Source of the DNA: a virus | Lineage: Duplodnaviria; Heunggongvirae; Uroviricota; Caudoviricetes | IMG/VR virus record: IMGVR_UViG_2609460344_000022 | DNA length: 40,873 nucleotides | Strand: one strand, 5' to 3' | In this document: one piece after another, positions 1-40,873 of the stretch | How positions within the stretch are numbered: the stretch's first letter is position 1 | Layout: each line of letters opens with the position of its first letter | Position numbers and translations under genes: made by a program | Notes under the pieces: generated by a model | What the model was told of the DNA's origin: nothing | The model's input: the letters and a program-made list of their open reading frames with translations, nothing else | Database searches by the model: none

Positions 1-1164
1 TTATGCTTTCTTTGCATCCTCAAAAACCTCAGGGTGGGACAAATTTGGGACATCGTCACCCAATATGTCGTCAATTTTCCTCGCGTGCTCTGTCAAATGA
101 TTAGGTGCAAGGTGTGCGTACCTACGCACCATTTCGATAGACTCCCAGCCGCCCATTTCCTGAAGTACTGACAGTGGTACACCTGACTGAATTAACCAAC
201 TGGCCCAGGTATGGCGGAGGTCATGAAAACGGAAATTTTCAATTCCTGCCCGACGACATGCTGTTAACCACGATGTGTTATAGTCCAGGCGCATCTTTCT
301 GATGCTTGGTGTCATTGTCCCGTCAGGCCTTCTGGCAGCAGTGGTATAAACAAACACCCAGCGGTGATGTTTGCCTATTTGATCACGCAACACCTTGCAG
401 GCAGTGTCATTCAGTGCGACCCCAATAGCGCGGTTTGACTTACTGTCTTCAGGGTTTACCCAGGCAACACGTCGCTGCATATCGATTTGTTGCCACTCCA
501 GATTAATAATGTTTGATCTCCTCAGGCCAGTTGCCAGTGCAAATTTAACTACAGATTTCAGGGGATCAGAACATGCATCAATGAGTCTCCTGGCTTCTTC
601 TTTTTCCAGCCATCTCACGCGTTTGTTTTTTACGGCAGGTATTTTGATTACAGGTGCTTTTTCAAGCCATTTCCAGTCTCGCTCTGCGGCGCGCAGAATA
701 GCCTTGATCATTGCCAGGTGTGTTGCTTTTGTTTGCGTGCTCACCGATTTAGGTATATAGGCTGGTGGTTCTTTCCCTTTTCTTAATGCAGCCTCCACCT
801 GCAACTTCCATCTCTCCTTTGTTTTTCGGTTATACGCTTTGCTGATAACTGAGTAGATCATTGCCTCCGATATATCCTTAATCCTTATTCCCTCGAAATG
901 CTCAATCCAGAATGCGATTCTGGATTTATCGGAATCGATGGATTTCTTGTCGGCTTTTTCCTCAAGCCATCTCAGGCAGGCTTCTTCGAAAGTGACATCT
1001 GGCATATCCCCCAGTCTGTCTACTCGCCAGAGTTCTGCTTTTCGCTTGTCGTGCAACTCCTGAGCTTGCCGCTTGTCCTTTGTGCCAAGAGACTCCTTAA
1101 TTCGCTTCCCGCCCGGGAGCGAGTACGAGGCGTACCATATTTCACCTCTGCGGAAGAGTGACAT
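1..1164 (-). CDS. int: Phage integrase (tyrosine recombinase)
   Basis: 387-aa ORF at prophage edge; C-terminal R..HxxR..Y-type catalytic region ([15 protein letters not shown]...VRRYAHL) typical of lambda-family integrases; followed upstream by xis-like gene. Confidence 0.9.
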
Positions 1165-1391
1165 TTTCTTTCCTCTGTTATGCCATCACCCGCGCTCACC
1201 TGGACAGTATGCAGCGGTGAATGAAGTGCTGCAATGCAGGCTTGCCGGGTTGTGAGATAAGGTGATCTTTTACCGGAAGAATTTTTTCGGGTTGCCTGTA
1301 GTCGGCCCGTTCGTATCCAGTTAACAGCTGTTGGCCTTGATATCTTGAGAAACTTACAGGCCTCTTTGAGGGTGATACTGTGTGAATCCAT
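1020..1391 (-). CDS. xis: Excisionase-like wHTH protein (start chosen at internal ATG 1391)
   Basis: Small basic ORF directly upstream of and overlapping int; N-terminal '[26 protein letters not shown]' resembles Xis/AlpA-type DNA-binding domain; position conserved in lambdoid phages. Confidence 0.55.
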
Positions 1392-1425
1392 ATTTTCGCC
1401 ATTAAAAACCGCCCGAAGGCGGTTG

Positions 1426-1677
1426 TCAGTTGATTGATATGCGGCGCATTTTTCGAAGGCTGGCAATATGCTTTTCCTTCTCAATTTCTGCTTTAATCAT
1501 GTGTAGTTCGTTGTGATCGATTCGCTCAAATTCTGCATTAAATGCGCTAATTGAAGCGGCTCTGGTTCTCCCATCCAGCCTGCGGAAGATTACCTGCGTC
1601 AGAGTGATTTTGCAGACTTCAACCGGATAGTTGTTGGCATCGACGAAAGACTGCCCGCGCTGGATTAGAACGAACAC
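1426..1677 (-). CDS. Hypothetical protein (int-xis to exo accessory slot)
   Basis: 83-aa ORF in the b2/ea-like region between xis and exo; no recognizable motif. Confidence 0.3.
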   Translation of the reverse strand: MFVLIQRGQSFVDANNYPVEVCKITLTQVIFRRLDGRTRAASISAFNAEFERIDHNELHMIKAEIEKEKHIASLRKMRRISIN

Positions 1678-1728
1678 CGGTAGTATTCCTTAATTGTCAT
1701 ATCATTTGCACCTCGTTGCTACTGGCTA

Positions 1729-2406
1729 TCACCATTGCTCCCCAAATACAAAACCAATTTCAGCCAGTGCCTCGTCCATTTTTTCGATGAACTCTGGCAC
1801 CATTTCGTCAAAACCAGCCATGTATTTTTCATCCCGTTCGACCACGACATAATGCAGTCCTTCACGCTTCATACGCGGGTCATAGTTGGCAAAGTACCAG
1901 GCATCTTTTCGTGTCACCCACATGCTGTACTGCACCTGGGCCATGTAAGCCGACTTTATGGCCTCGAAACCACCGAGCCGGAATTTCATGAAATCCCGGG
2001 AGGTAAACGGGCATTTCAGTTCAAGGCCGTTGCCGTCACTGCATAAACCATCGGGAGAGCAGGCGGTGCGCATACTTTCGTCGCGATAGATGATCGGGGA
2101 TTCAGTAACATTCACGCCGGAAGTGAACTCAAAGAGGGCTCTGGCGTCGTTCTCGTACTGTTTTCCCCAGGCCAGCGCTTTAGCGTTAACTTCCGGAGCC
2201 ACACCGGTGCAAACCTCAGCCAGCAGGGTGTGGAAGTAGGACATTTTCATGTCAGGCCATTTCTTTCCTGAGCGGGGTTTTGCTATCACGTTGTGAACTT
2301 CTGAAGCGGTGATGACGCCGAGCCGTAATTTGTGCCACGCATCATCCCCCTGTTCGACAGCTCTCACGTCGATCCCTGTACGTTGCAGGATAATGTCCGG
2401 TGTCAT
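1729..2406 (-). CDS. exo: Lambda-type 5'-3' exonuclease (Red alpha)
   Basis: 225-aa protein matching my recollection of lambda Exo almost residue for residue ([65 protein letters not shown]...). Confidence 0.95.
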
Positions 2407-3188
2407 GCTGCTACCTTCTGCTCTGTGACTTTCTGTTTCAGGAATCCAAGAACCTTCACAGCTTCAGCCTGTGTTAGTTCTGAAGATGTGTAAATGTTGC
2501 GGCGAAAAATCTGGGAACAGAGCGGCAACAGGTCGTCATCCCACGTTTTTTCCATGGAAGTAAGAAGGGCGTTAATTTCCGACATGGTTTCTTCGTTAAC
2601 CGGGGTGATGTCGCGTTCCGGCTGACGTTCTGTAGTATATGCAGTATTTTCGACAATACGCTCGGCTTCATCCTTGTCATAGATGCCAGCAAATCCGAAG
2701 GCCAGGCGAGCACACTGAATCATGGCTTTGTGCCGTAACATCCGTTTGGGATGCGACTGCCACGGTCCGGTGATTTCTCTGCCTTCGCGGGTTTTGAATG
2801 GTGCGCGGCGACATTCATCCATCCACTCGGTAACGCAGATCGGATGATTTCGGTCTTTGCGGTAAATCCGGCATGTACATGATTCATCGTCCTGCTCAAA
2901 GTCCATGCCATCAAACTGCTGGTTTTCATTGATGATGCGGGACCAGCCATCAACACCCACCACCGGAACGATACCGTTCTGTTTATCAGGAAAGGCGTAA
3001 ATCTCTTTCGTCCATGGATTAAGGCCGTACTGGTTAGCGACGATCAGTAGTGCGATGAACTGGGCATCGCTGGCATCACCTTTAAATGCTGTCTGGCGAA
3101 GAGTGGTAATCAGTTCCTGTGGGTCGACAGAATCCATGCCGACACGTTCAGCCAGCTTCCCTGCCAGCGTTGCGAGTGCTGTACTCAT
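2403..3188 (-). CDS. bet: Single-strand annealing protein (Red beta)
   Basis: 261-aa protein matching recalled lambda Bet ([66 protein letters not shown]...); 4-nt overlap with exo. Confidence 0.95.
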
Positions 3189-3193
3189 CCGTT

Positions 3194-3490
3194 TTATACC
3201 TCTGAATCAATATTAATTTGGTGACGGGCGATGGTTTCAGCCATGTAGCGGATGTGTTCTGCCATGCGTTCCTGAAAATCGACATCGTCATCAAATGCAC
3301 GGGAAATAGCTTTTTTGCTGGCCCCGTGACGTTGCAGATTATCGATGCATAGCGATTCAAACAGGTGTTGGGGCAGACCTTTTTCCAGGTCGTCTGCCAG
3401 CTCAGCTTCAGTTTCTTCACGGGCAATTTGCTGGTAGTGTCGTGCCCATGACTGCTCTTCAATGCGATCGGGGATAAGCCAGGCATTCAT
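3194..3490 (-). CDS. gam: RecBCD inhibitor Gam (short form)
   Basis: 98-aa protein matching the recalled C-terminal (GamS) portion of lambda Gam (...QSWARHYQQ...[21 protein letters not shown]...[12 protein letters not shown]...); sits upstream of bet as in lambda. Confidence 0.9.
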
Positions 3491-5547
3491 GATTTATCAC
3501 CTCCGAAATTTTCAAGCCTGTTGGCAATCATGATGGCGATATCAGGGATTGCTGGCGCTGTGGCTATACATGCGGGGTTGGCGCACAAACCATAGACGGC
3601 TGCAATCACGAGCTGTCTTTTCCAGTCGAGAATTTCTGGTTCTGAATCAGCCTTATCGTCGGGCGCATTGTTGCCCTGAGCATTCCGGGCAACTGCCTCG
3701 AGTTCATGAGTTGTATCAGCGGAACTTTCCAGGACATCCGCTTGTGCTGAGTTCTCTTCAGCAGATGTGCCGTTTTCTCCAAAAATTTCAGCGTAAGTTT
3801 CATCTCCTATTACCGGACCGCAGTCAGGGCAGTTGCCCCCACCAGTCTGAGCACAGACGCGGCAGGATTTTTCCAGCTCCGGTTGTGCTACTGGCTCTGG
3901 TTGTTGCTCTGCTGGTCCGTTTTGTTGCGTATCCGGGCTGTTTTGTTCCGCTTCTGGCTCATTTTGTTCCACTTTGGATTGATTCTGGTCTTCAGTGTCG
4001 CGAGTCTGGATCCCCTTCACCCACTTCGGGTCGGTTGGGTCGCTGATACCTTCAACGAATTCTCCGCGAGAAGCCGCCAGTAATTTGTCGGCATCGACTG
4101 GATTTTTTGGGGGGATGTTTTCCCTGGCTTTATTGAGTTCCTCCCTCAGTTCCTGGTATTTCGTTTCTACAGATGAGACATTTTCCAGTGATTGCGTGTC
4201 CTCATTATGTTTAACTGGAATTTCTTCCACTGATTCAGGCGCTGCCTGTTCATTAGCCATTGTGTCCGATGTTTGTTGCTTTTCTTCATCGCCATGTTTT
4301 CCTTCTGCTGTTCCGCGCTGCGGCATCGGTGCTGATGAGCGACCGCAGGCAATTTCCACGATTTCCGGATCCGGGTTAGCGTGATCGGTTTCGGTCAACA
4401 CTTTGTTGAGATATTCAGTCACGCGTGCCGGGATGGCCTCAATGCCGATTGGTGCTTCTTTCACGGAAGCCACCACAATGGCGCGGGAATAATCCAGCCC
4501 ACCGGGCATGGCGATAAATTTGTCGCGAAAAACAGAAAAGGGCGGCTTATTCTCTGACACGATTTCTTCAACGCGTTTTGCGTGTGCTGGGTGCAGGTTA
4601 TAAATATCCACATCCATTGAACGGGCCAGAACGCCGGTGGCTACATCTCGTGCGAGTGATGTCTTATCATGTTTGAATCCTTCACCACGATCGGTAATAT
4701 TTCCGCCGCCAGCGTTAGCACCGGAAGGCGTACGGGTAATGCCTGAAACATAATTTCCGTTCTGCCATTCTTTTGTCAGCAGGCCCTGATCAAGGTAGTC
4801 AGTTTTCATCCAGGTGGAAATGAACTTGTCGAATTCAGCCGGGCTGATGCGATGATTTGCAGAGTGGGGGAATGCTTTCCCTACAGATTCAGCCAGGCGG
4901 CTAAGGTGATAATTCGTCAGCTTATCCAGCTCTGGATGTGAACGCACAGCAGTAAGCAGGCTCTGAAGGTAACTATCTTCTGTGTCCATCTCCAGACGGA
5001 TCACATTATTACGTTGTTCTGGTGTGGCGTGATGCCGGTATTTTCCATCTTTATCCTTGCTAAAGAAGAAGAGGTGAAGGAAACGATGGGTAAGACTGAG
5101 AGTGGCGACGGGAATTTCACAGTCAATACAGTCATCGTCGCTGTCTGTGGATTCGATTTTCTCCGCATTACCCGGAACAGCTCCGTCTGGGTCATCGTTG
5201 CCACCGTCAGCCGTTGTGGCATCTTCACCGTTGATGTTGTCATCGGAGGGTATAGCCATCATGGTGATGCCATCGTTACCGCCTTTTTCATAGCGATTAC
5301 AGAATTCGGTATCAAACACTCCTTCCGGTGGAAGGTCATTTACGACGGGCAAATGAACGCGAACAGGTTTTTTAAAGTCATCTTCATCGTAGCCCGCATC
5401 GTCAATCGCAACAGCACCACGAGAGATTGCAATGGATAATTTTTTCGCCTCAGCCCAGTAAAAACCGCCTTTAATGCCGAGGCGTTTTCTTACCTTGTCA
5501 TTTTTTGCTTCGTAATACAGTGGGTAAACTTGTTTATCAGTGCTCAT
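3487..5547 (-). CDS. Large acidic hypothetical protein (686 aa; start trimmed to ATG 5547 with GAGG SD)
   Basis: Long ORF overlapping gam start by 4 nt (ATGA); acidic low-complexity linkers, CxxC...CxxC zinc-ribbon-like motif ([17 protein letters not shown]); upstream part of track ORF (to 5835) overlaps the preceding gene and lacks an SD. Confidence 0.6.
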
Positions 5548-5617
5548 TGTGTTTAAACCTCTGACTGGATAAAAATAAGCGCCCTTTTTGGTAGCCTGTG
5601 CTGCCGGATTTTTTATT

Positions 5618-6010
5618 TCAGTGAAATGCTTTCTTGTTTGCGGTTTTGGTGCTGGCCTGAGTCTGTTCGTGCTGGCATTCAGGGCAGTCACAGGTGCATT
5701 CACCATTCTCTCTGATAAGCTGAAGAGCCATTGCCAGTTCCAGTATTGCCTGTGGTTTAATTGTACTGTCGACAATTTCAGATGCTGCATGAATATATGG
5801 GCTGGAAGTTTCGCAATACAAACCGAAGGAAACAAAACGACTGTCCTTATATTCGTTAATTGCGATTTCTGTTAGCTCTGAAAATGAATAGACATAATCT
5901 ATCTTGTGTTTTTTGCATATTTCATTTATGCGTGCTGCGATTTCTTTAAGCTCATTTATTGCGTCAGGGCAGGATTCTGAGAACACTTCGTTCTGTGCGA
6001 GTTCTTTCAT
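5618..6010 (-). CDS. Hypothetical Cys-rich protein
   Basis: 130-aa ORF in the early-left operon; C-terminal CTCDCPECQHE cysteine cluster; no recognized family. Confidence 0.45.
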   Translation of the reverse strand: MKELAQNEVFSESCPDAINELKEIAARINEICKKHKIDYVYSFSELTEIAINEYKDSRFVSFGLYCETSSPYIHAASEIVDSTIKPQAILELAMALQLIRENGECTCDCPECQHEQTQASTKTANKKAFH

Positions 6011-6084
6011 TTTACGTTTCCAGTGTTGATAACTAATGTGAATTGTTGTTTCAGTGTGGATTTAGAGAGCGTATTTATTGCTCA

Positions 6085-6324
6085 TCACCATGATTCGGCC
6101 TTTACAGGCAAACCATCGCGTCCCAGGAAAACTTTAATCATGCAGTCGGTAATGCATGTTTTTGTCGTGAAGTTACGAATATAGAGCTTTCTCTTTTCAA
6201 TATTGTTTGCTGAAGCGATATATGTGCGGCCTTCATGAAGAACATAATCGCCAGGTGTCACGCACTGACGTGGTATTTCATCAGTCCCGAAGTGATGAGC
6301 AATCATAATTATCTCCATTTTCAC
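6085..6324 (-). CDS. Hypothetical small protein (likely starts at ATG 6306 with GGAG SD)
   Basis: 79-aa track ORF; internal ATG preceded by GGAGATAATT gives a 73-aa product; no recognized family. Confidence 0.4.
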
Positions 6325-6482
6325 AAATGAACTTTGTTGATGCGGTGCCTGGTGCCTCCAGGTGACGTTAACCAGTTAACAATTAACGCCGGGTCAGGGG
6401 ATGATGACTTGCCGTGACATCCTGTCGGTTTAACTGTTCCGCGTGCGCTTAGCCGCATTCACCGCATCACAAAATTCACTTT

Positions 6483-6530
6483 AAAAAAGGGCGGACATCA
6501 GCCAGCAATAAACTGATGCCGCCAATGACT
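6483..6530 (-). terminator. Candidate intrinsic terminator inside early-left operon (tL-like)
   Basis: On minus strand: GGCGGCATCAG-loop-CTGATGTCCGCC stem followed by CTTTTTT. Confidence 0.45.
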
Positions 6531-6940
6531 ACACACAGCAATGTTGTTATTCACAACCGGAAGCGCACGGTCGAAGAAAATTTAACGATGCCGTACAGAT
6601 ATACGAGCTTTGCCGTGCGCTTTCGTGTTATGCCCTGGCTTTTCAGGGGAATATCTGTTCAGTAAACTGAGATTGCCGGATTCACACCCGTGTCCGGCGC
6701 ACGAACTCCACCTGACCCGTGGAGAACTCCTTAACTACAACCCCGTAAGGAGGGTGAATTTATGACATAAGAAGAAAAGGCAATGTTTCTGATGCGACTG
6801 GCTGTTGATACCTACAACACACAATTCAGGGAAGAAAAAATACCTCAAAAGGCAGTTCCTGCCGCGGTAGATAGGGGCGGTGCTATTGCCGTATTTTACG
6901 ACGCATTTGAATCCTTTTTTGATGAAAAAACTCGCAGCTG

Positions 6941-7300
6941 TTAGCGACTTCGGAACATCGAGTAATAAATAACGTCCATTACGGTTCTTAAACAACAATC
7001 AGTGGGCTTGATGTTGTGCTTTTCAAGCTCACTTGCCATCACTTCCATTATTCTTGCACTTACACGAATTATTTGGTGGCTGTAAGCGACGCAACTATCG
7101 CTGATATTGCTGTTTATTTCTATTGCTTCATTTTCACCATTAGCACTAACTTCAGATGTGCTGTTTTCATTTTCCTGTATCAGTGCTGCTTCCGCCATCC
7201 TGATGCGTCCCAGCGTTGAGGAATTTGGGCTAAGTTGATAAACCTGTCGGGCATCTTCCAGAAGCAGGGCGATAATGTGCTTCAGTTCTGTTTCGTTCAT
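6941..7300 (-). CDS. Hypothetical protein
   Basis: 119-aa ORF downstream of the zinc-ribbon protein in the N operon; no recognized motif. Confidence 0.45.
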   Translation of the reverse strand: MNETELKHIIALLLEDARQVYQLSPNSSTLGRIRMAEAALIQENENSTSEVSANGENEAIEINSNISDSCVAYSHQIIRVSARIMEVMASELEKHNIKPTDCCLRTVMDVIYYSMFRSR

Positions 7301-7331
7301 GGTTAATTCCGTGAGTTGCGATTTATTAATA

Positions 7332-8045
7332 TCAGGAGGTCAGTTCTTTAAGTTTCTGAACCGCTTTATTCATTTCATCCATGCAGTCGATGAACTCGTC
7401 CAGTTTAAGCTGCATTTTTCCGGCGGCCTGAAGAATTTCAAGTTTTAAGGGCGCGAGTTTTTTGTTGAATACATCATCTTCCTGACGTTTTTTCTCCGCA
7501 ATTTCGGCGGCTTTCAGCAATTCTTCTGCCTGTTTTCTGAGTGTTTCTGGTGAAGGTGAAACTACTTTGAGGTTATTCATTTCAGATTCCTGTTGTTGCA
7601 GAATTAATTTATTACATTCTCTGCGCAAGCGTTTCATTGCAGATTCGCACTTCTTACAATAAATGGCTCTCCCGTCACGTTTGCTGGCATCTGAATAAAA
7701 ATCATCGACTGATTTTGTCTGCCCGCATCTGGTGCATAATTTTGACTGAAGGTCCTTAATGATGGTCACGTTTCCTTCCCGTTTGGGATATCCATATTTT
7801 TTGTGGCGGAAAAAGGTTACTCCGTTACCAGAACCTTCTTTTCTGACCTTAAATACAATGATGCTTTCCCGTTTATCGATAAAATCGATGAGCTGGTTTC
7901 TCTCCTTGCCTGACAGTTCGGCAAATGTCTTAACTTTTTTAGTAACTTCCGTAAGTCGAACGCCATCAGGCATTTTTTCAACGAAGTTTTTAATCTCTGC
8001 AAGTGGACGCCATAATTTTTGCGGCAAAACTGAAGGCGTTGTCAT
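7332..8045 (-). CDS. Hypothetical zinc-ribbon / coiled-coil protein
   Basis: 237-aa ORF immediately downstream of N-like gene (3-nt gap); CTRCGQ...CKKCES zinc-ribbon motif followed by Lys/Glu-rich coiled-coil C-terminus. Confidence 0.55.
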   Translation of the reverse strand: MTTPSVLPQKLWRPLAEIKNFVEKMPDGVRLTEVTKKVKTFAELSGKERNQLIDFIDKRESIIVFKVRKEGSGNGVTFFRHKKYGYPKREGNVTIIKDLQSKLCTRCGQTKSVDDFYSDASKRDGRAIYCKKCESAMKRLRRECNKLILQQQESEMNNLKVVSPSPETLRKQAEELLKAAEIAEKKRQEDDVFNKKLAPLKLEILQAAGKMQLKLDEFIDCMDEMNKAVQKLKELTS

Positions 8046-8048
8046 TTA

Positions 8049-8432
8049 TCACCTCGCTGTTATTGTTCCTGATTTGCGATAGCCTGCCGCGTAAATGGCT
8101 ACGTTTGGAAGACATACACCAGTTTCTGGTTGCTTATGTCCAAACTCATTCGCGTACACAATGGCCGCTCGCTCCAGATTGCGTCTGTATTCTTTCTGTT
8201 GCCAGATCACGTCCTGTGCCATGAACTTAATTGGCTTAGCGTCTTCTATGCGCTCAGGCGTTTCGTGAGTACCTTTAGCCTGAATCTGCGCTCTGCTTAG
8301 AGTAGGGCGGTGTAATACTTCTGAACTTATTGCTTCTTCGCGGGCCAGCACGCCGTTAGCTAATGCCTTTGCCTTTAAACGCTCACGACGACGAGAACGT
8401 GAATTGCCTTTGAACTGAGTTCTGCGTGTCAT
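8049..8432 (-). CDS. N: N-like transcription antitermination protein
   Basis: 127-aa basic protein with N-terminal arginine-rich motif (TRRTQFKGNSRSRRRERLKAKA); first gene downstream of candidate pL/nutL. Confidence 0.6.
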   Translation of the reverse strand: MTRRTQFKGNSRSRRRERLKAKALANGVLAREEAISSEVLHRPTLSRAQIQAKGTHETPERIEDAKPIKFMAQDVIWQQKEYRRNLERAAIVYANEFGHKQPETGVCLPNVAIYAAGYRKSGTITAR

Positions 8433-8597
8433 ATAGACCTCCTGATGAACTTTGGTGGTGTGGTGGGAGGGAGACCCATTTCGACCTGTTTCGGCCTACT
8501 TCAATTCGGCAATAGTCCTGCAGGCCTCGCCGCTTTACGTGCGACATATTCCCGTCCATGAACCCTTCACCACACCCCAAAGTTCACTTTGGTTATT

Positions 8598-8664
8598 GCG
8601 CTTTGTCAGCGCCGTAGATTCATATTCGAATCGTTGTATATTCACCGCCCTGGTGAGTAGAGCG
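8598..8664 (-). promoter_or_regulatory. Candidate nutL (boxA-like + boxB hairpin)
   Basis: Minus-strand CGCTCTACTCACC (boxA-like) then hairpin GCGCT-GACAA-AGCGC; same hairpin/loop and flanking CTACG as the nutR candidate. Confidence 0.5.
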
Positions 8665-8679
8665 TCCTGCTGATGGGTG

Positions 8680-8890
8680 AACTTTATCGGAATGATAAAT
8701 TGATGGCAATAGCAAAATGATAAATTCTTTTGGTTTTCAAATATCGTATTGATTCTTATGGTGTTTTATTTTGTTGTAGGAATTCGACAGGATAAATAAA
8801 GAGATTTGAGGTAGATCTGAATTGCGATGTTTAGTGAGTTGTATCTATTTATTTTTCAACAAATACAATTGGTTATGTGTTTTTAGGTGG
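8680..8890 (-). promoter_or_regulatory. Candidate OL/pL region
   Basis: AT-rich region with three TGATAAAT-type repeats (also present three times between cI and cro); possible TTGCCA-N17-TAAAGT promoter on minus strand. Confidence 0.4.
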
Positions 8891-8899
8891 AGGGATCGA

Positions 8900-8931
8900 G
8901 AGGAAAAGAAAACCCGGCGCTGAGGCCGGGC
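8900..8931 (-). terminator. Intrinsic terminator ending the kinase operon
   Basis: Minus strand: CCCGGC-CTCA-GCGCCGGG hairpin followed by TTTTCTTTT immediately after the small ORF stop. Confidence 0.6.
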
Positions 8932-9095
8932 TAGATTTTAAAGTATTTATCTTTTAGAGATGTAGATGTAAAATTTTTCGCCTTTGAAAATTTTTTGTCA
9001 TCAGAAGGGCTTATGAACTCATCTTTTTTGTAGGGAACCGCTAATGCTGCATCACGTCTGCGAGGCAGCTTGCTTACTTCCTCGCGCTTTTTCAT
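8931..9095 (-). CDS. Small basic protein (54 aa), translationally coupled to kinase
   Basis: ATG 2 nt after kinase stop (TAATCATG) with AAGGA SD inside kinase 3' end; Lys/Arg-rich (MKKREEVSKLPRRRD...); not in ORF track (<60 aa). Confidence 0.4.
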   Translation of the reverse strand: MKKREEVSKLPRRRDAALAVPYKKDEFISPSDDKKFSKAKNFTSTSLKDKYFKI

Positions 9096-9097
9096 GA

Positions 9098-10144
9098 TTA
9101 GTTATCCTTTAATAACCTATACAGTTTTGTAGGGGTACATCCTGAGGATATTGTTAAGTTCGTAGCACGCCTTTTCCGCCCATCATCGTATAAACGAAAA
9201 CCAGTAGTAGACGAATTTTCTGCGTCAAAAACTATAGACAGTATAGCGTCCCCAGACTTTTTTTGCCATTCGCATGTGCCGTTAGTTGGTTTCGTCATCT
9301 GTAGACGCCAGTCAAGAACGCCATCACTTATAGCTGAGAGATCGTTTAGTACATCTAGTACTGATTGATATCTTTCATTTGGATCTACATGAATGCATTT
9401 GTTTACTATTGTTATCAATTTTTTATGTATATGGGGAGGATATTCTTTTAATGGATAGCAGCCATTAATTATCGACTCTCTGAGTTGTTCAATCGTGCTA
9501 AATGCAGATCTTTCTCTTTCAAAATTATCATGTCCAACACACATTCTATATATGGTTAATCCTGCCTGATATATGTCATATGTGAAATTATAATCATTTG
9601 TTGATAAAGAAAAATATTCCGGTGGCACATGAAAATGATATCCAAACTCAGGCGCAGCTCTCGATTCCTCATTGACTAACTGAGATAATCCAAAGTCAGA
9701 TAGCATGGCCTCATTTCTGTTTGATATCATGATGTTATTAGGTTTTATATCAAAATGCATAAGACCTTTTGAGTGTATATGATAAAGTCCACTTAAAAAT
9801 TGAATAGAATACCGTATTATCTCCCTGCTTGTAAGATTATTTTTTTTCATTAATTGGTTTAGCGAACCATTATGATAAAATGGCATGGCTATATAGATAT
9901 TGCTCTCACATTGAGCAGCATACTGAACTTGCACAATATTTGGATGTGCATGTTTATAGAGAAGCCTTGCTTCATTAAAGTAGTCGTCGTGGTTAGTGTT
10001 TTCTTTTTTTTCTATTTCTTTAATCACCAAGTCATGAGCTAGGTGTCTGTCATGAGCCAGATATACTTTTGAAAAACAACCCTGTTCTTCTAGATCACGA
10101 ATCCATTCGAATTCTACATCAGCTCTTTTGTATGGAGTTAGCAT
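9098..10144 (-). CDS. Eukaryotic-like Ser/Thr protein kinase (Stk-like)
   Basis: 348 aa; catalytic loop HFDIKPNN, DFG motif (SDFGLS), beta3 Lys (VIKEI); strongly AT-rich; located between cI and pL. Confidence 0.8.
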   Translation of the reverse strand: MLTPYKRADVEFEWIRDLEEQGCFSKVYLAHDRHLAHDLVIKEIEKKENTNHDDYFNEARLLYKHAHPNIVQVQYAAQCESNIYIAMPFYHNGSLNQLMKKNNLTSREIIRYSIQFLSGLYHIHSKGLMHFDIKPNNIMISNRNEAMLSDFGLSQLVNEESRAAPEFGYHFHVPPEYFSLSTNDYNFTYDIYQAGLTIYRMCVGHDNFERERSAFSTIEQLRESIINGCYPLKEYPPHIHKKLITIVNKCIHVDPNERYQSVLDVLNDLSAISDGVLDWRLQMTKPTNGTCEWQKKSGDAILSIVFDAENSSTTGFRLYDDGRKRRATNLTISSGCTPTKLYRLLKDN

Positions 10145-18050: not shown

Positions 18051-18368
18051 TCATGATATTACCTGGATTCCGTTTTTCTCTACGACTGAAAGAAGGCGAA
18101 GAGCGGCACCTCCCGGCCGTTTTACACCACGTTCCCAGTCTGATATCAGGTTTTTACTGACGTTGAGGTATCTGGCAAAAACAGGTTGAGACAGATGCTC
18201 TCGTTCGCGCAGTGCACGGATCCTTTCCGGAGACATTACCGGCGCTGGCTGGAGACAAGTTTCATCGAATTCTCGCATAGTCTGTTTCGTTACTGCGCCG
18301 ATATCATGAAGCGATTCCATCATTTCATGTACGGATGCAAGCGCATCACTGCGGTAATTTTTACTCAT
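18051..18368 (-). CDS. HTH (XRE-type) antitoxin, HigA/MqsA-like C-terminal HTH
   Basis: 105 aa; C-terminal 'REREHLSQPVFARYLNVSKNLISDWERGVKRPGGAALRLL' resembles the antitoxin HTH pattern; start ATG overlaps stop of upstream toxin remnant. Confidence 0.6.
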   Translation of the reverse strand: MSKNYRSDALASVHEMMESLHDIGAVTKQTMREFDETCLQPAPVMSPERIRALREREHLSQPVFARYLNVSKNLISDWERGVKRPGGAALRLLSVVEKNGIQVIS

Positions 18369-18730
18369 TGGGTACCTCCGTAAACTGACCCTGTAGAATC
18401 AGTTGTGCCAGTTGTTCATCTGTTAGATTGAGTACGTGAGGAGCCCCTTCCGAAATGCACTTTCCTCAGTAGCGGTTATATTTTCACGTTCATTTTTTGC
18501 GTATGCATATACGAAAAAGGCCCTTGTGCCGACGCGATAGAAAATGATTGTGCGATAACCGCCAGATTTGCCGCCACCGACTCGTGGCAGACGTTGCTTG
18601 ATAACGCCGTTACCCAGGTTTGCTGAGATAAGCCCGTTATCAGCCTGTTTAACAATTTCGCGCAGTGATTGGTCGGATATTTTGTTTTGCGTGCAAATCG
18701 CTCAAACCAGGCGTTTTTAAAAATGCGCAT
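18361..18730 (-). pseudogene. RelE/ParE-superfamily toxin disrupted by two frameshifts
   Basis: Frame 1: MRIFKNAWFERFARK; frame 2: ...SLREIVKQADNGLISANLGNGVIKQRLPRVGGGKSGGYRTIIFYRVGTRAFFVYAYAKNERENI...; frame 3: LNLTDEQLAQLILQGQFTEVPNE*; first shift at an A-rich tract (GCACGCAAAACAAAATAT). Confidence 0.6.
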
Positions 18731-18797
18731 TTTTTGTTCCGTTATTAATGTATAACACATAGTGTTACATTGCGTAGGGATCTGCAATGCCATCAGT

Positions 18798-18908
18798 TTG
18801 ACAACGTCGCGTGTTCGGGGCTATATTCCTCACGCGCCAGCAAAACCTGGCGTCGGGATTAGCACCCCGGATATCGAAACGGTGCATAACCGCGCTGGCG
18901 GTTTTTTT
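18798..18908 (+). ncRNA. Promoter + ~75-nt structured RNA + intrinsic terminator (copy 1)
   Basis: TTGACA-N18-TATATT (18798-18827); hairpins CGCCAG-CAAAAC-CTGGCG and AACCGC-GCTG-GCGGTT followed by TTTTTTT (18888-18908). Confidence 0.45.
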
Positions 18909-19072
18909 ATGCGCTAAGCACAGTCACATTCGCGATTTATGGCGGGCTGTGTGGGGGAGCCGAAAGGCTCGCCGGATGTTTCGACCGGTAGTGCTAACCC
19001 CGCACAGTTCGCCACCACGATGATTAGCACCTGACGGTGGCGAGGTAAAAATTATCGAAACGCGAGGTCATT

Positions 19073-19738
19073 ATGGCTGTTCAAATTTCTGTCGAAAACC
19101 TTTCCCCTGTTACCTATAACCAGATCCCCGTAATTACTACTGAACTGTTGGCTCACCTTTACGGAACAAAAATCAAAAACATTTCTGATAACTTTCTGAA
19201 CAACACGACGCGATTCATGCCCGGAAAGCATTACTTTAAAATTGAAAAAAACGAATTACGCGAGTTTAAGAACAGACCCGAAACAATCGGGTTAGTTGGT
19301 AAAAATGCCCGCTCCCTCATCCTCTGGACAGAACGCGGCGCAGCCCGTCACGCAAAAATGCTCGAAACCGATCGGGCGTGGGAGGTATTCGAAAAACTGG
19401 AAGACTGCTATTTCAGCCAGGGAAAAACAGCACCAACCGAACAGCAGCCGCAGATTCAGCCACAATTCACAGCCGAAGAAATCATCCTCCTTTGCTACAT
19501 GCAGCTCTGGATGGAAAAAGCCCAGGACATCAGCAAACACCTGTATCCCATTATGAAAGAGCTGAACTCCTCATACACGAACAAGCTGTATGACATTGCG
19601 TTTGAGACCATCTACATGGTGACGAAGAACAGAGACGCGCTACTGAGGGAGGTAACACGTCTCGACATGTCAAGTTCCGTTATCCAGCGGGCCATGCCAA
19701 TGCTGAAAAGCCTGCGGGCAAGACAATTTGAATTCTGA
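19073..19738 (+). CDS. ORF6N-domain antirepressor-like protein (paralog 1)
   Basis: 221 aa; N-terminus '[20 protein letters not shown]...[21 protein letters not shown]' shared with paralog at 20657 and typical of the ORF6N antirepressor N-terminal domain. Confidence 0.6.
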   Translation: MAVQISVENLSPVTYNQIPVITTELLAHLYGTKIKNISDNFLNNTTRFMPGKHYFKIEKNELREFKNRPETIGLVGKNARSLILWTERGAARHAKMLETDRAWEVFEKLEDCYFSQGKTAPTEQQPQIQPQFTAEEIILLCYMQLWMEKAQDISKHLYPIMKELNSSYTNKLYDIAFETIYMVTKNRDALLREVTRLDMSSSVIQRAMPMLKSLRARQFEF

Positions 19739-19792
19739 AACTAAAGGAGCTTCGGCTCCTTTTTTGTTGGGAAAATCCAGTGAGAGGGAATA

Positions 19793-20203
19793 ATGAACCA
19801 GACTATCTTCCTCCGAAGTAAGCAGCAGCAACAATTCGCCATTAACGCCATCCTTGCAACAACTCTCGATAAAGACAAACCCGTTACGATCCGCATCACC
19901 GATTACAAGCGGAATCTCGATCAAAATGCCAAATTTCACGCGATGGTCGCTGATATCTCCCGACAGGTTCAGTGGTGCGGCAGATGGCTAAAACCAGAAC
20001 AGTGGAAAGTTTTGTTAATCAGCGGTCATGCCGTGGCGACAAAACAGGAAGCTGATGTTTTGCCTGGTCTTGAAGGTGAATACGTCAATATCCGCGAAAG
20101 CAGTGCGCAGATGAGCGTGAAGCGTATGGCAAGCCTGATTGAGTACACAACTTCCTGGGCTGTGGAGCAGGGTGTCAGATTTACCGACAGGAGGTATGAA
20201 TGA
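19793..20203 (+). CDS. ninB: NinB (Orf-family recombination protein)
   Basis: 136 aa; resembles recalled lambda NinB (…RNLDQN.K…DISRQV.W.GRWL..E.WK…). Confidence 0.8.
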
Positions 20204-20382
20204 GACGACAGCGACGAAGCATTACCGATATAGTCTGTGAAAACTGCAATTACCTTCCAACGAAACGTTCCAGAAATAAACCCAGGCCAATCCCAAAAGA
20301 ATCTGACGTTAAAGCCTTCAATTACACGGCTCACCTGTGGGATATCCGGTGGCTAAGACATCGTGCGAGGAAAACAAGGTGA
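20200..20382 (+). CDS. ninE: NinE-like small protein
   Basis: 60 aa, [60 protein letters not shown]; matches my recollection of the NinE family; 4-nt overlap with ninB. Confidence 0.55.
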
Positions 20383-20497
20383 TTGACGTGATGATTTATT
20401 CGGGGCTATATTCCTCACGCGCCAGCAAAATCTGGCGTCGGGATTGGCGTCCTGGATAGAGACCGCGACAGATACACGCCGCGAGCGTGTTTTTTAT
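20383..20497 (+). ncRNA. Promoter + ~75-nt structured RNA + intrinsic terminator (copy 2)
   Basis: TTGACG-N18-TATATT (20383-20412); hairpin CGCCAG-CAAAAT-CTGGCG; terminator ACACGC-CGCGA-GCGTGT + TTTTTTATT (20474-20499). Confidence 0.45.
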
Positions 20498-20656
20498 TGT
20501 CGTATGCACGCGCACATCTGAATTATGGTGGGCTGTGTGGGGGCGGAGAGATCCGCGCCGGTCGGTTTCCCGGTTACGCCAACCCTGCACAGTTCACCAC
20601 CAGACGATTGGCGTCGTCGGTGGTGAGTTATTAAGAAACCACTCGAGGGCGTCATT

Positions 20657-21340
20657 ATGACAACTCAAATCTCTGTTGAAACACTCTCCACGATTACTTA
20701 CAAGCAGATCCCCGTTATCACTACCGAACTTTTGGCGCACCTTTACGGCACAGAAGCTATTCGTATTCGCCAGAATCACCACGAAAACAAAGGTCGTTTC
20801 ATTGAGGAAAAACACTTCTTCAAACTTGAAGGTGAAACTTTACGTGAGTTCAAGCACAGAGTAGCTTTTAACTACTCTGTGAAAATTGCCCGTAACGTTC
20901 GCTCCCTCATCCTCTGGACAGAACGAGGCGCAGCCCGTCACGCCAAAATGCTAGAAACCGATCAGGCGTGGGATGTGTTCGAAAAACTGGAAGACTGCTA
21001 TTTCAGCCAGTGCGAGAAAAATACTGGCAAACAAGAGAAGAAGCCCAACGGGCTTTCCGCAAAAGAAACAGACAGCCTTGTATGGCTGTGGGATTATGCC
21101 AACCGCTCACAGGCATTGTTCCGTGAGTTGTATCCCGCATTAAAACTGATTCAGTCTGGCTATTCCGGCATATGCCACGACTACGGCTATGAGTTCTCGT
21201 ATATCATCGGGAGGGCGAGGGGCGTTTTAATTAATCACACGCGGGATATAGATATTTATGAGCCTGACGGGCCGACGAACCTTCTGGCATGGGAAAGGCT
21301 TAAGAACAAAGAGTTGCCGCCTTCACTGCATCGCTACTGA
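20657..21340 (+). CDS. ORF6N-domain antirepressor-like protein (paralog 2)
   Basis: 227 aa; N-terminal ~120 aa highly similar to paralog 1, C-terminus divergent. Confidence 0.6.
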
Positions 21341-21408
21341 CAATTGACAACTTAACAAACCCAGCTTCGGCTGGGTTTTTTATTGCTGAATTTTCAATAT
21401 GAGAGGAC

Positions 21409-22137
21409 ATGACAATGAATGAGCTGATAAATAGCAGCATCATCAAAATGACCAGCATTGAAATCGCTGAGTTGGTGGGGAGTCGTCCAGATAACGTAAA
21501 AATATCAATAGAGCGCCTGGCTGAATCTGGAGTTATTCAACTTCCTGCATTGCAGGTTTTCGAAAAAATCAATAACTTAGGACTGCGCCGTAGTGTCGAG
21601 GCTTACGTCTTCGAAGGCGAACAAGGTAAGCGAGACAGCATTATTGTCGTCGCCCAATTGTCGCCGGAATTCACCGCTCGTCTTGTTGACCGTTGGCGAG
21701 AGCTTGAAGGGGCAACCGCGAAAATACCACAAACCTTTTCTGAGGCATTGCGCCTTGCGGCCGACCTTGAAGACCAGAAGGCTGAACTGGAGAAACAGCT
21801 TGCTCTCGCAGCACCTAAAGTTGAGTTTGCCGATCGAGTTGGCGAGGCCAGCGGAATTTTGATTGGAAACTTTGCAAAGGTTGTTGGTATTGGTCCAAAC
21901 AAACTGTTTGCGTGGATGCGCGATCACAAAATCCTTATTGCTTCAGGTTCCCGGCGCAATGTGCCAATGCAGGAATATATGGATCGCGGCTATTTCACAG
22001 TGAAAGAAACAGCGGTCAATACAAATCACGGAATACAGATCTCGTTCACCACAAAAATCACCGGGCGTGGTCAACAGTGGCTGACCAGAAAGCCGCTCGA
22101 TAACGGAATGCTGAAAGTAACAGGGGAGGCTGCTTAA
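21409..22137 (+). CDS. Rha-family regulator / antirepressor (KilA-C/ANT C-terminal domain)
   Basis: 242 aa; N-terminal 'MTSIEIAELVGSRPDNV' Rha-like HTH; C-terminal '...EFADRVG...KVVGIGPNKLFAWMRDHKIL' antirepressor-type domain. Confidence 0.65.
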   Translation: MTMNELINSSIIKMTSIEIAELVGSRPDNVKISIERLAESGVIQLPALQVFEKINNLGLRRSVEAYVFEGEQGKRDSIIVVAQLSPEFTARLVDRWRELEGATAKIPQTFSEALRLAADLEDQKAELEKQLALAAPKVEFADRVGEASGILIGNFAKVVGIGPNKLFAWMRDHKILIASGSRRNVPMQEYMDRGYFTVKETAVNTNHGIQISFTTKITGRGQQWLTRKPLDNGMLKVTGEAA

Positions 22138-22427
22138 TGGCTAACCTACGCAAAGAAGCGCGCGGCAGAGAATGCCAGGTACGGATTTACGGCGTATGCA
22201 ATGGCAATCCTGAAACGACAGTTCTGGCACATTACCGGATGGCTGGAATTTGCGGAACGGGAATGAAGCCTGACGACCTGATCGGTGCATGGGCTTGTAG
22301 TGACTGCCACGCGGAGATCGACCGACGCACCCGAATTCTCGACAACAACGACGCCAGACTTTACCACCTGGAAGGCGTGATCAGGACGCAGGCGATATTG
22401 CTGAAGGAGGGGAAGATTAAGTCATGA
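22137..22427 (+). CDS. DUF1364 (YbcO-like) Cys/His-rich protein
   Basis: 96 aa; resembles recalled DLP12 YbcO (MANLRK.ARGRECQVRI.GVCNGNPET.VLAH...CSDCH.EIDRR); ATGA overlap with neighbours. Confidence 0.65.
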   Translation: MANLRKEARGRECQVRIYGVCNGNPETTVLAHYRMAGICGTGMKPDDLIGAWACSDCHAEIDRRTRILDNNDARLYHLEGVIRTQAILLKEGKIKS

Positions 22428-22786
22428 ATGAATATGAGTTTGTGCTTCCCTGGCCGCCGACGGTGAATACCTACTGGCGAAGACGGGGAAGCCAGTACTA
22501 CATCAGCGATAAAGGCCAGAAATACCGAAAAGACGTACAGCAAATCATCCGGCAACTCAGATTAGACATTTTCACTAAATCACGACTTCGCATCACAATT
22601 ATTGCTGAACCACCAGATTCCCGCCGTCGCGACCTCGATAACATCCTGAAAGGTTTACTCGACTCTCTTATCCACGCCGGATTTGCGGACGACGACGAGC
22701 AATTCGATGACATTCGCGTAATTCGCGGCGTGAAAGTGCCTGGCGGTAGAGTGGGGATAAAAATCACCGAACTGGAGAACATTTGA
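22424..22786 (+). CDS. rusA: RusA-type Holliday junction resolvase
   Basis: 120 aa; 'LPWPP..N.Y.R...............R.DLDN..K...D.L..AGF..DD.Q' pattern matching recalled RusA. Confidence 0.85.
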   Translation: MNEYEFVLPWPPTVNTYWRRRGSQYYISDKGQKYRKDVQQIIRQLRLDIFTKSRLRITIIAEPPDSRRRDLDNILKGLLDSLIHAGFADDDEQFDDIRVIRGVKVPGGRVGIKITELENI

Positions 22787-22980
22787 TGAATGCTAAAATT
22801 CAAACGATACCTGAATTACTGATCTGCACCAGGGGAAATCAGACAGAAGTCGCCAGAATACTGAACTGCAATCGTGCTACAGTCAGAAAATACATTGATG
22901 ATAAAGATGCGAAAAAGCACGCCGTCGTCAATGGCGTCCTTATGGTTCATCGCGGATGGGGTAAAGATACTGATGCGTGA
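22783..22980 (+). CDS. ninH: NinH-like protein
   Basis: 65 aa; '[42 protein letters not shown]' resembles recalled lambda NinH. Confidence 0.7.
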
Positions 22981-23407
22981 TATCCGGCAGGTTCTTGAGC
23001 GCTGGGGGGCATGGGCGGTAAATAACTATGAGGATGTTACATGGTCGCCCATTGCTGCCGGATTTAAGGGACTGATCCCCGAAAAAGTAAAATCACGTCC
23101 ACAGTGCTGTGACGATGATGCGATGGTGATATGCGGGTGCATAGCCCGCCTTTACCGGAACAATCGCGATCTGCATGACTTGCTGGTTGATTACTACGTG
23201 TTGGGGGAGACGTTCATGGCGCTGGCACGGAAACATGGGTGCTCTGACACCTGTATAGGTAAACGCCTTCACAAAGCGGAGGGGATTGTTGAAGGCATGC
23301 TGATGATGCTGGGAGTGAGGCTTGAGATGGATCGGTATGTTGAGCGTGAATTGCCGGGAGGGAGAAGCTCTGTATTTTATCAGCGAAAAAATAGTTTACG
23401 ATCGTAA
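22973..23407 (+). CDS. Q: Late-gene antiterminator Q (phage 21/82 type)
   Basis: 144 aa from ATG 22973; '[49 protein letters not shown]' matches recalled Q82 family. Confidence 0.8.
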
Positions 23408-23439
23408 AAATCTGCATATCATGATAAGAGTGGTTACAT

Positions 23440-23472
23440 TGCCACGCAGCCGAACCCGCCGATGCGCGGGTT
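23440..23472 (+). terminator. Intrinsic terminator downstream of Q
   Basis: CCCGC-CGATG-GCGGG hairpin followed by TTTTTTT. Confidence 0.55.
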
Positions 23473-23651
23473 TTTTTGTACCCAGAATCCTGTGAGCTAT
23501 ACGGAAAGTACACAGAAAGGAAGGTACGACCGCAATTAATAACAAAATCTTAAAAATCTCATATGGCACTATTAGTTTTCTAAATATTGTATATTTTAAG
23601 TATTGCAGGATAACCCTGTAACGAAGTTTGCGTAACAGCATTTTGCTCTAC

Positions 23652-23690
23652 GAGTTTGCCAGCCTCCCCTGGTGGCTGGCTTTTTTTGTA
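23652..23690 (+). terminator. Candidate tR' terminator of the late-promoter leader RNA
   Basis: GCCAGCC-TCCCCTG-GTGGCTGGC hairpin + TTTTTTT about 200 nt downstream of the first terminator; AT-rich promoter-like sequence (tattgtatatttt) between them. Confidence 0.5.
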
Positions 23691-24172
23691 TCCGTTCAAC
23701 GGGAATGTTACATACCTCACAATTAAGTCAGTTGAATGTTGTCTGCCCGGATGAGAATTTGTTAGAAAAAACTGCATGGTGAATCCCCCTGAGCGGAGGG
23801 GCGACTGGTGACGGTATAATCTCTGATTATCAAAACGAGAATGACGCGGGTTTAGTGGCACCGGGCTGAACTCACCGGGAGGCACCCGGCACCATGCAAT
23901 GGCACATAGCGCCACTCTCCAGCCCCTCTCCGGAGGGGCTTTCTTATGGACAAAAAAGCCCGCGCTGGGAGACGCGGGCGGCAAGGAATGAACAATGAAA
24001 CGTGAAGTAATATTTCAGCTGGCGAATAATACCCCATAGTAATCACTCTGCGCAACTGCGCGACCTTTTTCGAATTGCGGGCTGTAGTCTCCCTTCTGCC
24101 ATTGTCCTGTAACTTCCGGACTTCAGCCCGCTCCTTATTTTACTCACAATATTATCCCGGCCGGGAGGATTC

Positions 24173-26083
24173 ATGGCATTTAAACACTATGATGTTGTCA
24201 GGGCGGCGTCGCCGTCAGACCTTGCGAAACGAATAACTCAAAAACTGAAGGAAGGGTGGCAGCCTTATGGTAGTGCGCTGATTTCGACAGCTGGTTATGG
24301 TGCGGAGTTCATCCAGCCAGTTGTGAGTGAGGGGAGCATCTCATCACCAGAGGAGCCAGGCAACCGTCCGACGACCTCAGCGCCTTCTGTTGCGCCAGAA
24401 TATTACTATGTGATCGCGCTTGCTGGTCAGTCCAATGGTATGTCATACGGTGAGGGACTGCCATTACCGGATACATTCGACAGCCCTGATCCACGTATTA
24501 AACAGTTAGCGCGTCGCAGTACGGTGACACCGGGCGGTGCAGCATGCAAATATAACGACATCATTCCGGCGGACCATTGTCTGCATGATGTGCAGGACAT
24601 GAGCCGTCTTAACCATCCGAAAGCGGACCTGTCAAAGGGGCAGTACGGAACCGTGGGGCAGGGGCTGCATATCGCCAAAAAACTGCTGCCGTTTATACCG
24701 GCGAATGCGGGCATTCTGCTGGTTCCGTGCTGTCGTGGTGGTTCAGCGTTCACCACCGGAGCTGATGGCACATACAGTGACGCGAGTGGCGCCTCGGAGA
24801 ATTCAACCCGCTGGGGTGTGGACAAGCCGCTGTATAAGGACCTTATCGGTCGAACAAAAGCGGCACTGGAGAAGAACCCGAAAAATGTGCTGTTTGCCGT
24901 GGTGTGGATGCAGGGGGAATTTGATTTTGGCGGTACGCCGGCAAATCATGCCGCACAGTTTGGTGCGCTGGTTGATAAATTCCGTGCAGACCTGGCGGAT
25001 ATGGCAGGCCAGTGCGTCGGTGGCTCTGCTGGCGGTGTTCCCTGGATATGCGGGGACACGACGTATTTCTGGAAGCAGAAGAACGAATCCACGTACCAGA
25101 CGGTGTACGGCAGCTATAAAAATAAAACGGAAAAGAATATCCATTTCGTACCGTTCATGACCGATGAGAACGGGGTGAATGTGCCGACGAACAAACCGGA
25201 AGAAGACCCGGACATTCCGGGTATCGGTTATTACGGTTCGAAATGGCGTGACAGCTCAGCCACCTGGACGTCACAGGACAGGGCGAGCCATTTCAGTTCA
25301 TGGGCTCGCCGTGGGATTATTTCCGACCGTCTGGCAACGGCGATTCTGAGCTGCGCGGGTAAGTCTTCTGCGTTTGTTAATGGTACTGCCGGGGTGGTTG
25401 TTCCAGACAGACCGGTTACCACCTCAGAGTCTGTAATTTTTTACGATGCCAAAAAAGCTACAGACAATCAGCTGAAACCCTATGGCTGGGACGGTGTGTA
25501 TGGCAGGCGCACACTGGTTGATGACAGCGGCAATAAAGCTCTGCGAATTGAGAAAAATAACAGCGCGAAATCCTGGTCAATGTACTGTGATATTGCTGCA
25601 GACAAGGCAAAACTTTTACTGGAAAAAGGCGGAGAAATTGCTGTCCGGTTTAAAATCCCCGAAAACGTCAATCTTGAGACAACCAGAAACAAGTATGCCT
25701 TTGGTTTGTACTGGCGAATAGCGGAATGGCCGGGTGAGGGTGGTGAAGGCCATCTGAGTTCTTTCTTTGTCCAGACAGATAAAGCCAGTATTAATGTTGC
25801 ATACCATCATACAGTTAATCAACAAAAAGAACTTGGCACGTTTGGCGCATTCGACCATGACTGGCATACGCTTGCATTTAAATTTAAGGGCAGTAACAGC
25901 ATTAATGTTACTCCGGTGCTTGATGGTGTGGATGGACAGGCGTTTGACCTGGTGAAATGGGCCAATACTGCTAATGGACTCAACAGGTTTGTCATTACGG
26001 ATATTACAGGTAGTGCAGAAACCTACCCTGTACTTATTGATACGGTGGAAGTTAAAGCAAACAAAGCTGGAGCAGCCGCATAA
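24173..26083 (+). CDS. NanS-p-like sialate O-acetylesterase (DUF1737 + SGNH/SASA domain)
   Basis: 636 aa; N-terminal DUF1737-like 'MAFKHYDVVRA...LKEGWQPYG'; esterase motif 'IALAGQSNGMSYGEG'; located between Q and the lysis genes. Confidence 0.7.
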   Translation: MAFKHYDVVRAASPSDLAKRITQKLKEGWQPYGSALISTAGYGAEFIQPVVSEGSISSPEEPGNRPTTSAPSVAPEYYYVIALAGQSNGMSYGEGLPLPDTFDSPDPRIKQLARRSTVTPGGAACKYNDIIPADHCLHDVQDMSRLNHPKADLSKGQYGTVGQGLHIAKKLLPFIPANAGILLVPCCRGGSAFTTGADGTYSDASGASENSTRWGVDKPLYKDLIGRTKAALEKNPKNVLFAVVWMQGEFDFGGTPANHAAQFGALVDKFRADLADMAGQCVGGSAGGVPWICGDTTYFWKQKNESTYQTVYGSYKNKTEKNIHFVPFMTDENGVNVPTNKPEEDPDIPGIGYYGSKWRDSSATWTSQDRASHFSSWARRGIISDRLATAILSCAGKSSAFVNGTAGVVVPDRPVTTSESVIFYDAKKATDNQLKPYGWDGVYGRRTLVDDSGNKALRIEKNNSAKSWSMYCDIAADKAKLLLEKGGEIAVRFKIPENVNLETTRNKYAFGLYWRIAEWPGEGGEGHLSSFFVQTDKASINVAYHHTVNQQKELGTFGAFDHDWHTLAFKFKGSNSINVTPVLDGVDGQAFDLVKWANTANGLNRFVITDITGSAETYPVLIDTVEVKANKAGAAA

Positions 26084-26221
26084 TTGCTAAAAAAAGCCGC
26101 CAGCGGCAGGAATGGAAGCTGGCGGAGGGAATCCCAATGGAGAATGTAAAGAAAAGATGCTTTCGTACATTGGTTTTTAAATGAAAACAATTCTCATTGT
26201 CAACCATAACGGTAAGAAATT

Positions 26222-26404
26222 ATGACATTTATTCATCAGGTGATGCTGTACTTCTGTACGGCGGTCTGTGTGCTGTATCTTCTTTCGGGTGGGTACAGGG
26301 CTGTGCGCGATTTCTGGTGCAGGCAGATTGATAAAAGGGCCGCTGAGAAAATCAGCGCCAGTCAGTCAGCCGGAAGCAAGCCCGAAGAACCCGTTACTCC
26401 TTAA
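26222..26404 (+). CDS. Small hydrophobic hypothetical protein
   Basis: 60-aa ORF with one predicted TM segment (VMLYFCTAVCVLYLL); weak support. Confidence 0.3.
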   Translation: MTFIHQVMLYFCTAVCVLYLLSGGYRAVRDFWCRQIDKRAAEKISASQSAGSKPEEPVTP

Positions 26405-26429
26405 CAACCCCTTTCAGCGAGAAAATCCC

Positions 26430-26675
26430 ATGTCAGAAATCACATCCCTGGTCACTGCTGAGGCAGTGAAGGAAGTCCTGCGCTCTGAAGAAGTCCGGAG
26501 CGCACTGAAACAGAAACTCCGCCAGAACCTTGAGTCGCGTCTTGATGCAGAAGTGGATGCCATTCTGGATGAGCTGCTGGGCGTACCAGCGGTTCCTGAG
26601 CCGGAAGGTATCGCGGGTGACGGGAGTGCTTCAGATGGCGGTGAACCTACACCTGACAGCGACATGATGATGTAA
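26430..26675 (+). CDS. Hypothetical acidic protein
   Basis: 81-aa product from internal ATG of the 26268 track ORF; weak SD. Confidence 0.3.
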
Positions 26676-26751
26676 GCATGCGCAAGGGACCATCGGTGTG
26701 TGCCGGTGGTCTTTATATTGTTGTGAGCTTCCGGATTGCGGGAGACGGGGT

Positions 26752-26967
26752 ATGTACCAGATGGAAAAAATCACAACAGGTGTGTCATACACCACGTCAG
26801 CGGTGGGAACGGGCTACTGGTTCCTGCAGTTGCTGGACAGGGTTTCCCCGTCTCAGTGGGCGGCAATAGGCGTGCTGGGGAGTCTGCTGTTTGGGCTGCT
26901 GACGTACCTGACTAACCTGTATTTCAAAATCAAAGAGGACCGGCGTAAGGCGGCGCGGGGAGAGTAA
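26752..26967 (+). CDS. S: Pinholin (S21-like holin)
   Basis: 71 aa; '...[57 protein letters not shown]' closely matches recalled phage 21 S; dual Met start (MYQM). Confidence 0.85.
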
Positions 26968-26971
26968 GCTG

Positions 26972-27505
26972 ATGAGCAGGAAATTCCGCTATGGTTTATC
27001 AGCGGTCGTTCTGGCGCTGATTGCTGCGGGCGCTTCTGCGCCTGAAATCCTCGACCAGTTTCTTGACGAAAAAGAAGGTAACCACACCACGGCATACCGT
27101 GATGGTGCGGGTATCTGGACTATCTGCCGCGGTGCCATCCTGGTGGATGGCAAACCTGTCGTTCCGGGCATGAAGTTGTCGAAGGAAAAATGCGACCGGG
27201 TTAACGCCATTGAGCGTGATAAGGCGCTGGCATGGGTGGAGAAAAACATCAGAGTGCCACTGACCGAACCGCAGAAAGCGGGCATCGCGTCATTCTGTCC
27301 GTACAACATCGGGCCTTCGAAATGCTTCACCTCAACGTTTTACCGGAAACTGAACGCAGGAGACCGGAAAGGTGCATGTGCTGAAATCCGCCGATGGATA
27401 TATGACGGCGGCAGGGACTGTCGGAACCGCTCAAATAACTGTTACGGGCAGGTATCGCGGCGTGACCAGGAGAGCGCGCTGGCGTGCTGGAGTATCGACA
27501 GATAA
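26972..27505 (+). CDS. R: SAR endolysin (T4-lysozyme-like muramidase)
   Basis: 177 aa; N-terminal signal-anchor-release segment (GLSAVVLALIAAGASA) followed by E...D...T catalytic triad region (LDEKEGNHTTAYRDGAGIWTICRG). Confidence 0.85.
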   Translation: MSRKFRYGLSAVVLALIAAGASAPEILDQFLDEKEGNHTTAYRDGAGIWTICRGAILVDGKPVVPGMKLSKEKCDRVNAIERDKALAWVEKNIRVPLTEPQKAGIASFCPYNIGPSKCFTSTFYRKLNAGDRKGACAEIRRWIYDGGRDCRNRSNNCYGQVSRRDQESALACWSIDR

Positions 27506-27597
27506 GCAGAATATTCTGCTGAAAAATGCCGTTGACCAACGCGAACGGATAACACGAAATCCTGCGAACTGGCAAAATTTAAGTGAGTAAAAGTAAA

Positions 27598-27635
27598 AAC
27601 CCCGTTTGTTGGCAGCAAGCGGGGTTTTGTGTTTC
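27598..27635 (+). terminator. Hairpin + T-run between endolysin and Rz
   Basis: CCCCGTTTG...CAAGCGGGG stem followed by TTTTGTGTTT. Confidence 0.35.
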
Positions 27636-27725
27636 TGACCTTGAATAAGGCAAGGGAGAAATTATGGGTAGGGAGGTTCTTTCCCTGTGAGGAAGTATAA
27701 AAGATTCTTTCTGAGGTTGTCCATT

Positions 27726-27839
27726 ATGAAAGGCATTGAGGTGGAGACGCCAGCAAGTCTGGATTTAACAAGAGCGGCAGCTTTTGCCATTCGTATTGTG
27801 GCAATTGCTGTTCTGGTCTGGGCAATCCGTTGGTGGTGA
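27726..27839 (+). CDS. Small membrane peptide (37 aa) upstream of Rz
   Basis: ATG with GAGG SD; hydrophobic C-terminus (AAAFAIRIVAIAVLVWAIRWW); stop 1 nt before Rz ATG. Confidence 0.3.
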   Translation: MKGIEVETPASLDLTRAAAFAIRIVAIAVLVWAIRWW

Positions 27840-27840
27840 T

Positions 27841-28299
27841 ATGAATCGTGTGCTGTATGGCGTGCTTATTGTCCTGCTGCTTGGTTGTGGATCGCTGTGG
27901 CTGGCAACAGACCATTACCGTGATAACGCCATCACCTACAAAGAGCAGCGAGATGATGCGAAGACAAAACTCAGCCAGGCGAACGCCACCATTGCTGACA
28001 TACAGCAGCGCCAGCGTGATGTTGCTGCACTCGATGCCAGATACACCAGGGAGCTTGCTGATGCTAACGCGACTATTGAAAGTCTCCGTGCTGATGTTTC
28101 TGCTGGGCGTAAGCGCCTGCAAGTCGCCGCCACCTGTGCAAAGTCAACGACCGGAGCCAGCGGCATGGGCGATGGAGAAAGCTCAGGACTTACAGCAGAT
28201 GCTGAACTCAATTATTACCGTCTCCGAAGTGGAATCGACAAGATAACCGCGCAGGTTAACTACCTGCAGGAGTACATCAGGATGCAATGCCTCGATTAA
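27841..28299 (+). CDS. Rz: Rz i-spanin
   Basis: 152 aa; N-terminal TM helix, coiled-coil periplasmic domain; follows endolysin. Confidence 0.8.
   Translation: MNRVLYGVLIVLLLGCGSLWLATDHYRDNAITYKEQRDDAKTKLSQANATIADIQQRQRDVAALDARYTRELADANATIESLRADVSAGRKRLQVAATCAKSTTGASGMGDGESSGLTADAELNYYRLRSGIDKITAQVNYLQEYIRMQCLD
28094..28246 (+). CDS. Rz1: Rz1 o-spanin lipoprotein (embedded in Rz, +1 frame)
   Basis: MFLLGVSAC lipobox followed by Pro-rich segment (KSPPPVQSQRPEP); fully nested in Rz. Confidence 0.7.
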   Translation: MFLLGVSACKSPPPVQSQRPEPAAWAMEKAQDLQQMLNSIITVSEVESTR

Positions 28300-28303
28300 C
28301 AGA

Positions 28304-28330
28304 GCCAGCTCAATCGCTGGCCTTTTTTAT
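28304..28330 (+). terminator. Intrinsic terminator after Rz
   Basis: GCCAGC-TCAAT-GCTGGC hairpin + CTTTTTT. Confidence 0.55.
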
Positions 28331-28379
28331 GAGGAGAGATATAACCTGAATCAATGCCAGTGCATTATCAACAAATGGA

Positions 28380-28961
28380 TCACTGGGTAAGCTCGTTTGG
28401 TTTTAAATGTCCGTCGAGAATCAGATTGTGATTTTCCCGATGCAGAACCAGTGTGCCCATATAATCAGGTTTAAATCTCCATCCATTCATTTTTTTTGCA
28501 ATTCTGGACAGACAGTGATTATGTGTGAAAATCACAGTAACATGATCTGATTTTGATATTTTAAGGATATTATTTACTGCGTTATCATCACATGTCGATA
28601 TGTCCGGAATAGTTGCTGTCTTACCTCCCGAAAAAAAAGTGGCTGTCTGCATTGTTCGGAGTGTGTCTGTAGAATAGAGACTGTAGTATGGAAACATTCT
28701 TCTGAATTTATCTCCATATTGTTGAGCTTTGTTAGCTCCGTTTACTGTGATTCCCTCATGTGCTGAAAGACATATTCTTTGGGAGCGATCGCATCTTTCC
28801 CCATGCCGGATGAGAAAAATAATGGGATGTTTCTGGTTAATCTCAGTGACATCGTTCACATCAAGTCTGACTGGAGTTCTTACAATGTATATGATGGATA
28901 CAGAAACGATTATGACAAGTAAAAATATAAGAAGAGATTTTGTTAGCGTTTGATTTAACAT
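28380..28961 (-). CDS. Ais/PmrG-like histidine phosphatase (putative LPS core heptose-phosphate phosphatase)
   Basis: 193 aa from ATG 28961 (AAGGGA SD); RHG motif 'IIFLIRHGERCDRSQRICLSAHEGITVNG' and 'VIFTHNHCLSRIAK...FKPDY' align with recalled E. coli Ais; N-terminal TM/signal; AT-rich; opposite strand to late genes. Confidence 0.75.
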   Translation of the reverse strand: MLNQTLTKSLLIFLLVIIVSVSIIYIVRTPVRLDVNDVTEINQKHPIIFLIRHGERCDRSQRICLSAHEGITVNGANKAQQYGDKFRRMFPYYSLYSTDTLRTMQTATFFSGGKTATIPDISTCDDNAVNNILKISKSDHVTVIFTHNHCLSRIAKKMNGWRFKPDYMGTLVLHRENHNLILDGHLKPNELTQ

Positions 28962-29563
28962 ATAAATTCCCTTGTCTGTGTTGAAAATGGGCATTATTAT
29001 GCGTAAATCTTATGTAATCCTTAAGGATTGTCTGACGTGGTGATATGACGCGAAATACAGTGGGTACACAGAATGCTGTGAACAACGACGAAATGGGCAT
29101 TGGTAGCGGTACTGGTGCTTTTTTTATTGGTTGGTTGCTCAAGTCTTGATAAAGCGCGTTAGCTTTTTGGTATTGCCTCTTAGGTCTGTAAAATTGCCGA
29201 CGGTGTCCGGCAGTGCATGCAGGGCTGATCGTCTATGAGAACAGAATATATTGCTAAAAATGAAGTGTGCGTCAATGCTTATAAAGCATGCAATTCTGTA
29301 TTTCTAACTATTCAATAAAATAAATTCTTTCTGTCGCAGTGAATATACAAATGTTGATCAGCGCTCGATGTGGCGACGGGTTTCTATATCAGGAGACTTT
29401 GGCATTTATCCGCGAGGCAGCCTATCTGGTGCTGTAGTGGAATGAAGCGGATATAACCTAAATAAGGTTAAACATTAATCAGACATGGCTCTGCTGTGTG
29501 AAATCTGAAAATTTACAGCAGTCATTGTGCATCAGTTTTTAACAGAGAACGTCAGAAGGTGAC

Positions 29564-30379
29564 ATGGCAAAGCTGGACTGGAAAAAGCTGGAGCAGGCAT
29601 TTCGACGCGAACATGTCAAAACCGGCATAAAGCTTCAGGATTGGTGCCGTCAGAACAATATCAGTTATGACACGGCTCGGCGGTACATTAAACTGCGCAA
29701 ACACTCCCCCAGAAATACAGAGAAAAGTGCGCAGAAAAATGCGCAAATTGATGATCAAAAAAGTGCGCAGAAATCTGACGGCAACTCCAGTCATGACGAG
29801 CCTTCAGGCGATGATGGTTGTGATGAAAAATGCGCAAATTTGGCAGAAACGAAACGGACTCGTGGTTCCAGACTTTTGCCACCTTCAAATGCTTTTTCTC
29901 AGCGTAACACCCACGCCGTCAGACACCGTGGATACGCGAAGTATCTCGAGGCAGATAACCTCATAGATGATGCAGTCGGAATGGAACTTGCCGATGAACT
30001 GGTGTTTACCCGGGCCCGCGCACTTTCAGTAACAGGAACACTGAAAAAAATGTTCGCCGACCTGAAAGAGGCGGCTGACGTGGAAACCCGCGTTGCTCTG
30101 TACGACAAAATACTCAAAGCTGAACAGGCTCTTGACCGGAATATTGCCCGTATCGAGTCAATTGAACGCTCATTGCTGACGCTGGACGTTCTGGCTGAAA
30201 CAGCACCAAAACTTCGTGCTGACCGGGAAAGAACCAACGCTGCCAGAGATAAACTCAGAGCGGAAACCGATATTCTGACCAGCCAGCGTCGGGGCGTTGT
30301 TACGCCTGTCAGTGACATCGTGTCATCGCTGCATGAAATGAGTAATTCGGGGAGACTGGATGACATTCCGGAAGAATGA
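29564..30379 (+). CDS. Terminase small subunit (putative)
   Basis: 271-aa ORF immediately upstream of and overlapping the large terminase; N-terminal HTH-like segment. Confidence 0.5.
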   Translation: MAKLDWKKLEQAFRREHVKTGIKLQDWCRQNNISYDTARRYIKLRKHSPRNTEKSAQKNAQIDDQKSAQKSDGNSSHDEPSGDDGCDEKCANLAETKRTRGSRLLPPSNAFSQRNTHAVRHRGYAKYLEADNLIDDAVGMELADELVFTRARALSVTGTLKKMFADLKEAADVETRVALYDKILKAEQALDRNIARIESIERSLLTLDVLAETAPKLRADRERTNAARDKLRAETDILTSQRRGVVTPVSDIVSSLHEMSNSGRLDDIPEE

Positions 30380-32066
30380 ACCGCGATGTGATGAACCGTC
30401 AGAAATGACAGAGGCCGAACAACGTCTGTTCATCATGACTAAACTGAGCAATCCCTGGTGGCGGCTCAATCATCTCTACAAGATACAGAACGAAAAAGGT
30501 GAGCTGGTCACCTTCAGAATGCGACCGGCGCAGCGCCAGTTGTTCCGGAGCATGCACAATAAAAATATTATCCTGAAAGCACGCCAGCTGGGGTTTTCCA
30601 CGGCCATTGATATTTATCTTCTCGACCAGGCATTATTCATACCGCATCTCAAATGCGGGATTGTCGCTCAGGATAAACAGGCTGCCAGTGAAATTTTCCG
30701 CACCAAAATTGCTGTACCGTTTGATCATCTTCCTGACTGGCTGAGAGCCTCATTCACCATCGTTGAACGTCGTAGCGGAGCCAGCGGTGGCTATATCCTG
30801 TTTGGGCACGGCTCGAGTATCCAGGTGGCAACCTCATTCCGTTCAGGTACGGTGCAGCGCCTGCATATCTCAGAGCACGGCAAAATTTGCGCAAAATATC
30901 CGGCTAAGGCGAAAGAGCTGCGAACCGGTACACTTAATGCCGTCTCTGATGAGTGCATTATTTTTGATGAATCCACTGCTGAAGGTGTGGGTGGCGATTT
31001 TTACGAGATGAGTAACCGGGCACAGGAAATCACTGCATCAGGGCTGGCGCTGACGCCACAGGATTATAAATTCCATTTTTACGCCTGGTGGCAGGATCTC
31101 AAATACAGCGCCAGAGTGCCGGAAAGCGGACTTAAGCTGTCACGGGAAAAAACAGCGTATTTTTCTGCGGTTGAAAAAGCAATGAACATCACGCTTACCG
31201 ATGAGCAGAAACACTGGTACATCTGCAAGGAAACTGAACAGCGTGAGGAAATGAAGCAGGAGTTTCCCTCAACACCACAGGAGGCGTTTCTGACGTCCGG
31301 ACGACGGGTGTTCAGTGCGGAAAGCACGCTGCAGGCAGAGTCATTCTGTTCGCCACCGCTGATTGTTTATGACATTGAACCGGTTACAGGAACGAAGACC
31401 AAAGCGCAGTCTCTGCGTGACGGGAATAAAGCCGAACAGCACCGGACGCTGATGAATTATCTGCTGGTCTGGGAGCTACCGGATCCGGATGAAGAGTATG
31501 TATGCGGAGCGGATACTGCTGAGGGGCTGGAGCACGGAGACCGCTCATCGCTGGATATCATCAGATGTAGTAATGGTGAGCAGGTAGCCCACTGGTTTGG
31601 TCATCTCGATGCGGAGCTTTTCGCTCATCTCATTGCGCAGGTCTGCCGTATGTACAACAACGCGTTTGTGGGGCCGGAGCGTAACAATCACGGACATGCC
31701 GTTATCCTGAAACTCCGGGAACTCTATCCGACGCGTTATATCTACAACGAACAGCACCTTGACCAGGCATATGACGACGATACGCCCCGTCTTGGCTGGC
31801 TGACAACCCGCCAGAGTAAACCGGTCCTGACTGAGGGAATGAAAACGCTGCTGAATAACGGCCTGTCGGGGATCCGCTGGACGGGCACATTATCAGAAAT
31901 GAACACCTACGTTTATGACGCGAAAGGCTCCATGAATGCACAGGAAGGCTGTTTTGATGATCAGCTTATGAGCTACATGATTGCCCAGGAGATGCGCGCC
32001 AGAATGCCGGTGAGGGTAAGACAGAAAACGGATAAACGCAGAACCACACACTGGATGGCTCACTGA
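30360..32066 (+). CDS. Terminase large subunit
   Basis: 568-aa track ORF (alternative start ATG 30405); Walker A-like 'ILKARQLGFST', Walker B 'CIIFDEST'; precedes portal. Confidence 0.8.
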   Translation: MTFRKNEPRCDEPSEMTEAEQRLFIMTKLSNPWWRLNHLYKIQNEKGELVTFRMRPAQRQLFRSMHNKNIILKARQLGFSTAIDIYLLDQALFIPHLKCGIVAQDKQAASEIFRTKIAVPFDHLPDWLRASFTIVERRSGASGGYILFGHGSSIQVATSFRSGTVQRLHISEHGKICAKYPAKAKELRTGTLNAVSDECIIFDESTAEGVGGDFYEMSNRAQEITASGLALTPQDYKFHFYAWWQDLKYSARVPESGLKLSREKTAYFSAVEKAMNITLTDEQKHWYICKETEQREEMKQEFPSTPQEAFLTSGRRVFSAESTLQAESFCSPPLIVYDIEPVTGTKTKAQSLRDGNKAEQHRTLMNYLLVWELPDPDEEYVCGADTAEGLEHGDRSSLDIIRCSNGEQVAHWFGHLDAELFAHLIAQVCRMYNNAFVGPERNNHGHAVILKLRELYPTRYIYNEQHLDQAYDDDTPRLGWLTTRQSKPVLTEGMKTLLNNGLSGIRWTGTLSEMNTYVYDAKGSMNAQEGCFDDQLMSYMIAQEMRARMPVRVRQKTDKRRTTHWMAH

Positions 32067-34210
32067 TGAAAAATGAAACTAATACCATGGCGACGAAAAA
32101 CGACAACGGAGCCACGCCGCGTTTTTCTCAGCGCCAGTTACAGGCGCTTTGTTCTGATATTGACAGTCAGCCTAAATGGCGCGATGCCGCAAACAAGGCC
32201 TGTGCGTATTACGATGGTGACCAGTTGCCACCAGAAGTTCTTCAGGTACTGAAAGATCGCGGTCAGCCGATGACTATCCATAACCTCATCGCGCCTACCG
32301 TTGATGGTGTTCTGGGAATGGAGGCCAAAACACGGACTGATCTGGTGGTGATGTCAGACGAGCCAGATGATGAAACTGAAAAACTGGCTGAAGCTATTAA
32401 TGCTGAATTTGCCGATGCATGCCGCCTTGGCAATATGAATAAAGCCCGCTCTGATGCCTATGCGGAACAAATCAAGGCGGGGCTCAGCTGGGTGGAGGTC
32501 AGACGGAACAGCGATCCGTTCGGGCCTGAGTTTAAGGTGTCTACTGTCAGCCGGAATGAAGTGTTCTGGGACTGGCTCAGCCGGGAAGCTGATTTAAGTG
32601 ACTGCCGCTGGCTGATGCGCCGCCGCTGGATGGATACCGATGAGGCAAAAGCCACATTCCCGGGAATGGCTCAGGTTATCGATTATGCCATTGATGACTG
32701 GCGTGGTTTTGTCGATACCACGGTTACTGAAGGCCAGCCCAGTCCGTTGATGAGTGCATGGGAAGAGTATCAGTCATGGGATCGTAAGGAGAACGAATGG
32801 CTTCAGCGTGAACGCCGTCGTGTGCTGCTTCAGGTGGTTTATTACCGTACATTCGAGCGTCTTCCGGTGATTGAACTCAGTAATGGACGGGTGGTGGCCT
32901 TTGATAAAAATAATCTGATGCATGCGGTGGCTGTGGCATCCGGGCGGGTGCAGGTGAGAGTCGGGCGGGTAAGTCGTATTCGTGAAGCCTGGTTTGTGGG
33001 ACCGCACTTTATTGTGGATCGCCCCTGCAGTGCGCCGCAGGGGATGTTCCCGCTGGTTCCCTTCTGGGGATACCGGAAGGATAAAACCGGGGAGCCTTAC
33101 GGGCTGATTTCCCGGGCCATTCCGGCACAGGATGAGGTGAATTTTCGTCGTATAAAACTGACGTGGTTGCTTCAGGCCAAACGCGTGATTATGGACGAGG
33201 ATGCCACCCAGTTGTCAGACAACGAGCTGATGGAGCAGATCGAGCGTCCGGATGGCATTATTAAACTGAATCCGGCCCGAAAAAATCAGAAAAGCGTTGC
33301 TGATGTTTTCCGGGTTGAACAGGATTTTCAGGTTGCCAGCCAGCAGTTTCAGGTCATGCAGGAGTCGGAAAAACTTATCCAGGACACGATGGGGGTTTAT
33401 TCCGCATTTCTCGGGCAGGATTCAAATGCATCGTCCGGCGTGGCGATCAGCAACCTGGTGGAGCAGGGAGCCACAACCCTTGCCGAAATCAACGATAACT
33501 ACCAGTTTGCCTGCCAGCAGGTGGGAAGGCTGTTGCTCGCTTATCTTCTCGATGGCCTGAAAAAGCGGCGTAATCATGCGGTGGTGATTAATCGTGATGA
33601 TCGCCAGCGTCGCCAGACCATTGTTCTCAATGCAGAAGGTGATAATGGTGAACTGACCAATGATATTTCAAGGTTAAATACACATATTGCGCTGGCTCCT
33701 GTTCAGCAGACACCGGCGTTTAAGGCACAGCTTGCACAGCGAATGTCAGAGGTTATTCAGGGGCTGCCACCTCAGGTGCAGGCCGTCGTGCTCGACCTGT
33801 GGGTTAACCTTCTGGATGTGCCGCAGAAACAGGAATTTGTCGAACGTATTCGTGCGGCGCTGGGGACACCAAAATCACCGGATGAGATGACCCCGGAAGA
33901 GCAGCAGGCCGCTCAGCAGCAACAGGCCCAGGAGCAGCAACAACAGGAACTGCAGATGCGCGAAATGGCAGGCCGGGTGGCTAAACTGGAAGCAGAAGCT
34001 GCCAGGGCACAGGCAGCTGCGCAACGGGATAATGCTGGCGCACAACGGGATGTCGCCGCGGCACAGGGACAGCGTTATGTGGATGCGCTCAACCAGGCGC
34101 ATACGGCAGAAATCATTACCGGCATACAGAATATGGAACAGGAGCAGGAAGCTCTTCAGCAACAGATGCTACATACACTACAACAGCGGATGCATGAATT
34201 GCCGCTATGA
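32066..34210 (+). CDS. Portal protein
   Basis: 714-aa ORF directly after terminase (ATGA overlap); size and position typical of portal. Confidence 0.7.
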   Translation: MKNETNTMATKNDNGATPRFSQRQLQALCSDIDSQPKWRDAANKACAYYDGDQLPPEVLQVLKDRGQPMTIHNLIAPTVDGVLGMEAKTRTDLVVMSDEPDDETEKLAEAINAEFADACRLGNMNKARSDAYAEQIKAGLSWVEVRRNSDPFGPEFKVSTVSRNEVFWDWLSREADLSDCRWLMRRRWMDTDEAKATFPGMAQVIDYAIDDWRGFVDTTVTEGQPSPLMSAWEEYQSWDRKENEWLQRERRRVLLQVVYYRTFERLPVIELSNGRVVAFDKNNLMHAVAVASGRVQVRVGRVSRIREAWFVGPHFIVDRPCSAPQGMFPLVPFWGYRKDKTGEPYGLISRAIPAQDEVNFRRIKLTWLLQAKRVIMDEDATQLSDNELMEQIERPDGIIKLNPARKNQKSVADVFRVEQDFQVASQQFQVMQESEKLIQDTMGVYSAFLGQDSNASSGVAISNLVEQGATTLAEINDNYQFACQQVGRLLLAYLLDGLKKRRNHAVVINRDDRQRRQTIVLNAEGDNGELTNDISRLNTHIALAPVQQTPAFKAQLAQRMSEVIQGLPPQVQAVVLDLWVNLLDVPQKQEFVERIRAALGTPKSPDEMTPEEQQAAQQQQAQEQQQQELQMREMAGRVAKLEAEAARAQAAAQRDNAGAQRDVAAAQGQRYVDALNQAHTAEIITGIQNMEQEQEALQQQMLHTLQQRMHELPL

Positions 34211-34367
34211 ATATCCTGAACTTAACGGAACCCCGTCATCGTACGGGGTTTTTTGTTTCCGGAGATAAGCGTCCCGGGAGCGGTGCGCTTATTCGCGGGG
34301 GCAGCGATAAGCCTTATTTACTCAACCATTCGGATCTGTCCGATAAACAGACCATGCGGAGTTATTT

Positions 34368-35375
34368 ATGGATTTTGAATTTACAGGTGAAGAAACCCCG
34401 GAACAACTGGAAAAAATGCTGGAAGGACTTGGGGATGTGGATATTGACGGTCACGAACAGGACGGCGTGACAGAGGCCGCCACAGAAAATCATGCGGATG
34501 AGGCAGCACAGACACAGACGGGCGATAACACTGCGGCACCGACGCCGGATGCCAGTGCTGAGCAGACGCAGGACGTGAAGGAGCCGGAGGCGAAGGGTGT
34601 GCTCACCCGCGATGGTAAACACGTCATTCCCTATGAAGTCCTTGAGGCTGAACGTTCCGGTAAGCAGCGGGCCGAACAGGAAGCCGCACTTCTTCGGGGA
34701 CAGATAGCCGAAGAAAAACGCCTGGTTGAACTGCTGACGTCTCAGATTCACCAGGCCGGTATGAAACCCGCACCGTTACCGGAAAACGAAAAAATCTCTG
34801 ATGAGAAGATTGCCCGTATCAGGGAGATGTATCCGGAAATTGGTGACGCGGTGGCTTCGCTTATCCGTAAAAATAACTATCTCCAGTCCCGTGTTCAGCA
34901 ATCAGCACAGCAGGCAGAAGGTCATGGTGGTGAGGATTTATCACCGGTTCTTGATGCAATGAATGACGTGCCGGTGCTGAAAACGTGGCAGAACTCCGAT
35001 CCGGATCGCTTCTCGGTTGCCGTATCCATCGACGGGAAGCTCCAGAATGACCCCGTATGGAAAGACAAACCGCTCACTGAACGTTTCGCCGAAGTGGCCC
35101 GCCGTACGCAGCTCGCTTTCGGTGAAGCCAGTGAGCCGCCTTCTGATGACAAGGCAGACAACACGGATATCCGGAAAACGGCAGAAGAAAAAGTGAAAGC
35201 CGCTGAACGGGAGATGGCAGTGCCTGCTTCCCCGTCAGAGCTTGGCAACACGGCTTCCGTCGGAACCGGTGATAATTTTGAACGGTTACTTGGTGCTTCC
35301 CATACCGAAATTGAAGCAGCCATGCGAGGCATGACGGACGCTGAAATTGACGCGATTCTGGAAAAACTCGGGTAA
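34368..35375 (+). CDS. Scaffolding protein (putative)
   Basis: 335 aa, acidic, coiled-coil rich, between portal and major capsid gene. Confidence 0.45.
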   Translation: MDFEFTGEETPEQLEKMLEGLGDVDIDGHEQDGVTEAATENHADEAAQTQTGDNTAAPTPDASAEQTQDVKEPEAKGVLTRDGKHVIPYEVLEAERSGKQRAEQEAALLRGQIAEEKRLVELLTSQIHQAGMKPAPLPENEKISDEKIARIREMYPEIGDAVASLIRKNNYLQSRVQQSAQQAEGHGGEDLSPVLDAMNDVPVLKTWQNSDPDRFSVAVSIDGKLQNDPVWKDKPLTERFAEVARRTQLAFGEASEPPSDDKADNTDIRKTAEEKVKAAEREMAVPASPSELGNTASVGTGDNFERLLGASHTEIEAAMRGMTDAEIDAILEKLG

Positions 35376-35397
35376 CCACTGAAGGAGTACTGACGTA

Positions 35398-36612
35398 ATG
35401 ACCACAGTAACAACAGCCCAGGCGAATAAGCTGTATCAGGTGGCGCTTTTCACGGCTGCCAACCGAAACCGCTCGATGGTGAATATTCTCACTGAACAGC
35501 AGGATGCACCAAAAGCAGTTTCGCCTGACAAGAAAAGCACGAAGCAGACCAGTGCAGGTGCACCGGTTGTGCGAATCACGGACCTCAACAAACAGGCCGG
35601 TGATGAAGTGACGTTCAGCATCATGCACAAACTCTCTAAACGTCCGACGATGGGGGATGAGCGCGTTGAAGGCCGTGGTGAAGACCTCAGCCATGCTGAT
35701 TTTTCCCTGAAAATTAATCAGGGCCGTCACCTGGTGGATGCGGGCGGACGTATGAGCCAGCAGCGTACGAAGTTCAACCTGGCATCCTCTGCCAGAACGC
35801 TGCTGGGTACGTACTTTAACGACCTGCAAGACCAGTGTGCGATAGTGCATCTTGCCGGTGCCCGCGGTGATTTTGTTGCTGATGACACCATTCTGCCAAC
35901 GGCAGATCACCCTGAATTCAAAAAAATCATGATCAACGACGTACTGCCGCCGACGCATGATCGTCATTTTTTCGGTGGGGATGCGACGAGTTTTGAGAGT
36001 ATTGACCAGTCTGACCTGTTCACCCTTGCGCTGGTCGATAATCTCTCGTTGTTTATTGACGAGATGGCTCATCCGTTACAACCGGTACGCCTGTCCGGTG
36101 ATGAATTGTATGGCGAAGATCCGTATTACGTCCTCTACGTCACGCCGCGTCAGTGGAATGACTGGTACACCTCCACGTCCGGCAAGGACTGGAACCAGAT
36201 GATGACGCGTGCCGTAAACCGCTCAAAAGGTTTTAACCATCCGCTGTTCAAAGGCGAATGTGCGATGTGGCGCAATATTCTGGTCCGTAAGTATGCGGGG
36301 ATGCCGATCCGTTTCTATCAGGGGTCAAAGGTTATGGTGTCGAACAATGACCTTACGGCAACGATGGCAGAAAAGGCTGCTGCAACCAACATCGACCGTG
36401 CCATGCTGCTGGGGGCTCAGGCGCTGGCGAATGCGTACGGTCAGAAGGGCGGCGGTCACTTCAACATGGTTGAGAAGAAAACGGATATGGATAACCGTAC
36501 TGAGATAGCAATCAGCTGGATCAACGGTCTGAAAAAAATCCGTTTCCCCGAGAAGAGCGGCAAGATGCAGGATCACGGCGTGATTGCCATTGATACCGCA
36601 GTGAAGCTGTGA
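35398..36612 (+). CDS. Major capsid protein (putative)
   Basis: 404 aa, strong SD (GGAGTA), followed by hairpin + T-run; position after scaffold. Confidence 0.65.
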   Translation: MTTVTTAQANKLYQVALFTAANRNRSMVNILTEQQDAPKAVSPDKKSTKQTSAGAPVVRITDLNKQAGDEVTFSIMHKLSKRPTMGDERVEGRGEDLSHADFSLKINQGRHLVDAGGRMSQQRTKFNLASSARTLLGTYFNDLQDQCAIVHLAGARGDFVADDTILPTADHPEFKKIMINDVLPPTHDRHFFGGDATSFESIDQSDLFTLALVDNLSLFIDEMAHPLQPVRLSGDELYGEDPYYVLYVTPRQWNDWYTSTSGKDWNQMMTRAVNRSKGFNHPLFKGECAMWRNILVRKYAGMPIRFYQGSKVMVSNNDLTATMAEKAAATNIDRAMLLGAQALANAYGQKGGGHFNMVEKKTDMDNRTEIAISWINGLKKIRFPEKSGKMQDHGVIAIDTAVKL

Positions 36613-36666
36613 TTTTTCCTTTCCCCATGCCGGGTTATCGCCCGGCTTTTTCAGGAGTCATTAATT

Positions 36667-37056
36667 ATGGCAAAGACTATCCTTGCTCCATCACTGAGTG
36701 AGCGGATTTATTCAGGTACGCACGGTAATGAGTCGGTGGCAGAAGGTGTGTTTACAGTGAACGCTGCGGAAGCGGACAGTGTTATTCATCTTCTTTCACT
36801 GCCAGTTGGTATCCGTATCAACTCACTGCAACTGGTTTCAACGGGCGGTCTGGGTACTGCAACCGTCAGCATTAAGTCCGGTGAGCATGTTCTCATCGAT
36901 AACAGCGAAGCTGTTTCTGCAAAATTTGCCAGATATGTGCCCGTGGAGCCGTACACCACACTGCGTGACGGGGAGCTGGTTACTGTCACCATTAAGACTG
37001 CCGCTGCAACCGGCACCCTGAATGTTCTGCTGCGTTATACCGTGGTGGGTTACTGA
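36667..37056 (+). CDS. Hypothetical virion protein
   Basis: 129-aa ORF in structural module. Confidence 0.45.
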   Translation: MAKTILAPSLSERIYSGTHGNESVAEGVFTVNAAEADSVIHLLSLPVGIRINSLQLVSTGGLGTATVSIKSGEHVLIDNSEAVSAKFARYVPVEPYTTLRDGELVTVTIKTAAATGTLNVLLRYTVVGY

Positions 37057-37106
37057 TATAAACCTTCTGGCCCGCGTCATGCGGGCTTTTTTACCCGGGG
37101 AATTAT

Positions 37107-40873: not shown

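What the first reader, a model, noticed from the sequence alone, without database searches (positions are those of the whole stretch)
3487..5547. Large (686-aa) acidic zinc-ribbon protein directly upstream of gam
Lambda carries small genes (kil, cIII and others) in this position. Here there is a single large protein with acidic low-complexity linkers, a CxxC...CxxC motif and no motif I can assign, overlapping the gam start. Its size and placement in the N-dependent early-left operon suggest a host-takeover or anti-defence function.
Basis: inference. Interest (0 to 1): 0.55.

Follow-up and report, generated by a model that had tools for sequence, protein, structure and literature searches.

The report
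Nuclease-less RecE-like protein beside gam
The large acidic phage protein upstream of gam is the non-catalytic front two-thirds of the RecE exonuclease, with a small conserved helical tail in place of the nuclease; this protein class was noted in print in 2025, is mislabelled "exonuclease VIII" in databases, and still has no known role.

The parts
3487..5547 (-). Whole ORF: 686-aa nuclease-less RecE-family protein (stop codon at 3487-3489)
   Evidence: ORF list. Matches PF06630, NF007259 and PHROG 607. 54% identity to Rac RecE residues 40-555. The exact protein is in NCBI as 'RecE family exodeoxyribonuclease'.
5248..5532 (-). Residues 6-100: N-terminal alpha/beta domain with the invariant PVVNDLPxEG motif (modules A and B)
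5122..5247 (-). Residues 101-142: acidic disordered linker 1 (net charge about -15)
   Evidence: pLDDT 25-32. dN/dS 1.24. Charge is conserved across copies.
4333..5121 (-). Residues 143-405: large all-helical core domain (modules C and D) with a glycine-rich loop [13 protein letters not shown] at 272-285. This is the most widely shared unit of the family.
   Evidence: pLDDT 75-90 except in the loop. About 90% identical to Rac RecE. 32% identity to the Enterobacter P0294 core, E = 9e-28. Module D is the most widely retained module among representatives. dN/dS 0.11-0.16.
4180..4332 (-). Residues 406-456: acidic disordered linker 2
   Evidence: pLDDT 27-45. dN/dS 0.66.
3988..4179 (-). Residues 457-520: module E, a helix at 457-476 plus the conserved short motif [21 protein letters not shown]
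   Evidence: Invariant columns 489-509. Retained with little else of the N-region in the PPompW-type exonucleases (query 485-591). dN/dS 0.14. Low pLDDT suggests it may fold on binding a partner, which is an inference.
3772..3873 (-). Residues 559-592: zinc-ribbon-like CRVC-x7-CPDC followed by GDxTYxExF
   Evidence: The four Cys are invariant, including in Rac RecE. dN/dS 0.21. AF2 does not model it confidently. Metal binding was not tested.
3637..3771 (-). Residues 593-637: hypervariable acidic linker. This is the breakpoint where relatives continue into a nuclease domain.
   Evidence: Alignment A1. Pairwise identity 0.55 while net charge stays at -9 to -14. dN/dS 0.47 and the highest dS.
3490..3636 (-). 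Residues 638-686: conserved C-terminal two-helix tail domain ([47 protein letters not shown])
   Evidence: Motif conserved across about 20 divergent representatives. Never co-occurs with a nuclease domain. dN/dS 0.20. Helices 642-655 and 658-679 in the AF2 model, and an equivalent hairpin in the Enterobacter model. A stand-alone 65-aa homologue exists in cyanobacterial MAGs. No Pfam or PDB match.
3487..3504 (-). Junction with gam: gam's Shine-Dalgarno GGAGGT (3504-3499) lies inside the last codons, and the stop and start overlap as ATGA (3490-3487)
   Evidence: Sequence. The same junction is present in most viral loci; a second type has a 23-nt overlap.
3194..3490 (-). gam (RecBCD inhibitor homologue), overlapping the end of the ORF
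   Evidence: PF06064 Gam in the equivalent loci. Annotated as Gam in the closest phages.
1729..3188 (-). bet (2403-3188) and exo (1729-2406): lambda Red annealase and 5'-3' exonuclease, encoded separately
   Evidence: PF03837 and PF09588 in equivalent loci. Annotations.

Best explanation
SHOWN: the gene encodes a stand-alone, nuclease-less member of the RecE (exonuclease VIII) family. It consists of the non-catalytic N-terminal region of RecE: an alpha/beta domain, a large helical core, a conserved short motif and a zinc ribbon, strung on acidic disordered linkers. Where relatives carry a nuclease domain, it carries a conserved ~45-aa two-helix tail. It lacks every recognisable nuclease domain, so the database name 'exodeoxyribonuclease VIII' is an over-annotation. 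It is maintained by purifying selection and overlaps gam-bet-exo in the N-dependent early-left operon. INFERRED: it acts as a non-catalytic scaffold or accessory of the phage's early DNA-end-processing and recombination module. In this model the conserved modules bind partners (DNA ends, phage proteins or host proteins), and the acidic linkers act as flexible, charge-conserved tethers. The tail supplies, in trans, what the oligomeric nuclease domain supplies in cis in RecE: self-association or docking to a partner. The only phenotype reported for this region in RecE is stimulation of linear-linear recombination, which gives the most direct functional prediction. My confidence in the identity is about 0.95 and in the inferred mechanism about 0.45.
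For: Identity: PF06630. PHROG 607 covers profile positions 1-618 of 883. NF007259 covers 1-578 of 877 and scores 758 bits against a cut-off of 1269. BLASTP gives 54% identity to RecE residues 40-555, including the zinc ribbon.
Link to exonucleases by fusion and fission: the same N-region (86% identical) is fused to a DUF3799 PD-(D/E)XK nuclease next to RecT. The modules are fused to an Rv2179c-like DEDD exonuclease in HannyBb. A nuclease-less Salmonella form sits two genes from a stand-alone Rv2179c-like gene.
Coupling to the Rec module: 61 of 64 E. coli-type viral loci have gam immediately downstream, overlapping by 4 or 23 nt. The same holds in seven sequenced phages and prophages.
Maintained function: dN/dS is 0.25 overall, 0.09-0.21 in folded modules and the tail, and 0.47-1.24 in linkers. 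Linker charge is conserved while sequence drifts. 82 of 5,426 complete E. coli genomes carry a full-length copy.
Against: Divergent core-plus-tail relatives in Enterobacter, Lelliottia, Buttiauxella and Cedecea, and in 14 viral loci, have no Gam, Bet, Exo or RecT beside them. They lie directly upstream of small ORFs and integrase. The conserved unit can therefore exist without a phage recombinase nearby. Where Bet and Exo are replaced by an AAA_24 ATPase the tail is essentially unchanged, so the tail is not specific to lambda Exo or Bet. No DNA-binding or other informative fold was found for any module. The zinc ribbon and tail are modelled with low confidence. No experiment on this protein or on 'RecE-2' proteins exists in the searched literature.
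Confidence: 0.5

Rival explanations
1. Host-directed or anti-defence factor. The helical core plus tail is an autonomous module that binds, sequesters or redirects a host protein, for example a host nuclease, helicase, SSB-interacting factor or defence sensor. Recombination genes are only frequent neighbours, and nuclease fusions are optional effector add-ons.
For: Core-plus-tail proteins occur in prophages with no recombinase next to them. In E. coli-type phages the one constant neighbour is Gam, an inhibitor of host RecBCD, even where Bet and Exo are replaced. The gene lies in an early-left region that also holds Ral, Kil and other host-directed genes. The strongly acidic, charge-conserved disordered linkers are compatible with mimicry of or competition for nucleic-acid-binding proteins, which is an inference.
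Against: There is no match to any defence-related model and no anti-defence library was available. The same N-region is covalently fused to three kinds of exonuclease in many relatives, which fits a DNA-processing role better than a pure inhibitor. No paper reports such an activity.
Confidence: 0.27
2. The database annotation is right: it is a functional exodeoxyribonuclease VIII.
For: It is named 'RecE family exodeoxyribonuclease' or 'exodeoxyribonuclease VIII' in NCBI, UniRef and phage records. It matches PF06630 'Exonuc_VIII'.
Confidence: 0.02
3. It is a functionless remnant: a recE gene truncated when a lambda-type gam-bet-exo module recombined into a Rac-type early-left operon, and it is now drifting.
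For: The gene order kil - small ORF - recE-like is Rac-like, and the junction to lambda-like gam lies at the gene's 3' end. About 6 of 64 E. coli-type viral-contig copies are frameshifted or 5'-deleted. K-12's related ydfE is an IS2-truncated pseudogene.
Against: dN/dS is 0.25, with a domain-versus-linker pattern. Seven divergent copies are intact, and length stays at about 680-700 aa across 77-100% identity. The replacement tail is itself conserved across roughly 35-46%-identical clades that have no gam, and exists as an independent mini-protein. Twenty-one of 87 diverse representatives share the tail architecture.
Confidence: 0.05
4. It is an accessory of integration/excision or of early-left operon regulation, rather than of recombination or host takeover.
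For: In the divergent clade the gene is separated from integrase only by one to three small ORFs. In all architectures it lies in the distal part of the leftward operon, close to xis and int.
Against: This position is also where Rec modules normally sit. The nuclease fusions have no obvious role in site-specific recombination. No DNA-binding or regulator fold was detected.
Confidence: 0.06

Closest known systems
Rac prophage RecE (exodeoxyribonuclease VIII, 866 aa; nuclease domain PDB 3H4R)
   Same: Residues 48-599 align to RecE residues 40-555 at 54% identity, with about 90% identity in the helical core. The shared features are the PVVNDLPxEG motif, the glycine-rich loop, the GISDPxDPKW motif and the CxxC...CxxC ribbon. 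Both N-regions are strongly acidic, with pI about 4.6 and net charge about -52. Both genes lie in the leftward early operon after kil.
   Different: The window protein has no nuclease domain (RecE 605-866) and has a hydrophobic two-helix tail instead. Its downstream neighbour is gam-bet-exo rather than recT. It therefore cannot be the 5'-3' exonuclease that defines RecE.
'RecE-2' proteins of lambdoid Rec modules (Genome Res 2025, PMC12315714)
   Same: [quoted passage not shown] That is the same description I reach here.
   Different: The paper gives no anatomy. Its supplementary tables are not held, so I could not confirm that this protein or its close phage relatives (75/02 Stx, POCJ13, PhiR5_2) are among their RecE-2 set. 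The paper calls them 'distantly related', whereas this one is 54% identical to Rac RecE.
YdfE-type core-plus-tail proteins (Pfam PF27430 YdfE_N + PF27432 YdfE_C; Enterobacter prophage 633-aa proteins; the K-12 Qin ydfE pseudogene)
   Same: They share the helical core (32% identity, E = 9e-28) and the C-terminal tail motif (41% identity). They also have no nuclease, are acidic, are the last large gene of the leftward operon, and are likewise named 'exodeoxyribonuclease VIII'.
   Different: They have a different N-terminus (YdfE_N/C instead of PF06630), no CxxC...CxxC motif in the 12 clade members checked, an extra helical segment before the tail, and no gam, bet or exo downstream. The window protein shows no direct similarity to K-12's truncated YdfE.
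N-region fused to DEDD 3'-5' exonuclease (HannyBb/Tritos type; DnaQ-like nucleases of lambdoid Rec modules)
   Same: They share modules corresponding to query residues 312-591: the end of the core, module E and the zinc ribbon.
   Different: They carry a C-terminal Rv2179c-like exonuclease (PF16473) instead of the tail, and in HannyBb no RecT-like gene lies between the exonuclease and xis/int. Fourteen of 87 diverse representatives have this architecture.
P22 Abc1 and Arf (accessory Rec-module proteins)
   Same: This is a functional analogy only. They are non-essential accessory proteins encoded inside a phage Rec module, and their molecular function is unknown.
   Different: I did not test sequence or structural relatedness; they are listed only because the paper discusses them alongside RecE-2.

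Membership tests
RecE / exodeoxyribonuclease VIII (NCBIfam NF007259 equivalog) | N-terminal Exonuc_VIII region (Pfam PF06630) | tested here: met
   PF06630 E = 1.3e-10, 41.9 bits against a cut-off of 25, residues 52-197.
RecE / exodeoxyribonuclease VIII (NCBIfam NF007259 equivalog) | C-terminal PD-(D/E)XK nuclease domain (RecE 605-866, PDB 3H4R) | tested here: not met
   The query has no PDB hit, whereas RecE hits 3H4R at 605-866. The alignment stops at RecE residue 555. phmmer with four nuclease domains finds none. No nuclease fold appears in the fold searches.
RecE / exodeoxyribonuclease VIII (NCBIfam NF007259 equivalog) | Whole-protein score above the curated equivalog cut-off | tested here: not met
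   758.3 bits against a cut-off of 1269; only model positions 1-578 of 877 are covered.
RecE / exodeoxyribonuclease VIII (NCBIfam NF007259 equivalog) | Partner annealase recT immediately downstream | tested here: not met
   The downstream gene is gam, followed by bet (which hits Pfam PF03837 RecT) and a separate lambda exo. Nuclease-bearing relatives do have RecT directly downstream.
RecE / exodeoxyribonuclease VIII (NCBIfam NF007259 equivalog) | 5'-3' dsDNA exonuclease activity | not testable with these tools
   This needs a biochemical assay. I predict no activity.
Nuclease-less RecE-like proteins ('RecE-2', PMC12315714) | Homology to Rac/Gifsy RecE, absence of a nuclease domain, and a gene in a lambdoid early-left operon | tested here: met
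   Homology. No nuclease. Operon position. The paper's member list was not available.
Core-plus-tail subfamily (YdfE type / PHROG 26058) | Helical core domain homologous to that of the Enterobacter 633-aa proteins | tested here: met
   Residues 147-421 against 123-376, 32% identity, E = 9e-28. PHROG 26058 E = 2.8e-30 over residues 174-424.
Core-plus-tail subfamily (YdfE type / PHROG 26058) | C-terminal tail motif QQLxIAAxxGLCANPA...(I/L)P..A..lA within about 40 residues of the C-terminus | tested here: met
   Tail alignments. 41% identity to the P0294 tail. The motif lies 8-40 residues from the C-terminus in all 147 carriers.
Core-plus-tail subfamily (YdfE type / PHROG 26058) | Pfam YdfE_N (PF27430) and YdfE_C (PF27432) domains | tested here: not met
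   The precomputed Pfam list for the identical protein P0001 shows only PF06630. There is no similarity to K-12 YdfE. These two models are absent from the local Pfam copy, so I could not scan for them directly.
Zinc-ribbon proteins | Two CxxC pairs with conserved spacing; metal binding | tested here: inconclusive
   CRVC-x7-CPDC is invariant in alignment A1, including Rac RecE, and dN/dS is 0.21. AF2 gives pLDDT below 50 there. Metal binding cannot be tested here.
Known anti-defence or defence proteins | Sequence match to a described defence or anti-defence family | tested here: not met
   No PADLOC hit and no relevant Pfam, NCBIfam or PHROG category. No dedicated anti-defence library was available, so absence is weak evidence.
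Membrane-anchored proteins (idea considered for the tail) | A C-terminal transmembrane helix conserved in hydrophobicity | tested here: not met
   The window's tail reaches a Kyte-Doolittle 19-residue mean of 1.75. Divergent tails and the cyanobacterial 65-aa homologue are polar or acidic around the same motif.

The most novel reading that the evidence does not exclude
The helical core plus the GLCANPA tail is an autonomous, portable module that works without any phage nuclease or recombinase, for example by capturing or redirecting a host DNA-end-processing or replication factor. In this reading the PD-(D/E)XK and DEDD nuclease domains found in relatives are interchangeable effector add-ons at the same C-terminal slot. 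The tail would be a previously undescribed mini-domain for oligomerisation or docking, shared with 65-aa stand-alone proteins in cyanobacteria. It would also mean that the unexplained N-terminal 600 residues of RecE are the ancestral business end of the family rather than an appendage.
Probability: 0.25. Interest if true: 0.65.

Novelty: new member of a known kind. Interest (0 to 1): 0.4.

Why it matters
What the roughly 600-residue N-terminal region of RecE does has been open since the nuclease domain was shown to suffice for recombination. The only reported phenotype is that full-length RecE boosts linear-linear recombination, which is the basis of direct-cloning technology. Here nature has separated that region from the nuclease, kept it under purifying selection, given it a conserved replacement tail, and placed it directly in front of lambda Red. 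That makes the question testable with simple genetics: add this one gene to a Red-expressing plasmid and measure linear-linear recombination. If it works in trans it could improve recombineering. The result also flags a systematic misannotation: thousands of database entries called 'exodeoxyribonuclease VIII', or 'exonuclease VII' in RefSeq phage records and PHROG 607, have no nuclease domain. That can mislead surveys of phage recombination modules.

Tried and rejected
1. Tail as a membrane anchor. Rejected: hydrophobicity is not conserved in divergent tails or in the cyanobacterial homologue.
2. Tail as a specific dock for lambda Exo or Bet. Weakened: the same tail occurs with Gam plus an AAA_24 ATPase, and divergent tails occur with no recombinase at all.
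3. SSB-tip mimicry by the ...DDEHMPDF endings of 22 viral-locus variants. Probably a by-product: those eight residues are encoded by a 23-nt out-of-frame overlap with the gam start, and the window's variant lacks them.
4. ParA partnership of the cyanobacterial 65-aa tail homologue. The ParA-like neighbour in L106 is not conserved in L107.
5. Short tail-only ORFs as independent mini-genes. They are frameshifted or 5'-deleted copies.
6. A 755-aa 'nuclease-less' Salmonella form (P0463). It is an artefact of a contig end.
8. Tail profile against PDB and Pfam: nothing.
9. PADLOC: nothing.
10. Direct similarity to K-12 YdfE: none. The link exists only through the Enterobacter proteins.
11. The upstream 130-aa ORF against RacC and YdaE: no similarity.
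12. The first literature search was useless because 'RecE' matched 'receptor'; I repeated it with whole-word matching. Fu et al. 2012 is not held, so its content is cited only through reviews.
13. The second AF2 model (Enterobacter P0294) had low confidence, mean pLDDT 49. I used it only for secondary structure.
Full report
OBSERVATION. The feature exists as described. The minus strand carries an ORF at 3487..5547. The reading frame stays open upstream to a TTG at 5835. However, every homologue begins MS(T/A)DK at the ATG at 5547, which has an AGAGG about 11 nt upstream, and the 130-aa upstream ORF ends at 5618. The product is 686 aa with pI 4.64, 122 acidic against 70 basic residues, and CRVC(562-565)...CPDC(573-576). 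Its TGA overlaps the gam ATG as ATGA, and its last codons contain gam's Shine-Dalgarno sequence GGAGGT. Downstream on the same strand are gam, bet, exo, a DUF4222 ORF and int. Upstream are a 130-aa ORF, a kil-like gene, two conserved ORFs of unknown function and an N-like antiterminator. A cI-like, cro-like and cII-like arrangement lies at 11-12.5 kb. A promoter-like site at 8709-8681 sits just upstream of N, and terminator-like hairpins lie inside the leftward gene string. The placement in an N-dependent early-left operon is therefore reasonable. The window is 100% identical over this gene to a prophage of E. coli strain TOE17.

WHAT IT IS. The protein is not an orphan. Pfam PF06630 (Exonuc_VIII) matches residues 52-197. 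PHROG 607 matches residues 1-684 but covers only profile positions 1-618 of 883. The NCBIfam exodeoxyribonuclease VIII equivalog matches residues 1-613 against model positions 1-578 of 877, scoring 758 bits against a cut-off of 1269. BLASTP against E. coli K-12 Rac RecE gives 54% identity over query 48-599 and RecE 40-555. Identity is about 90% in the central region, and both CxxC pairs are conserved. RecE residues 605-866 are the crystallised nuclease domain (3H4R). The query has no PDB match at all, and in a multiple alignment it ends where relatives continue into a nuclease. The gene therefore encodes the non-catalytic N-terminal two-thirds of RecE and not the enzyme. Public records nevertheless call it 'RecE family exodeoxyribonuclease', 'exodeoxyribonuclease VIII' or even 'exonuclease VII'.

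ANATOMY. An AlphaFold2 model built from a 30-sequence cross-clade alignment has mean pLDDT 57.7. It shows the following:
- an alpha/beta domain at residues 6-100 (pLDDT 71-89);
- a large all-helical domain at 143-405 (pLDDT 75-90), interrupted by a glycine-rich loop [13 protein letters not shown];
- an isolated helix at 457-476, followed by the invariant motif [21 protein letters not shown];
- a zinc-ribbon segment that is poorly modelled;
- a C-terminal two-helix hairpin at 642-679 (pLDDT 52-58).

These parts are separated by predicted-disordered acidic linkers at 101-142, 406-456 and 501-640. Nearly all the negative charge is in the linkers. The 260-residue core carries only -3 to -5 net charge and the tail about -1. 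Linker 593-637 is only 55% identical between copies yet keeps a net charge of -9 to -14. The whole family, including the RecE N-region and divergent clades, has pI 4.6-4.9. Charge is therefore conserved while sequence drifts.

IS IT A LIVE GENE? Seven divergent nuclease-less copies are all intact: the window, three phages and three prophages. Nei-Gojobori dN/dS is 0.25 overall. It is 0.09-0.21 in the folded modules, the zinc ribbon and the tail, but 1.24, 0.66 and 0.47 in the three long acidic linkers and 0.27 in the short linker at 521-558. The 119 closest clusters keep a length of about 680-700 aa across 77-100% identity, apart from partial entries. Full-length copies occur in 82 of 5,426 complete E. 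coli genomes. Some decay exists: about 6 of 64 E. coli-type viral-contig copies are frameshifted or 5'-deleted. Overall, this is a maintained protein built from constrained modules and unconstrained tethers.

FAMILY STRUCTURE. The family is narrow. Only 212 representatives at 50% clustering, out of 1.84 billion proteins, match at E <= 1e-3; all named sources are Enterobacterales or their phages, apart from one record named as an Actinobacillus phage. It is also strongly mosaic, since different phages retain different subsets of the modules. The C-terminal position is a slot occupied by alternatives. Among the 87 diverse representatives of at least 400 aa:
- 20 carry a PD-(D/E)XK nuclease (RecE or DUF3799 type);
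- 14 carry an Rv2179c-like DEDD 3'-5' exonuclease;
- 21 carry the tail;
- 32 carry none of these.

Across all 507 collected proteins, 147 have the tail, 150 have a nuclease, and none have both. A 1049-aa E. coli protein that is 86% identical to the query over residues 1-590 continues into a DUF3799 nuclease and is followed by RecT. So the breakpoint lies in the hypervariable linker after the zinc ribbon. HannyBb fuses the modules to a DEDD exonuclease, and no RecT-like gene lies between that gene and xis/int. A Salmonella element has a nuclease-less form two genes away from a stand-alone DEDD exonuclease. These fusion and fission relationships are the main argument for a functional connection between the N-region and exonucleases.

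THE TAIL. The motif L(T/S)(Y/W/F)xQQLxIAAxQGLCANPA...(D/E)(I/L)PxMA..lA is conserved among clades that are otherwise about 25-40% identical. An independent, low-confidence AF2 model of an Enterobacter member predicts it as two helices. In the window's lineage it is unusually hydrophobic. In divergent members it is not, which argues against a membrane anchor. It has no Pfam or PDB match. A species-level scan found it in Lelliottia, Buttiauxella and Cedecea prophages. Unexpectedly, it also occurs as a stand-alone 65-aa protein in three Spirulina-like cyanobacterial MAGs, and that protein matches the C-terminal end of PHROG 26058 with E = 6e-5. The tail is thus an autonomous mini-domain. Its function is unknown. 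My inference is self-association or partner docking, which would replace the oligomeric nuclease domain.

CONTEXT. In 61 of 64 E. coli-type viral loci, gam follows immediately. In the other three my simple ORF caller did not call gam, or the locus ends there. The overlap is 4 nt, as in the window, or 23 nt. Usually bet and exo follow. In about six loci they do not, and in three of these an AAA_24 ATPase (365 aa) follows Gam. In contrast, 14 divergent viral loci, the Enterobacter prophages and the Lelliottia, Buttiauxella and Cedecea loci have no Gam, Bet, Exo or RecT. There the gene is followed by small ORFs and integrase. Those Enterobacter proteins carry the new Pfam domains YdfE_N and YdfE_C. 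Their N-terminus matches the K-12 Qin ydfE pseudogene, which is truncated by IS2 at the end of the dicB operon. Their helical core and tail match the window protein.

HOW IT LIKELY WORKS. It is shown that the protein is a nuclease-less RecE N-region with a replacement tail, under selection, overlapping gam (and so probably translationally coupled to it) and lying in one operon with bet and exo. It is inferred that the protein is a non-catalytic scaffold or accessory of the early DNA-end and recombination module. This inference rests on three things:
- the fusions to three classes of exonuclease;
- the beads-on-a-string architecture of small conserved modules joined by charge-conserved tethers, which from general knowledge is typical of hub proteins;

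COMPARISON WITH WHAT IS KNOWN, AND NOVELTY. As a member of the RecE equivalog it fails the defining tests: nuclease domain, curated score and recT neighbour. It should not be filed as an exonuclease. [quoted passage not shown] The same survey reports DnaQ-like nucleases in Rec modules. Its tables were not available to check membership. The class is therefore already noticed but uncharacterised. I found no functional study of RecE-2, YdfE or the RecE N-terminal domain. This analysis adds:
- the module map;
- the conserved tail domain and its strict exclusivity with nuclease domains;
- the selection pattern;
- the coupling to gam;
- the link to YdfE-type proteins;
- the stand-alone cyanobacterial tail homologue.

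VERDICT. I rate it a new member of a known but uncharacterised kind. Interest is moderate (0.4), mainly because it offers a natural, separable version of the RecE N-terminal region for a simple experimental test, and because it exposes a widespread misannotation.

Noticed in passing
window 9098-10144 (- strand): A 348-aa eukaryotic-type Ser/Thr kinase (PHROG 2361, E = 2e-142) sits with two small ORFs (10138-10599, 10667-11008) between the N gene and the cI-like repressor. That is the position lambda gives to rexAB. A terminator-like hairpin at 8932-8911 follows it. From memory, this resembles the Stk kinase of phage 933W.
   Followed up: partly
window 7332-8045 (- strand): A 237-aa protein (PHROG 2539, unknown function) lies directly after N. 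It has a central CxxC...CxxC segment that weakly matches Lar-like restriction-alleviation and endonuclease VII/HNH-type PHROGs (E = 1e-6 to 5e-10). A 714-bp ORF sits at the same relative position (two genes upstream of kil) in PhiR5_2, 75/02 Stx, phiSTEC1589 and loci L003-L005.
   Followed up: partly
window 5618-6010 (- strand): A 130-aa ORF (PHROG 2016, unknown function) ends in CTCDCPEC. A 128-130-aa ORF lies directly upstream of the RecE-like gene in the sequenced relatives examined. It shows no similarity to Rac RacC or YdaE and has no Pfam or PADLOC hit.
   Followed up: partly
L064, L067, L068, L071, L073-L079 and others (22 of 78 viral loci); proteins P0122, P0129, P0117: A variant of the tail ends in FGV(T/A)(D/S)DE(H/Y/R)(M/L)P(D/N)F. 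From memory this resembles the DDDIPF tip of E. coli SSB, a protein-docking motif. The eight residues are encoded by a 23-nt out-of-frame overlap with the gam start, so the resemblance may be a by-product of dual coding.
   Followed up: partly
L105 202-399, L106 4583-4780, L107 1534-1731: Three Spirulina-like cyanobacterial MAGs encode a stand-alone 65-aa protein (MEGHHLDKIGFRQQLIIAAVQGLCANPTQDGIDPDDLAERAVAIAEAVI...) homologous to the tail domain (PHROG 26058 C-terminus, E = 6e-5). A ParA-like ATPase lies upstream in L106 but not in L107.
   Followed up: partly
L063 5442-6539, L070 5167-6264: In some E. coli-type prophages the order is RecE-like protein, then Gam, then a 365-aa AAA_24 ATPase and a DUF1187 protein, instead of Bet and Exo. 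From memory, AAA_24 is the family that includes Sak4-type recombinases.
   Followed up: partly
L011 3218-5689 (Escherichia phage HannyBb): An 823-aa protein combines RecE N-region modules (query 312-591) with a C-terminal Rv2179c-like DEDD 3'-5' exonuclease (PF16473, E = 2e-67). It is followed directly by xis and int with no annealase gene. Fourteen of 87 family representatives share this architecture.
   Followed up: partly
L018 5079-5999 (E. coli K-12 Qin prophage ydfE): The K-12 ydfE pseudogene, truncated by IS2E at the end of the dicB operon, is the 5' remnant of an Enterobacter-type core-plus-tail gene (23% identity, E = 1e-7 to P0294 residues 6-212). No functional paper on YdfE was found.
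   Followed up: yes
Public records PV340546, PQ600364, KF766125/NC_029120, KJ603229/NC_025434, NZ_CP069093; PHROG 607: Nuclease-less proteins of this type are uniformly named 'exodeoxyribonuclease VIII' or 'RecE family exodeoxyribonuclease'. RefSeq phage records and the PHROG 607 label call them 'exonuclease VII', which is a different enzyme.
   Followed up: yes
window residues 272-285 of the ORF (about 4693-4734, - strand): A glycine-rich loop SGANAGGGN(I/L)TDRGEGF inside the helical core is invariant from E. coli to Enterobacter-type proteins. Several Salmonella-type relatives replace it with an unrelated RRSEKPTHRT segment. AF2 leaves it unstructured. Its role, whether ligand binding or something else, is unknown.
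   Followed up: no

Follow-up and report, generated by a model that had tools for sequence, protein, structure and literature searches.

A predicted KilS-type small RNA with an RprA-like seed, a structured kil leader and a decayed opposite-strand gene in the early-left operon of a lambdoid prophage

The closest described relatives of the locus analysed here are two small RNAs (sRNAs) of Escherichia coli K-12 prophages, KilS of Rac and DicF of Qin, together with RprA. KilS was predicted from Hfq RIL-seq and verified by northern blot (Bar et al. 2021, PMC8175672). Its transcription start site (TSS) is mapped to 1418502 and an RNase E site to 1418471, yncL is listed among its targets, and it is bound by Hfq with target chimeras, although only three RIL-seq interactors are known for it (PMC8175672). 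[quoted passage not shown] The K-12 KilS RNase E site reads GAC/AUUGCUG (the slash marks the cut) and lies at the 5' edge of the seed; by our own count on the rprA sequence, RprAproc starts at the same AUUGCUG motif at its seed edge. The coincidence of these two positions indicates a common processed architecture of seed, 2-4 nt, terminator hairpin and U-tail. A search of the accessible literature found no paper naming KilS together with RprA or DicF, and the seed identity between the KilS-type sRNA and RprA appears to be unreported.

The window, that is the whole stretch of 40,873 nt analysed, is a lambdoid prophage with its early-left operon on the minus strand. The operon and its nut sites are, in order of transcription:

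8612..8598 (minus): nutL boxB GCGCUGACAAAGCGC, a hairpin upstream of N
8432..8049 (minus): N
8045..7332 (minus): 237-aa ORF
7300..6941 (minus): 119-aa ORF, followed by the segment under study
6085..6306 (minus): kil, a KilR-type FtsZ inhibitor gene (phrog_294 Kil, E 2.4e-38)
beyond kil (minus): 130-aa ORF and RecE-like gene, then gam, bet and exo
12159-12173 (plus): nutR-like boxB, a hairpin with a compensated closing pair, as expected for nutR

The boxB search, with up to two mismatches allowed, gave three matches where 0.08 were expected. The sequence at 8612..8598 is presumably that of the phage P22 boxB, and the canonical boxA YGCTCTTWA had no match anywhere in the window. Judged by sequence, this is a lambdoid pL layout, with an N gene and a nut site upstream of a terminator on the same strand, and the initial annotation was right to place the segment in the early-left operon. 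It lies past both nutL and N. The kil start is most likely the ATG at 6306 with the Shine-Dalgarno sequence GGAG at 6316..6313, so that the gap between genes covers 6307-6940. The chromosome of E. coli strain 23CRST047 is 100% identical over 6325-6940; in the RefSeq annotation of this identical prophage kil is named kilR and nothing is annotated at 6325-6940, and the gap was likewise unannotated in every relative inspected. Directly upstream of the pL/nutL region there is a bidirectional GC-rich terminator (8911-8932), at which a minus-strand stretch (8911-10144) ends that comprises a gene for a serine/threonine kinase of 348 aa and an ORF of 54 aa.

The gap and its margins contain the following features:

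6762-6972 (plus): pseudogene of a 63-69-aa phage protein (phrog_2605), Shine-Dalgarno sequence TAAGGAGG at 6746-6753, ATG at 6762
6998..6735 (minus): 87-aa ORF with a TTG start, the antisense shadow of the plus-strand gene
6545..6760 (minus): conserved spacer, containing the GCGCACGG/CCGTGCGC repeat plus four hairpins (6633-6648, 6659-6670, 6675-6698 and 6706-6724)
6572..6484 (minus): predicted primary KilS-type sRNA, about 89 nt, its 5' end placed from the K-12 KilS TSS and its 3' end at the intrinsic terminator
6542..6484 (minus): putative product of RNase E cleavage, about 59 nt, made up of seed, terminator hairpin and U-tail
6542..6527 (minus): seed AUUGCUGUGUGUAGUC, 16 nt, identical to RprA nt 60-75
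6523..6483 (minus): intrinsic terminator, stem GGCGGCAUCAGUU/GGCUGAUGUCCGCC at 6523..6490 and U-run at 6488..6483
6482..6307 (minus): structured kil leader, about 175 nt, homologous to the dicF-dicB leader and STnc100-like
6458..6321 (minus): 45-aa ORF inside the kil leader
6390..6364 and 6362..6348 (minus): leader hairpins, from the fold
6316..6304 (minus): kil Shine-Dalgarno sequence and ATG, at the leader end

No convincing ORF had been seen on the transcribed strand, and this holds for the whole of 6307-6940, since of the minus-strand ORFs with 30 aa or more only two reach into 6325-6940, and neither is conserved. The 87-aa ORF is broken into 33 + 68 aa in phage phiSTEC1589, and the counterpart of the 45-aa ORF in Rac and Qin has 24-26 aa in a different frame; both were rejected as genes for want of conservation. 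The 45-aa ORF ends 15 nt before the kil ATG and has a poor Shine-Dalgarno sequence. Four leader variants with differing centres keep it in frame, whereas Rac and Qin have a truncated version. This ORF is unlikely to be a gene, though it may be translationally coupled to kil. The inverted repeats reported at first sight could all be located, namely GCGCACGG at 6563-6570 with CCGTGCGC at 6613-6620 (the repeat spans 6561-6570 / 6613-6623) and CCCTGG-CTTTT-CAGGG at 6633-6648, and the other three hairpins of the spacer are further repeats of this kind. The minus-strand RNA of 6650..6300 folds at -126.8 kcal/mol against -99.3 +/- 4.6 for shuffled sequences (z = -6.0, none of 100 shuffles being as good); for 6945..6530 the z values were -2.8 on the minus and -3.2 on the plus strand.

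The central part of the gap is homologous to KilS. It is identical to E. coli K-12 Rac kilS (b4833, annotated as an ncRNA at the equivalent Rac position in the MG1655 RefSeq record) at 79 of 99 aligned positions (80%), across the whole length and with the seed included, and the primary form folds with z = -3.4. The placement is also that of Rac: directly upstream of a kilR-type gene of the same orientation, with a terminator at the end, and between that gene and an opposite-strand neighbour, which is sieB in Rac and the phrog_2605 pseudogene in the window. Both loci have the same 16-nt seed, a GGCGGCAUCAG...CUGAUGUCCGCC terminator, the leader and the RNase E motif AC/AUUG at the seed edge, which in the window reads AAC/AUUGCUG with the putative cut at 6543/6542. 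Unlike in K-12 KilS, the terminator loop is 8 nt shorter and the 5' end differs by 12 nt, without the extended -10 TG of Rac, which is CG here. The -35 is poor, a -10-like TAAATT is kept at 6584..6579 (read by hand), and a consensus promoter scan of 6540-6760 found none on either strand. Because the Rac promoter features are not conserved and no consensus promoter was found, production of the sRNA in a lysogen is uncertain. Furthermore, the pL operon that houses the window sRNA appears to be intact and N-dependent, whereas K-12 KilS lies in the cryptic, RacR-silenced Rac.

The segment had been thought to end at a minus-strand hairpin and T-run at about 6483-6530. The terminator scan found the structure (hairpin 6520..6494, 10 pairs plus T-run), but it is internal to the segment. 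The suggestion of a non-coding RNA is supported in kind by the KilS homologue, whose predicted 3' end is this structure, except that the RNA is not a new one: it belongs to the DicF family and has a northern-verified relative. Of the terminator-like sites from N to kil, that at 6523..6483 is the strongest, and no other strong one was found there, which makes N-dependent read-through to kil, as proposed initially, a reasonable expectation. Read-through at this point is also plausible from the presence of nutL, N and the nutR-like boxB. Like the lambda-type tL terminators overridden by N, it is an intrinsic terminator past nutL and N and before kil and the recombination genes; unlike them, it doubles as the 3' end of a conserved sRNA. 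Among the homologous 3' domains, 58 of 60 distinct ones fold as a hairpin with a GGCGG arm plus a U-run, with 22 different 5' arms, so the terminator stem covaries freely.

Downstream of the terminator, the kil leader aligns block for block with the Qin dicF-dicB and the Rac kilS-kilR intervals and also with phages. Its architecture is that of two invariant blocks around a variable centre, and the cassette precedes kil, dicB and several other genes. RNAalifold on 49 non-redundant copies gave 32 pairs, five of them with compensatory changes, arranged as a closing helix (UGAUGCGGUG / CACCGCAUCA) and two hairpins. In the window the closing helix has about 25-30 bp (arms 6482..6460 and 6347..6322), with 5 nt between its end and the kil Shine-Dalgarno sequence. 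Against the Rfam STnc100 family (RF02076) the leader scores 33.1 bits (E 2.7e-5) with a gathering cut-off of 47. It has in common with the STnc100 / PasD prophage RNAs the GGUGAAU motif, the closing helix and UCACCNGGAGGCACCNGGCACC, but its score stays below the cut-off, its centre differs, and it is a 5' leader rather than a free-standing sRNA gene. The window also holds one full copy of this family:

23746-23951 (plus): full STnc100 copy, 165 bits

GGUGAAU and UCACCNGGAGGCACCNGGCACC occur both in this copy and in the kil leader, and a structured RNA element may thus be common to the early-left and the late leader. The copy is located just past a Q-like antiterminator ORF (22874-23407) and before a 636-aa ORF (24173-26083). 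Other RNA genes of the window are a sok antitoxin RNA at 16783-16957 (plus, 110 bits), which implies a hok/sok-type toxin-antitoxin locus in the nin region, and tandem isrK / c4-a1b1 / C4 antisense RNA sets at 18821-19019 and 20406-20604 (plus), about 1.6 kb apart; this set is the P1/P7-type ant immunity module, here in two copies.

On the other side of the sRNA, the spacer at 6545..6760 is kept in both KilS-type and DicF-type loci, including the K-12 Qin ydfC-dicF interval, whatever gene lies beyond it. It therefore belongs to the operon on the sRNA strand and not to the plus-strand gene. The remnant of a lost gene, the other possibility raised for this segment, does exist, but only over 6762-6972 and in antisense orientation to the operon, as a plus-strand gene. 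An intact 69-aa ORF, after a strong Shine-Dalgarno sequence (AAGGAG), is present in phiSTEC1589-Stx1c and PhiR5_2, and these relatives match phrog_2605 over 1-69/69 (E 1.5e-45). Homologues down to 46% identity retain the ORF. Their distance from kilR or dicB is 460-570 bp, and in every case they are encoded on the other strand. In the window codon 3 has changed from CAA to TAA (6768-6770), and an extra A in the run at 6925-6930 causes a +1 frameshift; the intact frame would stop at 6970-6972. The stop codon and the frameshift together make the window copy a pseudogene of phrog_2605. Related phages thus have an intact gene in the slot for its right-hand third only, and the rest is leader, sRNA and spacer. 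A Pfam search with the 69-aa protein gave no match, and its AlphaFold model, two helices forming a helical hairpin, is of low confidence (pLDDT 63, pTM 0.31).

The seed is the part in which the locus resembles a host RNA. In the window, as in RprA (RF00034), AUUGCUGUGUGUAGUC is followed by UUG and the terminator hairpin, the seed lying 3 nt before the hairpin, and the similarity runs for about 12 nt 5' of the seed (GUGAAxAACAAC...UUG). This extension beyond the 16-mer suggests common descent or capture over convergence, in either direction between host and phage. In addition, yncL is a listed target of both KilS and RprA, and the window sRNA has the complementarity to csgD site I. Unlike RprA, the window sRNA has no 5' stem-loops and no rpoS-pairing CCCCU...AACGAA, its terminator is different, and it is encoded in a phage locus rather than at ydiK-ydiL. 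Membership of the RprA family was rejected, given the absence of the stem-loops and of the rpoS-pairing region and a score of 32.6 bits (E 0.084) against a cut-off of 70, with only the 3' half aligning convincingly. The likeness is thus to the processed form, and the window sRNA may work like RprAproc. Processed lengths are 47 nt for RprA, 53 nt for DicF and a predicted 59 nt or so for the window, all in one architecture.

Full-length sRNA-mRNA duplex folding gave unrealistically long duplexes and was uninformative, and seed-only or loop-only runs were used instead. [quoted passage not shown] According to a review, one of the two RprA sites on csgD (site I) is next to SL1 (-83..-28), and the seed complement lies just upstream of SL1. 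Pairing is also predicted with the yncL 5'UTR at -43..-16, at a modest -17 to -20 kcal/mol. The gene yncL is a listed RprA target in both RIL-seq and TRIC-seq, independently of its listing for KilS, and the KilS-yncL RIL-seq link could partly come from reads common with RprA. In the window itself, the exact complement of the seed occurs at the sRNA locus only. The only phage-internal candidates are two matches with 3 mismatches (24074-24089 and 30437-30452), of which the one at 24074-24089 is on the minus strand, opposite the adjacent plus-strand ORFs, and so is unlikely to be within their mRNA.

The exact seed followed by GGCGG was found in at least 120 viral contigs, with unrelated 5' flanks, varied stems and upstream of many different genes, and also in 21 species representatives, mostly Enterobacterales. 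Some IMG/VR phage lineages have a much longer hairpin, of about 65 nt, after the RprA-type seed. Within it, ahead of the CCGCC arm and the U-run, there are a Shine-Dalgarno sequence (AGGAGG) and a short frame beginning with ATG. The reverse is found as well, that is one scaffold with several seeds. DicF and KilS types have the terminator and everything 3' of it in common, and it is the single-stranded 5' part that sets them apart. When viral contigs were scanned with the invariant leader as anchor, most copies had the Qin DicF seed, a minority the KilS seed or near-variants, and at least two further seed types turned up, so the KilS-type seed does vary. Another seed again fills the slot in a close relative, Shigella phage 75/02 Stx (1180-1290, minus, in the stretch compared). 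DicF-type terminator and leader were seen with at least five seeds: that of Qin DicF, the KilS/RprA type, CAACAACCCAUGUUGAUUACCUUUUGG, CCAUGUGUAGUCUUUGGUGG and CAUCCAUGUAUCAAUAUCCUCUUUGG. The DicF scaffold looks like a seed-swapping platform. In complete E. coli genomes, some part of the 616-bp query matched in 4,624 of 5,426, the median number of places in a genome being two. In most of them the match covers leader and terminator only, with a variable 5' part. A further E. coli search with a short query did not tell KilS-type from DicF-type loci. About one-third of complete E. coli genomes are estimated to have Rac-like copies, as 11 of 30 evenly spaced rows matched through query position 244.

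Taken together, the segment is quite probably a lambdoid sRNA-plus-leader module placed before a division-inhibitor gene (kil or dicB) and joined to a decayed gene on the opposite strand. Kinship with DicF could also be read as function, the RNA being a DicF orthologue that inhibits ftsZ translation by antisense pairing and blocks division together with Kil. Actually, DicF is the top Rfam family match (RF00039, 6537..6489, full model 1-52, 43.3 bits, E 5.6e-8), Rfam has no KilS family, and the RNA lies upstream of an FtsZ inhibitor gene, as in Qin. Terminator hairpin (GGCGG...CCGCC), U-tail, downstream inhibitor-gene leader and upstream spacer are all homologous, as is the operon slot, and a processed RNA of some 53-59 nt is common to both. 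K-12 KilS even keeps, in its U-rich terminator loop, a predicted complementarity to the ftsZ ribosome binding site of -21.5 kcal/mol, near the -22.8 of DicF. The match is, however, under the Rfam cut-off of 48, and the scan at gathering thresholds returned nothing in the segment, matches appearing only in the E-value scan. The parts with which DicF would pair are those that differ: the 5' seed UUUCUGGUGACG is replaced, the anti-Shine-Dalgarno sequence ACUCCG of the loop (UACUCCG in DicF) is missing, and the duplex predicted for the 3' domain with the ftsZ start region falls to -13.0 against -22.8 kcal/mol for DicF. A segment of about 110 nt between spacer and sRNA is also absent in comparison with Qin DicF. 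Pairing with ftsZ in the manner of DicF is improbable for the window sRNA, and we consider functional orthology very unlikely. That the segment is mainly a decayed minus-strand protein gene of the early-left operon is hardly credible: the 45- and 87-aa ORFs are there, the former in frame in a few leader variants, but their lack of conservation goes with a gap left unannotated among relatives, with conservation at the level of nucleotides and structure, indels included, and with a sole decayed gene that is on the plus strand.

A more serious question is whether the RNA does anything in trans. The locus could be a cis-acting terminator and processing cassette only, which silences the toxic kil until N read-through and leaves the short RNA as a by-product. 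This would fit the distribution, as no other parts are conserved as widely as terminator and leader, which match in most of the 4,624 genomes, and the 5' part varies; it would also fit the long leader helix that adjoins the kil ribosome binding site and the small number of RIL-seq interactors of KilS. A terminator, however, needs no seed, and the 16 nt are kept beside 22 different stems, with unrelated 5' flanks and before many genes. In addition, K-12 KilS binds Hfq with target chimeras, the RNase E site exposes the seed, and DicF, with an identical type of scaffold, acts in trans (PMC5069750). We regard a purely cis-acting cassette as rather improbable.

For the sRNA-plus-leader module, we infer expression, processing, Hfq dependence, targets and N dependence from the homologies, structures and complementarities described. 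Transcription from pL would run through N, the two ORFs and the conserved spacer to the single strong terminator at 6523..6483 and, without N, would end at 6484. Part of the sRNA may also stem from a weak promoter in front of it, as in Rac; the features of that promoter are poorly conserved here. Cleavage by RNase E at AAC/AUUG (6543/6542) would yield an Hfq-type sRNA of about 59 nt with the RprA-type seed single-stranded and exposed. As the seed is that of RprA, pairing with the sites of RprAproc would be expected, and the sRNA would act in trans on targets such as csgD site I and the yncL 5'UTR. With N loaded at nutL, polymerase would pass the terminator into the 175-nt leader, whose closing helix beside the kil ribosome binding site is a likely RNase III substrate, so that the sRNA would be split from the kil mRNA and kil translation gated. 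[quoted passage not shown] On the plus strand, 6762-6972 would be a dead small phage gene convergent with the operon.

A 600-bp stretch that seemed empty, and that is unannotated in the identical RefSeq prophage and in related phages, thus becomes an sRNA of a known family, a structured leader and a pseudogene. This is mostly a gain in annotation, and the seed identity with RprA is the feature that merits an experiment. By virtue of this identity the sRNA may act on host biofilm control. More broadly, KilS-type sRNAs could be phage-borne mimics of processed RprA that repress csgD (curli, biofilm) and further RprA targets such as yncL when the early-left operon is transcribed, with the DicF scaffold as the platform on which seeds are swapped, a proposal that we hold tentatively and with slightly more doubt than confidence. 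If the seed acts, temperate phages would tap directly into the host envelope-stress and biofilm regulon, and, if this is true, a second, hidden factor would contribute to RprA-dependent phenotypes in E. coli strains with Rac-like prophages, which make up an estimated one-third of complete genomes.

Follow-up and report, generated by a model that had tools for sequence, protein, structure and literature searches.

Directly behind the gene for a Hanks-type protein kinase, the phage DNA analysed here (40,873 nt from a member of the Caudoviricetes, IMG/VR record IMGVR_UViG_2609460344_000022; in the following, the window) contains a short open reading frame (ORF) for a basic peptide. This raises two questions: is the small ORF a genuine gene, and if so, is its product functionally connected with the kinase whose stop codon it adjoins?

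The small ORF behind stk and its genomic context

The features of the region are, in the order of their coordinates:

8901..8932, minus strand: intrinsic terminator, called tM or tRM in the 933W and phi24B annotation; 8-bp stem, 6-nt loop and T tract
8931..9095, minus strand: small protein gene, 54 aa plus TAG; corresponds to L0081 of 933W, vb_24B_12c of phi24B and PHROG 4063
9093..9109, minus strand: translational coupling junction; AAGGA 9109-9105, TAA 9100-9098, TC, ATG 9095-9093
9098..10144, minus strand: stk, Hanks-type kinase, 348 aa (Pkinase, E = 2e-46); stop codon TAA 9100-9098
10138..10599, minus strand: RuvC-fold protein, 153 aa (L0083 of 933W, 'res' of phi24B); overlaps the start of stk by 7 nt (ATGCTAA)
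10667..11008, minus strand: DUF3024 protein (L0084 of 933W; PADLOC candidate PDC-S43)
11069..11773, minus strand: cI-type repressor with an S24 peptidase domain; first gene of the lysogenic operon carrying the cassette

The small ORF runs from an ATG at 9095-9093 to a TAG at 8933-8931 on the minus strand and encodes a peptide of 54 aa, MKKREEVSKLPRRRDAALAVPYKKDEFISPSDDKKFSKAKNFTSTSLKDKYFKI. With 12 lysines and 4 arginines (30%) versus 8 Asp/Glu residues, this peptide has a net charge of +8, a pI of 10.0, and a GRAVY value of -1.13. Both of its ends, the N-terminal core MKK..LPRRRDAALAVPYK and the C-terminal SLKDKYFKI, are conserved. The junction between the kinase stop codon and the start of the small ORF reads TAATCATG, with TC as a 2-nt spacer, and an AAGGA element at 9109-9105 lies within the last kinase codons, 9 nt before the ATG. 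In the reverse complement of 9160 to 8860, this part of the DNA appears as ...TTATTAAAGGATAAC TAA TC ATG AAA AAG CGC.... Both sequence features of a coupled cistron are therefore present, namely an ATG near the upstream stop and a Shine-Dalgarno element inside the upstream gene. When the downstream sequence of the window was shuffled, an ORF of 50 codons or more with its start at -4 to +10 nt relative to the kinase stop arose in only 1.5% of the shuffles, so the arrangement in the window is more than chance.

At its 3' end, the small ORF runs into tM. The stem of this hairpin comprises 8 bp (8932-8911), six of which are G-C pairs, and the terminator scan gave TTCTTTTCCT as its tail. The hairpin has a predicted energy of -14.5 kcal/mol, and its pairing already starts within the stop codon of the small ORF. 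The element shows the hallmark of intrinsic terminators, a G+C-rich hairpin directly 5' of a T tract, and is labeled 'tM; putative terminator for pM transcript' in the 933W record AF125520. The same hairpin closes the cI operon in prophage L056, which does not carry the cassette. A preliminary description of this DNA had placed a 54-aa, Lys/Arg-rich ORF at 8931-9095 directly past the kinase stop, with an AAGGA Shine-Dalgarno sequence within the 3' end of the kinase gene and a strong intrinsic terminator immediately after the ORF. These elements were all recovered here, the coordinates and the junction exactly so. The description did not mention the strand, which is the minus strand; its remaining observed elements were correct except for the term 'unannotated'.

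This term does not apply. Between positions 8850 and 10200, the window shares 99% identity with Stx-converting phages of the 933W group, and its DNA in this region matches the E. coli cM8a chromosome at 100% identity. At the sequence level, it represents the immunity region of a 933W-type Stx phage. The gene order in 933W (AF125520) is pM promoter, cI, L0084, L0083, stk, L0081, tM, nutL, N. L0081 is the same gene in the same place as the small ORF, after stk and before tM, and shows no structural difference; the two products are 98% identical and differ in a single residue (N41S). The window phage is heteroimmune to 933W, since the N-terminal domain of its cI protein is unrelated. In the databases, the small ORF is found under the names L0081 (AAD25426; 933W), vb_24B_12c (phi24B), WP_164722425.1, and WP_000745483.1, all of them described as 'hypothetical'. 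In EHEC EDL933 and Sakai, it corresponds to EDL933_RS34105 (Z1443/ECs1181 by our numbering). Moreover, the profile phrog_4063, for which PHROG lists an unknown function, covers residues 1-54 of the 54 residues of the peptide (E = 2.8e-39), and the corresponding RefSeq protein occurs in 223 of 5426 complete E. coli genomes. The small ORF is thus a genuine gene that is already known and has been catalogued since 1999 as L0081 of 933W. The preliminary description called it unannotated because only its own ORF-length cutoff had been applied. Gene calling is nevertheless inconsistent in at least one RefSeq genome, that of E. coli A2, where PGAP skipped the intact ORF. We found no match of the peptide to Pfam, NCBIfam-type, or PADLOC models. 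Our search of the literature on L0081 and its accessions found nothing on function, binding, phosphorylation, or a phenotype, and no ribosome-profiling or proteomic statement on the small ORF.

Transcription of the gene can be judged from published RNA-seq data for a phi24B lysogen induced with norfloxacin (PMC4651098, SI Table 4). Transcript levels of vb_24B_12c changed 3.6-fold, which was not significant (P = 0.14), and the values for stk, res, vb_24B_13c, and cI were 1.8, 1.2, 0.65, and 1.2, respectively. Just beyond tM, vb_24B_11c, ssb, and gam rose 43-137-fold (PMC4651098, SI Table 4). Since vb_24B_12c behaves like stk, res, and cI and unlike the genes past tM, the small ORF is read in the lysogenic cI transcript, which is bounded by tM as annotated.

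Coding evidence and conservation of the peptide

We then analysed the conservation of the peptide. A word-indexed search of 5.8 billion proteins returned ten clusters, among them copies with identities to the window peptide of 85% in Serratia fonticola, 69-72% in Salmonella, and 54% in Pragia fontium. Exhaustive searching of 1.84 billion proteins with a profile gave 11 representatives, most of them 53-55 aa in length; two or three of these look frameshift-truncated, and those of 73 and 80 aa are N-terminally extended. Across 15 distinct members, P11, R13, R14, A19, Y22, L47, and K50 are invariant, and K2, K3, R12, A16, A17, P21, F42, Y51, and F52 are nearly so. Conservation is concentrated in two places: a short core rich in Arg, after which come small residues and a Tyr, and an aromatic motif at the C-terminus. 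In consensus form, these regions read P-R-R-R-D-A-A-x-A-x-P-Y and L-K-D-K-Y-F-K, and both are present in the window copy. Within the RRRDAA motif, positions 16 and 17 vary between Ala and Ser among the lineages (DAS, DSS, ESA).

The substitution pattern is that of a coding sequence. Indels in the variable middle of the peptide comprise 1, 2, or 4 codons, without any frameshift. The dN/dS ratio is 0.25-0.28 relative to the Pragia and Serratia copies and 0.54 relative to the Salmonella copy. Between the ORFs of the window and of Pragia, 29 of 60 differences are located at third codon positions, and within the PRRRDAA core the two differ only synonymously. Among the fetched loci that carry the motif, the small ORF is intact in all 112, while the kinase frame is sometimes broken: it is shortened in 9 of 75 933W-type loci with an intact peptide, a count in which some contigs were fetched twice. 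An Rfam scan of both strands from 7800 to 12200 gave no match over 8931-9095 at E <= 1; the nearest match, rliG at 8841-8885, is at chance level (21.9 bits versus a gathering score of 55). Because of the dN/dS ratio of about 0.25, the in-frame indels, and the conserved core, we conclude from these comparisons that the small ORF is a protein-coding gene under purifying selection. Conservation of the frame in homologous prophages, which the preliminary description had named as one check, is strongly supported.

We also searched other collections. With the peptide profile, a collection of contigs with one genome per species gave 67 pattern stretches, none of which was confirmed, and with the kinase profile only one distant match (26% identity); such prophages are evidently lacking from this collection. 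The metagenome scan revealed a single locus (L058).

Linkage of the peptide gene to stk and the RuvC-fold gene

The kinase encoded upstream of the peptide is 99.7% identical to Stk of 933W. All Hanks motifs are present; the catalytic loop, HFDIKPNN, is of the non-RD type, and the D-x-K-x-x-N signature is that of Ser/Thr kinases. The Tyr residue of the activation loop is invariant in all lineages with a parsable loop (n = 20). Against PADLOC v2, Stk matches the models PD-T4-6 (E = 1e-37) and mad6 (E = 6e-50), whereas neither the RuvC-like protein nor the peptide gave a match, so that only the kinase of the trio is represented and no full catalogued system was found in this resource. The structure predicted for the RuvC-fold protein (pLDDT 91, pTM 0.87) superposes on RuvC of T. 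thermophilus with a TM score of 0.80, and a PDB sequence search with this protein returned chance-level matches only. The invariant residue at position 7 of its family is an Arg; this is presumably the site of the first catalytic Asp of RuvC (GIDPG motif). Because Arg takes the place of this Asp, the RuvC-fold protein may not be a nuclease. The DUF3024 gene was seen in 933W-type loci only among the loci compared and is separate cargo, outside the conserved trio.

The trio of RuvC-fold protein, kinase, and peptide is present in 933W-type phages, in Serratia and Pragia, in several metagenome contigs, and in viral contigs. Its surroundings differ. In Serratia, it adjoins thrS and a prophage baseplate gene, and in Pragia an integrase remnant and tail genes. 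Elsewhere, its neighbours are an integrase gene and ydcA, SSB and primase genes, or two dinI genes, and in other lambdoid prophages it follows cI. Within the trio, the arrangement is kept. The kinase-peptide junction, consisting of the stop codon, 2 nt, and the ATG, is identical in nine of nine lineages examined, and each of these has a purine-rich, Shine-Dalgarno-like element (AAGGA in eight, GAGG in L063). The AAGGA is retained in Pragia even though the kinase ends in KEC there and not in KDN. This agrees with the coupling geometry proposed in the preliminary description. The RuvC-like gene and the kinase gene overlap by 4-7 nt across the cassettes. The three proteins diverge in step, the peptide somewhat faster than the others, as in L063, where identities are 59% for the RuvC-like protein, 55% for the kinase, and 44% for the peptide. 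Among phages, the close kinase and the peptide are each found in 39 records, and the accessions listed for the two coincide. The RuvC-like family, with 75 clusters from Enterobacterales and beyond, far outnumbers the small ORFs that have been called.

As an independent test, we fetched 71 viral-contig loci with the RuvC-like profile alone and then inspected the ORF following the kinase. Every one of the 32 diverse loci that gave a kinase match, with kinase identities down to about 39%, contained an ORF of 50-64 aa whose start lies between -4 and +10 nt relative to the kinase stop. Among the 26 peptides tabulated, 25 are basic, with pI values of 9.3-10.7. The core can be recognised in lineages at intermediate distance (PPSRRDAAVASPY, HPRRRESAIALPY, APSRDSSTKAIPYG, SPKREMLTTATPYG), and at about 40% kinase identity the peptide sequence can no longer be aligned with confidence. 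The ORFs of these distant lineages keep the length, an N-terminal MK(K), a central basic Arg motif, and a C-terminal aromatic-hydrophobic pair. An ORF of this kind arises in 0.6-6.8% of the shuffles, depending on the lineage, and is really present in 21 of 21 lineages tested.

The most distant case comes from an SPbeta-like phage of Bacillus. Here, a RuvC-like gene (35% identity, E = 7e-18) overlaps a kinase gene (39.5%), and a 60-aa gene is located 23 nt downstream of the kinase. We considered this gene as a homologue of the peptide gene and rejected it: the hhalign probability is 0.5%, and the shared stretches 'PY' and 'KNKYIK' are too short. In the most distant lineages, Bacillus included, the small ORFs are alike by position and composition only. 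Accordingly, the pair of RuvC-like and kinase genes is old, and the architecture constantly includes a small third gene.

The small ORF found in 32 of 32 loci with a kinase makes the Stk module look like a three-gene cassette composed of a RuvC-fold protein, a non-RD Hanks kinase, and a small peptide. Because the frame is conserved and the small ORF abuts the kinase stop in all of these loci, it is likely that the peptide is functionally tied to the kinase module. The small gene itself was known before; the new point is the conserved three-gene architecture of the module, and we found no description of a RuvC-like/kinase defence cassette in the literature searched or in the PADLOC models.

Possible roles of the peptide and related systems

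Our preferred explanation is that the small ORF is a genuine gene, the coupled last cistron of the cassette, and that its product is a regulatory ligand that binds to the kinase module. Taken as a whole, we rate this explanation slightly above even. In the window, the lysogenic operon is read in the order cI, DUF3024, RuvC-fold protein, Stk, small protein, up to the terminator tM. The cassette is a mobile unit with physically chained reading frames, which encode the RuvC-fold protein of about 152 aa, the non-RD Hanks kinase of about 348 aa, and the basic peptide of about 54 aa. Ribosomes terminating on the kinase gene probably re-initiate on that of the peptide, which would keep the ratio of kinase to peptide constant. 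The peptide may bind directly to the kinase module as a restraint, a substrate-like element, or an adaptor and would thereby control how active Stk is; this kinase reportedly aborts the infection of 933W lysogens by HK97. We infer this role as a ligand, together with kinase binding and the direction in which the peptide acts, from the chained frames, the invariable synteny, the co-divergence, and the conserved Arg-rich core with its Tyr. The peptide is hydrophilic, and most of it is predicted to lack structure when no partner is bound: structure prediction of the peptide alone gave three short helices with a mean pLDDT of 68 and a pTM of 0.19. A model of such low confidence is what one would expect if the peptide adopts its fold on a partner.

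A more specific proposal is that the trio represents an undescribed abortive-infection system, in which the peptide would act as a stoichiometrically co-translated restraint that is released or overridden when a phage is sensed. The peptide would then hold the kinase like a pseudosubstrate or an antitoxin via its R-R-R-D-A-A / P-Y core and release it once an HK97-like phage is detected. Copies of the peptide gene without a kinase, in Salmonella or next to a lysis gene, would be captured antidotes that let phages neutralise the Stk-type defence of their hosts. A restraint would fit the R-R-R-D-A-A motif and the reports that Stk is silent as long as cells are uninfected; in its full form, we regard the proposal as speculative and unlikely. 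By itself, the R-R-R-D-A-A motif is not diagnostic of a kinase ligand; the motif, the alternation of Ala and Ser, and the low-confidence fold are compatible with a pseudosubstrate or substrate-like form. We also considered whether the peptide core mimics the activation loop of the kinase (SRAAPEFGY compared to RRRDAALAVPY). This idea was rejected, as the loop varies while the core is fixed and the two do not co-vary.

Four members of the peptide family occur without a kinase. In three Salmonella loci (L005-L007), cI is followed by a 112-aa gene and then by the peptide ORF with an intact core, and in two of them (L005/L006) a GGAGG element is located 7 nt upstream of the peptide ATG. The 112-aa gene was considered as a relative of DUF3024/L0084, which was rejected on comparison. 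In a further Salmonella locus (L013), the peptide ORF directly follows cI, and P0016/L136 encodes an 80-aa fusion adjoining a DUF2570 lysis gene. Such orphans account for 2 of 21 distinct motif-bearing peptides from the fetched loci, plus the fusions P0016 and P0018. They argue for caution with respect to a kinase-linked role, and they could be a sign of an autonomous function of the peptide: the product might be a small 'moron' protein with a host or phage target of its own, which is independent of the kinase and merely travels at the 3' ends of lysogenic operons. The intact core of the kinase-less copies (L005-L007, L013, P0016/L136) speaks for this view, as do the unrelated upstream gene and the GGAGG before the ATG in Salmonella. 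But orphans are a small minority, with none among 40 viral-contig loci, and the junction to the kinase is kept in each of the nine lineages. Furthermore, a small ORF is still present behind the kinase in lineages whose peptide sequence is no longer recognisable. Expression of the Salmonella orphans is doubtful, because those of L005-L007 and L013 lie downstream of a terminator-like hairpin. Together with the higher dN/dS of 0.54, this position suggests that the kinase-less copies could also be leftovers of recombination. All in all, we consider an autonomous peptide rather unlikely. An improbable variant is that the peptide partners the RuvC-fold protein and not the kinase, for instance as a basic subunit that binds nucleic acids or modulates a sensor, the kinase being only downstream. 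The RuvC-fold gene is linked as invariably as the kinase gene, the peptide is strongly basic like DNA/RNA-binding tails, and Arg7 may indicate a non-catalytic sensor that needs cofactors; on the other hand, the start of the peptide is chained to the stop of the kinase and not to the RuvC-like gene. The identities of the peptide co-vary equally with those of the kinase and of the RuvC-like protein.

The two remaining explanations assign no role to the peptide as such. Translation itself could be what matters, with ribosomes shielding the 3' end of the operon from Rho and RNases or modulating tM; the stop codon indeed adjoins the terminator stem or lies partly within it in the window, in Serratia, in L009, L053, L059, and L062, and in the Salmonella copies. 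Yet a gap of 14 nt separates the ORF from the terminator in Pragia, a T tract is missing from L058, and the hairpin of L063 is weak. The amino acids are conserved through synonymous changes (dN/dS of about 0.25), the invariant residues are located 30-40 codons from the terminator, and a purely cis-acting ORF would not retain length, charge, and motifs. We therefore judge this explanation very unlikely. That the ORF arose by chance, or that the region is a non-coding 3' UTR or sRNA without a protein product, is hardly conceivable. The small size, the lack of Pfam, NCBIfam-type, or PADLOC matches, and the omission by PGAP in some genomes would fit, but the chance frequency is only 1.5% here and the ORF is present in 21 of 21 lineages. 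The selection acts at the protein level, Rfam gave no match, and the frame is intact in all 112 motif loci.

A regulatory ligand of the kinase module, as preferred here, has to be viewed against what has been reported for Stk. In the passages of PMC3681748 and PMC3564112 that cite Friedman et al. (2011, Mol Microbiol 82:567), Stk of 933W reportedly excludes HK97. The same passages describe Stk as a tyrosine kinase that is largely or completely inactive in lysogens before infection and is activated by HK97, whereupon the infection is aborted. It is the same kinase in the same operon as in the window, cotranscribed with cI (PMC3681748, PMC3564112, in the passages mentioned). As cited there, the exclusion is attributed to a single kinase gene, whereas our comparative data indicate a three-gene unit. 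If stk alone was sufficient for the exclusion of HK97, the peptide would not be essential for that phenotype.

Other phage functions resemble the cassette in part. Like the trio, rexA-rexB of lambda and hex of 434, accessory genes of the pRM transcript, are non-essential genes that are read together with the repressor gene and end at the immunity terminator (PMC3564112). They act on the superinfecting phage or on repressor stability (PMC3564112); Hex, a protein of 158 aa, affects the RecA-stimulated cleavage of the repressor. Neither rex nor hex shows a sequence relationship to the trio, which, unlike them, is also found far from any cI gene. Stk2 of Staphylococcus and PD-T4-6 are, like Stk, Hanks-type kinases in phage defence. 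Stk2 causes abortive infection, with many host proteins being phosphorylated (PMC13276650). Both have been described as stand-alone kinases, whereas the kinase of the cassette is always flanked by the genes for a RuvC-fold protein and a small peptide.

A counterpart for a restraining peptide may be seen in the pseudosubstrate inhibitors of kinases. PKI is a kinase inhibitor peptide that acts as a pseudosubstrate through the sequence R-R-N-A-I. By analogy, both peptides are short and probably unstructured and contain an Arg cluster followed by Ala at what would be the place of the phospho-acceptor (R-R-R-D-A-A). There is no homology between the two, and the phage peptide additionally contains the invariant Tyr22, which could be an acceptor instead.

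Stk of 933W is among the earliest described kinase-based phage-exclusion functions and is carried by the Shiga-toxin prophages of EHEC. If the RuvC-fold gene and the peptide gene should be obligatory, a system that has been studied and catalogued as one gene would really consist of three. The peptide also offers an easy experimental handle on the question of how a potentially lethal kinase stays silent in the lysogen and becomes activated upon infection.

Occurrence of the small peptide gene with and without an intact kinase

Annotation calls the 54-codon gene downstream of the stk kinase gene inconsistently. The PGAP annotation of E. coli A2 (NZ_CP028772) omits it although it is intact; in the other RefSeq genomes listed the same small gene is annotated. 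Furthermore, the gene occurs without the kinase in Salmonella prophages and at L136. The unannotated E. coli copy and the kinase-less copies are located as follows:

L055 (E. coli A2) 3566-3730: small ORF, P0002-type sequence
L005-L007 (Salmonella prophages) 6001-6153: small gene without kinase
L013 (Salmonella prophage) 1244-1441: small gene without kinase
L136 1025-1267: small gene without kinase, 80-aa fusion protein P0016

The gene order in these Salmonella prophages is either cI-112 aa-peptide (L005-L007) or cI-peptide (L013), and the peptide of the latter arrangement possibly carries an 11-aa N-terminal extension. The fusion protein P0016 is encoded next to a DUF2570 lysis gene. All of these kinase-less copies retain an intact core motif.

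The small ORF also remains full length downstream of every shortened kinase frame. Such frames, with 249-310 codons open versus 360, were found in 9 of the 75 fetched 933W-type loci, duplicates included (L016, L026, L037, L043 and L047 plus their duplicates).

Kinase, RuvC-like partner and DUF3024 gene

Three further genes of the cI operon were analyzed in the window:

9098-10144, minus strand: Stk kinase (motif reading)
10138-10599, minus strand: RuvC-like partner gene (predicted structure and family alignment)
10667-11008, minus strand: DUF3024 gene, 933W L0084 (PADLOC match)

The catalytic loop of Stk reads HFDIKPNN, which makes it a non-RD kinase, and its activation-loop tyrosine is invariant in all 20 lineages parsed. 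The literature terms Stk a tyrosine kinase (PMC3681748), in contrast to its D-x-K-x-x-N signature, which is of the Ser/Thr type.

The RuvC fold of the partner is confidently predicted (pLDDT 91; TM 0.80 on superposition with PDB 4ld0). Residue 7 is an invariant arginine across the family, at the position of the first catalytic aspartate of RuvC (motif GIDPG). The partner may therefore act as a sensor without catalytic activity and not as a resolvase.

Among the PADLOC models, the DUF3024 gene hits that of the defence candidate PDC-S43 with E = 6e-42. Since among the fetched loci it is confined to those of the 933W type and absent beside the trio elsewhere, it is a separate cargo gene within the cI operon.

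The architecture of the cassette recurs in a Gram-positive phage:

L067 (Bacillus phage SPbetaL7) 2004-3762: RuvC-like gene, kinase and 60-aa gene

Here, the RuvC-like gene (35% identity) overlaps the kinase gene (39.5% identity) by 4 nt, and the 60-aa gene begins 23 nt downstream of the kinase. No similarity between this 60-aa gene and the enterobacterial peptide was detectable.

Repeats, repressor and operon end

12619-12778 and 13458-13550, plus strand: direct repeat, three copies (repeat scan)
11069-11773, minus strand: cI repressor (comparison with 933W cI)
8911-8932 (window) and L056 3516-3560: tM hairpin, CCCGGCCTCAGCGCCGGG plus T tract

The scan assigned the direct repeat to two overlapping families, of 36 nt and 49 nt, that together span ~70-90 nt. 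Two copies lie just upstream of a 360-aa replication-type gene (12809..13891) and the third inside it; a 16-nt tandem duplication is located at 12690-12721.

Similarity of the window cI to 933W cI is limited to residues 81-234 (95%). Because the DNA-binding N-terminal domains are unrelated, the window phage is heteroimmune to 933W; despite this, both phages carry the same cargo cassette. A mosaic joint lies inside cI.

The cI operon of E. coli prophage L056, which contains neither kinase nor small ORF, closes with the same tM hairpin. On the plus strand, the stem was also scored as a terminator-like site (window 8913-8930). The tM hairpin is thus a lambdoid element shared between the two prophages and possibly a recombination joint.

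Follow-up and report, generated by a model that had tools for sequence, protein, structure and literature searches.

The locus described in this work is very probably an ordinary toxin–antitoxin (TA) gene pair of a lambda-like Escherichia coli prophage, in which the toxin has been put out of action by two real single-base deletions and the antitoxin gene has remained whole. The pair lies on the minus strand of the window, that is, the whole stretch of 40,873 nucleotides analysed here (Caudoviricetes; IMG/VR record IMGVR_UViG_2609460344_000022). The sequence-only reading of this stretch had recognized a decayed RelE/ParE-like toxin next to an intact helix-turn-helix (HTH) antitoxin; the present analysis supports a more precise assignment, namely a toxin of the HigB-2 type (PF06296) with a HigA-2-like antitoxin, and a broader scope, with the toxin being inactivated recurrently across E. 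coli prophages. The features on which the argument is built are listed below in window coordinates.

18015..18036, no strand assigned: GC-rich hairpin (AAAACCCGCTTCGGCGGGTTTT) in the space where the antitoxin gene and doc converge
18051..18368, minus strand: intact gene for the HigA-2-like antitoxin, 105 aa, with an N-terminal segment of ~44 aa and a C-terminal HTH (residues 45-99)
18361..18730, minus strand: toxin pseudogene of PF06296 (HigB-2 family, RelE/ParE superfamily), 370 nt against 372 nt in the intact gene, whose product has 123 aa
18375..18379, minus strand: Shine-Dalgarno motif GGAGG, read from the sequence, 6 nt upstream of the antitoxin ATG
18423..18680, minus strand: central part of the toxin gene (residues 18-95) with a short tail read out of frame, encoding the equivalents of all four catalytic residues
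18444..18447, minus strand: lesion 2, loss of a C (GGCGG to GGGG; GGAAGGCGGCTCC to GGAAGGGGCTCC), the second frameshift, at codon 96 of 123, placed by alignment
18685..18688, minus strand: lesion 1, A5 to A4 (CGCAAAAACAAAA to CGCAAAACAAAA), shifting the frame past codon 15, placed by alignment
18753..18767, minus strand: perfect dyad TAACAC-TAT-GTGTTA, within the lone conserved block (18749-18769) in an alignment of five alleles

Three-frame translation of the minus strand between 18340 and 18800 recovers the toxin in exactly the pieces quoted in the sequence-only reading: MRIFKNAWFERFARK in frame 1, from the ATG at 18730; the central piece ...KISDQSL...GGGKSGGYRTIIFYRV...AFRK in frame 2, which carries KISDQSLREIVKQADNGLISANLGNGVIKQRLPRVGGGKSGGYRTIIFYRVGTRAFFVYAYAKNERENITATEESAFRK; and APHVLNLTDEQLAQLILQGQFTEVPNE* in frame 3, ending with the TAA stop at 18363-18361. 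Two frame changes had been claimed, the first at an A-rich tract and the second near the 3' end, and alignment to intact homologs had been proposed as the means of placing the indels. This alignment, run against the intact alleles of HCP4S3_I4, 2013C-3033 and O157, located exactly two 1-bp deletions in the window toxin gene, both where they had been suspected. The first removes one base from the A run CGCAAAA(A)CAAAATAT and the second one base from GGAAGG(C)GGCTCC, the bracketed letter being the one missing from the window. Translation from the native ATG accordingly gives 15 native residues followed by 69 out-of-frame residues up to a stop at 18476-18478. The central frame (18423-18680) contains no ATG, GTG or TTG and has no entry in the list of open reading frames (ORFs); a check of the starts used in its RefSeq annotation gave ATA and ATT. 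As the catalytic residues are thus encoded in a segment lacking any canonical start, production of active toxin is precluded. The window toxin locus offers no continuous ORF of ~110-125 aa that begins at a usable start, the gene being split over three frames; this split, together with the lack of ATG, GTG or TTG in the central frame, makes the window gene a pseudogene of the PF06296 family and not a working member of it.

The family assignment itself is firm. Over positions 18-95 of the PF06296 profile, the central fragment matches with E=3.7e-28 and 98.6 bits (cut-off 27), and the intact, 99%-identical allele matches the profile end to end, over positions 1-120 of 120, with 157.8 bits (E=1.7e-46). 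Judged by these scores, the toxin is of the PF06296, HigB-2 type and the resemblance is not a matter of chance. PF06296 is the family of Vibrio cholerae HigB-2, whose members are ribosome-dependent mRNA endonucleases encoded in toxin-before-antitoxin order (PMC11980606). The nearest solved structures are those of V. cholerae HigB-2 (Q9KMA6; PDB 5ja9 and 5ja8), to which the E. coli toxin is only distantly related (phmmer E=0.003 over 54 residues). In the phmmer alignment with 5ja9_C, the four residues of VcHigB2 found by mutagenesis to matter, R51, R64, Y82 and K84 (PMC5416850), have as their E. coli counterparts R47, R60, Y77 and K79. Ribosome-dependent A-site mRNA cleavage is established for V. 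cholerae HigB-2 only (PMC5416850, PMC11980606), and it is by homology to V. cholerae HigBA2 that we infer that the intact E. coli toxin would act as an mRNA endonuclease and would be neutralised by its antitoxin. The two modules also differ in location and state: HigBA-2 resides in the Vibrio superintegron, whereas the window module belongs to a lambda-like E. coli prophage and its toxin gene is a pseudogene. Other resources added little. NCBIfam holds no model for the toxin, PHROGs places toxin and antitoxin each in a family of unknown function, and PADLOC gave no defence-system match for the toxin and generic HTH matches only for the antitoxin. A literature search found no paper describing the present E. 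coli module.

The downstream antitoxin is intact, as had been stated, and occupies the 105-aa ORF at 18051-18368. Its HTH, at residues 48-94, is recognized by HTH_3 (32.3 bits, cut-off 23; E=1e-7) and HTH_31 (31.4 bits, cut-off 27), and among solved structures it resembles V. cholerae HigA-2 (5jaa, also 5j9i; E=7.9e-8), residues 45-99 aligning with residues 39-93. Both proteins are of the same size and have the same plan, an N-terminal segment leading into a C-terminal HTH; in the same comparison, the ~44-aa N-terminal segment of the E. coli protein showed no sequence match to residues 1-38 of VcHigA2. In VcHigA2, a disordered N-terminal segment of ~36 aa neutralises the toxin. By analogy, the N-terminal segment of the E. 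coli antitoxin would serve for neutralisation and its C-terminal HTH for autorepression. The antitoxin of E. coli MqsRA was considered as another possible relative, the MqsRA operon also being toxin-first and the HTH of the window antitoxin weakly matching MqsA models. An MqsA identity was rejected, with matches that cover the HTH part only and fall below threshold (TIGR03830, 33.5 bits against a cut-off of 61.8; PF15731, 18 bits against a cut-off of 30, E=0.003). The zinc-binding CxxC N-terminal domain of MqsA is likewise absent from the window antitoxin, which has a single Cys, and its partner toxin belongs to PF06296 and not to MqsR (PF15723).

The arrangement of the two genes is very probably that of a type II operon of the HigBA-2 kind, with the PF06296 toxin gene first and the HigA-2-like antitoxin gene second. 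The antitoxin ATG (18368-18366) overlaps the end of the old toxin frame, with its TAA at 18363-18361, in ATGAGTAA, which agrees with the overlap of antitoxin start and reconstructed toxin stop noted before. The overlap amounts to 8 nt and is identical in intact alleles, so that a closely coupled toxin-first order is seen here as well. The GGAGG at 18375-18379 would allow the antitoxin to be translated independently of the broken toxin ORF. Upstream of the toxin ATG, the five aligned alleles have strongly diverged except for the block 18749-18769, and the dyad that it contains is a candidate for the operator, together with the promoter core, of the operon and probably has this role. We propose that the antitoxin would still be made from its own ribosome-binding site and would most likely repress the operon promoter via this dyad. 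At the other end of the operon, the hairpin at 18015-18036 is probably a bidirectional terminator. A role of the antitoxin as a conserved regulator of the adjacent isrK/C4/antirepressor module was considered and rejected: O157-type loci have other upstream neighbours, and the upstream DNA diverges right past the dyad.

How the damaged gene is distributed was examined by querying 5,426 complete E. coli genomes with window positions 18000-18800 (801 bases); this collection is clonally biased, and the counts given here are of genomes and not of events. The 801 bases are 100% identical to E. coli cM8a and 99.9% identical to genomes of the O104:H4 outbreak lineage, and the window-type allele is present at ≥99% identity in 33 of the 5,426 genomes. 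Both deletions occur in 18 records of span 801 (cM8a and 17 of O104:H4 type; 99.9-100% identity) and in AST198 as well, which makes at least 19 genomes. Another ten records have span 802, indicating one deletion; the six such loci that were fetched, from ML35, FORC_069, NCCP15648, TOE17, PS2C12 and LZHX12, carry lesion 1 alone. Strain 23CRST047 is without lesion 1 and combines lesion 2 with a different deletion, delA339. Intact alleles exist alongside these: that of the pig isolate HCP4S3_I4 is 99.1% identical in nucleotide sequence (WP_077168034.1), and further uninterrupted 372-nt alleles are found in 2013C-3033 (92.5%; WP_106894428.1) and in O157:H7 and O26 (84%; WP_001217944.1). These intact alleles occupy the same locus in the same nin-region neighbourhood (hokD, ORF6N antirepressor), are 84-99% identical to the window at the nucleotide level and encode an antitoxin that is identical or one residue different; unlike them, the window gene is two bases short. 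The intact, one-deletion and two-deletion states are each linked to their own SNPs.

The order in which the two lesions arose is blurred, because lesion 2 sits on two haplotypes, one with lesion 1 and the other, in 23CRST047, without lesion 1 and with delA339, so that recombination or recurrence has to be allowed for. The only record of the phage collection to contain the module, Escherichia phage PhiR12_3 (PV340552.1, positions 4290-4973), deposited as a complete phage genome, has lesion 1 on a mosaic background, beside an intact 106-aa antitoxin allele. The presence of lesion 2 on two haplotypes and of lesion 1 in the mosaic PhiR12_3 likely reflects recombination among prophage alleles, recurrence being the other possibility. 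Since PhiR12_3 carries lesion 1, the broken toxin is not merely a trait of decaying prophages; and since this sole phage record with the module is a broken one, free phages were of no use for comparing the intact with the broken state.

Inactivation of the toxin is not confined to the window-type allele. The two-gene locus is present in 217 of the 5,426 complete genomes, always on the chromosome, with a single copy in each of the O104:H4 and cM8a records. In the O157-type allele group, a different frameshift, the gain of a G at gene position 95 (G4 to G5; codon 33), corresponds to the window place at about 18633-18637. An 82-nt probe across the G4 run has exact matches in 113 genomes of this group, and its G5 version in 37. 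The carriers of the extra G, at least 37 genomes, include O104:H21 (CFSAN002236 and 88-3493), O22:H8, O113:H21 and other Shiga toxin-producing E. coli (STEC). In the two such loci that were fetched, from CFSAN002236 and 88-3493, the O157-type antitoxin WP_000042395.1 is the same as that found beside intact toxins. There are thus at least four different toxin frameshifts (delA113, delA339, delC357 and +G95), the toxin is broken in at least 69 of the 217 carrier genomes, and none of the frameshifted loci examined has a damaged antitoxin ORF. Homologs with the same split had been named in the sequence-only reading as a sign that would point to a different gene structure. Some were found, but the mutation in them is the same one, and the 113 exact probe matches and the full-length profile match identify the unsplit 123-aa ORF as the common and ancestral form.

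Substitution patterns were compared between intact alleles and within the window-type group. Between intact alleles, dN/dS is 0.035-0.058 for the toxin and 0.01-0.045 for the antitoxin, values that indicate strong purifying selection on both genes. Within the window-type group, by contrast, the toxin has five non-synonymous SNP sites (counted in the old frame), two synonymous ones and three indels. The resulting 5:2 ratio differs from the ratio of non-synonymous to synonymous changes between intact alleles, which is ~21:64 (Fisher p=0.018), and fits the relaxed constraint expected of a toxin sequence no longer read in its old frame. The antitoxin differs between the window-type and O157-type groups by one amino acid against 23 synonymous changes; its protein (WP_000042397.1) is identical in 10 of 10 fetched loci of the window allele group, the window ORF showing synonymous differences only from these loci. 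The three variable antitoxin sites within this group, at 734, 737 and 740 of the aligned block, are all synonymous, and as they are clustered and may represent a single recombination tract, they are weak evidence for continued selection.

Taken with the distribution of the alleles, these observations are very probably explained by stepwise frameshifting of the toxin of an accessory module carried in the nin region beside hok/sok and a Doc-type toxin. Shortening of the A run from A5 to A4 past codon 15 and the deletion at codon 96 have left the toxin dead. The toxin would be expected to decay before the antitoxin, as a mutation in the antitoxin would be lethal or costly under an active toxin, whereas a mutation in the toxin would be free or even beneficial. 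After loss of the toxin, the antitoxin would then persist through lag or weak selection.

The alternative is that the antitoxin-only state is itself selected, the orphan antitoxin providing immunity or anti-addiction against HigB2-type toxins of competing phages and prophages or of host defence, or working as a transcription factor with other targets. In this case, it would be a functional counter-addiction gene kept by lambda-like prophages and not a remnant. Such roles have precedents in the literature: an anti-addiction function has been suggested for orphan antitoxins (PMC7354431), and phages use them for counter-defence (PMC11825919). Several of the observations made above also point this way: the toxin has been hit by at least four frameshifts and is broken in at least 69 of 217 carriers with the antitoxin whole in all frameshifted loci examined, the antitoxin protein is extremely conserved between allele groups (one amino acid against 23 synonymous changes), and PhiR12_3, deposited as a complete phage genome, is in the same state. 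Against this stands the consideration that toxin-first decay is to be expected even if the orphan state is not selected at all, and that in a clonal genome set the genome counts overstate the number of events. In addition, distant-mode blastn found one place per record in O104:H4 and cM8a, that is, no second HigB2-type locus at the DNA level on which the antitoxin could act, and the toxin lacks a PADLOC defence-system match. Antitoxin substitutions since the loss of the toxin are too few for a selection test. On balance, we regard selection for the orphan state as unlikely and decay of the toxin with passive or weakly selected persistence of the antitoxin as the preferred explanation.

That a full-length toxin is still expressed from the split gene, either through phase variation by reversible slippage or through two programmed -1 ribosomal frameshifts, is highly improbable. 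Both shifts needed to restore the frame are indeed in the -1 direction, and both lesions offer a run on which the P-site tRNA could re-pair (A AAA at 18688-18685 and G GGG at 18447-18444), so that rare -1 slippage is possible in principle. The two sites, however, do not conform to the canonical X XXY YYZ heptamer, a pair of independent events, each of low efficiency, would have to coincide, and the intact relatives require no recoding at all. Nearly all SNPs in the frameshifted alleles would alter the ancestral protein, a pattern that indicates loss of constraint. Phase variation, which the sequence-only reading had kept as an alternative, fits no better: runs of 4-5 bases are far shorter than those of known contingency loci, and one and the same state is seen in all ~18 O104:H4-type assemblies, constant within the clone. 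The other alternative named there, that the gene is in truth unbroken and the frameshifts stem from faulty sequencing or assembly, has a negligible chance of being right. Each lesion does lie in, or give rise to, a short run (A4 and G4) of the sort where indel errors typically occur, but the identical deletion pair recurs in 18 complete assemblies at 99.9-100% identity and in AST198, hence in at least 19 independent complete assemblies, other strains are stably one-deletion or intact with SNPs of their own, and phage PhiR12_3 carries lesion 1 too.

The surroundings of the decayed toxin gene are those of a lambda-like prophage, with int, exo/bet/gam, cI/cro/cII-like genes, replication genes, a nin region, Q, lysis genes and head and tail genes; this layout was taken from a related O104:H4 prophage and its collinearity with the window, and stx genes were absent from the window. 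Within the nin region, the TA module is flanked by a Doc/Fic-type toxin on one side and an antirepressor module on the other. The Doc/Fic-family gene, which is intact and lies at 17506-18000 on the plus strand (TIGR01550, E=1.4e-35; phrog_577, 'Doc-like toxin'), converges on the antitoxin gene and has the hairpin at 18015-18036 in common with it. It is preceded by a 59-aa ORF (17317-17496, plus strand) in the position of a Phd-type antitoxin, which falls into phrog_2208 (unknown function) and has no Pfam match. Further upstream lies a hok/sok type I module at 16783-17107 on the plus strand, with an Rfam match to sok at 16783-16957 (110 bits) and a hokD coding sequence at about 16952-17107, so that three TA modules of different types are found within 2 kb of the nin region.

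On the opposite side, two tandem modules resembling P1 immI occupy 18821-19738 and 20406-21340 on the plus strand, each comprising c4-a1b1 targets, isrK, a C4 antisense RNA and an ORF6N/P22AR antirepressor. Their Rfam matches are at 18821-19019 and 20406-20604, and their direct repeats are 1585-1590 nt apart. The first copy is provided with a promoter-like TTGACA-18-TATATT (18798-18827), divergent from the toxin promoter region; the second copy is absent from the related prophage of O104:H4 strain 2011C-3493. Downstream of the Q antiterminator region, there is also a full-length match to the small RNA STnc100 (Rfam RF02076; 165 bits) at 23746-23951 on the plus strand.

RefSeq, through its PGAP pipeline, lists the fragments of the dead toxin as ordinary toxin coding sequences with no pseudogene flag: an 85-aa 'RelE/ParE family toxin' with an ATA start in O104:H4 2011C-3493 (WP_309487867.1), a 68-aa toxin in cM8a and AST198, and a 112-aa toxin with an ATT start in ML35-type strains. 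Loci with the extra G appear in PGAP either as two toxin pieces or as one ORF extended upstream. Such start-less toxin coding sequences inflate the counts of TA systems in the O104:H4 lineage and its relatives, a matter of little weight beyond annotation hygiene.

Neither the toxin family nor the order of the genes is new, and decay of the toxin beside a retained antitoxin is likewise known; the finding is real but ordinary. That such a pattern is a recognized one, as the sequence-only reading had it, is confirmed by the degraded TA loci of other bacteria, among them a Caulobacter parE pseudogene with ParD, a Shigella yacB frameshift with YacA and orphan antitoxins of Klebsiella, which have been read either as remnants or as anti-addiction modules (PMC7354431). 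These loci resemble the one described here in having a frameshifted toxin and a retained antitoxin ORF. They involve other toxin families, however, whereas the present locus offers a series of intact, one-lesion and two-lesion states among near-identical alleles, with inactivation recurring in a second allele group. This series, together with the independent gain of a G in STEC, makes a clean small example of toxin-first decay of a TA system, and the locus could serve as a test bed for the question of whether orphan prophage antitoxins are selected.

Follow-up and report, generated by a model that had tools for sequence, protein, structure and literature searches.

The immI operon of phages P1 and P7 (c4-icd-ant1/2) includes the RNA C4 (Citron & Schuster 1990, as cited in PMC7313666 and PMC12197685). 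The P1 annotation (NC_005856), which we took as the reference, gives the order a1, b1, C4, a2, and b2, with b2 over the Shine-Dalgarno sequence of icd; hairpin B carries b' (CACUAAC) in its loop, and a' (CUGUCAA) is single-stranded. In Gifsy-1, the promoter of the small RNA IsrK drives the transcription of anrP, the translation of which is off and is activated more than 100-fold by IsrK provided in trans; binding of IsrK to Hfq has also been reported, and a stable processed RNA, STnc1160, occupies the position of C4 (PMC4825925). In the conformer assay of the same study, the substitutions C162U and C159U compensate G28A and G31A, and IsrK carrying either G28A or G31A fails to activate the wild-type target in trans (PMC4825925). 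Judging from the Rfam numbering, we place G28A and G31A in a1, and C162U and C159U in a'. The authors of that study consider seqA of P4 to be a structural homologue of IsrK (PMC4825925). The reviews that we found handle IsrK and C4 as separate systems (PMC12197685).

We analysed a window of 40,873 nucleotides, the whole of a tailed-phage record (IMGVR_UViG_2609460344_000022), in which two antirepressor-like genes are each preceded by a structured leader. This leader is a known phage P1-type RNA immunity module, made of an IsrK/a1b1 RNA, a C4 RNA, and the target sites of C4, and it is present in two copies (Table 1). The Rfam matches and the alignment settle this identity. The covariance-model search of both copies that the initial annotation had proposed as a check placed all three families above their gathering scores: isrK (RF01394) with 74.3 bits in module 1 and 75.5 in module 2 (gathering 50), C4 antisense RNA (RF01695) with 75.1 and 66.7 bits (gathering 45), and, by a small margin, c4-a1b1 (RF03163) with 47.4 bits (18821-18873) and 50.5 bits (20406-20458) for a gathering score of 46.7. 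The same models give 68.8 bits (C4) and 51.0 bits (a1b1) in the immI region of P1, so that the scores of the window copies are on par with those of P1, and also with those of a Gifsy-1-type locus. In both modules the c4-a1b1 match is upstream of the C4 RNA, and C4 lies in the antirepressor leader on the same strand as the gene, with the ant genes beginning 54 and 53 nt past the Rfam C4 match.

Table 1. Features of the two modules and their genes. Positions refer to the whole window.
Feature	Position	Strand	Sequence or description	Evidence
Module 1
Sigma-70 promoter	18798-18827	+	TTGACA, 18-nt spacer, TATATT	11/12 consensus matches
Transcription start (predicted)	near 18834			Rfam isrK model begins at 18834
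IsrK-like short RNA	18834-18908	+	carrier of a1/b1	Rfam isrK, c4-a1b1; fold prediction
IsrK-1 hairpin 1	18834-18853	+
IsrK-1 hairpin 2	18854-18869	+	a1 in loop
a1	18859-18865	+	UUAGCAC
b1	18874-18880	+	UCGAAAC
IsrK-1 intrinsic terminator	18888-18908	+	AACCGC/GCGGTT and T-run	terminator prediction
C4 antisense RNA	18935-19019	+		Rfam C4; fold; covariation
Mature C4 (predicted)	~18941-19016			ends by homology with P1 annotation
C4-1 closing stem	18940-18956 with 18998-19014	+	17 bp
C4-1 hairpin A	18957-18970	+
C4-1 hairpin B	18971-18989	+	b' in loop
b'	18978-18984	+	GUUUCGA
a'	18991-18997	+	GUGCUAA, single-stranded
a2-presenting hairpin	19009-19043	+	TCGCCACC/GGTGGCGA	covariation
a2	19024-19030	+	UUAGCAC, hairpin loop
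b2 site (b2 to Shine-Dalgarno)	19055-19067	+
b2	19055-19061	+	UCGAAAC	directly upstream of ant1 Shine-Dalgarno
ant1 Shine-Dalgarno	19064-19067	+	GAGG
ant1	19073-19738	+	antirepressor-like, 221 aa, start codon 19073	Pfam ORF6N and P22AR_C
Terminator after ant1	19743-19762		followed by T-run	terminator prediction
Module 2
Sigma-70 promoter	20383-20412	+	TTGACG, 18-nt spacer, TATATT	10/12 consensus matches
IsrK-like short RNA	20419-20495	+		Rfam isrK, c4-a1b1; fold prediction
a1	20444-20450	+	UUGGCGU, loop of hairpin 2
b1	20459-20465	+	GAGACCG
IsrK-2 intrinsic terminator	20474-20495	+	ACACGC/GCGTGT and T-run	terminator prediction
C4 antisense RNA	20521-20604	+		Rfam C4; fold
Mature C4 (predicted)	~20527-20601			ends by analogy
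b'	20563-20569	+	CGGUUUC
a'	20576-20582	+	ACGCCAA
a2-presenting hairpin	20594-20626	+	TCACCACC/GGTGGTGA	covariation; fold
a2	20608-20614	+	UUGGCGU
b2 site (b2 to Shine-Dalgarno)	20635-20649	+
b2	20635-20640	+	GAAACC	upstream of ant2 Shine-Dalgarno
ant2 Shine-Dalgarno	20645-20649	+	GAGGG
ant2	20657-21340	+	antirepressor, 227 aa, start codon 20657	Pfam ORF6N and P22AR_C
Terminator after ant2	21357-21378		followed by T-run	terminator prediction

The proposal that a functional RNA governs antirepressor expression by an antisense logic like that of P1 is thus supported, since both the Rfam scores and the order of the parts equal those of P1, and the relation between the two is one of homology, which is stronger than the analogy originally drawn. 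Other parts of that description need to be replaced. What had been presented as a single cis-acting leader consists of two RNAs, the short terminated IsrK/a1b1 RNA and C4, together with two target sites. The sar RNA of P22, with which the locus had been compared, is an antisense small RNA that limits ant and is transcribed on the opposite strand, so as to run over the ribosome-binding site of that gene; the comparison does not apply here, where a promoter scan of 18700-21450 found no promoter-like site on the minus strand. Nor does a simple attenuator, also invoked, explain the three-way covariation described below.

The initial annotation had described 18798-19072 and 20383-20656 as homologous, each followed by an ORF6N gene. 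Alignment of the two regions gives 82% column identity over an aligned span of ~300 nt, a repeat search recovers them as direct repeats ~1585 nt apart, and both downstream genes carry the Pfam domains ORF6N and P22AR_C, the two being 48% identical. What is duplicated is an entire cassette, which runs from the promoter to the terminator that follows ant (roughly 18798-19765 and 20383-21380); this extent had been overlooked, as had the promoters and the bipartite sites a1/b1, a'/b', and a2/b2. Both cassettes belong to a 933W-like lambdoid prophage of Escherichia coli, where they are inserted in its nin region. The identical stretch is also found in E. coli ML35. A third antirepressor gene is found in the window at 21409-22137. 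The FORC_069 record matches the window at 100% across 18780-21400 only and is out of register elsewhere. We therefore dropped it as a coordinate proxy for the whole window, and the gene names taken through it are approximate away from that interval. Control by LexA, in the style of the Gifsy antirepressors, was considered and rejected: the CTGT-N8-ACAG box is absent near both promoters, and its sole match in the window, at 27895, is consistent with chance.

To align homologous leaders was another of the checks proposed at the outset. Our alignment holds 75 sequences; distinct homologous leaders number 69. The compensatory pattern is present in the alignment: bases are paired in 100% of 3112 cells, compared with 91.4% after shuffling and 36-43% when partners are slid, and the covariation score is 0.280, a value reached by none of 500 shuffles, compared with 0.126 after shuffling. 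Pairing is likewise seen in 100% of cells among the 69 distinct leaders, and RNAalifold finds the same helices when no structure is supplied. The stems that had been listed are all real. The two terminator stems (AACCGC/GCGGTT and ACACGC/GCGTGT) both resemble intrinsic terminators, the helix of the downstream stems is 99.3% paired in the 69 distinct homologues, and the long-range pair GCTGTGTGGGGG/CCCCGCACAG falls within the stem, of 17 bp, that closes C4. In C4, two hairpins are enclosed by this long closing stem; the fold is backed by covariation (closing stem 99.9% paired, with five pairs changed on both sides; all five pairs of hairpin A changed on both sides), and it is stable, with minimum free energies of -49.1 kcal/mol (z = -5.8) for C4-1 and -44.5 kcal/mol (z = -3.9) for C4-2. 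The region of the a2 hairpin in module 2 (20590-20679) has a z-score of -2.4. In module 1, the 5' arm of the a2 hairpin, UCGCCACC, also serves as the 3' arm of the closing stem of C4, so the two helices are alternatives, and alignment column 194 has two covarying partners, column 124 in the C4 stem and column 227 in the a2 hairpin. For copy 1, folding predicts a conformer with a1b1 paired in cis to a'b' at -109.4 kcal/mol and another with the IsrK hairpins and a folded C4 at -108.1 kcal/mol; the two are nearly isoenergetic in these predictions and correspond to what the IsrK study calls structures A and B (PMC4825925).

Covariation had been offered as evidence on the basis of the stems. These do covary, but the informative part is that linking the recognition segments to their targets, and is not confined to the listed stems. 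The sites a1, a', and a2 covary three ways across the 69 distinct leaders, in seven classes that are 99.8-100% paired. A perfect complement to a' is found at a1 in 69 of 69 leaders and at a2 in 68 of 69; a' and a2 are 99.8% paired, with five of eight pairs compensatory, and one class carries a 1-nt insertion at a1, a', and a2 alike. The sites b1, b', and b2 also covary three ways, in 13 loop classes, in none of which b' has a better partner than the class's own b1 and b2 (mean duplexes with b1 and b2 of -8.5 and -9.9 kcal/mol for own partners, and of -3.9 and -4.6 kcal/mol for those of other classes). In all classes b2 adjoins or covers the Shine-Dalgarno sequence. The P1 b2 covers its Shine-Dalgarno, whereas those of the window, which form duplexes of -8.4 (module 1) and -7.3 kcal/mol (module 2) with b', stop 2-4 nt short of it without overlap, which makes occlusion plausible but not certain. 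The only joint a and b sites in the 40.9-kb window are each module's own a1b1 and a2b2, and a search for further C4 targets elsewhere in the prophage, e.g., at the third antirepressor gene, found none.

The two modules have different a and different b sequences, and each C4 is therefore expected to control mainly its own ant. The two copies are probably largely non-cross-reacting. Their b sites nevertheless have a GUUUC/GAAAC core in common, and the duplex of the b' of C4-2 with the b2 of module 1 reaches -7.2 kcal/mol, so the modules may not be fully independent.

We consider it highly probable that each copy is a self-contained RNA immunity cassette of the P1 immI type, in which C4 represses and IsrK acts as a decoy. 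The sequences show to which families the elements belong, how they are arranged and folded, and that their pairing sites covary three ways; RNA processing, repression by C4, polarity through Rho, and the role of IsrK as a decoy are here inferred by transfer from P1 and Gifsy-1. The promoter, strong and probably constitutive, would mostly yield transcripts that end at the intrinsic terminator, i.e., an IsrK-like RNA of ~75 nt in which b1 comes after a hairpin with a1 in its loop. Transcripts that read through would carry C4, which RNase P may release as in P1: the P1-like 5' context (UAU/GG) is conserved, as is the tRNA-like stem with its ACC 3' overhang. C4 would expose b' as a hairpin loop and leave a' single-stranded. 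It would pair with a2, which the next hairpin presents in its loop, and with b2, which either lies directly upstream of the ant Shine-Dalgarno or overlaps it, and would thereby block ribosome binding; Rho would then probably terminate the untranslated message, as in P1, keeping the antirepressor off in the lysogen. The sites a1 and b1 would compete with a2 and b2 for C4, both within the read-through RNA itself (in cis) and from the short IsrK RNA (in trans), so that more IsrK would relieve repression, for which Gifsy-1 provides the experimental precedent. Not all the data from Gifsy-1 fit a repressing C4 and a decoy IsrK: a mutation of a1 in cis raised basal expression, and co-expression of the orf45/STnc1160 region did not relieve the toxicity of IsrK (PMC4825925).

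The model proposed for Gifsy-1, taken strictly, holds that the read-through mRNA is locked in an inactive fold, that IsrK opens orf45's ribosome-binding site in trans, and that ant is turned on by translational coupling; C4 would then not be a repressor in its own right. It has experimental support in Gifsy-1 (PMC4825925) and accords with the two near-isoenergetic conformers of copy 1. Moreover, 67 of 69 leaders conserve, at the 5' arm of the C4 stem, the AUGG that provides the AUG of orf45, and leaders of the type of locus L058, which is Gifsy-1-like, have a 45-codon ORF that ends in ATGA on the start codon of ant. Yet this coupled form occurs in only six of the 69. The corresponding ORFs of the window have 31 (copy 1) and 33 codons (copy 2) and stop ~36 and ~30 nt before the start of ant, which makes coupling by overlap impossible. 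Over the 69 leaders the ORF varies from 14 to 45 codons, sometimes runs in frame into ant or has TTG for AUG, and changes frame and peptide at the b' loop; the model also leaves the covariation of a2/b2 with a'/b' unexplained. For the window, we regard it as unlikely. Much less likely still is a purely cis-acting leader or attenuator, in which alternative hairpins would set termination or translation with no RNA acting in trans. The leader does contain a leaky intrinsic terminator, and the 3' arm of C4 can pair with its own 5' arm or with the downstream segment, as the covariation of column 194 with both indicates. RNAalifold also suggests a weak GU-rich helix at the start codon of ant (19037-19042 with 19069-19074), but we rejected it as a sequestering element because its pairs are nearly all G-U, copy 1 disrupts it, and two of the six pairs are lost in 7 and 13 sequences, respectively, out of the 75. 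Three complementary copies of each recognition sequence, in 7 a and 13 b classes, point instead to an antisense RNA with two targets, C4 is a discrete and very stable fold, and both C4 in P1 (PMC12197685) and IsrK in Gifsy-1 (PMC4825925) work in trans. Finally, that the conservation reflects a small leader peptide is scarcely credible: 67 of 69 leaders do have an ORF that opens with ATG in the 5' arm of C4, and SPA-tagged orf45 constructs are described for Gifsy-1 (PMC4825925), but ORF length, frame, and peptide are not conserved, substitutions are compensatory in RNA stems, and the IsrK authors, as cited in PMC12197685, found orf45 conserved in nucleotides and not in amino acids. For the window, we rejected both a leader peptide under conservation and an upstream ORF coupled to ant.

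Of 5426 complete E. coli genomes, 1688 (~31%) have the leader, at up to six places per genome, as do many Stx phages, and nothing is annotated under it in RefSeq and in most of the phage records inspected. The kind of element is already described, and the value of its recognition here is mainly one of annotation. To recognise the C4/IsrK module explains how antirepressor genes, including those of Stx phages, probably stay silent, and predicts which prophages can cross-induce. The novelty is modest: a single 933W-like prophage has two cassettes of unlike specificity, and a and b classes are reassorted. In this sample the 7 a classes and 13 b loops occur in 21 combinations, and the recognition sequences, few in number at both a and b, seem to be shuffled among lambdoid prophages. 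If so, there would be many immI-like specificities that set which co-resident or superinfecting phages induce each other. We see roughly even chances for a joint reading in which the modules are non-cross-reacting RNA 'bar codes', reassorted among lambdoid phages, and IsrK and C4 form one circuit. Each C4 would then silence its own antirepressor only and each IsrK free its own C4 only, giving the prophage two separately addressable anti-immunity switches, and the literatures on IsrK and C4 would describe a single circuit in which one promoter yields both the antisense RNA and the decoy of that RNA.

Among the described systems, P22 sar resembles the present one in that a small RNA curbs the synthesis of an antirepressor in a temperate enterobacterial phage, whereas here the regulator lies upstream and the complementary segments are on the same strand. 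The CI RNA of P4 (seqA, seqC) is likewise a small RNA processed out of its operon's leader, and it pairs with two complementary sites, one located upstream and the other downstream of it, but its outcome is the premature termination of transcription of replication genes and not the control of an antirepressor (PMC4825925). The likeness to P1 immI extends to the succession of promoter, a1, b1, C4, a2, b2 at a ribosome-binding site, and antirepressor gene, and to the fold of C4, with b' in the loop of hairpin B, a' single-stranded before the 3' arm, and the ACC 3' overhang; as in the heteroimmunity of P1 and P7, a few bases in a and b set the specificity. Unlike in P1, no icd-like upstream gene is found here and b2 fronts ant itself, the antirepressors are ORF6N/P22AR_C proteins and not Ant1/2, the host is a lambdoid and not a plasmid prophage, with the cassette in the nin region, and the element occurs twice in one genome. 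With isrK-orf45-anrP of Gifsy-1 the match is one of identity of the element: the Gifsy-1-type locus L058, with the order isrK, C4, ant, isrJ, isrI, aligns along its full length with the window copies, and both have an ORF6N-type antirepressor downstream, a short terminated RNA with read-through, and two predicted conformers. The window lacks the 45-codon orf45 over the start of ant, its shorter ORFs being uncoupled. Module 2 has the a site UUGGCGU in common with the Gifsy-1-type locus and a different b site, and module 1 differs from it in both. In the alignment, orf45 of Gifsy-1 overlaps the C4 RNA, and by our own mapping helix b-I of the IsrK study is the a1:a' pairing, which together suggest one simpler reading of both systems.

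The covariance-model search with both copies that the initial annotation had proposed, run as a scan of the entire window against Rfam at curated thresholds, matched the same three families in identical order in each leader (table below). These describe a short terminated RNA (IsrK/a1b1) carrying the target mimics a1 and b1, and an antisense RNA (C4) whose segments a' and b' are complementary to the sites a2 and b2 upstream of the ant gene. The C4 matches scored 75.1 (copy 1) and 66.7 bits (copy 2), with phage P1 c4 in between (68.8), and the a1b1 matches (47.4 and 50.5) were near that of P1 (51.0). The leaders are homologous, as the annotation held, with 82% column identity, and a repeat search placed them as direct repeats ~1585 nt apart. 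Each does precede an ORF6N-domain gene (Pfam ORF6N and P22AR_C, 19073-19738 and 20657-21340), the products Ant1 and Ant2 being 48% identical. The terminator stems first noticed are intrinsic-terminator-like sites, the downstream stem is a hairpin, and the long-range pair is a portion of a 17-bp stem (folding z = -5.8 and -3.9). The duplication itself stands, but its size was underestimated: the repeat extends from the promoters to the terminators after ant, and therefore comprises two entire cassettes, which ninB and ninE separate.

Features of the two duplicated cassettes (a dash-joined pair gives first and last nucleotide)
Feature	Module 1	Position	Module 2	Position
Sigma-70 promoter	near-consensus, 11/12 matches	18798-18827	near-consensus, 10/12 matches	20383-20412
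c4-a1b1 (RF03163), Rfam		18821-18873		20406-20458
isrK (RF01394), Rfam		18834-18908		20419-20495
a1	UUAGCAC	18859-18865	UUGGCGU	20444-20450
b1	UCGAAAC	18874-18880	GAGACCG	20459-20465
Intrinsic-terminator-like site		18888-18908		20474-20495
C4 antisense RNA (RF01695), Rfam		18935-19019		20521-20604
b'	GUUUCGA	18978-18984	CGGUUUC	20563-20569
a'	GUGCUAA	18991-18997	ACGCCAA	20576-20582
Downstream hairpin		19009-19043		20594-20626
a2	UUAGCAC	19024-19030	UUGGCGU	20608-20614
b2	UCGAAAC	19055-19061	GAAACC	20635-20640
Shine-Dalgarno	GAGG	19064-19067	GAGGG	20645-20649
ant start codon		19073		20657
Homologous terminator 3' of ant (repeat comparison)		19739-19765		21354-21380

The terminators after ant also show compensatory stem changes between copies. 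Within the ant genes, a 111-nt patch (19310-19420 vs 20900-21010) is 95% identical while its coding flanks are ~79% identical, as if the cassettes had undergone gene conversion or recombination with each other. Nine of 5426 complete E. coli genomes, FORC_069, NCCP15648, and ML35 among them, contain the region 18780-21400 at 100% identity.

Of 80 IMG/VR loci that encode Ant1 relatives, nearly all have the leader directly 5' of the gene, and the invariant IsrK hairpin pattern matches at least 120 stretches of viral contig DNA. We aligned 75 leaders (69 distinct) drawn from these two sources and evaluated on them an Rfam-type fold plus the a1:a' pairing. All of the 3112 cells (100%) are paired, against 91.4% in shuffled alignments and 36-43% with slid partners, and both sides have changed in 15 pairs. 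The covariation score was 0.280 (vs 0.126) and was reached by none of 500 shuffles. Compensatory changes affect 5/5 pairs of C4 hairpin A, 5/8 of the a1:a' helix, which has no unpaired cell, and 5/8 of the a':a2 helix, which is 99.8% paired. The compensatory pattern seen between the two copies recurs across the 69 distinct homologous leaders. The a sites fall into seven classes, one of which has an extra nucleotide in a1, a', and a2 alike. Because the b sites contain indels, we scored them by duplex energy: for 13 of 13 b' loop classes, their own b1 and b2 were the best or joint-best partners (means of -8.5 and -9.9 kcal/mol, vs -3.9 and -4.6 for others). Reassortment has brought the a and b classes together in 21 combinations. 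Without a supplied structure, RNAalifold recovered both IsrK hairpins and the entire C4 fold.

RNAalifold also proposed a GU-rich helix in which the a2 hairpin pairs through its 3' arm (19037-19042) with the ant start-codon region (19069-19074); copy 2 has an equivalent. Such a helix would tie start-codon masking to C4 folding, but its pairing is interrupted in copy 1 and it shows scant informative covariation. Three loci (L085, L090, and L167) have a post-leader sequence that does not align to the ant start region, and L167 combines a1 and a' of one class with a2 of another; these look like recombinant or decayed modules.

In the window, the only bipartite targets of each C4 are the two in its own module. 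Own a duplexes reach -9.0 and -10.3 kcal/mol, whereas C4-1 on the a sites of module 2 reaches -4.9 (via G-U pairs) and C4-2 on those of module 1 -1.8. Own b duplexes (-7.3 to -8.8) are closer to the cross values (-4.6 to -7.2), which are raised by the GUUUC/GAAAC common to the b sites of both modules. The a sites differ at the equivalents of Gifsy-1 G28 and G31; single substitutions at these residues eliminated trans action in Gifsy-1 (PMC4825925). From these energies and differences, we expect mostly independent control of the two modules, with possible leakage via b. Among the matches listed, the other tandem case is a phage contig (L093) with modules at 3946-4147 and 7208-7406, which share the a class (UUGGCGU) and differ in b class.

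The window is an E. coli lambdoid prophage with int, exo/bet/gam, a CI-like repressor, cro, cII, replication genes, three toxin-antitoxin loci, a nin region, Q, lysis genes, and 933W-like virion genes (approximate annotation). A hok/sok type I locus occupies 16783-17107 (Rfam sok, 110.3 bits, 16783-16957; 70-aa ORF at 16895-17107, hokD in the matching RefSeq record). A second locus (17272-18000), just 5' of module 1, has a small ORF ahead of a Fic/Doc-family toxin ORF (17506-18000; Pfam Fic/DOC; death-on-curing family in RefSeq). On the minus strand (18051-18793), an HTH antitoxin-like gene (18051-18368) adjoins a RelE/ParE-like toxin gene that appears split over two frames, with the N-terminal 'MRIFKNAWFERFARK' in ORF 18476-18793 and 'GGKSGGYRTIIFYR...' in the other; the window and FORC_069 differ by an indel in this region, and a frameshift in the gene is possible. 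The longest ORF of the gene points away from module 1, starting 5 nt from the -35 box of that module. After module 2, a third antirepressor-type gene (21409-22137) combines a weak Rha-like N-terminus with a KilAC ANT domain; the Rfam scan found no C4/IsrK leader for it, nor did the site search of the window find a or b sites. Directly 3' of the Q antiterminator gene (22973-23407, approximate annotation), Rfam STnc100 matches at 23746-23951 (165 bits), a position that would fit a short terminated late-promoter transcript like lambda 6S RNA or StxS (PMC7547250). It is not followed by stx genes; a gene for a SASA-family carbohydrate esterase is annotated next (approximate annotation).

The element is of a known kind, and the initial finding is correct but not new. 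Its families were described in P1/P7 in 1990 (as cited in PMC7313666 and PMC12197685), as Rfam C4 and a1b1 in 2010 (PMC2864571), and as IsrK in 2016 (PMC4825925). Of 5426 complete E. coli genomes, 1688 contain homologues of the leader. The Stx phages Min27, YYZ-2008, and Stx2a_F451 have ant leaders that match 94% of the copy 1 leader at ~99% identity. What is added here is modest: one prophage carries two heterotypic cassettes, a and b classes are documented to reassort, and IsrK/orf45 is mapped onto a1b1/C4.

We favour the P1 scheme for the window cassettes. C4 would arise from read-through transcripts, probably be trimmed to ~76 nt, by homology, and pair with a2 in its hairpin loop and b2 adjoining the Shine-Dalgarno sequence, blocking ant translation; a1 and b1, whether in cis or on the short IsrK RNA, would compete with these targets for C4. 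For Gifsy-1, PMC4825925 reports that IsrK activates in trans and that single a1 substitutions abolish activation, which fits such competition; some of the Gifsy-1 data, such as the higher basal expression of cis a1 mutants, do not fit a simple decoy model. Translational coupling through orf45, the upstream ORF in the Gifsy-1 model, is ruled out in the window because the corresponding ORFs (31 and 33 codons) end short of the ant start codon, by ~36 and ~30 nt; the length, frame, and peptide of this ORF are unconserved across the family.

One locus (L058) carries isrK, C4, ant, isrJ, and isrI, the same arrangement as the isrK-orf45-anrP-isrJ published for Gifsy-1 (PMC4825925). The 45-codon ORF of this locus overlaps the ant start codon through its terminal ATGA. 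Since the orf45 AUG lies in the AUGG that opens the C4 stem on its 5' side, orf45 and C4 overlap. Residues G28 and G31 of that study fall in a1 by Rfam numbering, and by our mapping their partners C162 and C159 would lie in a', which would make helix b-I the a1:a' pairing. The two near-equal conformers of copy 1 (a1b1/a'b' paired in cis, -109.4; IsrK hairpins with folded C4, -108.1 kcal/mol) match structures A and B of Gifsy-1. The Gifsy-1 study also describes STnc1160, a stable RNA that is processed and maps downstream of IsrK, and likens the system to P4 CI/seqA, with no mention of P1 C4 in the sections consulted. IsrK and c4 are still handled separately in a 2025 review (PMC12197685), and they are annotated side by side in an APSE phage paper.

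In phage P1, a hairpin (ACCGCA...UGCGGU) followed by AUUUUUG lies between b1 and c4 (L083, 8277-8343), in the place of the IsrK terminator of the window. Rfam isrK does not reach its gathering score there; given the hairpin, P1 may make a short a1b1 RNA as well. The annotated P1 immI order is promoter, a1 (UUGACAG), b1 (GUUAGUGC), C4, a2, and b2, with b' (CACUAAC) in the second-hairpin loop of C4 and a' (CUGUCAA) single-stranded ahead of the 3' arm. P1 b2 covers the icd Shine-Dalgarno sequence, and in several classes of the aligned leaders b2 likewise lies directly over a Shine-Dalgarno sequence. The analogy with P1 was therefore right: the window copies carry matching parts at matching places and in the same order, with comparable Rfam scores, and they retain the UAU|GG 5' context and ACC overhang of P1 C4.

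Follow-up and report, generated by a model that had tools for sequence, protein, structure and literature searches.

The antisense RNA C4 of the immI regions of phages P1 and P7, with its target sites a1/b1 and a2/b2, is reportedly the subject of work by Citron & Schuster in 1990, Biere et al. in 1992 and Hartmann et al. in 1995. The P1 annotation gives the immI promoter, P1c4/P51b, as TTGACC-17 nt-TATAGT. The P1 leader then contains a hairpin with the loop GCAAAUUC and a second hairpin with a1 (TTGACAG) in its loop, followed by b1 (GTTAGTG) and by a further hairpin plus UAUUUUUG. Next come c4, a2 and b2, the last of which overlaps the Shine-Dalgarno sequence of icd. In the P1 annotation a1/b1 are listed as just 'putative' targets.

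A second relevant system is that of IsrK in the Salmonella prophage Gifsy-1, where the RNA was detected experimentally as a species of about 77 nt ending at the terminator of its module (Hershko-Shalev et al. 2016, PMC4825925). The promoter PisrK was shown to drive transcription (PMC4825925, Table 1A). A transcriptional fusion to the antirepressor gene anrP gave 280 units from PisrK compared with 3 units from a promoterless construct, and translation amounted to 4 units (PMC4825925). Part of the transcripts, initiated at PisrK itself and without induction, read through into the antirepressor gene, and IsrK supplied in trans increased anrP translation 139-fold (PMC4825925). IsrK is toxic, and in the published cascade its toxicity is exerted via AnrP and AntQ (PMC4825925). 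A stable RNA, STnc1160, lies downstream of IsrK (PMC4825925), and both RNAs are highly transcribed in Gifsy-1 lysogens in 17 of 17 environmental conditions. The authors of that study likened IsrK to seqA of phage P4 (PMC4825925). A review published in 2025 handles IsrK and c4 as separate systems.

The DNA analyzed here, called the window, is a stretch of 40,873 nucleotides representing a lambdoid prophage beside sapC in E. coli. Its part from 18700 to 21400 is 100% identical in nine complete genomes, ML35 among them, and FORC_069 likewise shows 100% identity over this part. The RefSeq annotation of the locus contains no RNA feature. An earlier note had pointed out two leader copies, each with a 5' hairpin between a near-consensus promoter and, about 75 nt on, a hairpin plus U-run. 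All of these elements are seen in both copies, and the RNA predicted from the likely start is 75 nt long in copy 1 and 77 nt long in copy 2. The whole window was scanned with the Rfam covariance models at their curated gathering scores, which are 50 bits for isrK (RF01394), 45 bits for C4 (RF01695) and 46.7 bits for c4-a1b1 (RF03163). The window coordinates of cI and cro were obtained from a RefSeq offset (locus = window + 301). The features are as follows.

18798..18827, + strand: module 1 promoter, consisting of -35 TTGACA (18798-18803), an 18-nt spacer and -10 TATATT (18822-18827); 11/12 consensus
18834..18908, + strand: module 1 IsrK-type short RNA (a1/b1 leader); isrK 74.3 bits, c4-a1b1 47.4 bits (18821-18873)
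18834-18853 and 18854-18869, + strand: hairpins 1 and 2 of the module 1 leader, the helices being supported by covariation
18859-18865, + strand: module 1 a1, TTAGCAC, in the loop of hairpin 2
18874-18880, + strand: module 1 b1, TCGAAAC
18935..19019, + strand: module 1 C4 antisense RNA; Rfam C4 75.1 bits, and fold
about 18941-19016, + strand: predicted mature form of module 1 C4, by analogy with the P1 annotation
18939-19034, + strand: module 1 upstream ORF
18978-18984, + strand: module 1 b', GTTTCGA, in the loop of the second C4 hairpin
18991-18997, + strand: module 1 a', GTGCTAA, in the 3' single-stranded joint of C4
19024..19067, + strand: module 1 downstream target set, with a2 TTAGCAC (19024-19030), b2 TCGAAAC (19055-19061) and Shine-Dalgarno GAGG (19064-19067)
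19073..19738, + strand: antirepressor gene 1, 221 aa, ORF6N + P22_AR_C (Pfam); RefSeq 'ORF6N domain-containing protein'
20383..20412, + strand: module 2 promoter, TTGACG, 18-nt spacer, TATATT; 10/12 consensus
20419..20495, + strand: module 2 IsrK-type short RNA; isrK 75.5 bits, c4-a1b1 50.5 bits (20406-20458)
20444-20450, + strand: module 2 a1, TTGGCGT
20459-20464, + strand: module 2 b1, GAGACC, which pairs with b' via one G-U
20521..20604, + strand: module 2 C4 antisense RNA; Rfam C4 66.7 bits
about 20527-20601, + strand: predicted mature form of module 2 C4, by analogy with P1
from ATG 20525, + strand: module 2 upstream ORF
20564-20569, + strand: module 2 b', GGTTTC
20576-20582, + strand: module 2 a', ACGCCAA
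20608..20649, + strand: module 2 downstream target set, with a2 TTGGCGT (20608-20614), b2 GAAACC (20635-20640) and Shine-Dalgarno GAGGG (20645-20649)
20657..21340, + strand: antirepressor gene 2, 227 aa, ORF6N + P22_AR_C (Pfam); RefSeq 'phage antirepressor Ant'
about 11111-11824, - strand: repressor CI, LexA-family (RefSeq offset)
at about 11925: cro (RefSeq offset)
22874-23407: Q
23746-23951: Q-dependent late leader, STnc100 (Rfam)

Both modules are situated in the nin region of the rightward early operon, module 1 before ninB and module 2 after ninE. The same module type is carried by Shiga-toxin phages.

When the two copies are aligned, they are nearly identical from the -10 element to the second hairpin, and the flanks are divergent. 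The pattern TTGAC-N19-TATATT occurs twice in the 40.9-kb window, at the two promoters, and the expectation from 100 shuffles is 0. The module 1 promoter is the counterpart of PisrK of Gifsy-1 and of P1c4/P51b of P1. The likely RNA starts, G18834 and G20419, are 7 nt past the -10 elements. The 5' hairpin is CGCCAG-CAAAAC-CTGGCG in copy 1 (18835-18852) and CGCCAG-CAAAAT-CTGGCG in copy 2 (20420-20437); the longer motif GCGCCAG-CAAAAY-CTGGCGT, found seven bases past each -10, gives a 7-bp hairpin. Each terminator consists of a 6-bp G+C-rich hairpin followed by 6-7 T, with the stem at 18888-18903 and the Ts up to 18908 in copy 1, and the stem at 20474-20490 and the Ts up to 20495 in copy 2. The 6-bp stems have energies of -8.5 and -7.1 kcal/mol, respectively, and such weak stems are compatible with leaky termination.

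Relatives of the element were fetched from IMG/VR by an exact 28-mer spanning the -10 element to hairpin 1. This 28-mer is present in at least 120 IMG/VR stretches, and the matches listed comprise 121 modules, 50 of them distinct. The -35 TTGAC is found at a constant spacing in at least five unrelated upstream contexts of the IMG/VR modules. The three leader helices, including the terminator stem, show compensatory changes, with 98% of cells paired and with the observed values equaled in none of 500 shuffles; one pair of the terminator stem occurs as GC, CG, AU and UA. The stem of hairpin 1 covaries as well, and its loop, GCAAAAYC, is conserved from P1 to E. coli. Because the 28-mer is widespread, the TTGAC spacing is kept across contexts and the three helices are kept with compensation, the promoter-leader-terminator feature is not a product of chance.

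The isrK matches of both copies span model positions 1-77 of 77. The isrK, c4-a1b1 and C4 matches are all above threshold and have an identical order in the two copies on one strand, the C4 matches beginning about 27 nt (within 30 nt) past each terminator. Judged by their sequences, both copies are small-RNA genes of the known IsrK family and the front end of a P1-type C4 switch. The earlier note's suggestion of a stand-alone small RNA is borne out by the full-length isrK matches and by the Gifsy-1 homologue detected at about 77 nt. Since the isrK, C4 and antirepressor matches lie in series, the element noted is the front third of a larger unit, which consists of a promoter, an a1/b1 leader, a terminator, C4, a2/b2 and an antirepressor gene. 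'IsrK' and the 'a1/b1 leader of C4' are one object. In the P1 immI region the scan found C4 and c4-a1b1, and isrK remained below threshold (35.1 bits, E = 2.4e-5). STnc1160 coincides with the C4 match of Gifsy-1. The first reading had overlooked the C4 between terminator and gene, together with the matched target sites.

The proteins encoded by antirepressor genes 1 and 2 are 48% identical, with a conserved N-terminal half and a diverged C-terminal half. The predicted 3' end of C4 is 57 nt from the ant start in module 1 and 56 nt in module 2, and no icd-like ORF was found between C4 and ant in either window module. An upstream ORF of 31 or 33 codons starts in both window copies from an AUG at the 5' end of C4 and stops 38 and 30 nt before ant, so that the AUGA overlap with ant is absent from both window modules. 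Across module types this ORF has 14-36 codons, is read in various frames and ends 21-90 nt before ant. Coupling to ant of the orf45 kind was tested for the window and found no support, as the length, frame and peptide of the ORF vary and it does not overlap ant.

A further property of the modules is the complementarity of their a and b sites. On the + strand of the window, the target pair a-then-b is found only in the leader and pre-ant positions, at four places in all. The end of b2 is 2 nt from the Shine-Dalgarno sequence in module 1 and 4 nt in module 2, and b2 occupies positions -18 to -12 and -22 to -17, respectively, relative to the ATG. The geometry is the same as in P1, where b2 is at -18 to -11 from the icd start. 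Sites were compared in 46 of the 50 distinct IMG/VR modules among the matches listed, and in Gifsy-1 and P1. In all 46 full-layout modules, in Gifsy-1 and in P1, a1 and a2 are each the perfect complement of a' over 7-8 nt, and b1 and b2 each match b' over 6-9 nt. Among the matches listed, the 46 modules combine five a types with five or six b types in ten different ways. Every one of the 12 module types (Gifsy-1 and P1 included) matches its own C4, a result that none of 100,000 permutations gave. Between different types, a sites match over at most 5 nt, compared with 7-8 nt for cognate sites, and one a type carries a one-base insertion (TTAGGAAC type) in a1, a' and a2 alike. The specificity of the b site is less sharp, as U-rich b loops give some foreign matches of 6-7 nt with G-U pairs. 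Because the a and b sites lie apart and their types assort combinatorially, the matching is not explained by simple linkage. Three-way complementarity joins anatomy and family membership among the observed properties of the window. Its modules 1 and 2 differ at both a and b, the longest Watson-Crick cross-match being at most 5 nt; therefore, the two modules should act independently of each other.

A 26-mer scan of one genome per species yielded another 12 loci, in E. coli, Shigella, Enterobacter, Lelliottia and Leminorella, which have new a and b types that are again matched within the module. Overall, the a sites seen fall into at least 8 types and the b sites into about 10. Of the 50 distinct modules, four are off-pattern. 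Two have a leader broken at b1 by foreign DNA; the other two have a C4 and a different sequence in place of ant, and in one of them a2 does not match a'. The Enterobacter relatives keep a1/b1, C4 and a2/b2 and have no U-run terminator; hence the short RNA is something added to the C4 system and not its core. Full-length RNAduplex energies of C4 with leader or target were tried as a measure of specificity and separated own from foreign partners weakly (about -52 versus -46 kcal/mol). Site-level complementarity was used instead, because conserved stems dominate these energies, and co-folding was set aside because the loop-to-joint pairing is pseudoknotted.

Each copy probably provides an antirepressor control module of the P1 immI type with its promoter and 5' leader. 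A constitutive sigma-70 promoter would be active in the lysogen, and most transcripts would end at the short, rather weak terminator, giving an IsrK-type RNA of about 75 nt with a1 and b1. A read-through fraction would supply the tRNA-like C4, of about 76 nt, which would be freed by processing, possibly by RNase P, and then the ant mRNA. Pairing of a'/b' of C4 with a2/b2, where b2 lies 12-22 nt before the ant start, would turn ant translation off, and this silencing would keep the prophage repressor safe. The short RNA bears the same sites and should therefore pair with C4 both in cis, inside the read-through transcript, and in trans. Whether Ant is made would depend on how much short RNA there is relative to C4. 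As the modules differ at a and b, each C4 and each short RNA should act on its own ant only. C4 processing and repression at a2/b2 are established in P1 and are carried over to the window by analogy, while all expression behavior in the window, and the short RNA's role as a decoy, are inferred. For Gifsy-1 there is experimental evidence of promoter activity, of the short RNA itself, of read-through and of trans-activation (PMC4825925).

The published mutations of Gifsy-1 can be placed on this scheme. When its transcript is numbered from the first nucleotide, orf45 starts at A107, with the AUG that stands at the 5' end of C4. The pairs G28-C162 and G31-C159 map onto a1 (UUGGCGU, nt 26-32) and a' (ACGCCAA, nt 158-164), and these paired bases are conserved as a1:a'. 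The published compensatory mutations thus fall within the a1:a' pairing of a C4 system. The double mutants G28A/C162U and G31A/C159U gave 224 and 327 units versus 4 units for the wild type, so that silence was not restored (PMC4825925), as would follow from a need of a' to pair with the unchanged a2 as well. Some properties of Gifsy-1 are at odds with a pure decoy: basal expression goes up in cis a1 mutants, where loss of a decoy should bring it down; IsrK toxicity increased, and did not decrease, when the orf45/STnc1160 region was expressed constitutively (PMC4825925); and the 45-codon upstream ORF contributes by coupling.

The model put forward by the Gifsy-1 authors interprets the same pairings differently. 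According to it, a1/b1 pair in cis with the C4/uORF region and lock the mRNA in a silent form; the short RNA acting in trans competes for this pairing and opens the ribosome-binding site of the uORF, and ant is translated by coupling. The model has direct genetics and native gels from Gifsy-1 behind it. The cis a1 mutants G28A and G31A increased basal anrP translation to 93 and 218 units versus 4, and mutations of the orf45 start and stop codons reduced activation from 114-fold to 8-23-fold (PMC4825925). The AUG at the 5' end of C4 in both window copies agrees with such a switch. So does a second pairing available to C4: both window C4 RNAs have a long closing stem and a 3' tail, GCCACC/ACCACC, like P1, and the 3' strand of this stem can also pair with GGTGGCG/GGTGGTG located right after a2. 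GCCACC/GGTGGC of copy 1 becomes ACCACC/GGTGGT in copy 2, and alternative folds are therefore possible. However, the uORF that should be opened is not conserved, and in the window it terminates well short of ant. The co-variation of a2/b2 with a'/b' in every module is left unexplained by the cis lock, and the Gifsy-1 double mutants stay on, as expected if a' also pairs with a2. Moreover, the region that would be just a folding partner is a full-length C4 match above threshold that accumulates as the stable processed RNA STnc1160. As the explanation of the window modules, the fold switch is unlikely.

Two other readings concern the purpose of the short transcript. The earlier note had considered an attenuator at which N- or Q-modified polymerase overrides the terminator. 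On such a reading, the ORF6N genes would be expressed in the lytic state only and the short RNA would be a by-product. N-modified polymerase coming from PR would be expected, as in lambda, to pass such terminators, and the modules are indeed located in that part of the rightward early operon which separates the replication genes from Q. The likeness to the late leader STnc100 that the note had drawn is real with respect to the order of promoter and terminator and goes no further. The layout of an attenuator before an ORF6N gene also holds, and partial read-through is known from Gifsy-1. It is the requirement for antitermination by N or Q that finds no support. Each copy has its own strong promoter immediately upstream, and a polymerase starting there would have passed no nut or qut site. 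In Gifsy-1, read-through occurs from PisrK alone, control is by RNA-RNA pairing and translation, and the block is translational (280 versus 3 units of transcription, 4 of translation; PMC4825925). An attenuator would leave the conserved, co-varying C4 and a/b sites without a role, and the Enterobacter relatives, which have no U-run terminator, indicate that the terminator is not central to the switch. This reading is very improbable. The same can be said of the proposal that the short RNA works mainly on host (core-genome) mRNAs, as an Hfq-dependent trans-acting sRNA, and stands before ant incidentally. The Rfam family carries the label 'isrK Hfq binding RNA', prophage sRNAs with host targets are known in EHEC (PMC4104026), and the loop GCAAAAYC of hairpin 1 is conserved while its stem covaries. 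Nevertheless, the variable parts of the RNA are exactly those that track its own C4, as is expected of a partner within the module, and no host target of IsrK is known, its toxicity being mediated by AnrP and AntQ.

The antirepressor control module of the P1 immI type, which is the preferred reading, means that each module in a common E. coli prophage contains two previously unannotated regulatory RNA genes. If it holds, each of the two antirepressor genes should have an RNA control of its own that is sequence-addressable, which bears on SOS-independent prophage induction and on cross-talk in polylysogens, including those with Shiga-toxin phages that have the module. A more tentative idea, for which the odds are rather against than in favor, is that the a/b sites constitute a combinatorial RNA address code common to enterobacterial prophages, with the short RNAs as diffusible keys and the C4 RNAs as locks. 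If so, a prophage or an incoming phage could switch on or silence resident antirepressors of the same code, and a prophage having two codes and a third antirepressor could respond to, or trigger, two partners. C4 bound to nascent a1/b1 might also tune termination as in P4, thereby creating a feedback.

One of the closest known systems is that of Gifsy-1. Gifsy-1 has the three Rfam families in the same order before anrP, an ORF6N-type antirepressor gene, as well as the promoter form TTGACA-18 nt-TATATT and hairpins 1 and 2. Its a type is that of window copy 2 (TTGGCGT / ACGCCAA), and its terminator stem is identical to that of copy 2. The b type, ATCACC / GGTGAT, is different. The Gifsy-1 module is located downstream of Q, whereas the window modules are in the nin region, and it is a single module, whereas the window has two in tandem with distinct codes. 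The stop codon of the 45-codon orf45 overlaps the anrP start (AUGA) in Gifsy-1, unlike the ORFs of the window, which stop 38 and 30 nt earlier.

Phage P1 shares the order and orientation of the parts and the derivation of antisense RNA and target from one promoter. In both systems a is found in the loop of hairpin 2 with b after it, a' in the C4 joint and b' in a C4 loop, and specificity is set by a/b, as in the heteroimmunity of P1 and P7. P1 is different in having icd between C4 and ant, so that ant is repressed indirectly, via icd translation and polarity, whereas b2 directly abuts the ant Shine-Dalgarno sequence in the window. The P1 antirepressor is an unrelated protein, there is a C1 operator at the P1 promoter, and the leader hairpin plus U-run of P1 is weaker, with a 12-nt loop, and is not called by a simple terminator scan.

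Phage P4 also has a processed tRNA-like antisense RNA, the CI RNA, in the leader of the operon it controls, with complementary sites both upstream and downstream of it (seqA, seqC), and Rfam groups the CI RNA with C4 in one clan (CL00128). In P4, however, the controlled genes are replication genes, and pairing leads to premature termination of transcription and not to a block of translation (PMC4825925). AgvB and AsxR of EHEC are similar in being short prophage RNAs proposed to neutralize another regulatory RNA by pairing, but their targets are the host sRNAs GcvB and FnrS and they sit near the late-promoter moron site (PMC4104026), whereas the partner of the window short RNA would be the antisense RNA of its own module. 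Neither IsrK, C4 and antirepressors nor an E. coli O157 name for the RNA appears in Tree et al. 2014 (PMC4104026).

The element thus belongs to known families with experimental precedents and is no new kind of mechanism. Particular to the window are the tandem pair of modules with different codes, their position in the nin region, and the placement of b2 directly at the ribosome-binding site of ant, with neither icd nor a coupled upstream ORF.

In modules of the GAAACC b type, the two sites that pair with b' of the C4 antisense RNA are not equivalent. The b1 site of the IsrK-type leader is GAGACC in all modules of the type and pairs with b' via one G-U, whereas b2, which precedes the ant gene, is a perfect match to b'; the leader b1 is therefore consistently the weaker partner. 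The two sites of module 2 are as follows.

20459-20464, b1
20635-20640, b2

Hairpins 1 and 2, a1/b1, C4 and a2/b2 are all present in Enterobacter genomes (L127-L130, L134, L136 and L137), in which the U-run terminator is absent from the interval between the leader and C4, and the promoter region and the downstream gene are both different. These relatives appear not to have a short IsrK form.

Four of the 50 distinct IMG/VR modules depart from the usual layout. Two have an interrupted leader.

L019, about 1308-1640, module M24
L111, about 9420-9750, module M47

In both, unrelated DNA starting TGAGGTGTACTGGCAATAGCGGACACTACC, presumably the end of an IS3-family element, breaks the leader exactly at b1, and no C4 is found past the interrupted leader. 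M01 (in L002) and M39 (in L083) have a C4, with the ant gene replaced by a different sequence, and a2 of M39 (TTGGAAC) is mismatched to its own a' (GTGCTAA). M01 and M39 look like recombinant or decayed modules. Viral contig L004 contains two modules, at 3943 and 7205, which have the a type TTGGCGT in common and differ in b type (TACGGAG vs TCGAAAC). Tandem or paired modules are thus not unique to the window.

Downstream of ant2, the antirepressor gene of module 2, a terminator-like hairpin is followed directly by a third antirepressor-type gene without an IsrK/C4 module of its own.

21357-21378, terminator-like hairpin
21409-22137, third antirepressor-type gene, with a weak Rha N-terminal match and a KilAC 'ANT' C-terminal domain
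22874-23407, Q gene
23746-23951, full-length match to STnc100 (Rfam), 165 bits

The STnc100 match begins about 340 nt downstream of Q and is the late-promoter leader RNA to which the earlier note alluded.

Upstream of module 1 lies a hok/sok locus, in which RefSeq annotates hokD directly past the sok RNA. Two further toxin-antitoxin-like cassettes within the early operon (17506-18698) adjoin module 1 on its upstream side.

16783-17106, hok/sok type I toxin-antitoxin (sok RNA match at 16783-16957, 110 bits)
17506-18000, + strand, Doc/Fic toxin
18015-18036, terminator-like hairpin 3' of the Doc/Fic toxin
about 18050-18698, minus strand, RelE/ParE-like toxin with HTH partner

Transcripts from PR would cross the minus-strand cassette in antisense.

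RefSeq NZ_CP025747 (E. coli ML35; L121/L125) has no RNA feature annotated at module 1 or module 2; its locus tags skip a number, from RS11755 to RS11765, exactly at module 2.

Hairpin 1 was located in four leaders; its loop lies outside the a/b code.

window, 18834-18853
window, 20419-20438
L123, 531-550
L124, 34316-34297

The loop, GCAAAAYC, is kept across phage P1, the Salmonella prophage Gifsy-1 and E. coli. Its P1 form is GCAAAUUC, and the P1 stem differs by three compensatory pairs while the loop is kept.

Follow-up and report, generated by a model that had tools for sequence, protein, structure and literature searches.

Probable regulatory RNA genes around an unoccupied cargo junction between Q and nanS-p in a toxin-free relative of phage 933W

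The window, by which we mean the whole 40,873-nt stretch of viral DNA that was analysed, carries a slot of about 770 bp (23408-24172) between the antiterminator gene Q and the esterase gene nanS-p. The features found in and around this slot are listed in Table 1. Q had been predicted to be of the 21/82 type, and it was accordingly recovered as a member of the Q21 family, with matches to the PDB Q21 chains 6P18 and 6JNX (E 1.3e-7). The Q-PR'-tR' block (22836-23689) was 95.8% identical to 933W at the DNA level, and both the late promoter and qut coincide in alignment with those annotated in 933W, which are located at 7517-7544 and 7558-7565 in the numbering of locus L002. Both intrinsic terminators expected on the plus strand were found as hairpins followed by T-runs. 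The fold surrounding the first hairpin had an energy of -21.9 kcal/mol (z -3.05), and its counterpart in 933W is annotated as a "possible rho-independent terminator". Seven terminator-like sites were observed, compared to 1.8 +/- 1.2 in shuffled sequences, and fold z-scores ranged from -2.8 to -4.2. The esterase was NanS-p-like, as had been proposed, and the segment 24048-25345 was 98.6% identical to L0105 of 933W and its upstream region.

Table 1. Features in and around the interval between Q and nanS-p (window coordinates).
Feature	Position	Strand	Evidence
Antiterminator Q, 933W allele, Q21 family	22973..23407	+	Pfam PF06530, E 2.1e-50
Late promoter PR' (TTTACG-16-TATCAT)	23395..23422	+	Promoter scan; same sequence as annotated 933W pR'
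StxS long form (putative), PR' transcript ending at tR', ~258 nt	23428..23687	+	Homology, length, 3' end
qut element (by homology)	23436..23443	+	Aligned position of 933W qut, stretch identical
First hairpin and U7 tract, promoter-proximal, terminator-like, within StxS leader	23452..23480	+	Terminator scan
StxS short form (putative), 3' sRNA from RNase E cleavage	23602..23687	+	GUAUU motif, homology
tR', second hairpin	23656-23686	+	T-run hairpin; fold -19.8 kcal/mol, z -4.19
Cargo (moron) insertion junction, unoccupied here	23690..23703	.	Alignment breakpoints
STnc100-family sRNA gene with conserved 5' flank (Rfam model 23746-23951)	23704..23951	+	RF02076
Convergent Hfq-type sRNA (putative), homologue of EcOnc08/21/42 and of the EPEC E2348C_1409-1408 IGR sRNA	23950..24144	-	Terminator, homology
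Minus-strand terminator (GCCCGCG hairpin), then TTTTTT	23979-23958	-	Terminator scan; fold -16.9 kcal/mol
nanS-p-type sialate O-acetylesterase, 636 aa, first late-operon protein gene	24173..26083	+	Pfam DUF1737, SASA, DUF6645
ORF, 81 aa	23399-23641	-	
ORF, 65 aa	23583-23777	-	
ORFs, 43-67 aa	within 23855-24174	-	

The leader downstream of PR' was read as StxS because the distance from PR' to tR' fits the published length, the sequence is near-identical, and an RNase E site lies at the fitting place. The passages on StxS in Sy et al. 2020 (PMC7547250) give 258 nt from PR' to the 3' end of StxS_L, as mapped by Term-seq, and this bears out the earlier suggestion that the second terminator is tR'. 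With the 5' end placed at 23428 from the -10 hexamer, the leader differed by 8 substitutions from both 933W and phi296, and the RNase E motif (GU/AUU, 23600-23604) fell at about +173. In the 3' part, differences from 933W were confined to two terminator-loop nucleotides and the U-tail. The segment 23574-23690 also gave a sub-threshold RprA-like Rfam match (27.9 bits). According to the same passages of PMC7547250, StxS of O157 Sakai is an Hfq-binding RNA that activates the translation of rpoS and represses stx1; its processing and its action on rpoS were demonstrated for the Sakai copies, and StxS1 and StxS2 are 94% identical. Given this likeness, StxS of the window would be expected to bind Hfq, activate rpoS and repress stx1. 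One feature counts against the organisation proposed below: the first hairpin with its U7 tract, at +25 to +50, should stop much of the transcription from PR' ahead of StxS completion. The passages on StxS in that paper make no mention of this hairpin.

A search of sRNA families revealed a full-length STnc100 gene (RF02076) on the plus strand. The match covers the whole model (positions 1-206 of 206) and scores 165.1 bits (E 1.9e-37), where the gathering threshold is 47. The gene is preceded by a conserved TTGACn at 23732-23737, followed by the invariant GCATGGTGAATCC. STnc100 copies occupy the syntenic place after stx2B in 933W (L002 9628-9833) and after the tRNAs in phi296, and the same position past Q and the moron site and before nanS-p was found in Sakai Sp4 and Sp5 and in strains 472 and AZ146. 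Probes for EcOnc27 and EcOnc05 map within STnc100 homologues. Both RNAs are expressed and Hfq-associated in Sakai (Tree et al. 2014), and EcOnc27 is Hfq-dependent with northern bands of 235/247 nt (Tree 2014, supplementary Table S2). Judged by sequence, the window copy is of one family with EcOnc05/EcOnc27 of O157 and has a relative in PasD of EPEC; its expression and Hfq association are likely by analogy with the Sakai copies. Its identity to the 933W copy is no more than 73-79%, and Sp4 has a different central part, so its targets need not be shared with them. PasD1/PasD2 of EPEC (Zhu, Shabalina and Storz 2026 preprint) are STnc100 relatives at the same place, between Q and the sialate esterase. 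Their start, the invariant GCAUGGUGAAUCC, and their first hairpin are those of the window copy. PasD is shorter, with a UGUGAG seed that is missing from the window copy, which has the canonical form and full length of STnc100. Within the gene, the perfect TATAAT at 23815-23820 was considered as an internal promoter and rejected, as it has neither a -35 nor a TG element and was unlisted by the scan.

On the minus strand, the predicted GCCCGCG...CGCGGGC terminator was confirmed, and it would end a convergent RNA whose 5' end we placed between 24144 and ~24220; a promoter scan gave a promoter-like site at 24179-24151. The surrounding sequence was 93.5% identical to Sakai Sp4 (23866-24264) and 92.7% identical to EPEC PP6 (23866-24274). 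The coordinates of Tree et al. for Sakai are shifted by about +135 relative to NC_002695.2 at Sp5 and by about 0 at Sp4, and mapping was therefore done by probes. The northern probe for EcOnc08/21/42 matches 30 of 35 positions (5 mismatches) at 24025-24059, and the EcOnc08 and EcOnc21 CRAC peaks of Sp4 project onto 23953-24116. A syntenic EPEC RIL-seq candidate matches the window at ~46 of its 3' 51 nt; this homologue pairs with several mRNAs through a seed that directly precedes the terminator (Pearl Mizrahi et al. 2021), where the window has a 1-nt insertion (CUUGCCG vs CUUGCG). The sole scanned minus-strand promoter would yield an RNA of ~195 nt, compared to the northern band of ~271 nt reported for EcOnc08/21 of Sakai (Tree et al. 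2014). A sole sRNA of ~60 nt starting near 24010 (TTGCGC-N18-TATTAT promoter, read by eye) was dropped, since the EcOnc08/21/42 probe maps upstream of 24010 and the Sakai band is ~271 nt.

Convergent sRNAs between a moron and a conserved ORF were explicitly described by Tree et al. The Hfq-bound EcOnc05 with EcOnc08/EcOnc21 in Sakai Sp4, EcOnc42 in Sp15 and the EPEC sRNA have the same layout as the window, convergent between the moron site and a nanS-p homologue. In the region of the minus-strand RNA they share 93% identity with the window, the terminator being the same and the sequence next to the seed near-identical. Unlike the window, Sp4 has an AraC-family gene and tRNAs as upstream cargo, and ISEc13 interrupts the STnc100 copy of EPEC PP6. 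The anti-sRNAs AsxR, AgvB and EcOnc03 have the same place and orientation as the window RNA, with the 3' end abutting the STnc100 terminator; the tail-to-tail ends lie at ~23951 (+) and ~23950 (-) in the window and at 9833 (+) and 9835 (-) in 933W. The anti-sRNAs are 51-60 nt, whereas the Sakai homologue of the window RNA is ~271 nt. Identity with AsxR or AgvB (RF02703, RF02702) was rejected: no Rfam match was obtained at E <= 10 in 23300-24300, and alignment to AsxR of 933W left nothing in common but the U-tract and a scatter of positions, the 3' region of ~42 nt that is conserved among the anti-sRNAs being absent. Since a gene was thus found in the slot by homology, the view that it holds "only hairpins" fell. 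The hairpins belong, as terminators, to three published RNA genes, StxS, STnc100/EcOnc27 and EcOnc08/21/42.

Whole-window alignment to 933W covered 19,547 of the 40,873 bp (~48%) at 85-99% identity. The aligned parts comprised N-stk-cI, Q-PR'-tR', nanS-p, the lysis genes, and the head and tail genes, the last as 9.5 kb at 92% identity. The window thereby has a Q-PR' module of 933W type, nanS-p, lysis genes of P21 type and the morphogenesis genes of a short-tailed phage. The lysis genes and fibre agreed with the original prediction, with a P21-type holin for the S21-type pinholin, a lysozyme with a hydrophobic N-terminus for the SAR endolysin, and collagen-like G-X-Y runs at 39449-40642. The prediction of no toxin or tRNA cargo also held. 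ARAGORN found 0 tRNAs across the whole window and an Rfam search of the window was likewise without a tRNA match, so that the ileZ-argN-argO cluster of Stx phages is absent by both methods. Downstream of PR' stxAB is absent, the 933W segment 20962-22747 (tRNAs and stx2AB) having no counterpart in the window, and the FORC_069 prophage, which is identical to the window, has no annotated stx gene. These comparisons support the reading, made earlier, of the prophage as a toxin-free relative of 933W-like Stx phages (Sepvirinae-type).

The late leader of 933W and Sakai Sp5 (Stx2a) has the order Q933-PR'-StxS-tR', ileZ-argN-argO, stx2AB, EcOnc27 with AsxR, and nanS-p. The window shares with it the Q allele, PR', qut, both terminators and StxS (~97% identical), then an STnc100-family sRNA followed by a convergent minus-strand sRNA and nanS-p, as well as the lysis and morphogenesis modules. 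It lacks the 1786-bp block of 933W (methylase remnant, pT, three tRNAs and stx2AB), its STnc100 copy is diverged, and its convergent RNA is not AsxR. The closest relatives of the slot overall are the stx-negative, Traversvirus-type Escherichia phages vB_EcoP_phi296, phi315 and phi367, TL-2011a and the PPwrbA prophages, which are 96-97% identical on both sides and have the same STnc100 allele and minus-strand RNA. Unlike the window, this group keeps between tR' and STnc100 a 469-bp cargo, consisting of a methylase remnant and tRNA-Ile/Met(CAT), Arg(TCG) and Arg(TCT), and its STnc100 5' flank is of a different type.

Homology to phi296 ends at 23689 and restarts at 23704, and homology to 933W ends at the same position and restarts at 23717. 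As the original prediction had stated for Stx phages, this is the exact place of ileZ-argN-argO, accompanied by stx or not, in 933W, phi296 and Sakai Sp5, whereas the window has 14-27 nt. Roughly 680 genomes have the left flank; the break at 23689 was found in ~590 genomes and in all 291 matching phage records. In FHI_NMBU_10 a cassette with a DUF7661 gene is inserted at the same junction, between imperfect direct repeats T6-7AT(AT)CTG. The site had been described as an empty acceptor of ~770 bp. The acceptor part of this description is reasonable, because the DUF7661 gene is a different cargo at the same junction. The empty part did not stand at that size: going by the alignment breakpoints, the truly empty stretch is about 14 nt (23690-23703). 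The cargo-free junction was present in 90 of 5426 complete E. coli genomes of many serotypes, including O104:H4 outbreak strains, and an exact search with a 36-nt core found 11 IMG/VR contigs with the full junction. In the O104:H4 outbreak strains, the window-type toxin-free prophage stands beside their Stx2a phage.

The junction may have arisen by secondary deletion from a tRNA- or stx-bearing ancestor, which would make the prophage a decayed converting phage, rather than being a site that was never occupied. We give this origin a substantial chance, though one short of even. Both flanks are 97-98% identical to phi296, with the 469-bp block as essentially the sole difference; the 8 nt that come first past the U-tract (GTATCCGT) are similar to those with which the methylase remnant begins in 933W and phi296 (ATGTCCGT); and the methylase-remnant state is widespread and old. 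The deletion is harder to reconcile with the 7 nt TCAACGG at the junction and the distinct STnc100 5' flank (AATGTTACATACC), neither of which is present in phi296 or 933W, the flank being common to the window and FHI_NMBU_10. The empty junction moreover occurs in several sequence classes, 95.7-100% identical, in unrelated serotypes, which also speaks against a deletion.

For the slot as a whole, a functionally empty spacer with only terminators and chance hairpins between Q and nanS-p is hardly credible. It would agree with the lack of tRNAs, with the lack of a Pfam match for any slot ORF, and with PGAP annotating nothing there in FORC_069. Against it, the full-length STnc100 match stands 118 bits over the gathering threshold, the leader is near-identical to StxS, an RNA characterised by experiment, the regions that match the downstream half at 92-93% identity have Hfq-CRAC peaks, northern bands and RIL-seq chimeras, and parts of the slot are present in 2526 of the 5426 genomes. 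It is very unlikely that the slot codes for small minus-strand proteins rather than RNAs. The 81-aa ORF matches phrog_17306 (E 1e-50) and the 65-aa ORF phrog_28474 (E 7e-50), PHANOTATE calls such ORFs in phi296, and an SD-like GGGGGA, read directly from the sequence, precedes the 65-aa ORF. Both PHROG families are, however, of unknown function and may reflect repeated ORF calls on near-identical Stx-phage DNA, and the missing Pfam matches, which a spacer would accommodate, weigh against proteins. PGAP labels homologous ORFs elsewhere as partial, frameshifted or internally stopped pseudogenes, so the reading frames are not conserved. The ORFs also run antisense through validated RNAs and terminator hairpins, and the 65-aa ORF crosses the cargo junction, which is impossible in cargo-bearing relatives.

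We therefore consider it very probable that the slot is the late-operon leader of a stx-negative 933W-like prophage and is filled by regulatory RNA genes, not vacant. Homology, synteny, breakpoints and Rfam membership were observed directly; expression, Hfq binding and targets would follow those of the published near-identical copies in Sakai, EDL933 or EPEC. In the lysogen, constitutive PR' would make a transcript of ~258 nt that stops at tR' near 23687, and RNase E would trim it to the stable StxS sRNA. The STnc100-family sRNA would be made on the plus strand from ~23704 or 23746 to 23951, and the convergent RNA, antisense to the 5' leader of nanS-p, on the minus strand from ~24144 or beyond to 23950. 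Their intrinsic terminators would lie tail to tail, as for EcOnc27 and AsxR behind stx2B in 933W. Upon induction, Q is predicted to load at qut and allow read-through of all plus-strand terminators into nanS-p and the lysis, head and tail genes. The 14 nt that separate the U-tract of tR' from the STnc100 block would be the cargo site, where related phages have the methylase remnant and ileZ-argN-argO, with or without stx, or DUF7661.

More tentatively, the three "bookend" sRNAs may be features of the 933W-like backbone that are selected without cargo, with 23690-23703 as a genuine unoccupied Stx moron site. The direct repeats flanking the DUF7661 cassette suggest that cassettes may enter at T-run/ATCTG microhomology. 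In that case the host might receive StxS and two further Hfq sRNAs from the prophage, and a co-resident Stx phage could possibly be cross-regulated. We hold this combination to be possible but doubtful.

The arrangement of the slot is ordinary, already known biology: three described sRNA genes, with only the tRNA/toxin cargo missing. Toxin-free relatives have the stx-flanking sRNAs of converting phages as well, with nothing in between, and an empty junction bracketed by sRNAs fits the published picture of a moron site between regulatory RNAs. The minus-strand RNA has Hfq-CRAC and RIL-seq support through its Sakai and EPEC homologues, yet it has no name and no Rfam family, and no functional characterisation of it was found in the literature. 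The finding matters little beyond correct annotation. PGAP annotates none of the three RNAs, and the interval consequently looks empty or receives spurious ORFs. When the entry of tRNA, stx and other cassettes into 933W-like phages is traced, the cargo-free junction could be taken as the reference "empty site".

The slot between Q and the nanS-p esterase gene (23408-24172) is bounded by the Q stop codon and the start codon of the 636-aa esterase. Q matched Pfam PF06530 (E 2e-50), with Q21 (PDB 6P18 and 6JNX) as the closest solved structure, and the esterase combines the Pfam domains DUF1737, SASA and DUF6645, the architecture of Stx-phage NanS-p esterases. A consensus terminator scan detected 7 terminator-like sites in total, against 1.8 +/- 1.2 in shuffled sequence, and the slot hairpins were more stable than shuffles (fold z -2.8 to -4.2), confirming the terminators of the original prediction. 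Its claim that tRNAs and stx are absent was also correct: ARAGORN found no tRNA in the whole window, and the 933W block carrying stx2AB has no counterpart there.

Features of the slot, with window coordinates
Feature	Position	Strand	Evidence
Hairpin + T-run	23452-23480	+	consensus terminator scan
Hairpin + T-run	23656-23686	+	consensus terminator scan
STnc100 (RF02076)	23746-23951	+	Rfam, 165.1 bits (gathering score 47), model positions 1-206 of 206
Hairpin + T-run	23921-23940	+	consensus terminator scan
Hairpin (GCCCGCG), then TTTTTT	23979-23958	-	consensus terminator scan

A prophage in the chromosome of E. coli FORC_069 contains the slot at 100% identity. Against 933W, 19.5 of the 40.9 kb of the window aligned at 85-99% identity, in blocks comprising exo-bet-gam, N-stk-cI (98%), roi, Q-PR'-tR' (96%), nanS-p (98.6% across the first 1.2 kb), holin and endolysin, and a 9.5-kb stretch from terminase to tail genes (92%). 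The window encodes a P21 S-type holin, a lysozyme whose N-terminus is hydrophobic, and a tail fibre with long G-X-Y runs (39449-40642). Because of this alignment and these holin, lysozyme and tail-fibre features, the proposed 933W-like backbone without toxin stands. The collagen-like part of the tail fibre (40067-40642, plus strand) is built of near-perfect tandem repeats with a unit of ~20-aa G-X-Y triplets, and is probably prone to varying in length.

A promoter-like TTTACG-16-TATCAT (23395-23422) lies at the position of the pR' annotated in 933W, and both hairpins upstream of STnc100 correspond to the two annotated 933W terminators. Sy et al. 2020 (PMC7547250) demonstrated constitutive activity of PR' in lysogens, with the transcript ending at tR' 258 nt downstream. 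They also showed that RNase E cleavage at a GU|AUU motif yields a stable Hfq-bound sRNA, StxS, an activator of rpoS and repressor of stx1. In the window, ~258 nt separate the inferred PR' start (~23428) from the second hairpin's U-tract (~23687), and a GUAUU motif is found at 23600-23604. Within 23428-23687 there are 8 substitutions relative to 933W StxS, and the 3' sRNA is unchanged except for two loop nucleotides and the U-tail. Given this spacing, the GUAUU site and the near-identity to 933W, the second terminator is tR', as had been guessed, and the AT-rich two-hairpin stretch is an intact stxS gene. Sub-threshold Rfam matches to RprA (27.9 bits, 23574-23690, plus strand), Qrr, VqmR and DsrA all fell on the StxS short form. 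These scores are probably owed mostly to the terminator and U-tail; they nevertheless agree with StxS pairing at the rpoS leader site that RprA and DsrA use, and the RprA-like match fits the published finding that StxS shares its rpoS site with the host sRNAs. The first hairpin, a strong one with a U7 tract, is part of the StxS leader, only ~25-50 nt past the PR' start, and looks like an efficient intrinsic terminator. The published StxS 3' end is the second terminator, and the portion of the StxS paper available to us does not mention the first hairpin, which may act in pausing, Q loading or partial termination.

The middle of the slot is occupied by a full-length STnc100 homologue. Family copies are located 75 nt 3' of stx2B in 933W (9628-9833 of that locus) and downstream of the tRNAs in the stx-negative Escherichia phage vB_EcoP_phi296 (phi296). 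The homologues in the O157 Sakai prophages Sp5 and Sp4 are EcOnc27 (northern bands 235/247 nt, the longer Hfq-dependent) and EcOnc05, respectively (Tree et al. 2014, supplementary Table S2), and both northern probes fall inside them. The RNA has also been published under the name sRNA103 in EDL933, and is described as related to EPEC PasD. Across eight aligned copies, GCATGGTGAATCC was invariant; its start is the mapped 5' end of PasD2, and a conserved TTGACn hexamer precedes it (window 23732-23737). Together these suggest that the RNA has its own promoter. Small DUF3927 ORFs lie just 5' of STnc100 or PasD in Ecol_AZ146 and EPEC PP2. In Ecol_AZ146, an iraM anti-adapter gene sits as cargo beyond STnc100, before nanS-p (L008 2611-2946), and in EPEC E2348/69 PP6 the STnc100 copy is split by ISEc13 (L012 3112-4485).

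The GCCCGCG hairpin occupies exactly the position of AsxR, the anti-sRNA on the minus strand right after the STnc100 terminator of 933W (9835-9887 of the same locus). Identity with AsxR or AgvB was rejected, as there was no Rfam match even at E <= 10 and the window lacks their conserved 3' region. Window 23866-24264 was 93.5% identical to Sp4, where the Hfq-CRAC peaks EcOnc08 and EcOnc21, both on the minus strand, correspond to window 23953-24025 and 24031-24116; the northern probe published for EcOnc08/21/42 aligns at 24025-24059, with 5 mismatches. The Sakai coordinates of Tree et al. are unshifted for Sp4, as the probe confirmed, and shifted by ~135 for Sp5. About 46 of 51 positions of the 3' 51 nt also align to an EPEC RIL-seq sRNA candidate, E2348C_1409.E2348C_1408.IGR (PMC8550237, Fig. 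S5), which is syntenic: it lies on the minus strand, with the IS-disrupted STnc100 on one side and a nanS-p-like gene on the other, and the region shares 92.7% identity with the window. By this homology, the minus-strand terminator is assigned to a known, unnamed RNA, and the window shows the published layout of convergent sRNAs between moron and conserved ORF. The sole minus-strand promoter-like site (24179-24151) would give an RNA of ~195 nt, against a Sakai northern band of ~271 nt; at either length the RNA is predicted to be antisense to the nanS-p leader.

The window matches phi296 as far as 23689 and again from 23704; between these points phi296 has 469 bp that the window lacks, a methylase remnant and three tRNAs. 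The match to 933W resumes at 23717, after 1786 bp holding the same methylase/tRNA block and stx2AB. We surveyed 5426 complete E. coli genomes and phage records with a 141-nt probe spanning the junction. Its left flank was present in 682 genomes and 291 phage records, with the break at 23689 in most of the former and all of the latter. The junction was uninterrupted in 90 genomes (95.7-100% identity; among them the O104:H4 outbreak strains 2011C-3493, C227-11 and HUSEC2011, ML35, and O103, O111, O145 and O157 strains) and in no phage record; it also occurred in eleven IMG/VR contigs. In E. coli FHI_NMBU_10 the same junction holds a ~318-bp cassette (L010 2553-2893) carrying a DUF7661 gene on the minus strand; the cassette is bordered by imperfect direct repeats T6-7AT(AT)CTG (T7ATCTG, T6ATATCTG). 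After it come two STnc100-like copies in tandem (2871-3433), whose 5' flanks differ. From these breakpoints, counts and the alternative DUF7661 cargo, the junction is a genuine cargo hot spot, and the window its unoccupied form with a 14-nt vacant site. Flanks 97-98% identical to phi296 favour a recent deletion as the origin of the empty junction, while an independent empty allele is favoured by 7 nt of the junction and the STnc100 5' flank, which are absent from phi296 and 933W and shared with FHI_NMBU_10.

A coding role for the slot would draw on two minus-strand ORFs that match PHROG families of unknown function; Pfam gave no match for any slot ORF. The PHROG-matching ORFs are antisense to StxS and cross the terminators, and one spans the cargo junction. 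In other genomes, PGAP classes their counterparts as pseudogenes that are partial, frameshifted or broken by internal stops. We regard them as annotation artefacts.

Elsewhere in the prophage, a full-length sok antitoxin RNA (RF01794, 110 bits; 16783-16957, plus strand) adjoins the gene of a hokD-type toxin among the early genes, and the identical FORC_069 record annotates toxin genes of the Doc and RelE/ParE families close by. Two tandem P1/P7-type modules (18821-19019 and 20406-20604, plus strand) each consist of c4-a1b1 target sites, isrK and C4 antisense RNA, and every element scores above its Rfam gathering threshold. One module lies 5' of an ORF6N antirepressor-like gene and the other 5' of an Ant antirepressor gene; phi296 has a single module. 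A 204-aa ORF (28380-28994, minus strand) between the Rz-type lysis genes and terminase is annotated in the FORC_069 record as LPS core heptose(II)-phosphate phosphatase. Since 933W has bor at roughly this place, the ORF looks like a second lysogenic-conversion cargo.

The 933W alignment, the terminators and the lack of tRNA and stx bear out the original structural description and the reading as a toxin-free relative. "Only hairpins" was wrong: with StxS, STnc100 and the EcOnc08/21/42 homologue, the slot is, judged by sequence, a compact set of three sRNA genes that have been described before, with a 14-nt vacant cargo site. Everything found falls into families known from the literature or Rfam, and many public genomes contain identical sequence.

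Follow-up and report, generated by a model that had tools for sequence, protein, structure and literature searches.

A probable late-operon nanS-p sialate O-acetylesterase gene with a predicted capsid-docking domain in an stx-negative prophage

Introduction

Biochemical and genetic studies of the prophage enzyme NanS-p date back to 2014, and the chromosomal enzyme NanS is encoded in the nanCMS operon. Structures have been solved for the NanS-p C-terminal domain (6YP6) and for the homologous chromosomal NanS (3PT5). Heterogeneous phage-borne nanS-p alleles were reportedly described by Saile et al. in 2018, the source cited for five active alleles of Escherichia coli C227-11. According to a review, each of the five NanS-p alleles in C227-11 phi-cu gives an active esterase and growth on Neu5,9Ac2 (PMC8065619). 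The gene order Q (stx) - nanS-p - S-R-Rz is shared by 59 Stx2a phages (PMC10462455).

A preprint of 2026, which is not peer-reviewed, describes the DUF1737 domain of the NanS-p protein of phage phi24B, gp84, as a hexameric capsid decoration seen by cryo-EM (10.64898/2026.04.10.717836). In that account, which covers phi24B only, residues 2-57 of gp84 are the structural part, the map shows the N-terminal domain only, and the hexamer sits on the central hexons, where a Tyr42 'tooth' is held by capsid pore helices. The same preprint reports full-length gp84 in fresh virions, from which the enzyme is proposed to be cleaved off later, and puts forward a second SSP motif, as a proposal and not more, as the autoprocessing site.

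Here we compare with these systems a gene from a 40,873-nt stretch of viral DNA (the whole stretch that was analysed, hereafter the window). We consider it likely that this gene, which lies in an stx-negative prophage, is the nanS-p known from 933W/phi24B-type lambdoid phages, where it encodes a sialate O-acetylesterase in the late operon; this judgement applies to the whole explanation of nanS-p identity, late control and capsid-display mechanism taken together.

Results

An intact three-domain esterase gene of the NanS-p family

The reading frame of nanS-p is unbroken from its ATG to the end of its stop codon, with coordinates that are exact in the ORF listing (Table 1), and a Shine-Dalgarno sequence, GGGAGGA, is located at 24163-24169. 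The 636-aa product matches PHROG 143 over its full length (1084 bits), and its domain matches are much too strong to be due to chance; an NCBIfam search gave no match for the esterase, Q or the holin. NCBI labels for the protein are inconsistent, since the copy in strain cM8a is called 'DUF6645 domain-containing protein' and that in C227-11 'SASA family carbohydrate esterase'.

Table 1. Coordinates of nanS-p, its domains and the surrounding features in the window
Feature	Coordinates	Strand	Evidence or remark
Q antiterminator, 144 aa, Q933 type	22973..23407	+	PF06530 E=3.8e-50; 99% identical to phi24B Q
Late promoter PR', TTTACG-16 nt-TATCAT	23395..23422	+	Promoter scan; overlaps Q 3' end
StxS-type late leader RNA, ~258 nt from PR' start to tR'	23429..23687	+	Terminator scan; near-identity to phi24B
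Empty stx insertion site	23696..23703	.	phiSTEC1589 has a 1760-bp stx1cAB cassette exactly there
STnc100 sRNA gene	23746..23951	+	Rfam RF02076, 165.1 bits (gathering 47), E=1.9e-37, model 1-206
nanS-p	24173..26083	+	636 aa; three-domain phage sialate O-acetylesterase
DUF1737, aa 3-53, predicted capsid-docking (decoration) domain	24179..24331	+	PF08410 E=4.9e-18
NanS-type SGNH (SASA) catalytic domain, aa 72-393	24386..25351	+	3PT5 alignment; 318/322 identical to phi24B gp84
Recombination junction, end of catalytic domain	25345..25360	.	phi24B-like to phiSTEC1589-like sequence
DUF6645 lectin-like jelly-roll, aa 426-630, rare variant	25448..26062	+	6YP6 E=7e-42; PF20350 E=1.6e-28
Lysis cassette	26752..28299	+	Holin, lysozyme, Rz-type spanin; RefSeq starts from locus L004
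P21-type holin	26752-26967	+	PF04971 E=1.5e-32
Lysozyme	26972-27505	+	PF00959 E=5.2e-25
Rz-type spanin	about 27841-28299	+	PF03245 E=1.1e-36
Major capsid protein, 404 aa, phi24B/933W type, predicted DUF1737 docking partner	35398..36612	+	382/404 vs vb_24B_29
129-aa head protein	36667..37056	+	97% identical to phi24B vb_24B_31

A preliminary description of this DNA had proposed a prophage-encoded, NanS-p-like esterase on the basis of a DUF1737-like N-terminus and a GQSNG motif, and our analysis bears this out. Domain architecture, catalytic residues and the position between Q and the lysis cassette all agree with the family assignment, both the DUF1737 domain and the GQSNG motif (aa 85-89, 24425-24439) are present, and a prophage setting is indicated by the Q antiterminator upstream and by DUF1378, DUF826, P21-type holin, lysozyme and Rz genes downstream. 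We found neither the single-domain architecture of a NanS of the nan regulon nor flanking nan genes, but three domains and phage neighbours.

Within the catalytic domain, the SASA family (PF03629) matches aa 152-276 (E=2.1e-10), and E. coli NanS/YjhS (PDB 3PT5) aligns end to end with aa 72-393 (E=3.5e-118). The GQSNG motif provides Gln86 as oxyanion residue and Ser87 as nucleophile, and His373 (codon 25289-25291) lies inside the sequence RASH (aa 370-373). The protein thus carries both of the active-site blocks given for NanS-type enzymes, GQSN and variants of R(A/S)SH (PMC10462455). In the 3PT5 alignment, Gln86, Ser87 and His373 correspond to Gln18, Ser19 and His301 of NanS, the roles of which have been described (PMC9063846). 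We infer that the tests on five C227-11 alleles included the 636-aa allele; activity on Neu5,9Ac2 and on acetylated mucin glycans is predicted by transfer from C227-11, which encodes an identical protein.

Our search for a signal peptide revealed no hydrophobic N-terminal segment, the highest mean of any Kyte-Doolittle 15-mer in the first 75 aa being 0.85. NanS-p would therefore remain in the cytoplasm, and the lysis cassette is the only evident exit route for the signal-less esterase, so that the enzyme would meet its substrate only once the producing cell lyses.

A phi24B-like late control region upstream of nanS-p

The start of Q in Table 1 corresponds to that in RefSeq, which gives a 144-aa protein in the near-identical loci L002 and L004; the longest open reading frame begins at 22874. 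PR' matches the annotated phi24B pR' (HM208303 21225-21252) base for base, and the leader start at 23429 was placed from its -10 box. Two terminator-like structures follow, a leader-internal hairpin with a T8 run (23452-23481) and a second hairpin (23656-23680) with a T-run at 23681-23687. In the Sakai Stx1 and Stx2a phages, dRNA-seq and Term-seq gave a distance of 258 nt from PR' to tR' (PMC7547250), and we therefore assign tR' to the second hairpin. The first one, which would yield a leader of ~50 nt, conflicts with that distance and was rejected as tR'.

From the end of the tR' T-run, near 23687, to the ATG of nanS-p there are 485 nt, which contain the STnc100 sRNA gene with a terminator-like hairpin at 23921-23940. 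The preliminary description had placed the esterase directly downstream of the late leader under late-promoter control. It is indeed the first protein-coding gene after PR' and tR', but it does not adjoin the leader, because the sRNA gene lies in between. Late-promoter control itself is supported by the 99% identity of Q, the phi24B-like PR'-tR' region, the promoter scan and the induction of homologues: transcripts of nanS-p homologues rise by 1-2.4 log with mitomycin C in qPCR and are detectable at a basal level without inducer (PMC10462455). These data support the prediction that nanS-p expression would rise on prophage induction. A consensus scan, from which weak promoters could escape, detected no sigma-70-like promoter on the + strand between 23700 and 24173, nor did a consensus scan detect a strong + strand terminator right after the nanS-p stop codon. 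STnc100 presumably has its own promoter missed by the scan, and read-through from it could give Q-independent expression of nanS-p.

Between Q and the esterase, 933W and phi24B carry tRNA genes and stx, and neither was found in the window, indicating that the prophage is not an Stx phage. A blastn comparison matched 22800-23695 to positions 2001-2896 and 23704-26586 to positions 4657-7538 of the phiSTEC1589 locus (L001), in which stx1A/B are annotated at 3116-4343. nanS-p holds the slot that is taken by stx in Stx phages.

An N-terminal domain identical to a reported capsid-docking domain

Residues 1-120 of the product are 100% identical to phi24B gp84, including 71/71 positions for residues 1-71 and 57/57 for residues 1-57. 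Tyr42 and Gly54 are present, followed by SISSP at aa 55-59 (24335-24349). An SSP motif occurs only at aa 57, compared with aa 57 and 414 in phi24B; the second SSP, which in phi24B belongs to the linker that joins the catalytic to the C-terminal domain, is missing, and thus processing may differ from that of gp84.

The same prophage encodes the cognate phi24B-type capsid protein, with the HK97 fold of a T=9 head. It is 95% identical to that of phi24B, and the 22/404 differences are clustered around aa 199-213 and 313-325. At the corresponding position of a related C227-11 prophage (L002), the RefSeq annotation is a major capsid protein of the N4-gp56 family, a match by position. Size and position suggest that the 129-aa head protein is probably the one that cements the capsid. 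Another protein of the head region, 335 aa long, is 90% identical to that of phi24B. Based on the N-domain identity to gp84 and the prophage's own 95% identical capsid protein, NanS-p is most likely displayed on virions and freed at lysis. The preliminary description had taken the DUF1737 domain as a family marker only, a reading that gives way to the capsid-docking role reported for it (10.64898/2026.04.10.717836).

As to whether DUF1737 variants track head type, the two clean cases agree with such co-variation. 933W-type phages have an N-domain that is at least 98% identical in the cases examined, and that of phage 2851, a phage with another type of head that includes a protease-capsid fusion, is only 59% identical. 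In LC727861 the N-domain is 98% identical, yet no phi24B-type head genes occur within 19 kb downstream. This sequence is a degraded mosaic in which nanS-p is frameshifted and which contains an IS element and tail genes of the lambda type; it is therefore not a clean counter-example.

A rare C-terminal module in a mosaic gene

The Pfam match to DUF6645 spans aa 483-594, and the C-terminal module shares 90/212 residues (~42%) with the crystallised phi24B domain. Three of the four aromatic residues proposed to form its sugar site are retained (Y508, Y513 and F532); the fourth, F611, is replaced by N601. This C-terminal variant is rare, being found in 44/5426 complete E. coli genomes and in 1/342 matching phage records. 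Its carriers include the O104:H4 lineage, O10:H32, O112, ML35 and cM8a. We rejected an enrichment in serogroup O104, given the other carriers and the over-sampling of outbreak genomes.

Nucleotides 361-1110 of the gene are 98.4% identical to phi24B vs 84.7% to the Stx1c phage phiSTEC1589, whereas nucleotides 1177-1911 are 46.9% identical to phi24B and 98.9% to phiSTEC1589. nanS-p is a clear three-piece mosaic, indicating that docking, catalytic and lectin modules swap independently between prophages.

Discussion

We propose the following course of events, for which identical or near-identical homologues supply all of the data on induction, transcription, esterase activity and association with virions. 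In the lysogen, as the identity with mapped Stx phages suggests, PR' would fire and transcripts would end at tR', leaving the StxS-type leader only. Upon induction, Q-modified RNA polymerase would pass tR' and the STnc100 terminator and transcribe the nanS-p, lysis and head genes, in line with the homologue data. The signal-less NanS-p would stay cytoplasmic, and DUF1737 hexamers could dock on every face of the T=9 capsid, in its central hexon, giving up to 120 copies per virion, as the identity of residues 1-120 and of the capsid protein to phi24B suggests. Holin-endolysin lysis would then free virion-bound and free enzyme. The SGNH domain (Ser87/His373, Gln86) is expected to de-O-acetylate sialic acids, whether free or bound to mucin, at the 9-O- and other side-chain positions, and in this way NanS-p would remove acetyl groups from the sialic acids of gut mucus. 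The jelly-roll C-domain presumably keeps the enzyme, or the virion, attached to glycans. De-O-acetylated sialic acid could feed into the sialidases and the Nan pathway of surviving sibling lysogens, so that the benefit would arise at the population level; the phage may benefit as well, through retention in, or passage through, mucus.

Other readings of the gene have to be weighed against this one. NanS-p could be a soluble lysogenic-conversion enzyme that unlocks acetylated sialic acids, with no structural role and an irrelevant DUF1737. In line with this, growth of EDL933 and of O104:H4 on Neu5,9Ac2 needs nanS-p alleles (PMC8065619, PMC10462455), and chromosomal NanS shares 65-70% identity with the catalytic domain. 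However, an identical N-domain has been resolved on phi24B capsids, and the prophage itself codes for the capsid protein that goes with it; the consensus scan found no autonomous promoter of the kind that a moron should have, and an enzyme lacking an export signal reaches its substrate only via lysis of its producer. We therefore regard a purely soluble enzyme as unlikely. The preliminary description had linked induction to carbohydrate scavenging from host mucins; scavenging for the lysogen is probably part of the function but not the whole of it, as DUF1737 is reported to be capsid-docking.

A second possibility is that the virion-borne esterase and lectin act on bacteria, de-O-acetylating an O-antigen or capsule of the O104/K9 type and thereby exposing a receptor or releasing virions from cell debris, much as receptor-destroying enzymes such as viral haemagglutinin-esterases do. 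The sialic acid of the O104 O-antigen is O-acetylated, and the rare C-domain variant is found in the O104:H4 lineage. A bacterial target has been raised as a possibility in a review (PMC8065619), internal sialic acid is a component of the O104 O-antigen (PMC9631793), and capsid display places the enzyme on the virion (10.64898/2026.04.10.717836). Against this, the variant also occurs in O10:H32, O112, ML35 and cM8a and hence does not track O104, the enzyme sits on capsid faces and receptor-modifying enzymes are normally on the tail, and the literature consulted reports no activity on bacterial polysaccharide. Taken together, a bacterial target seems quite improbable. Even more doubtful is the idea that the rare C-module retargets the capsid-displayed esterase to another glycan, maybe an O104/K9-type O-acetylated sialylated polysaccharide, with the whole enzyme staying on the virion; if true, the phage head would bear a working 'haemagglutinin-esterase' with a specificity unlike that of 933W-type NanS-p. 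That nanS-p is a decaying remnant of a cryptic prophage with no present function is highly improbable: many E. coli copies are broken (LC727861 is frameshifted, that of phage 2851 is split, others carry IS insertions; PMC10462455), but here the reading frame is intact with every catalytic residue present, the protein is identical across unrelated strains, and every one of the Q, lysis, terminase, portal and head genes around it is likewise intact.

In our preferred reading, a late-operon NanS-p that is displayed on capsids, the gene is an ordinary, intact copy of an already well-studied prophage enzyme. It adds little as a discovery, as RefSeq already lists exactly this protein for the O104:H4 outbreak strain. 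What changes is that DUF1737 is now to be read as a capsid-docking domain, which would shift NanS-p from a lysogen fitness gene towards a virion-displayed enzyme.

Comparison with known systems

The closest relative is WP_000874468.1 (AAF13_RS09470) of C227-11, the E. coli O104:H4 strain of the 2011 outbreak, which is identical at 636/636 residues. The local order there is the same (Q, esterase, DUF1378, DUF826, holin, lysozyme, Rz), and the C227-11 prophage is likewise stx-negative with 933W-type head genes. In contrast to the window, which has 933W/phi24B-like immunity (stk kinase, cI) and antirepressor modules, it carries other genes at these places. Strain cM8a matches the window as a whole, and its nanS-p product differs by G43S.

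Among the NanS-p proteins of Stx2a phages, the capsid-decorating esterase phi24B gp84 (vb_24B_21; 933W L0105, z1466 or 933Wp42) is ~99% identical over residues 1-393 (389/393), including Tyr42, Gly54, SISSP, Ser87 and His373, and phi24B is also nearly the same in Q, PR', tR' and the capsid protein. Compared with phi24B and 933W, the window is without stx and the upstream tRNA genes, and its esterase has a C-module of only ~42% identity, with N601 in place of F611 and no second SSP. The reverse holds for the NanS-p of phiSTEC1589-Stx1c (XYH49091.1), in which the C-module is 97.9% identical at the protein and 98.9% at the DNA level and the flanks are the same, but the catalytic allele is a different one (84.7% DNA identity, nt 361-1110) and the esterase is separated from tR' by an stx1c cassette.

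Chromosomal NanS (YjhS) shares the SGNH type II fold, the Ser-His dyad and the Gln oxyanion residue, but is a single-domain enzyme, to which NanS-p adds DUF1737 and DUF6645, a place in a phage late operon and the lack of a signal peptide. T4 Hoc and viral haemagglutinin-esterases serve as a working analogy only, for a glycan-binding or -modifying module on the exterior of a virus, and the preprint itself draws a T4/mucin parallel in its discussion (10.64898/2026.04.10.717836). Neither has a sequence relationship to NanS-p; Hoc is monomeric and no enzyme, and haemagglutinin-esterases are envelope entry spikes.

A NanS-p gene at the head of the late operon

The esterase gene nanS-p is a single 636-codon ORF from ATG to stop codon, covering exactly the stretch that the preliminary description had assigned to a NanS-p-like sialate O-acetylesterase. 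Three Pfam domains all exceed their curated cut-offs: DUF1737 (aa 3-53, E=4.9e-18), the sialic-acid-specific acetylesterase domain SASA (aa 152-276, E=2.1e-10), and DUF6645 (aa 483-594, E=1.6e-28). PHROG 143 matches the protein end to end (1084 bits), the alignment of aa 72-393 with E. coli NanS/YjhS (3PT5, E=3.5e-118) contains no large gaps, and aa 426-630 match the crystallised NanS-p C-terminal domain (6YP6, E=7e-42). These matches support the assignment, and both hallmarks on which it was based, the DUF1737 N-terminus and the GQSNG motif (aa 85-89), are present.

In the 3PT5 alignment, Gln86, Ser87, and His373 correspond to Gln18, Ser19, and His301 of NanS, i.e., the oxyanion residue and the catalytic Ser-His pair of an SGNH type II fold without the usual Asp, as summarised from Rangarajan et al. 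2011 in PMC9063846. The GQSN and RASH block variants, both present here, are among those tabulated for NanS-p proteins (PMC10462455). The N-terminus shows no hydrophobic stretch (Kyte-Doolittle 15-residue mean of at most 0.85 in the first 75 aa), and thus NanS-p has no Sec signal.

Features of the prophage in window coordinates
Feature	Position	Strand	Detail
Immunity region	9098-11773	-	ORFs of 348, 153, 113, 234 aa
sok antitoxin RNA	16783-16957	+	Rfam RF01794, 110 bits
C4 antisense RNA modules	18821-19019; 20406-20604	+	Rfam c4-a1b1, isrK, C4
Antirepressor ORFs	19073-19738; 20657-21340		
KilAC/Roi-type antirepressor	21409-22137		
Q	22973-23407		PF06530, E=3.8e-50
pR'	23395-23422	+	TTTACG, 16 nt, TATCAT
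StxS-type leader	23429-23687	+	about 258 nt
Leader hairpins	23452-23473; 23656-23675		
ORF overlapping STnc100	23580-23984	-	134 aa
Empty stx site	23696-23703		
STnc100	23746-23951	+	Rfam, 165 bits (gathering score 47)
STnc100 terminator-like hairpin	23921-23940		
Terminator	23958-23979	-	GCCCGCG...CGCGGGC, then T6
Promoter-like site	24151-24179	-	overlaps nanS-p start codon
Ribosome-binding site	24163-24169		GGGAGGA
nanS-p	24173-26083	+	
GQSNG motif	24425-24439		
Allele switch	25345-25360		
Esterase-holin interval	26084-26751	+	
DUF1378 ORF	26222-26404	+	
DUF826 ORF	26430-26675	+	
Holin, lysozyme, Rz	26752-28299		
Histidine-phosphatase ORF	28380-28994	-	204 aa

A complete late leader next to an empty stx site

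The antiterminator Q is 99% identical to that of the Stx2a phage phi24B, and the stretch between the end of Q and 23692 matches both phi24B and phage phiSTEC1589-Stx1c at almost every base. The late promoter pR', placed via the phi24B annotation, is the only plus-strand promoter-like site detected by a consensus scan of 23200-26800, and the two annotated phi24B terminators map onto the two leader hairpins. In the Sakai Stx1 and Stx2a phages, dRNA-seq and Term-seq gave a PR'-tR' distance of 258 nt (Sy et al., PMC7547250). Since 258 nt from the predicted start near 23429 (~7 nt past the -10 box) reach a T-run at 23681-23687, the second hairpin is identified as tR', and the StxS-type leader is complete. 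Directly past this leader the stx site is empty, where phiSTEC1589-Stx1c carries a 1760-bp stx1cAB insert; the window harbors no tRNA genes. Processing of the StxS leader yields an Hfq-binding sRNA which activates rpoS (PMC7547250), and this stx-negative prophage may still provide such a regulator.

Placement of nanS-p directly downstream of the leader, as previously described, holds insofar as no other protein-coding gene of the late operon precedes it, but it starts 485 nt from tR' and the sRNA gene STnc100, which ends 221 nt before the ATG, lies in between. The proposed Q-dependent expression upon induction is supported by the near-identity of Q and pR'/tR' to phi24B and by nanS-p homologues, which showed basal expression followed by a 1-2.4 log rise with mitomycin C in qPCR (PMC10462455). 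Because the consensus scan, which could overlook a promoter, revealed none of its own, nanS-p seems not to be an autonomous moron.

In phiSTEC1589, a second STnc100 copy (L001:4384-4634, in the phage locus), 75% identical to that of the window, is located just 3' of stx1B, so that a repeat of what follows the empty site of the window comes after the stx cassette. This flanking repeat hints that stx cassettes might be gained or lost through recombination between STnc100-like copies. On the minus strand, a strong terminator just 3' of STnc100 and the promoter-like site at the nanS-p start together suggest that a short antisense RNA crosses the 5' UTR of nanS-p. The minus-strand ORF overlapping STnc100 is probably spurious.

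Predicted display of NanS-p on the capsid

The phi24B NanS-p, gp84 (vb_24B_21 in HM208303), is among the most abundant virion proteins and occurs in fresh virions as the full-length protein of about 70 kDa, which is processed to about 35 kDa upon storage (bioRxiv preprint, April 2026, 10.64898/2026.04.10.717836). Its residues 2-57 (DUF1737) form a hexamer that plugs the hexon at the centre of each T=9 capsid face, with Tyr42 as anchoring "tooth" and density that stops at Gly54 beside a SISSP motif (10.64898/2026.04.10.717836). The window protein is identical to gp84 over residues 1-71 (71/71), including Y42, G54, and SISSP, and shares 318 of 322 residues of the catalytic domain. Besides 933W-type terminase and portal ORFs, the prophage encodes a 404-aa major capsid protein, a 129-aa head protein, and a 335-aa head-region protein that are 95%, 97%, and 90% identical to their phi24B counterparts. 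Because the N-domain equals that of gp84 and matching head proteins are encoded, NanS-p would be loaded onto capsids in the cytoplasm. Judged from the same identity, it would leave the cell only at holin-endolysin lysis, both virion-borne and free. This structural role of DUF1737, as well as the intervening sRNA gene, was missed in the preliminary description.

The docking idea was checked by a small comparison of N-domain variants with head types. The N-domains of 933W-type short-tailed phages are at least 98% identical and paired with a phi24B-type capsid protein; phage 2851, whose head is of another kind and includes a protease-capsid fusion, has an N-domain that is only 59% identical. LC727861, which at first seems to break this pairing, is not decisive, as it resembles a degraded mosaic more than a viable phage. 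The database entry LC727861.1 presents it as a complete Stx2a phage. Within 25000-44000, however, a frameshift breaks nanS-p into parts of 268 and 369 aa, and the lysis region is succeeded by an IS3-family transposase and then by lambda-type tape-measure and GpJ genes; no head genes were found in the 19 kb examined.

A mosaic gene with a rare C-terminal module

Past aa 393, similarity of NanS-p to the phi24B protein falls to about 42% (90/212, crystallised part). DNA alignment with phi24B and phiSTEC1589-Stx1c shows a three-piece mosaic of gene nt 1-360 (99.7% and 99.2% identity, respectively), nt 361-1110 (98.4% and 84.7%), and nt 1177-1911 (46.9% and 98.9%), with the allele switch immediately past the conserved GIISDRLATAIL block. 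As Stx2a phages are already known to vary module by module in their D, SASA, and CTR parts (PMC10462455), this mosaic adds a further example to an established pattern. Of 342 matching phage records, a single one carries the C-domain variant at an identity of at least 95%. Among complete E. coli genomes the variant occurs in 44 of 5426, whereas 999 genomes have the catalytic domain at the megablast level (median 3 copies, maximum 7). Three of the four aromatics proposed to bind sugar in vb_24B_21 (Y510, Y515, Y540, F611; PMC10462455) are kept as Y508, Y513, and F532, and the fourth is Asn601. The second SSP motif, which the preprint tentatively ties to autoprocessing (10.64898/2026.04.10.717836), is absent. 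That the rare module gives a capsid-displayed esterase a different, possibly bacterial, glycan target seems to us very improbable.

Other features of the prophage

Each of two tandem P1/P7-style C4 modules precedes an antirepressor ORF, and a KilAC/Roi-type antirepressor follows. The sok RNA marks a hok/sok type I toxin-antitoxin locus in the early-right region; for the O104:H4 strain C227-11, RefSeq has hokD at the equivalent position. Between the Rz and terminase genes, the histidine-phosphatase ORF resides in a 42% G+C patch and looks like an inserted cargo gene; in C227-11 (L002), at the corresponding position only, RefSeq lists a lipopolysaccharide core heptose(II)-phosphate phosphatase. 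The esterase-holin interval contains DUF1378 and DUF826 ORFs, and in other prophages PasA/PasC sRNA genes were placed there (preprint 10.64898/2026.05.13.724894). By length and order, the immunity ORFs correspond to stk, res, orf13c, and cI of phi24B/933W, and the otherwise similar O104:H4 prophage carries different genes there. Thus, judged from ORF lengths and annotation only, the prophage would be mosaic, combining a late region of the O104:H4 type with an immunity region of the 933W type.

Relation to known strains and esterases

The 3.9 kb at 22800-26700 are 99.8% identical to the O104:H4 prophage (C227-11, 2011C-3493, and others) and 99.9% to strain cM8a, which matches window 1-25000 at about 100%. 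NanS-p is identical to WP_000874468.1 of C227-11 (636/636) and differs from the cM8a copy only by G43S. NCBI names these copies differently, as "DUF6645 domain-containing protein" in cM8a (L004:2874-4784) and "SASA family carbohydrate esterase" in C227-11 (L002:21374-23284), and both names leave NanS-p and the capsid-docking domain unmentioned.

According to the review PMC8065619, C227-11 phi-cu has five NanS-p alleles, all of which gave active esterases and supported growth on Neu5,9Ac2, and PMC10462455 states the same for alleles of O104 LB226692 and O157 EDL933. As the window allele is encoded in a non-Stx prophage of C227-11, we infer that it is one of these five. With an identical RefSeq protein from a strain whose alleles were assayed, nanS-p is an already known feature. 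Its three domains and location in a phage late operon exclude chromosomal NanS. All sequence-testable features of the phi24B-type DUF1737 decoration protein are present except the second SSP motif, the significance of which is only proposed, and those of the NanS-p family are found without exception.
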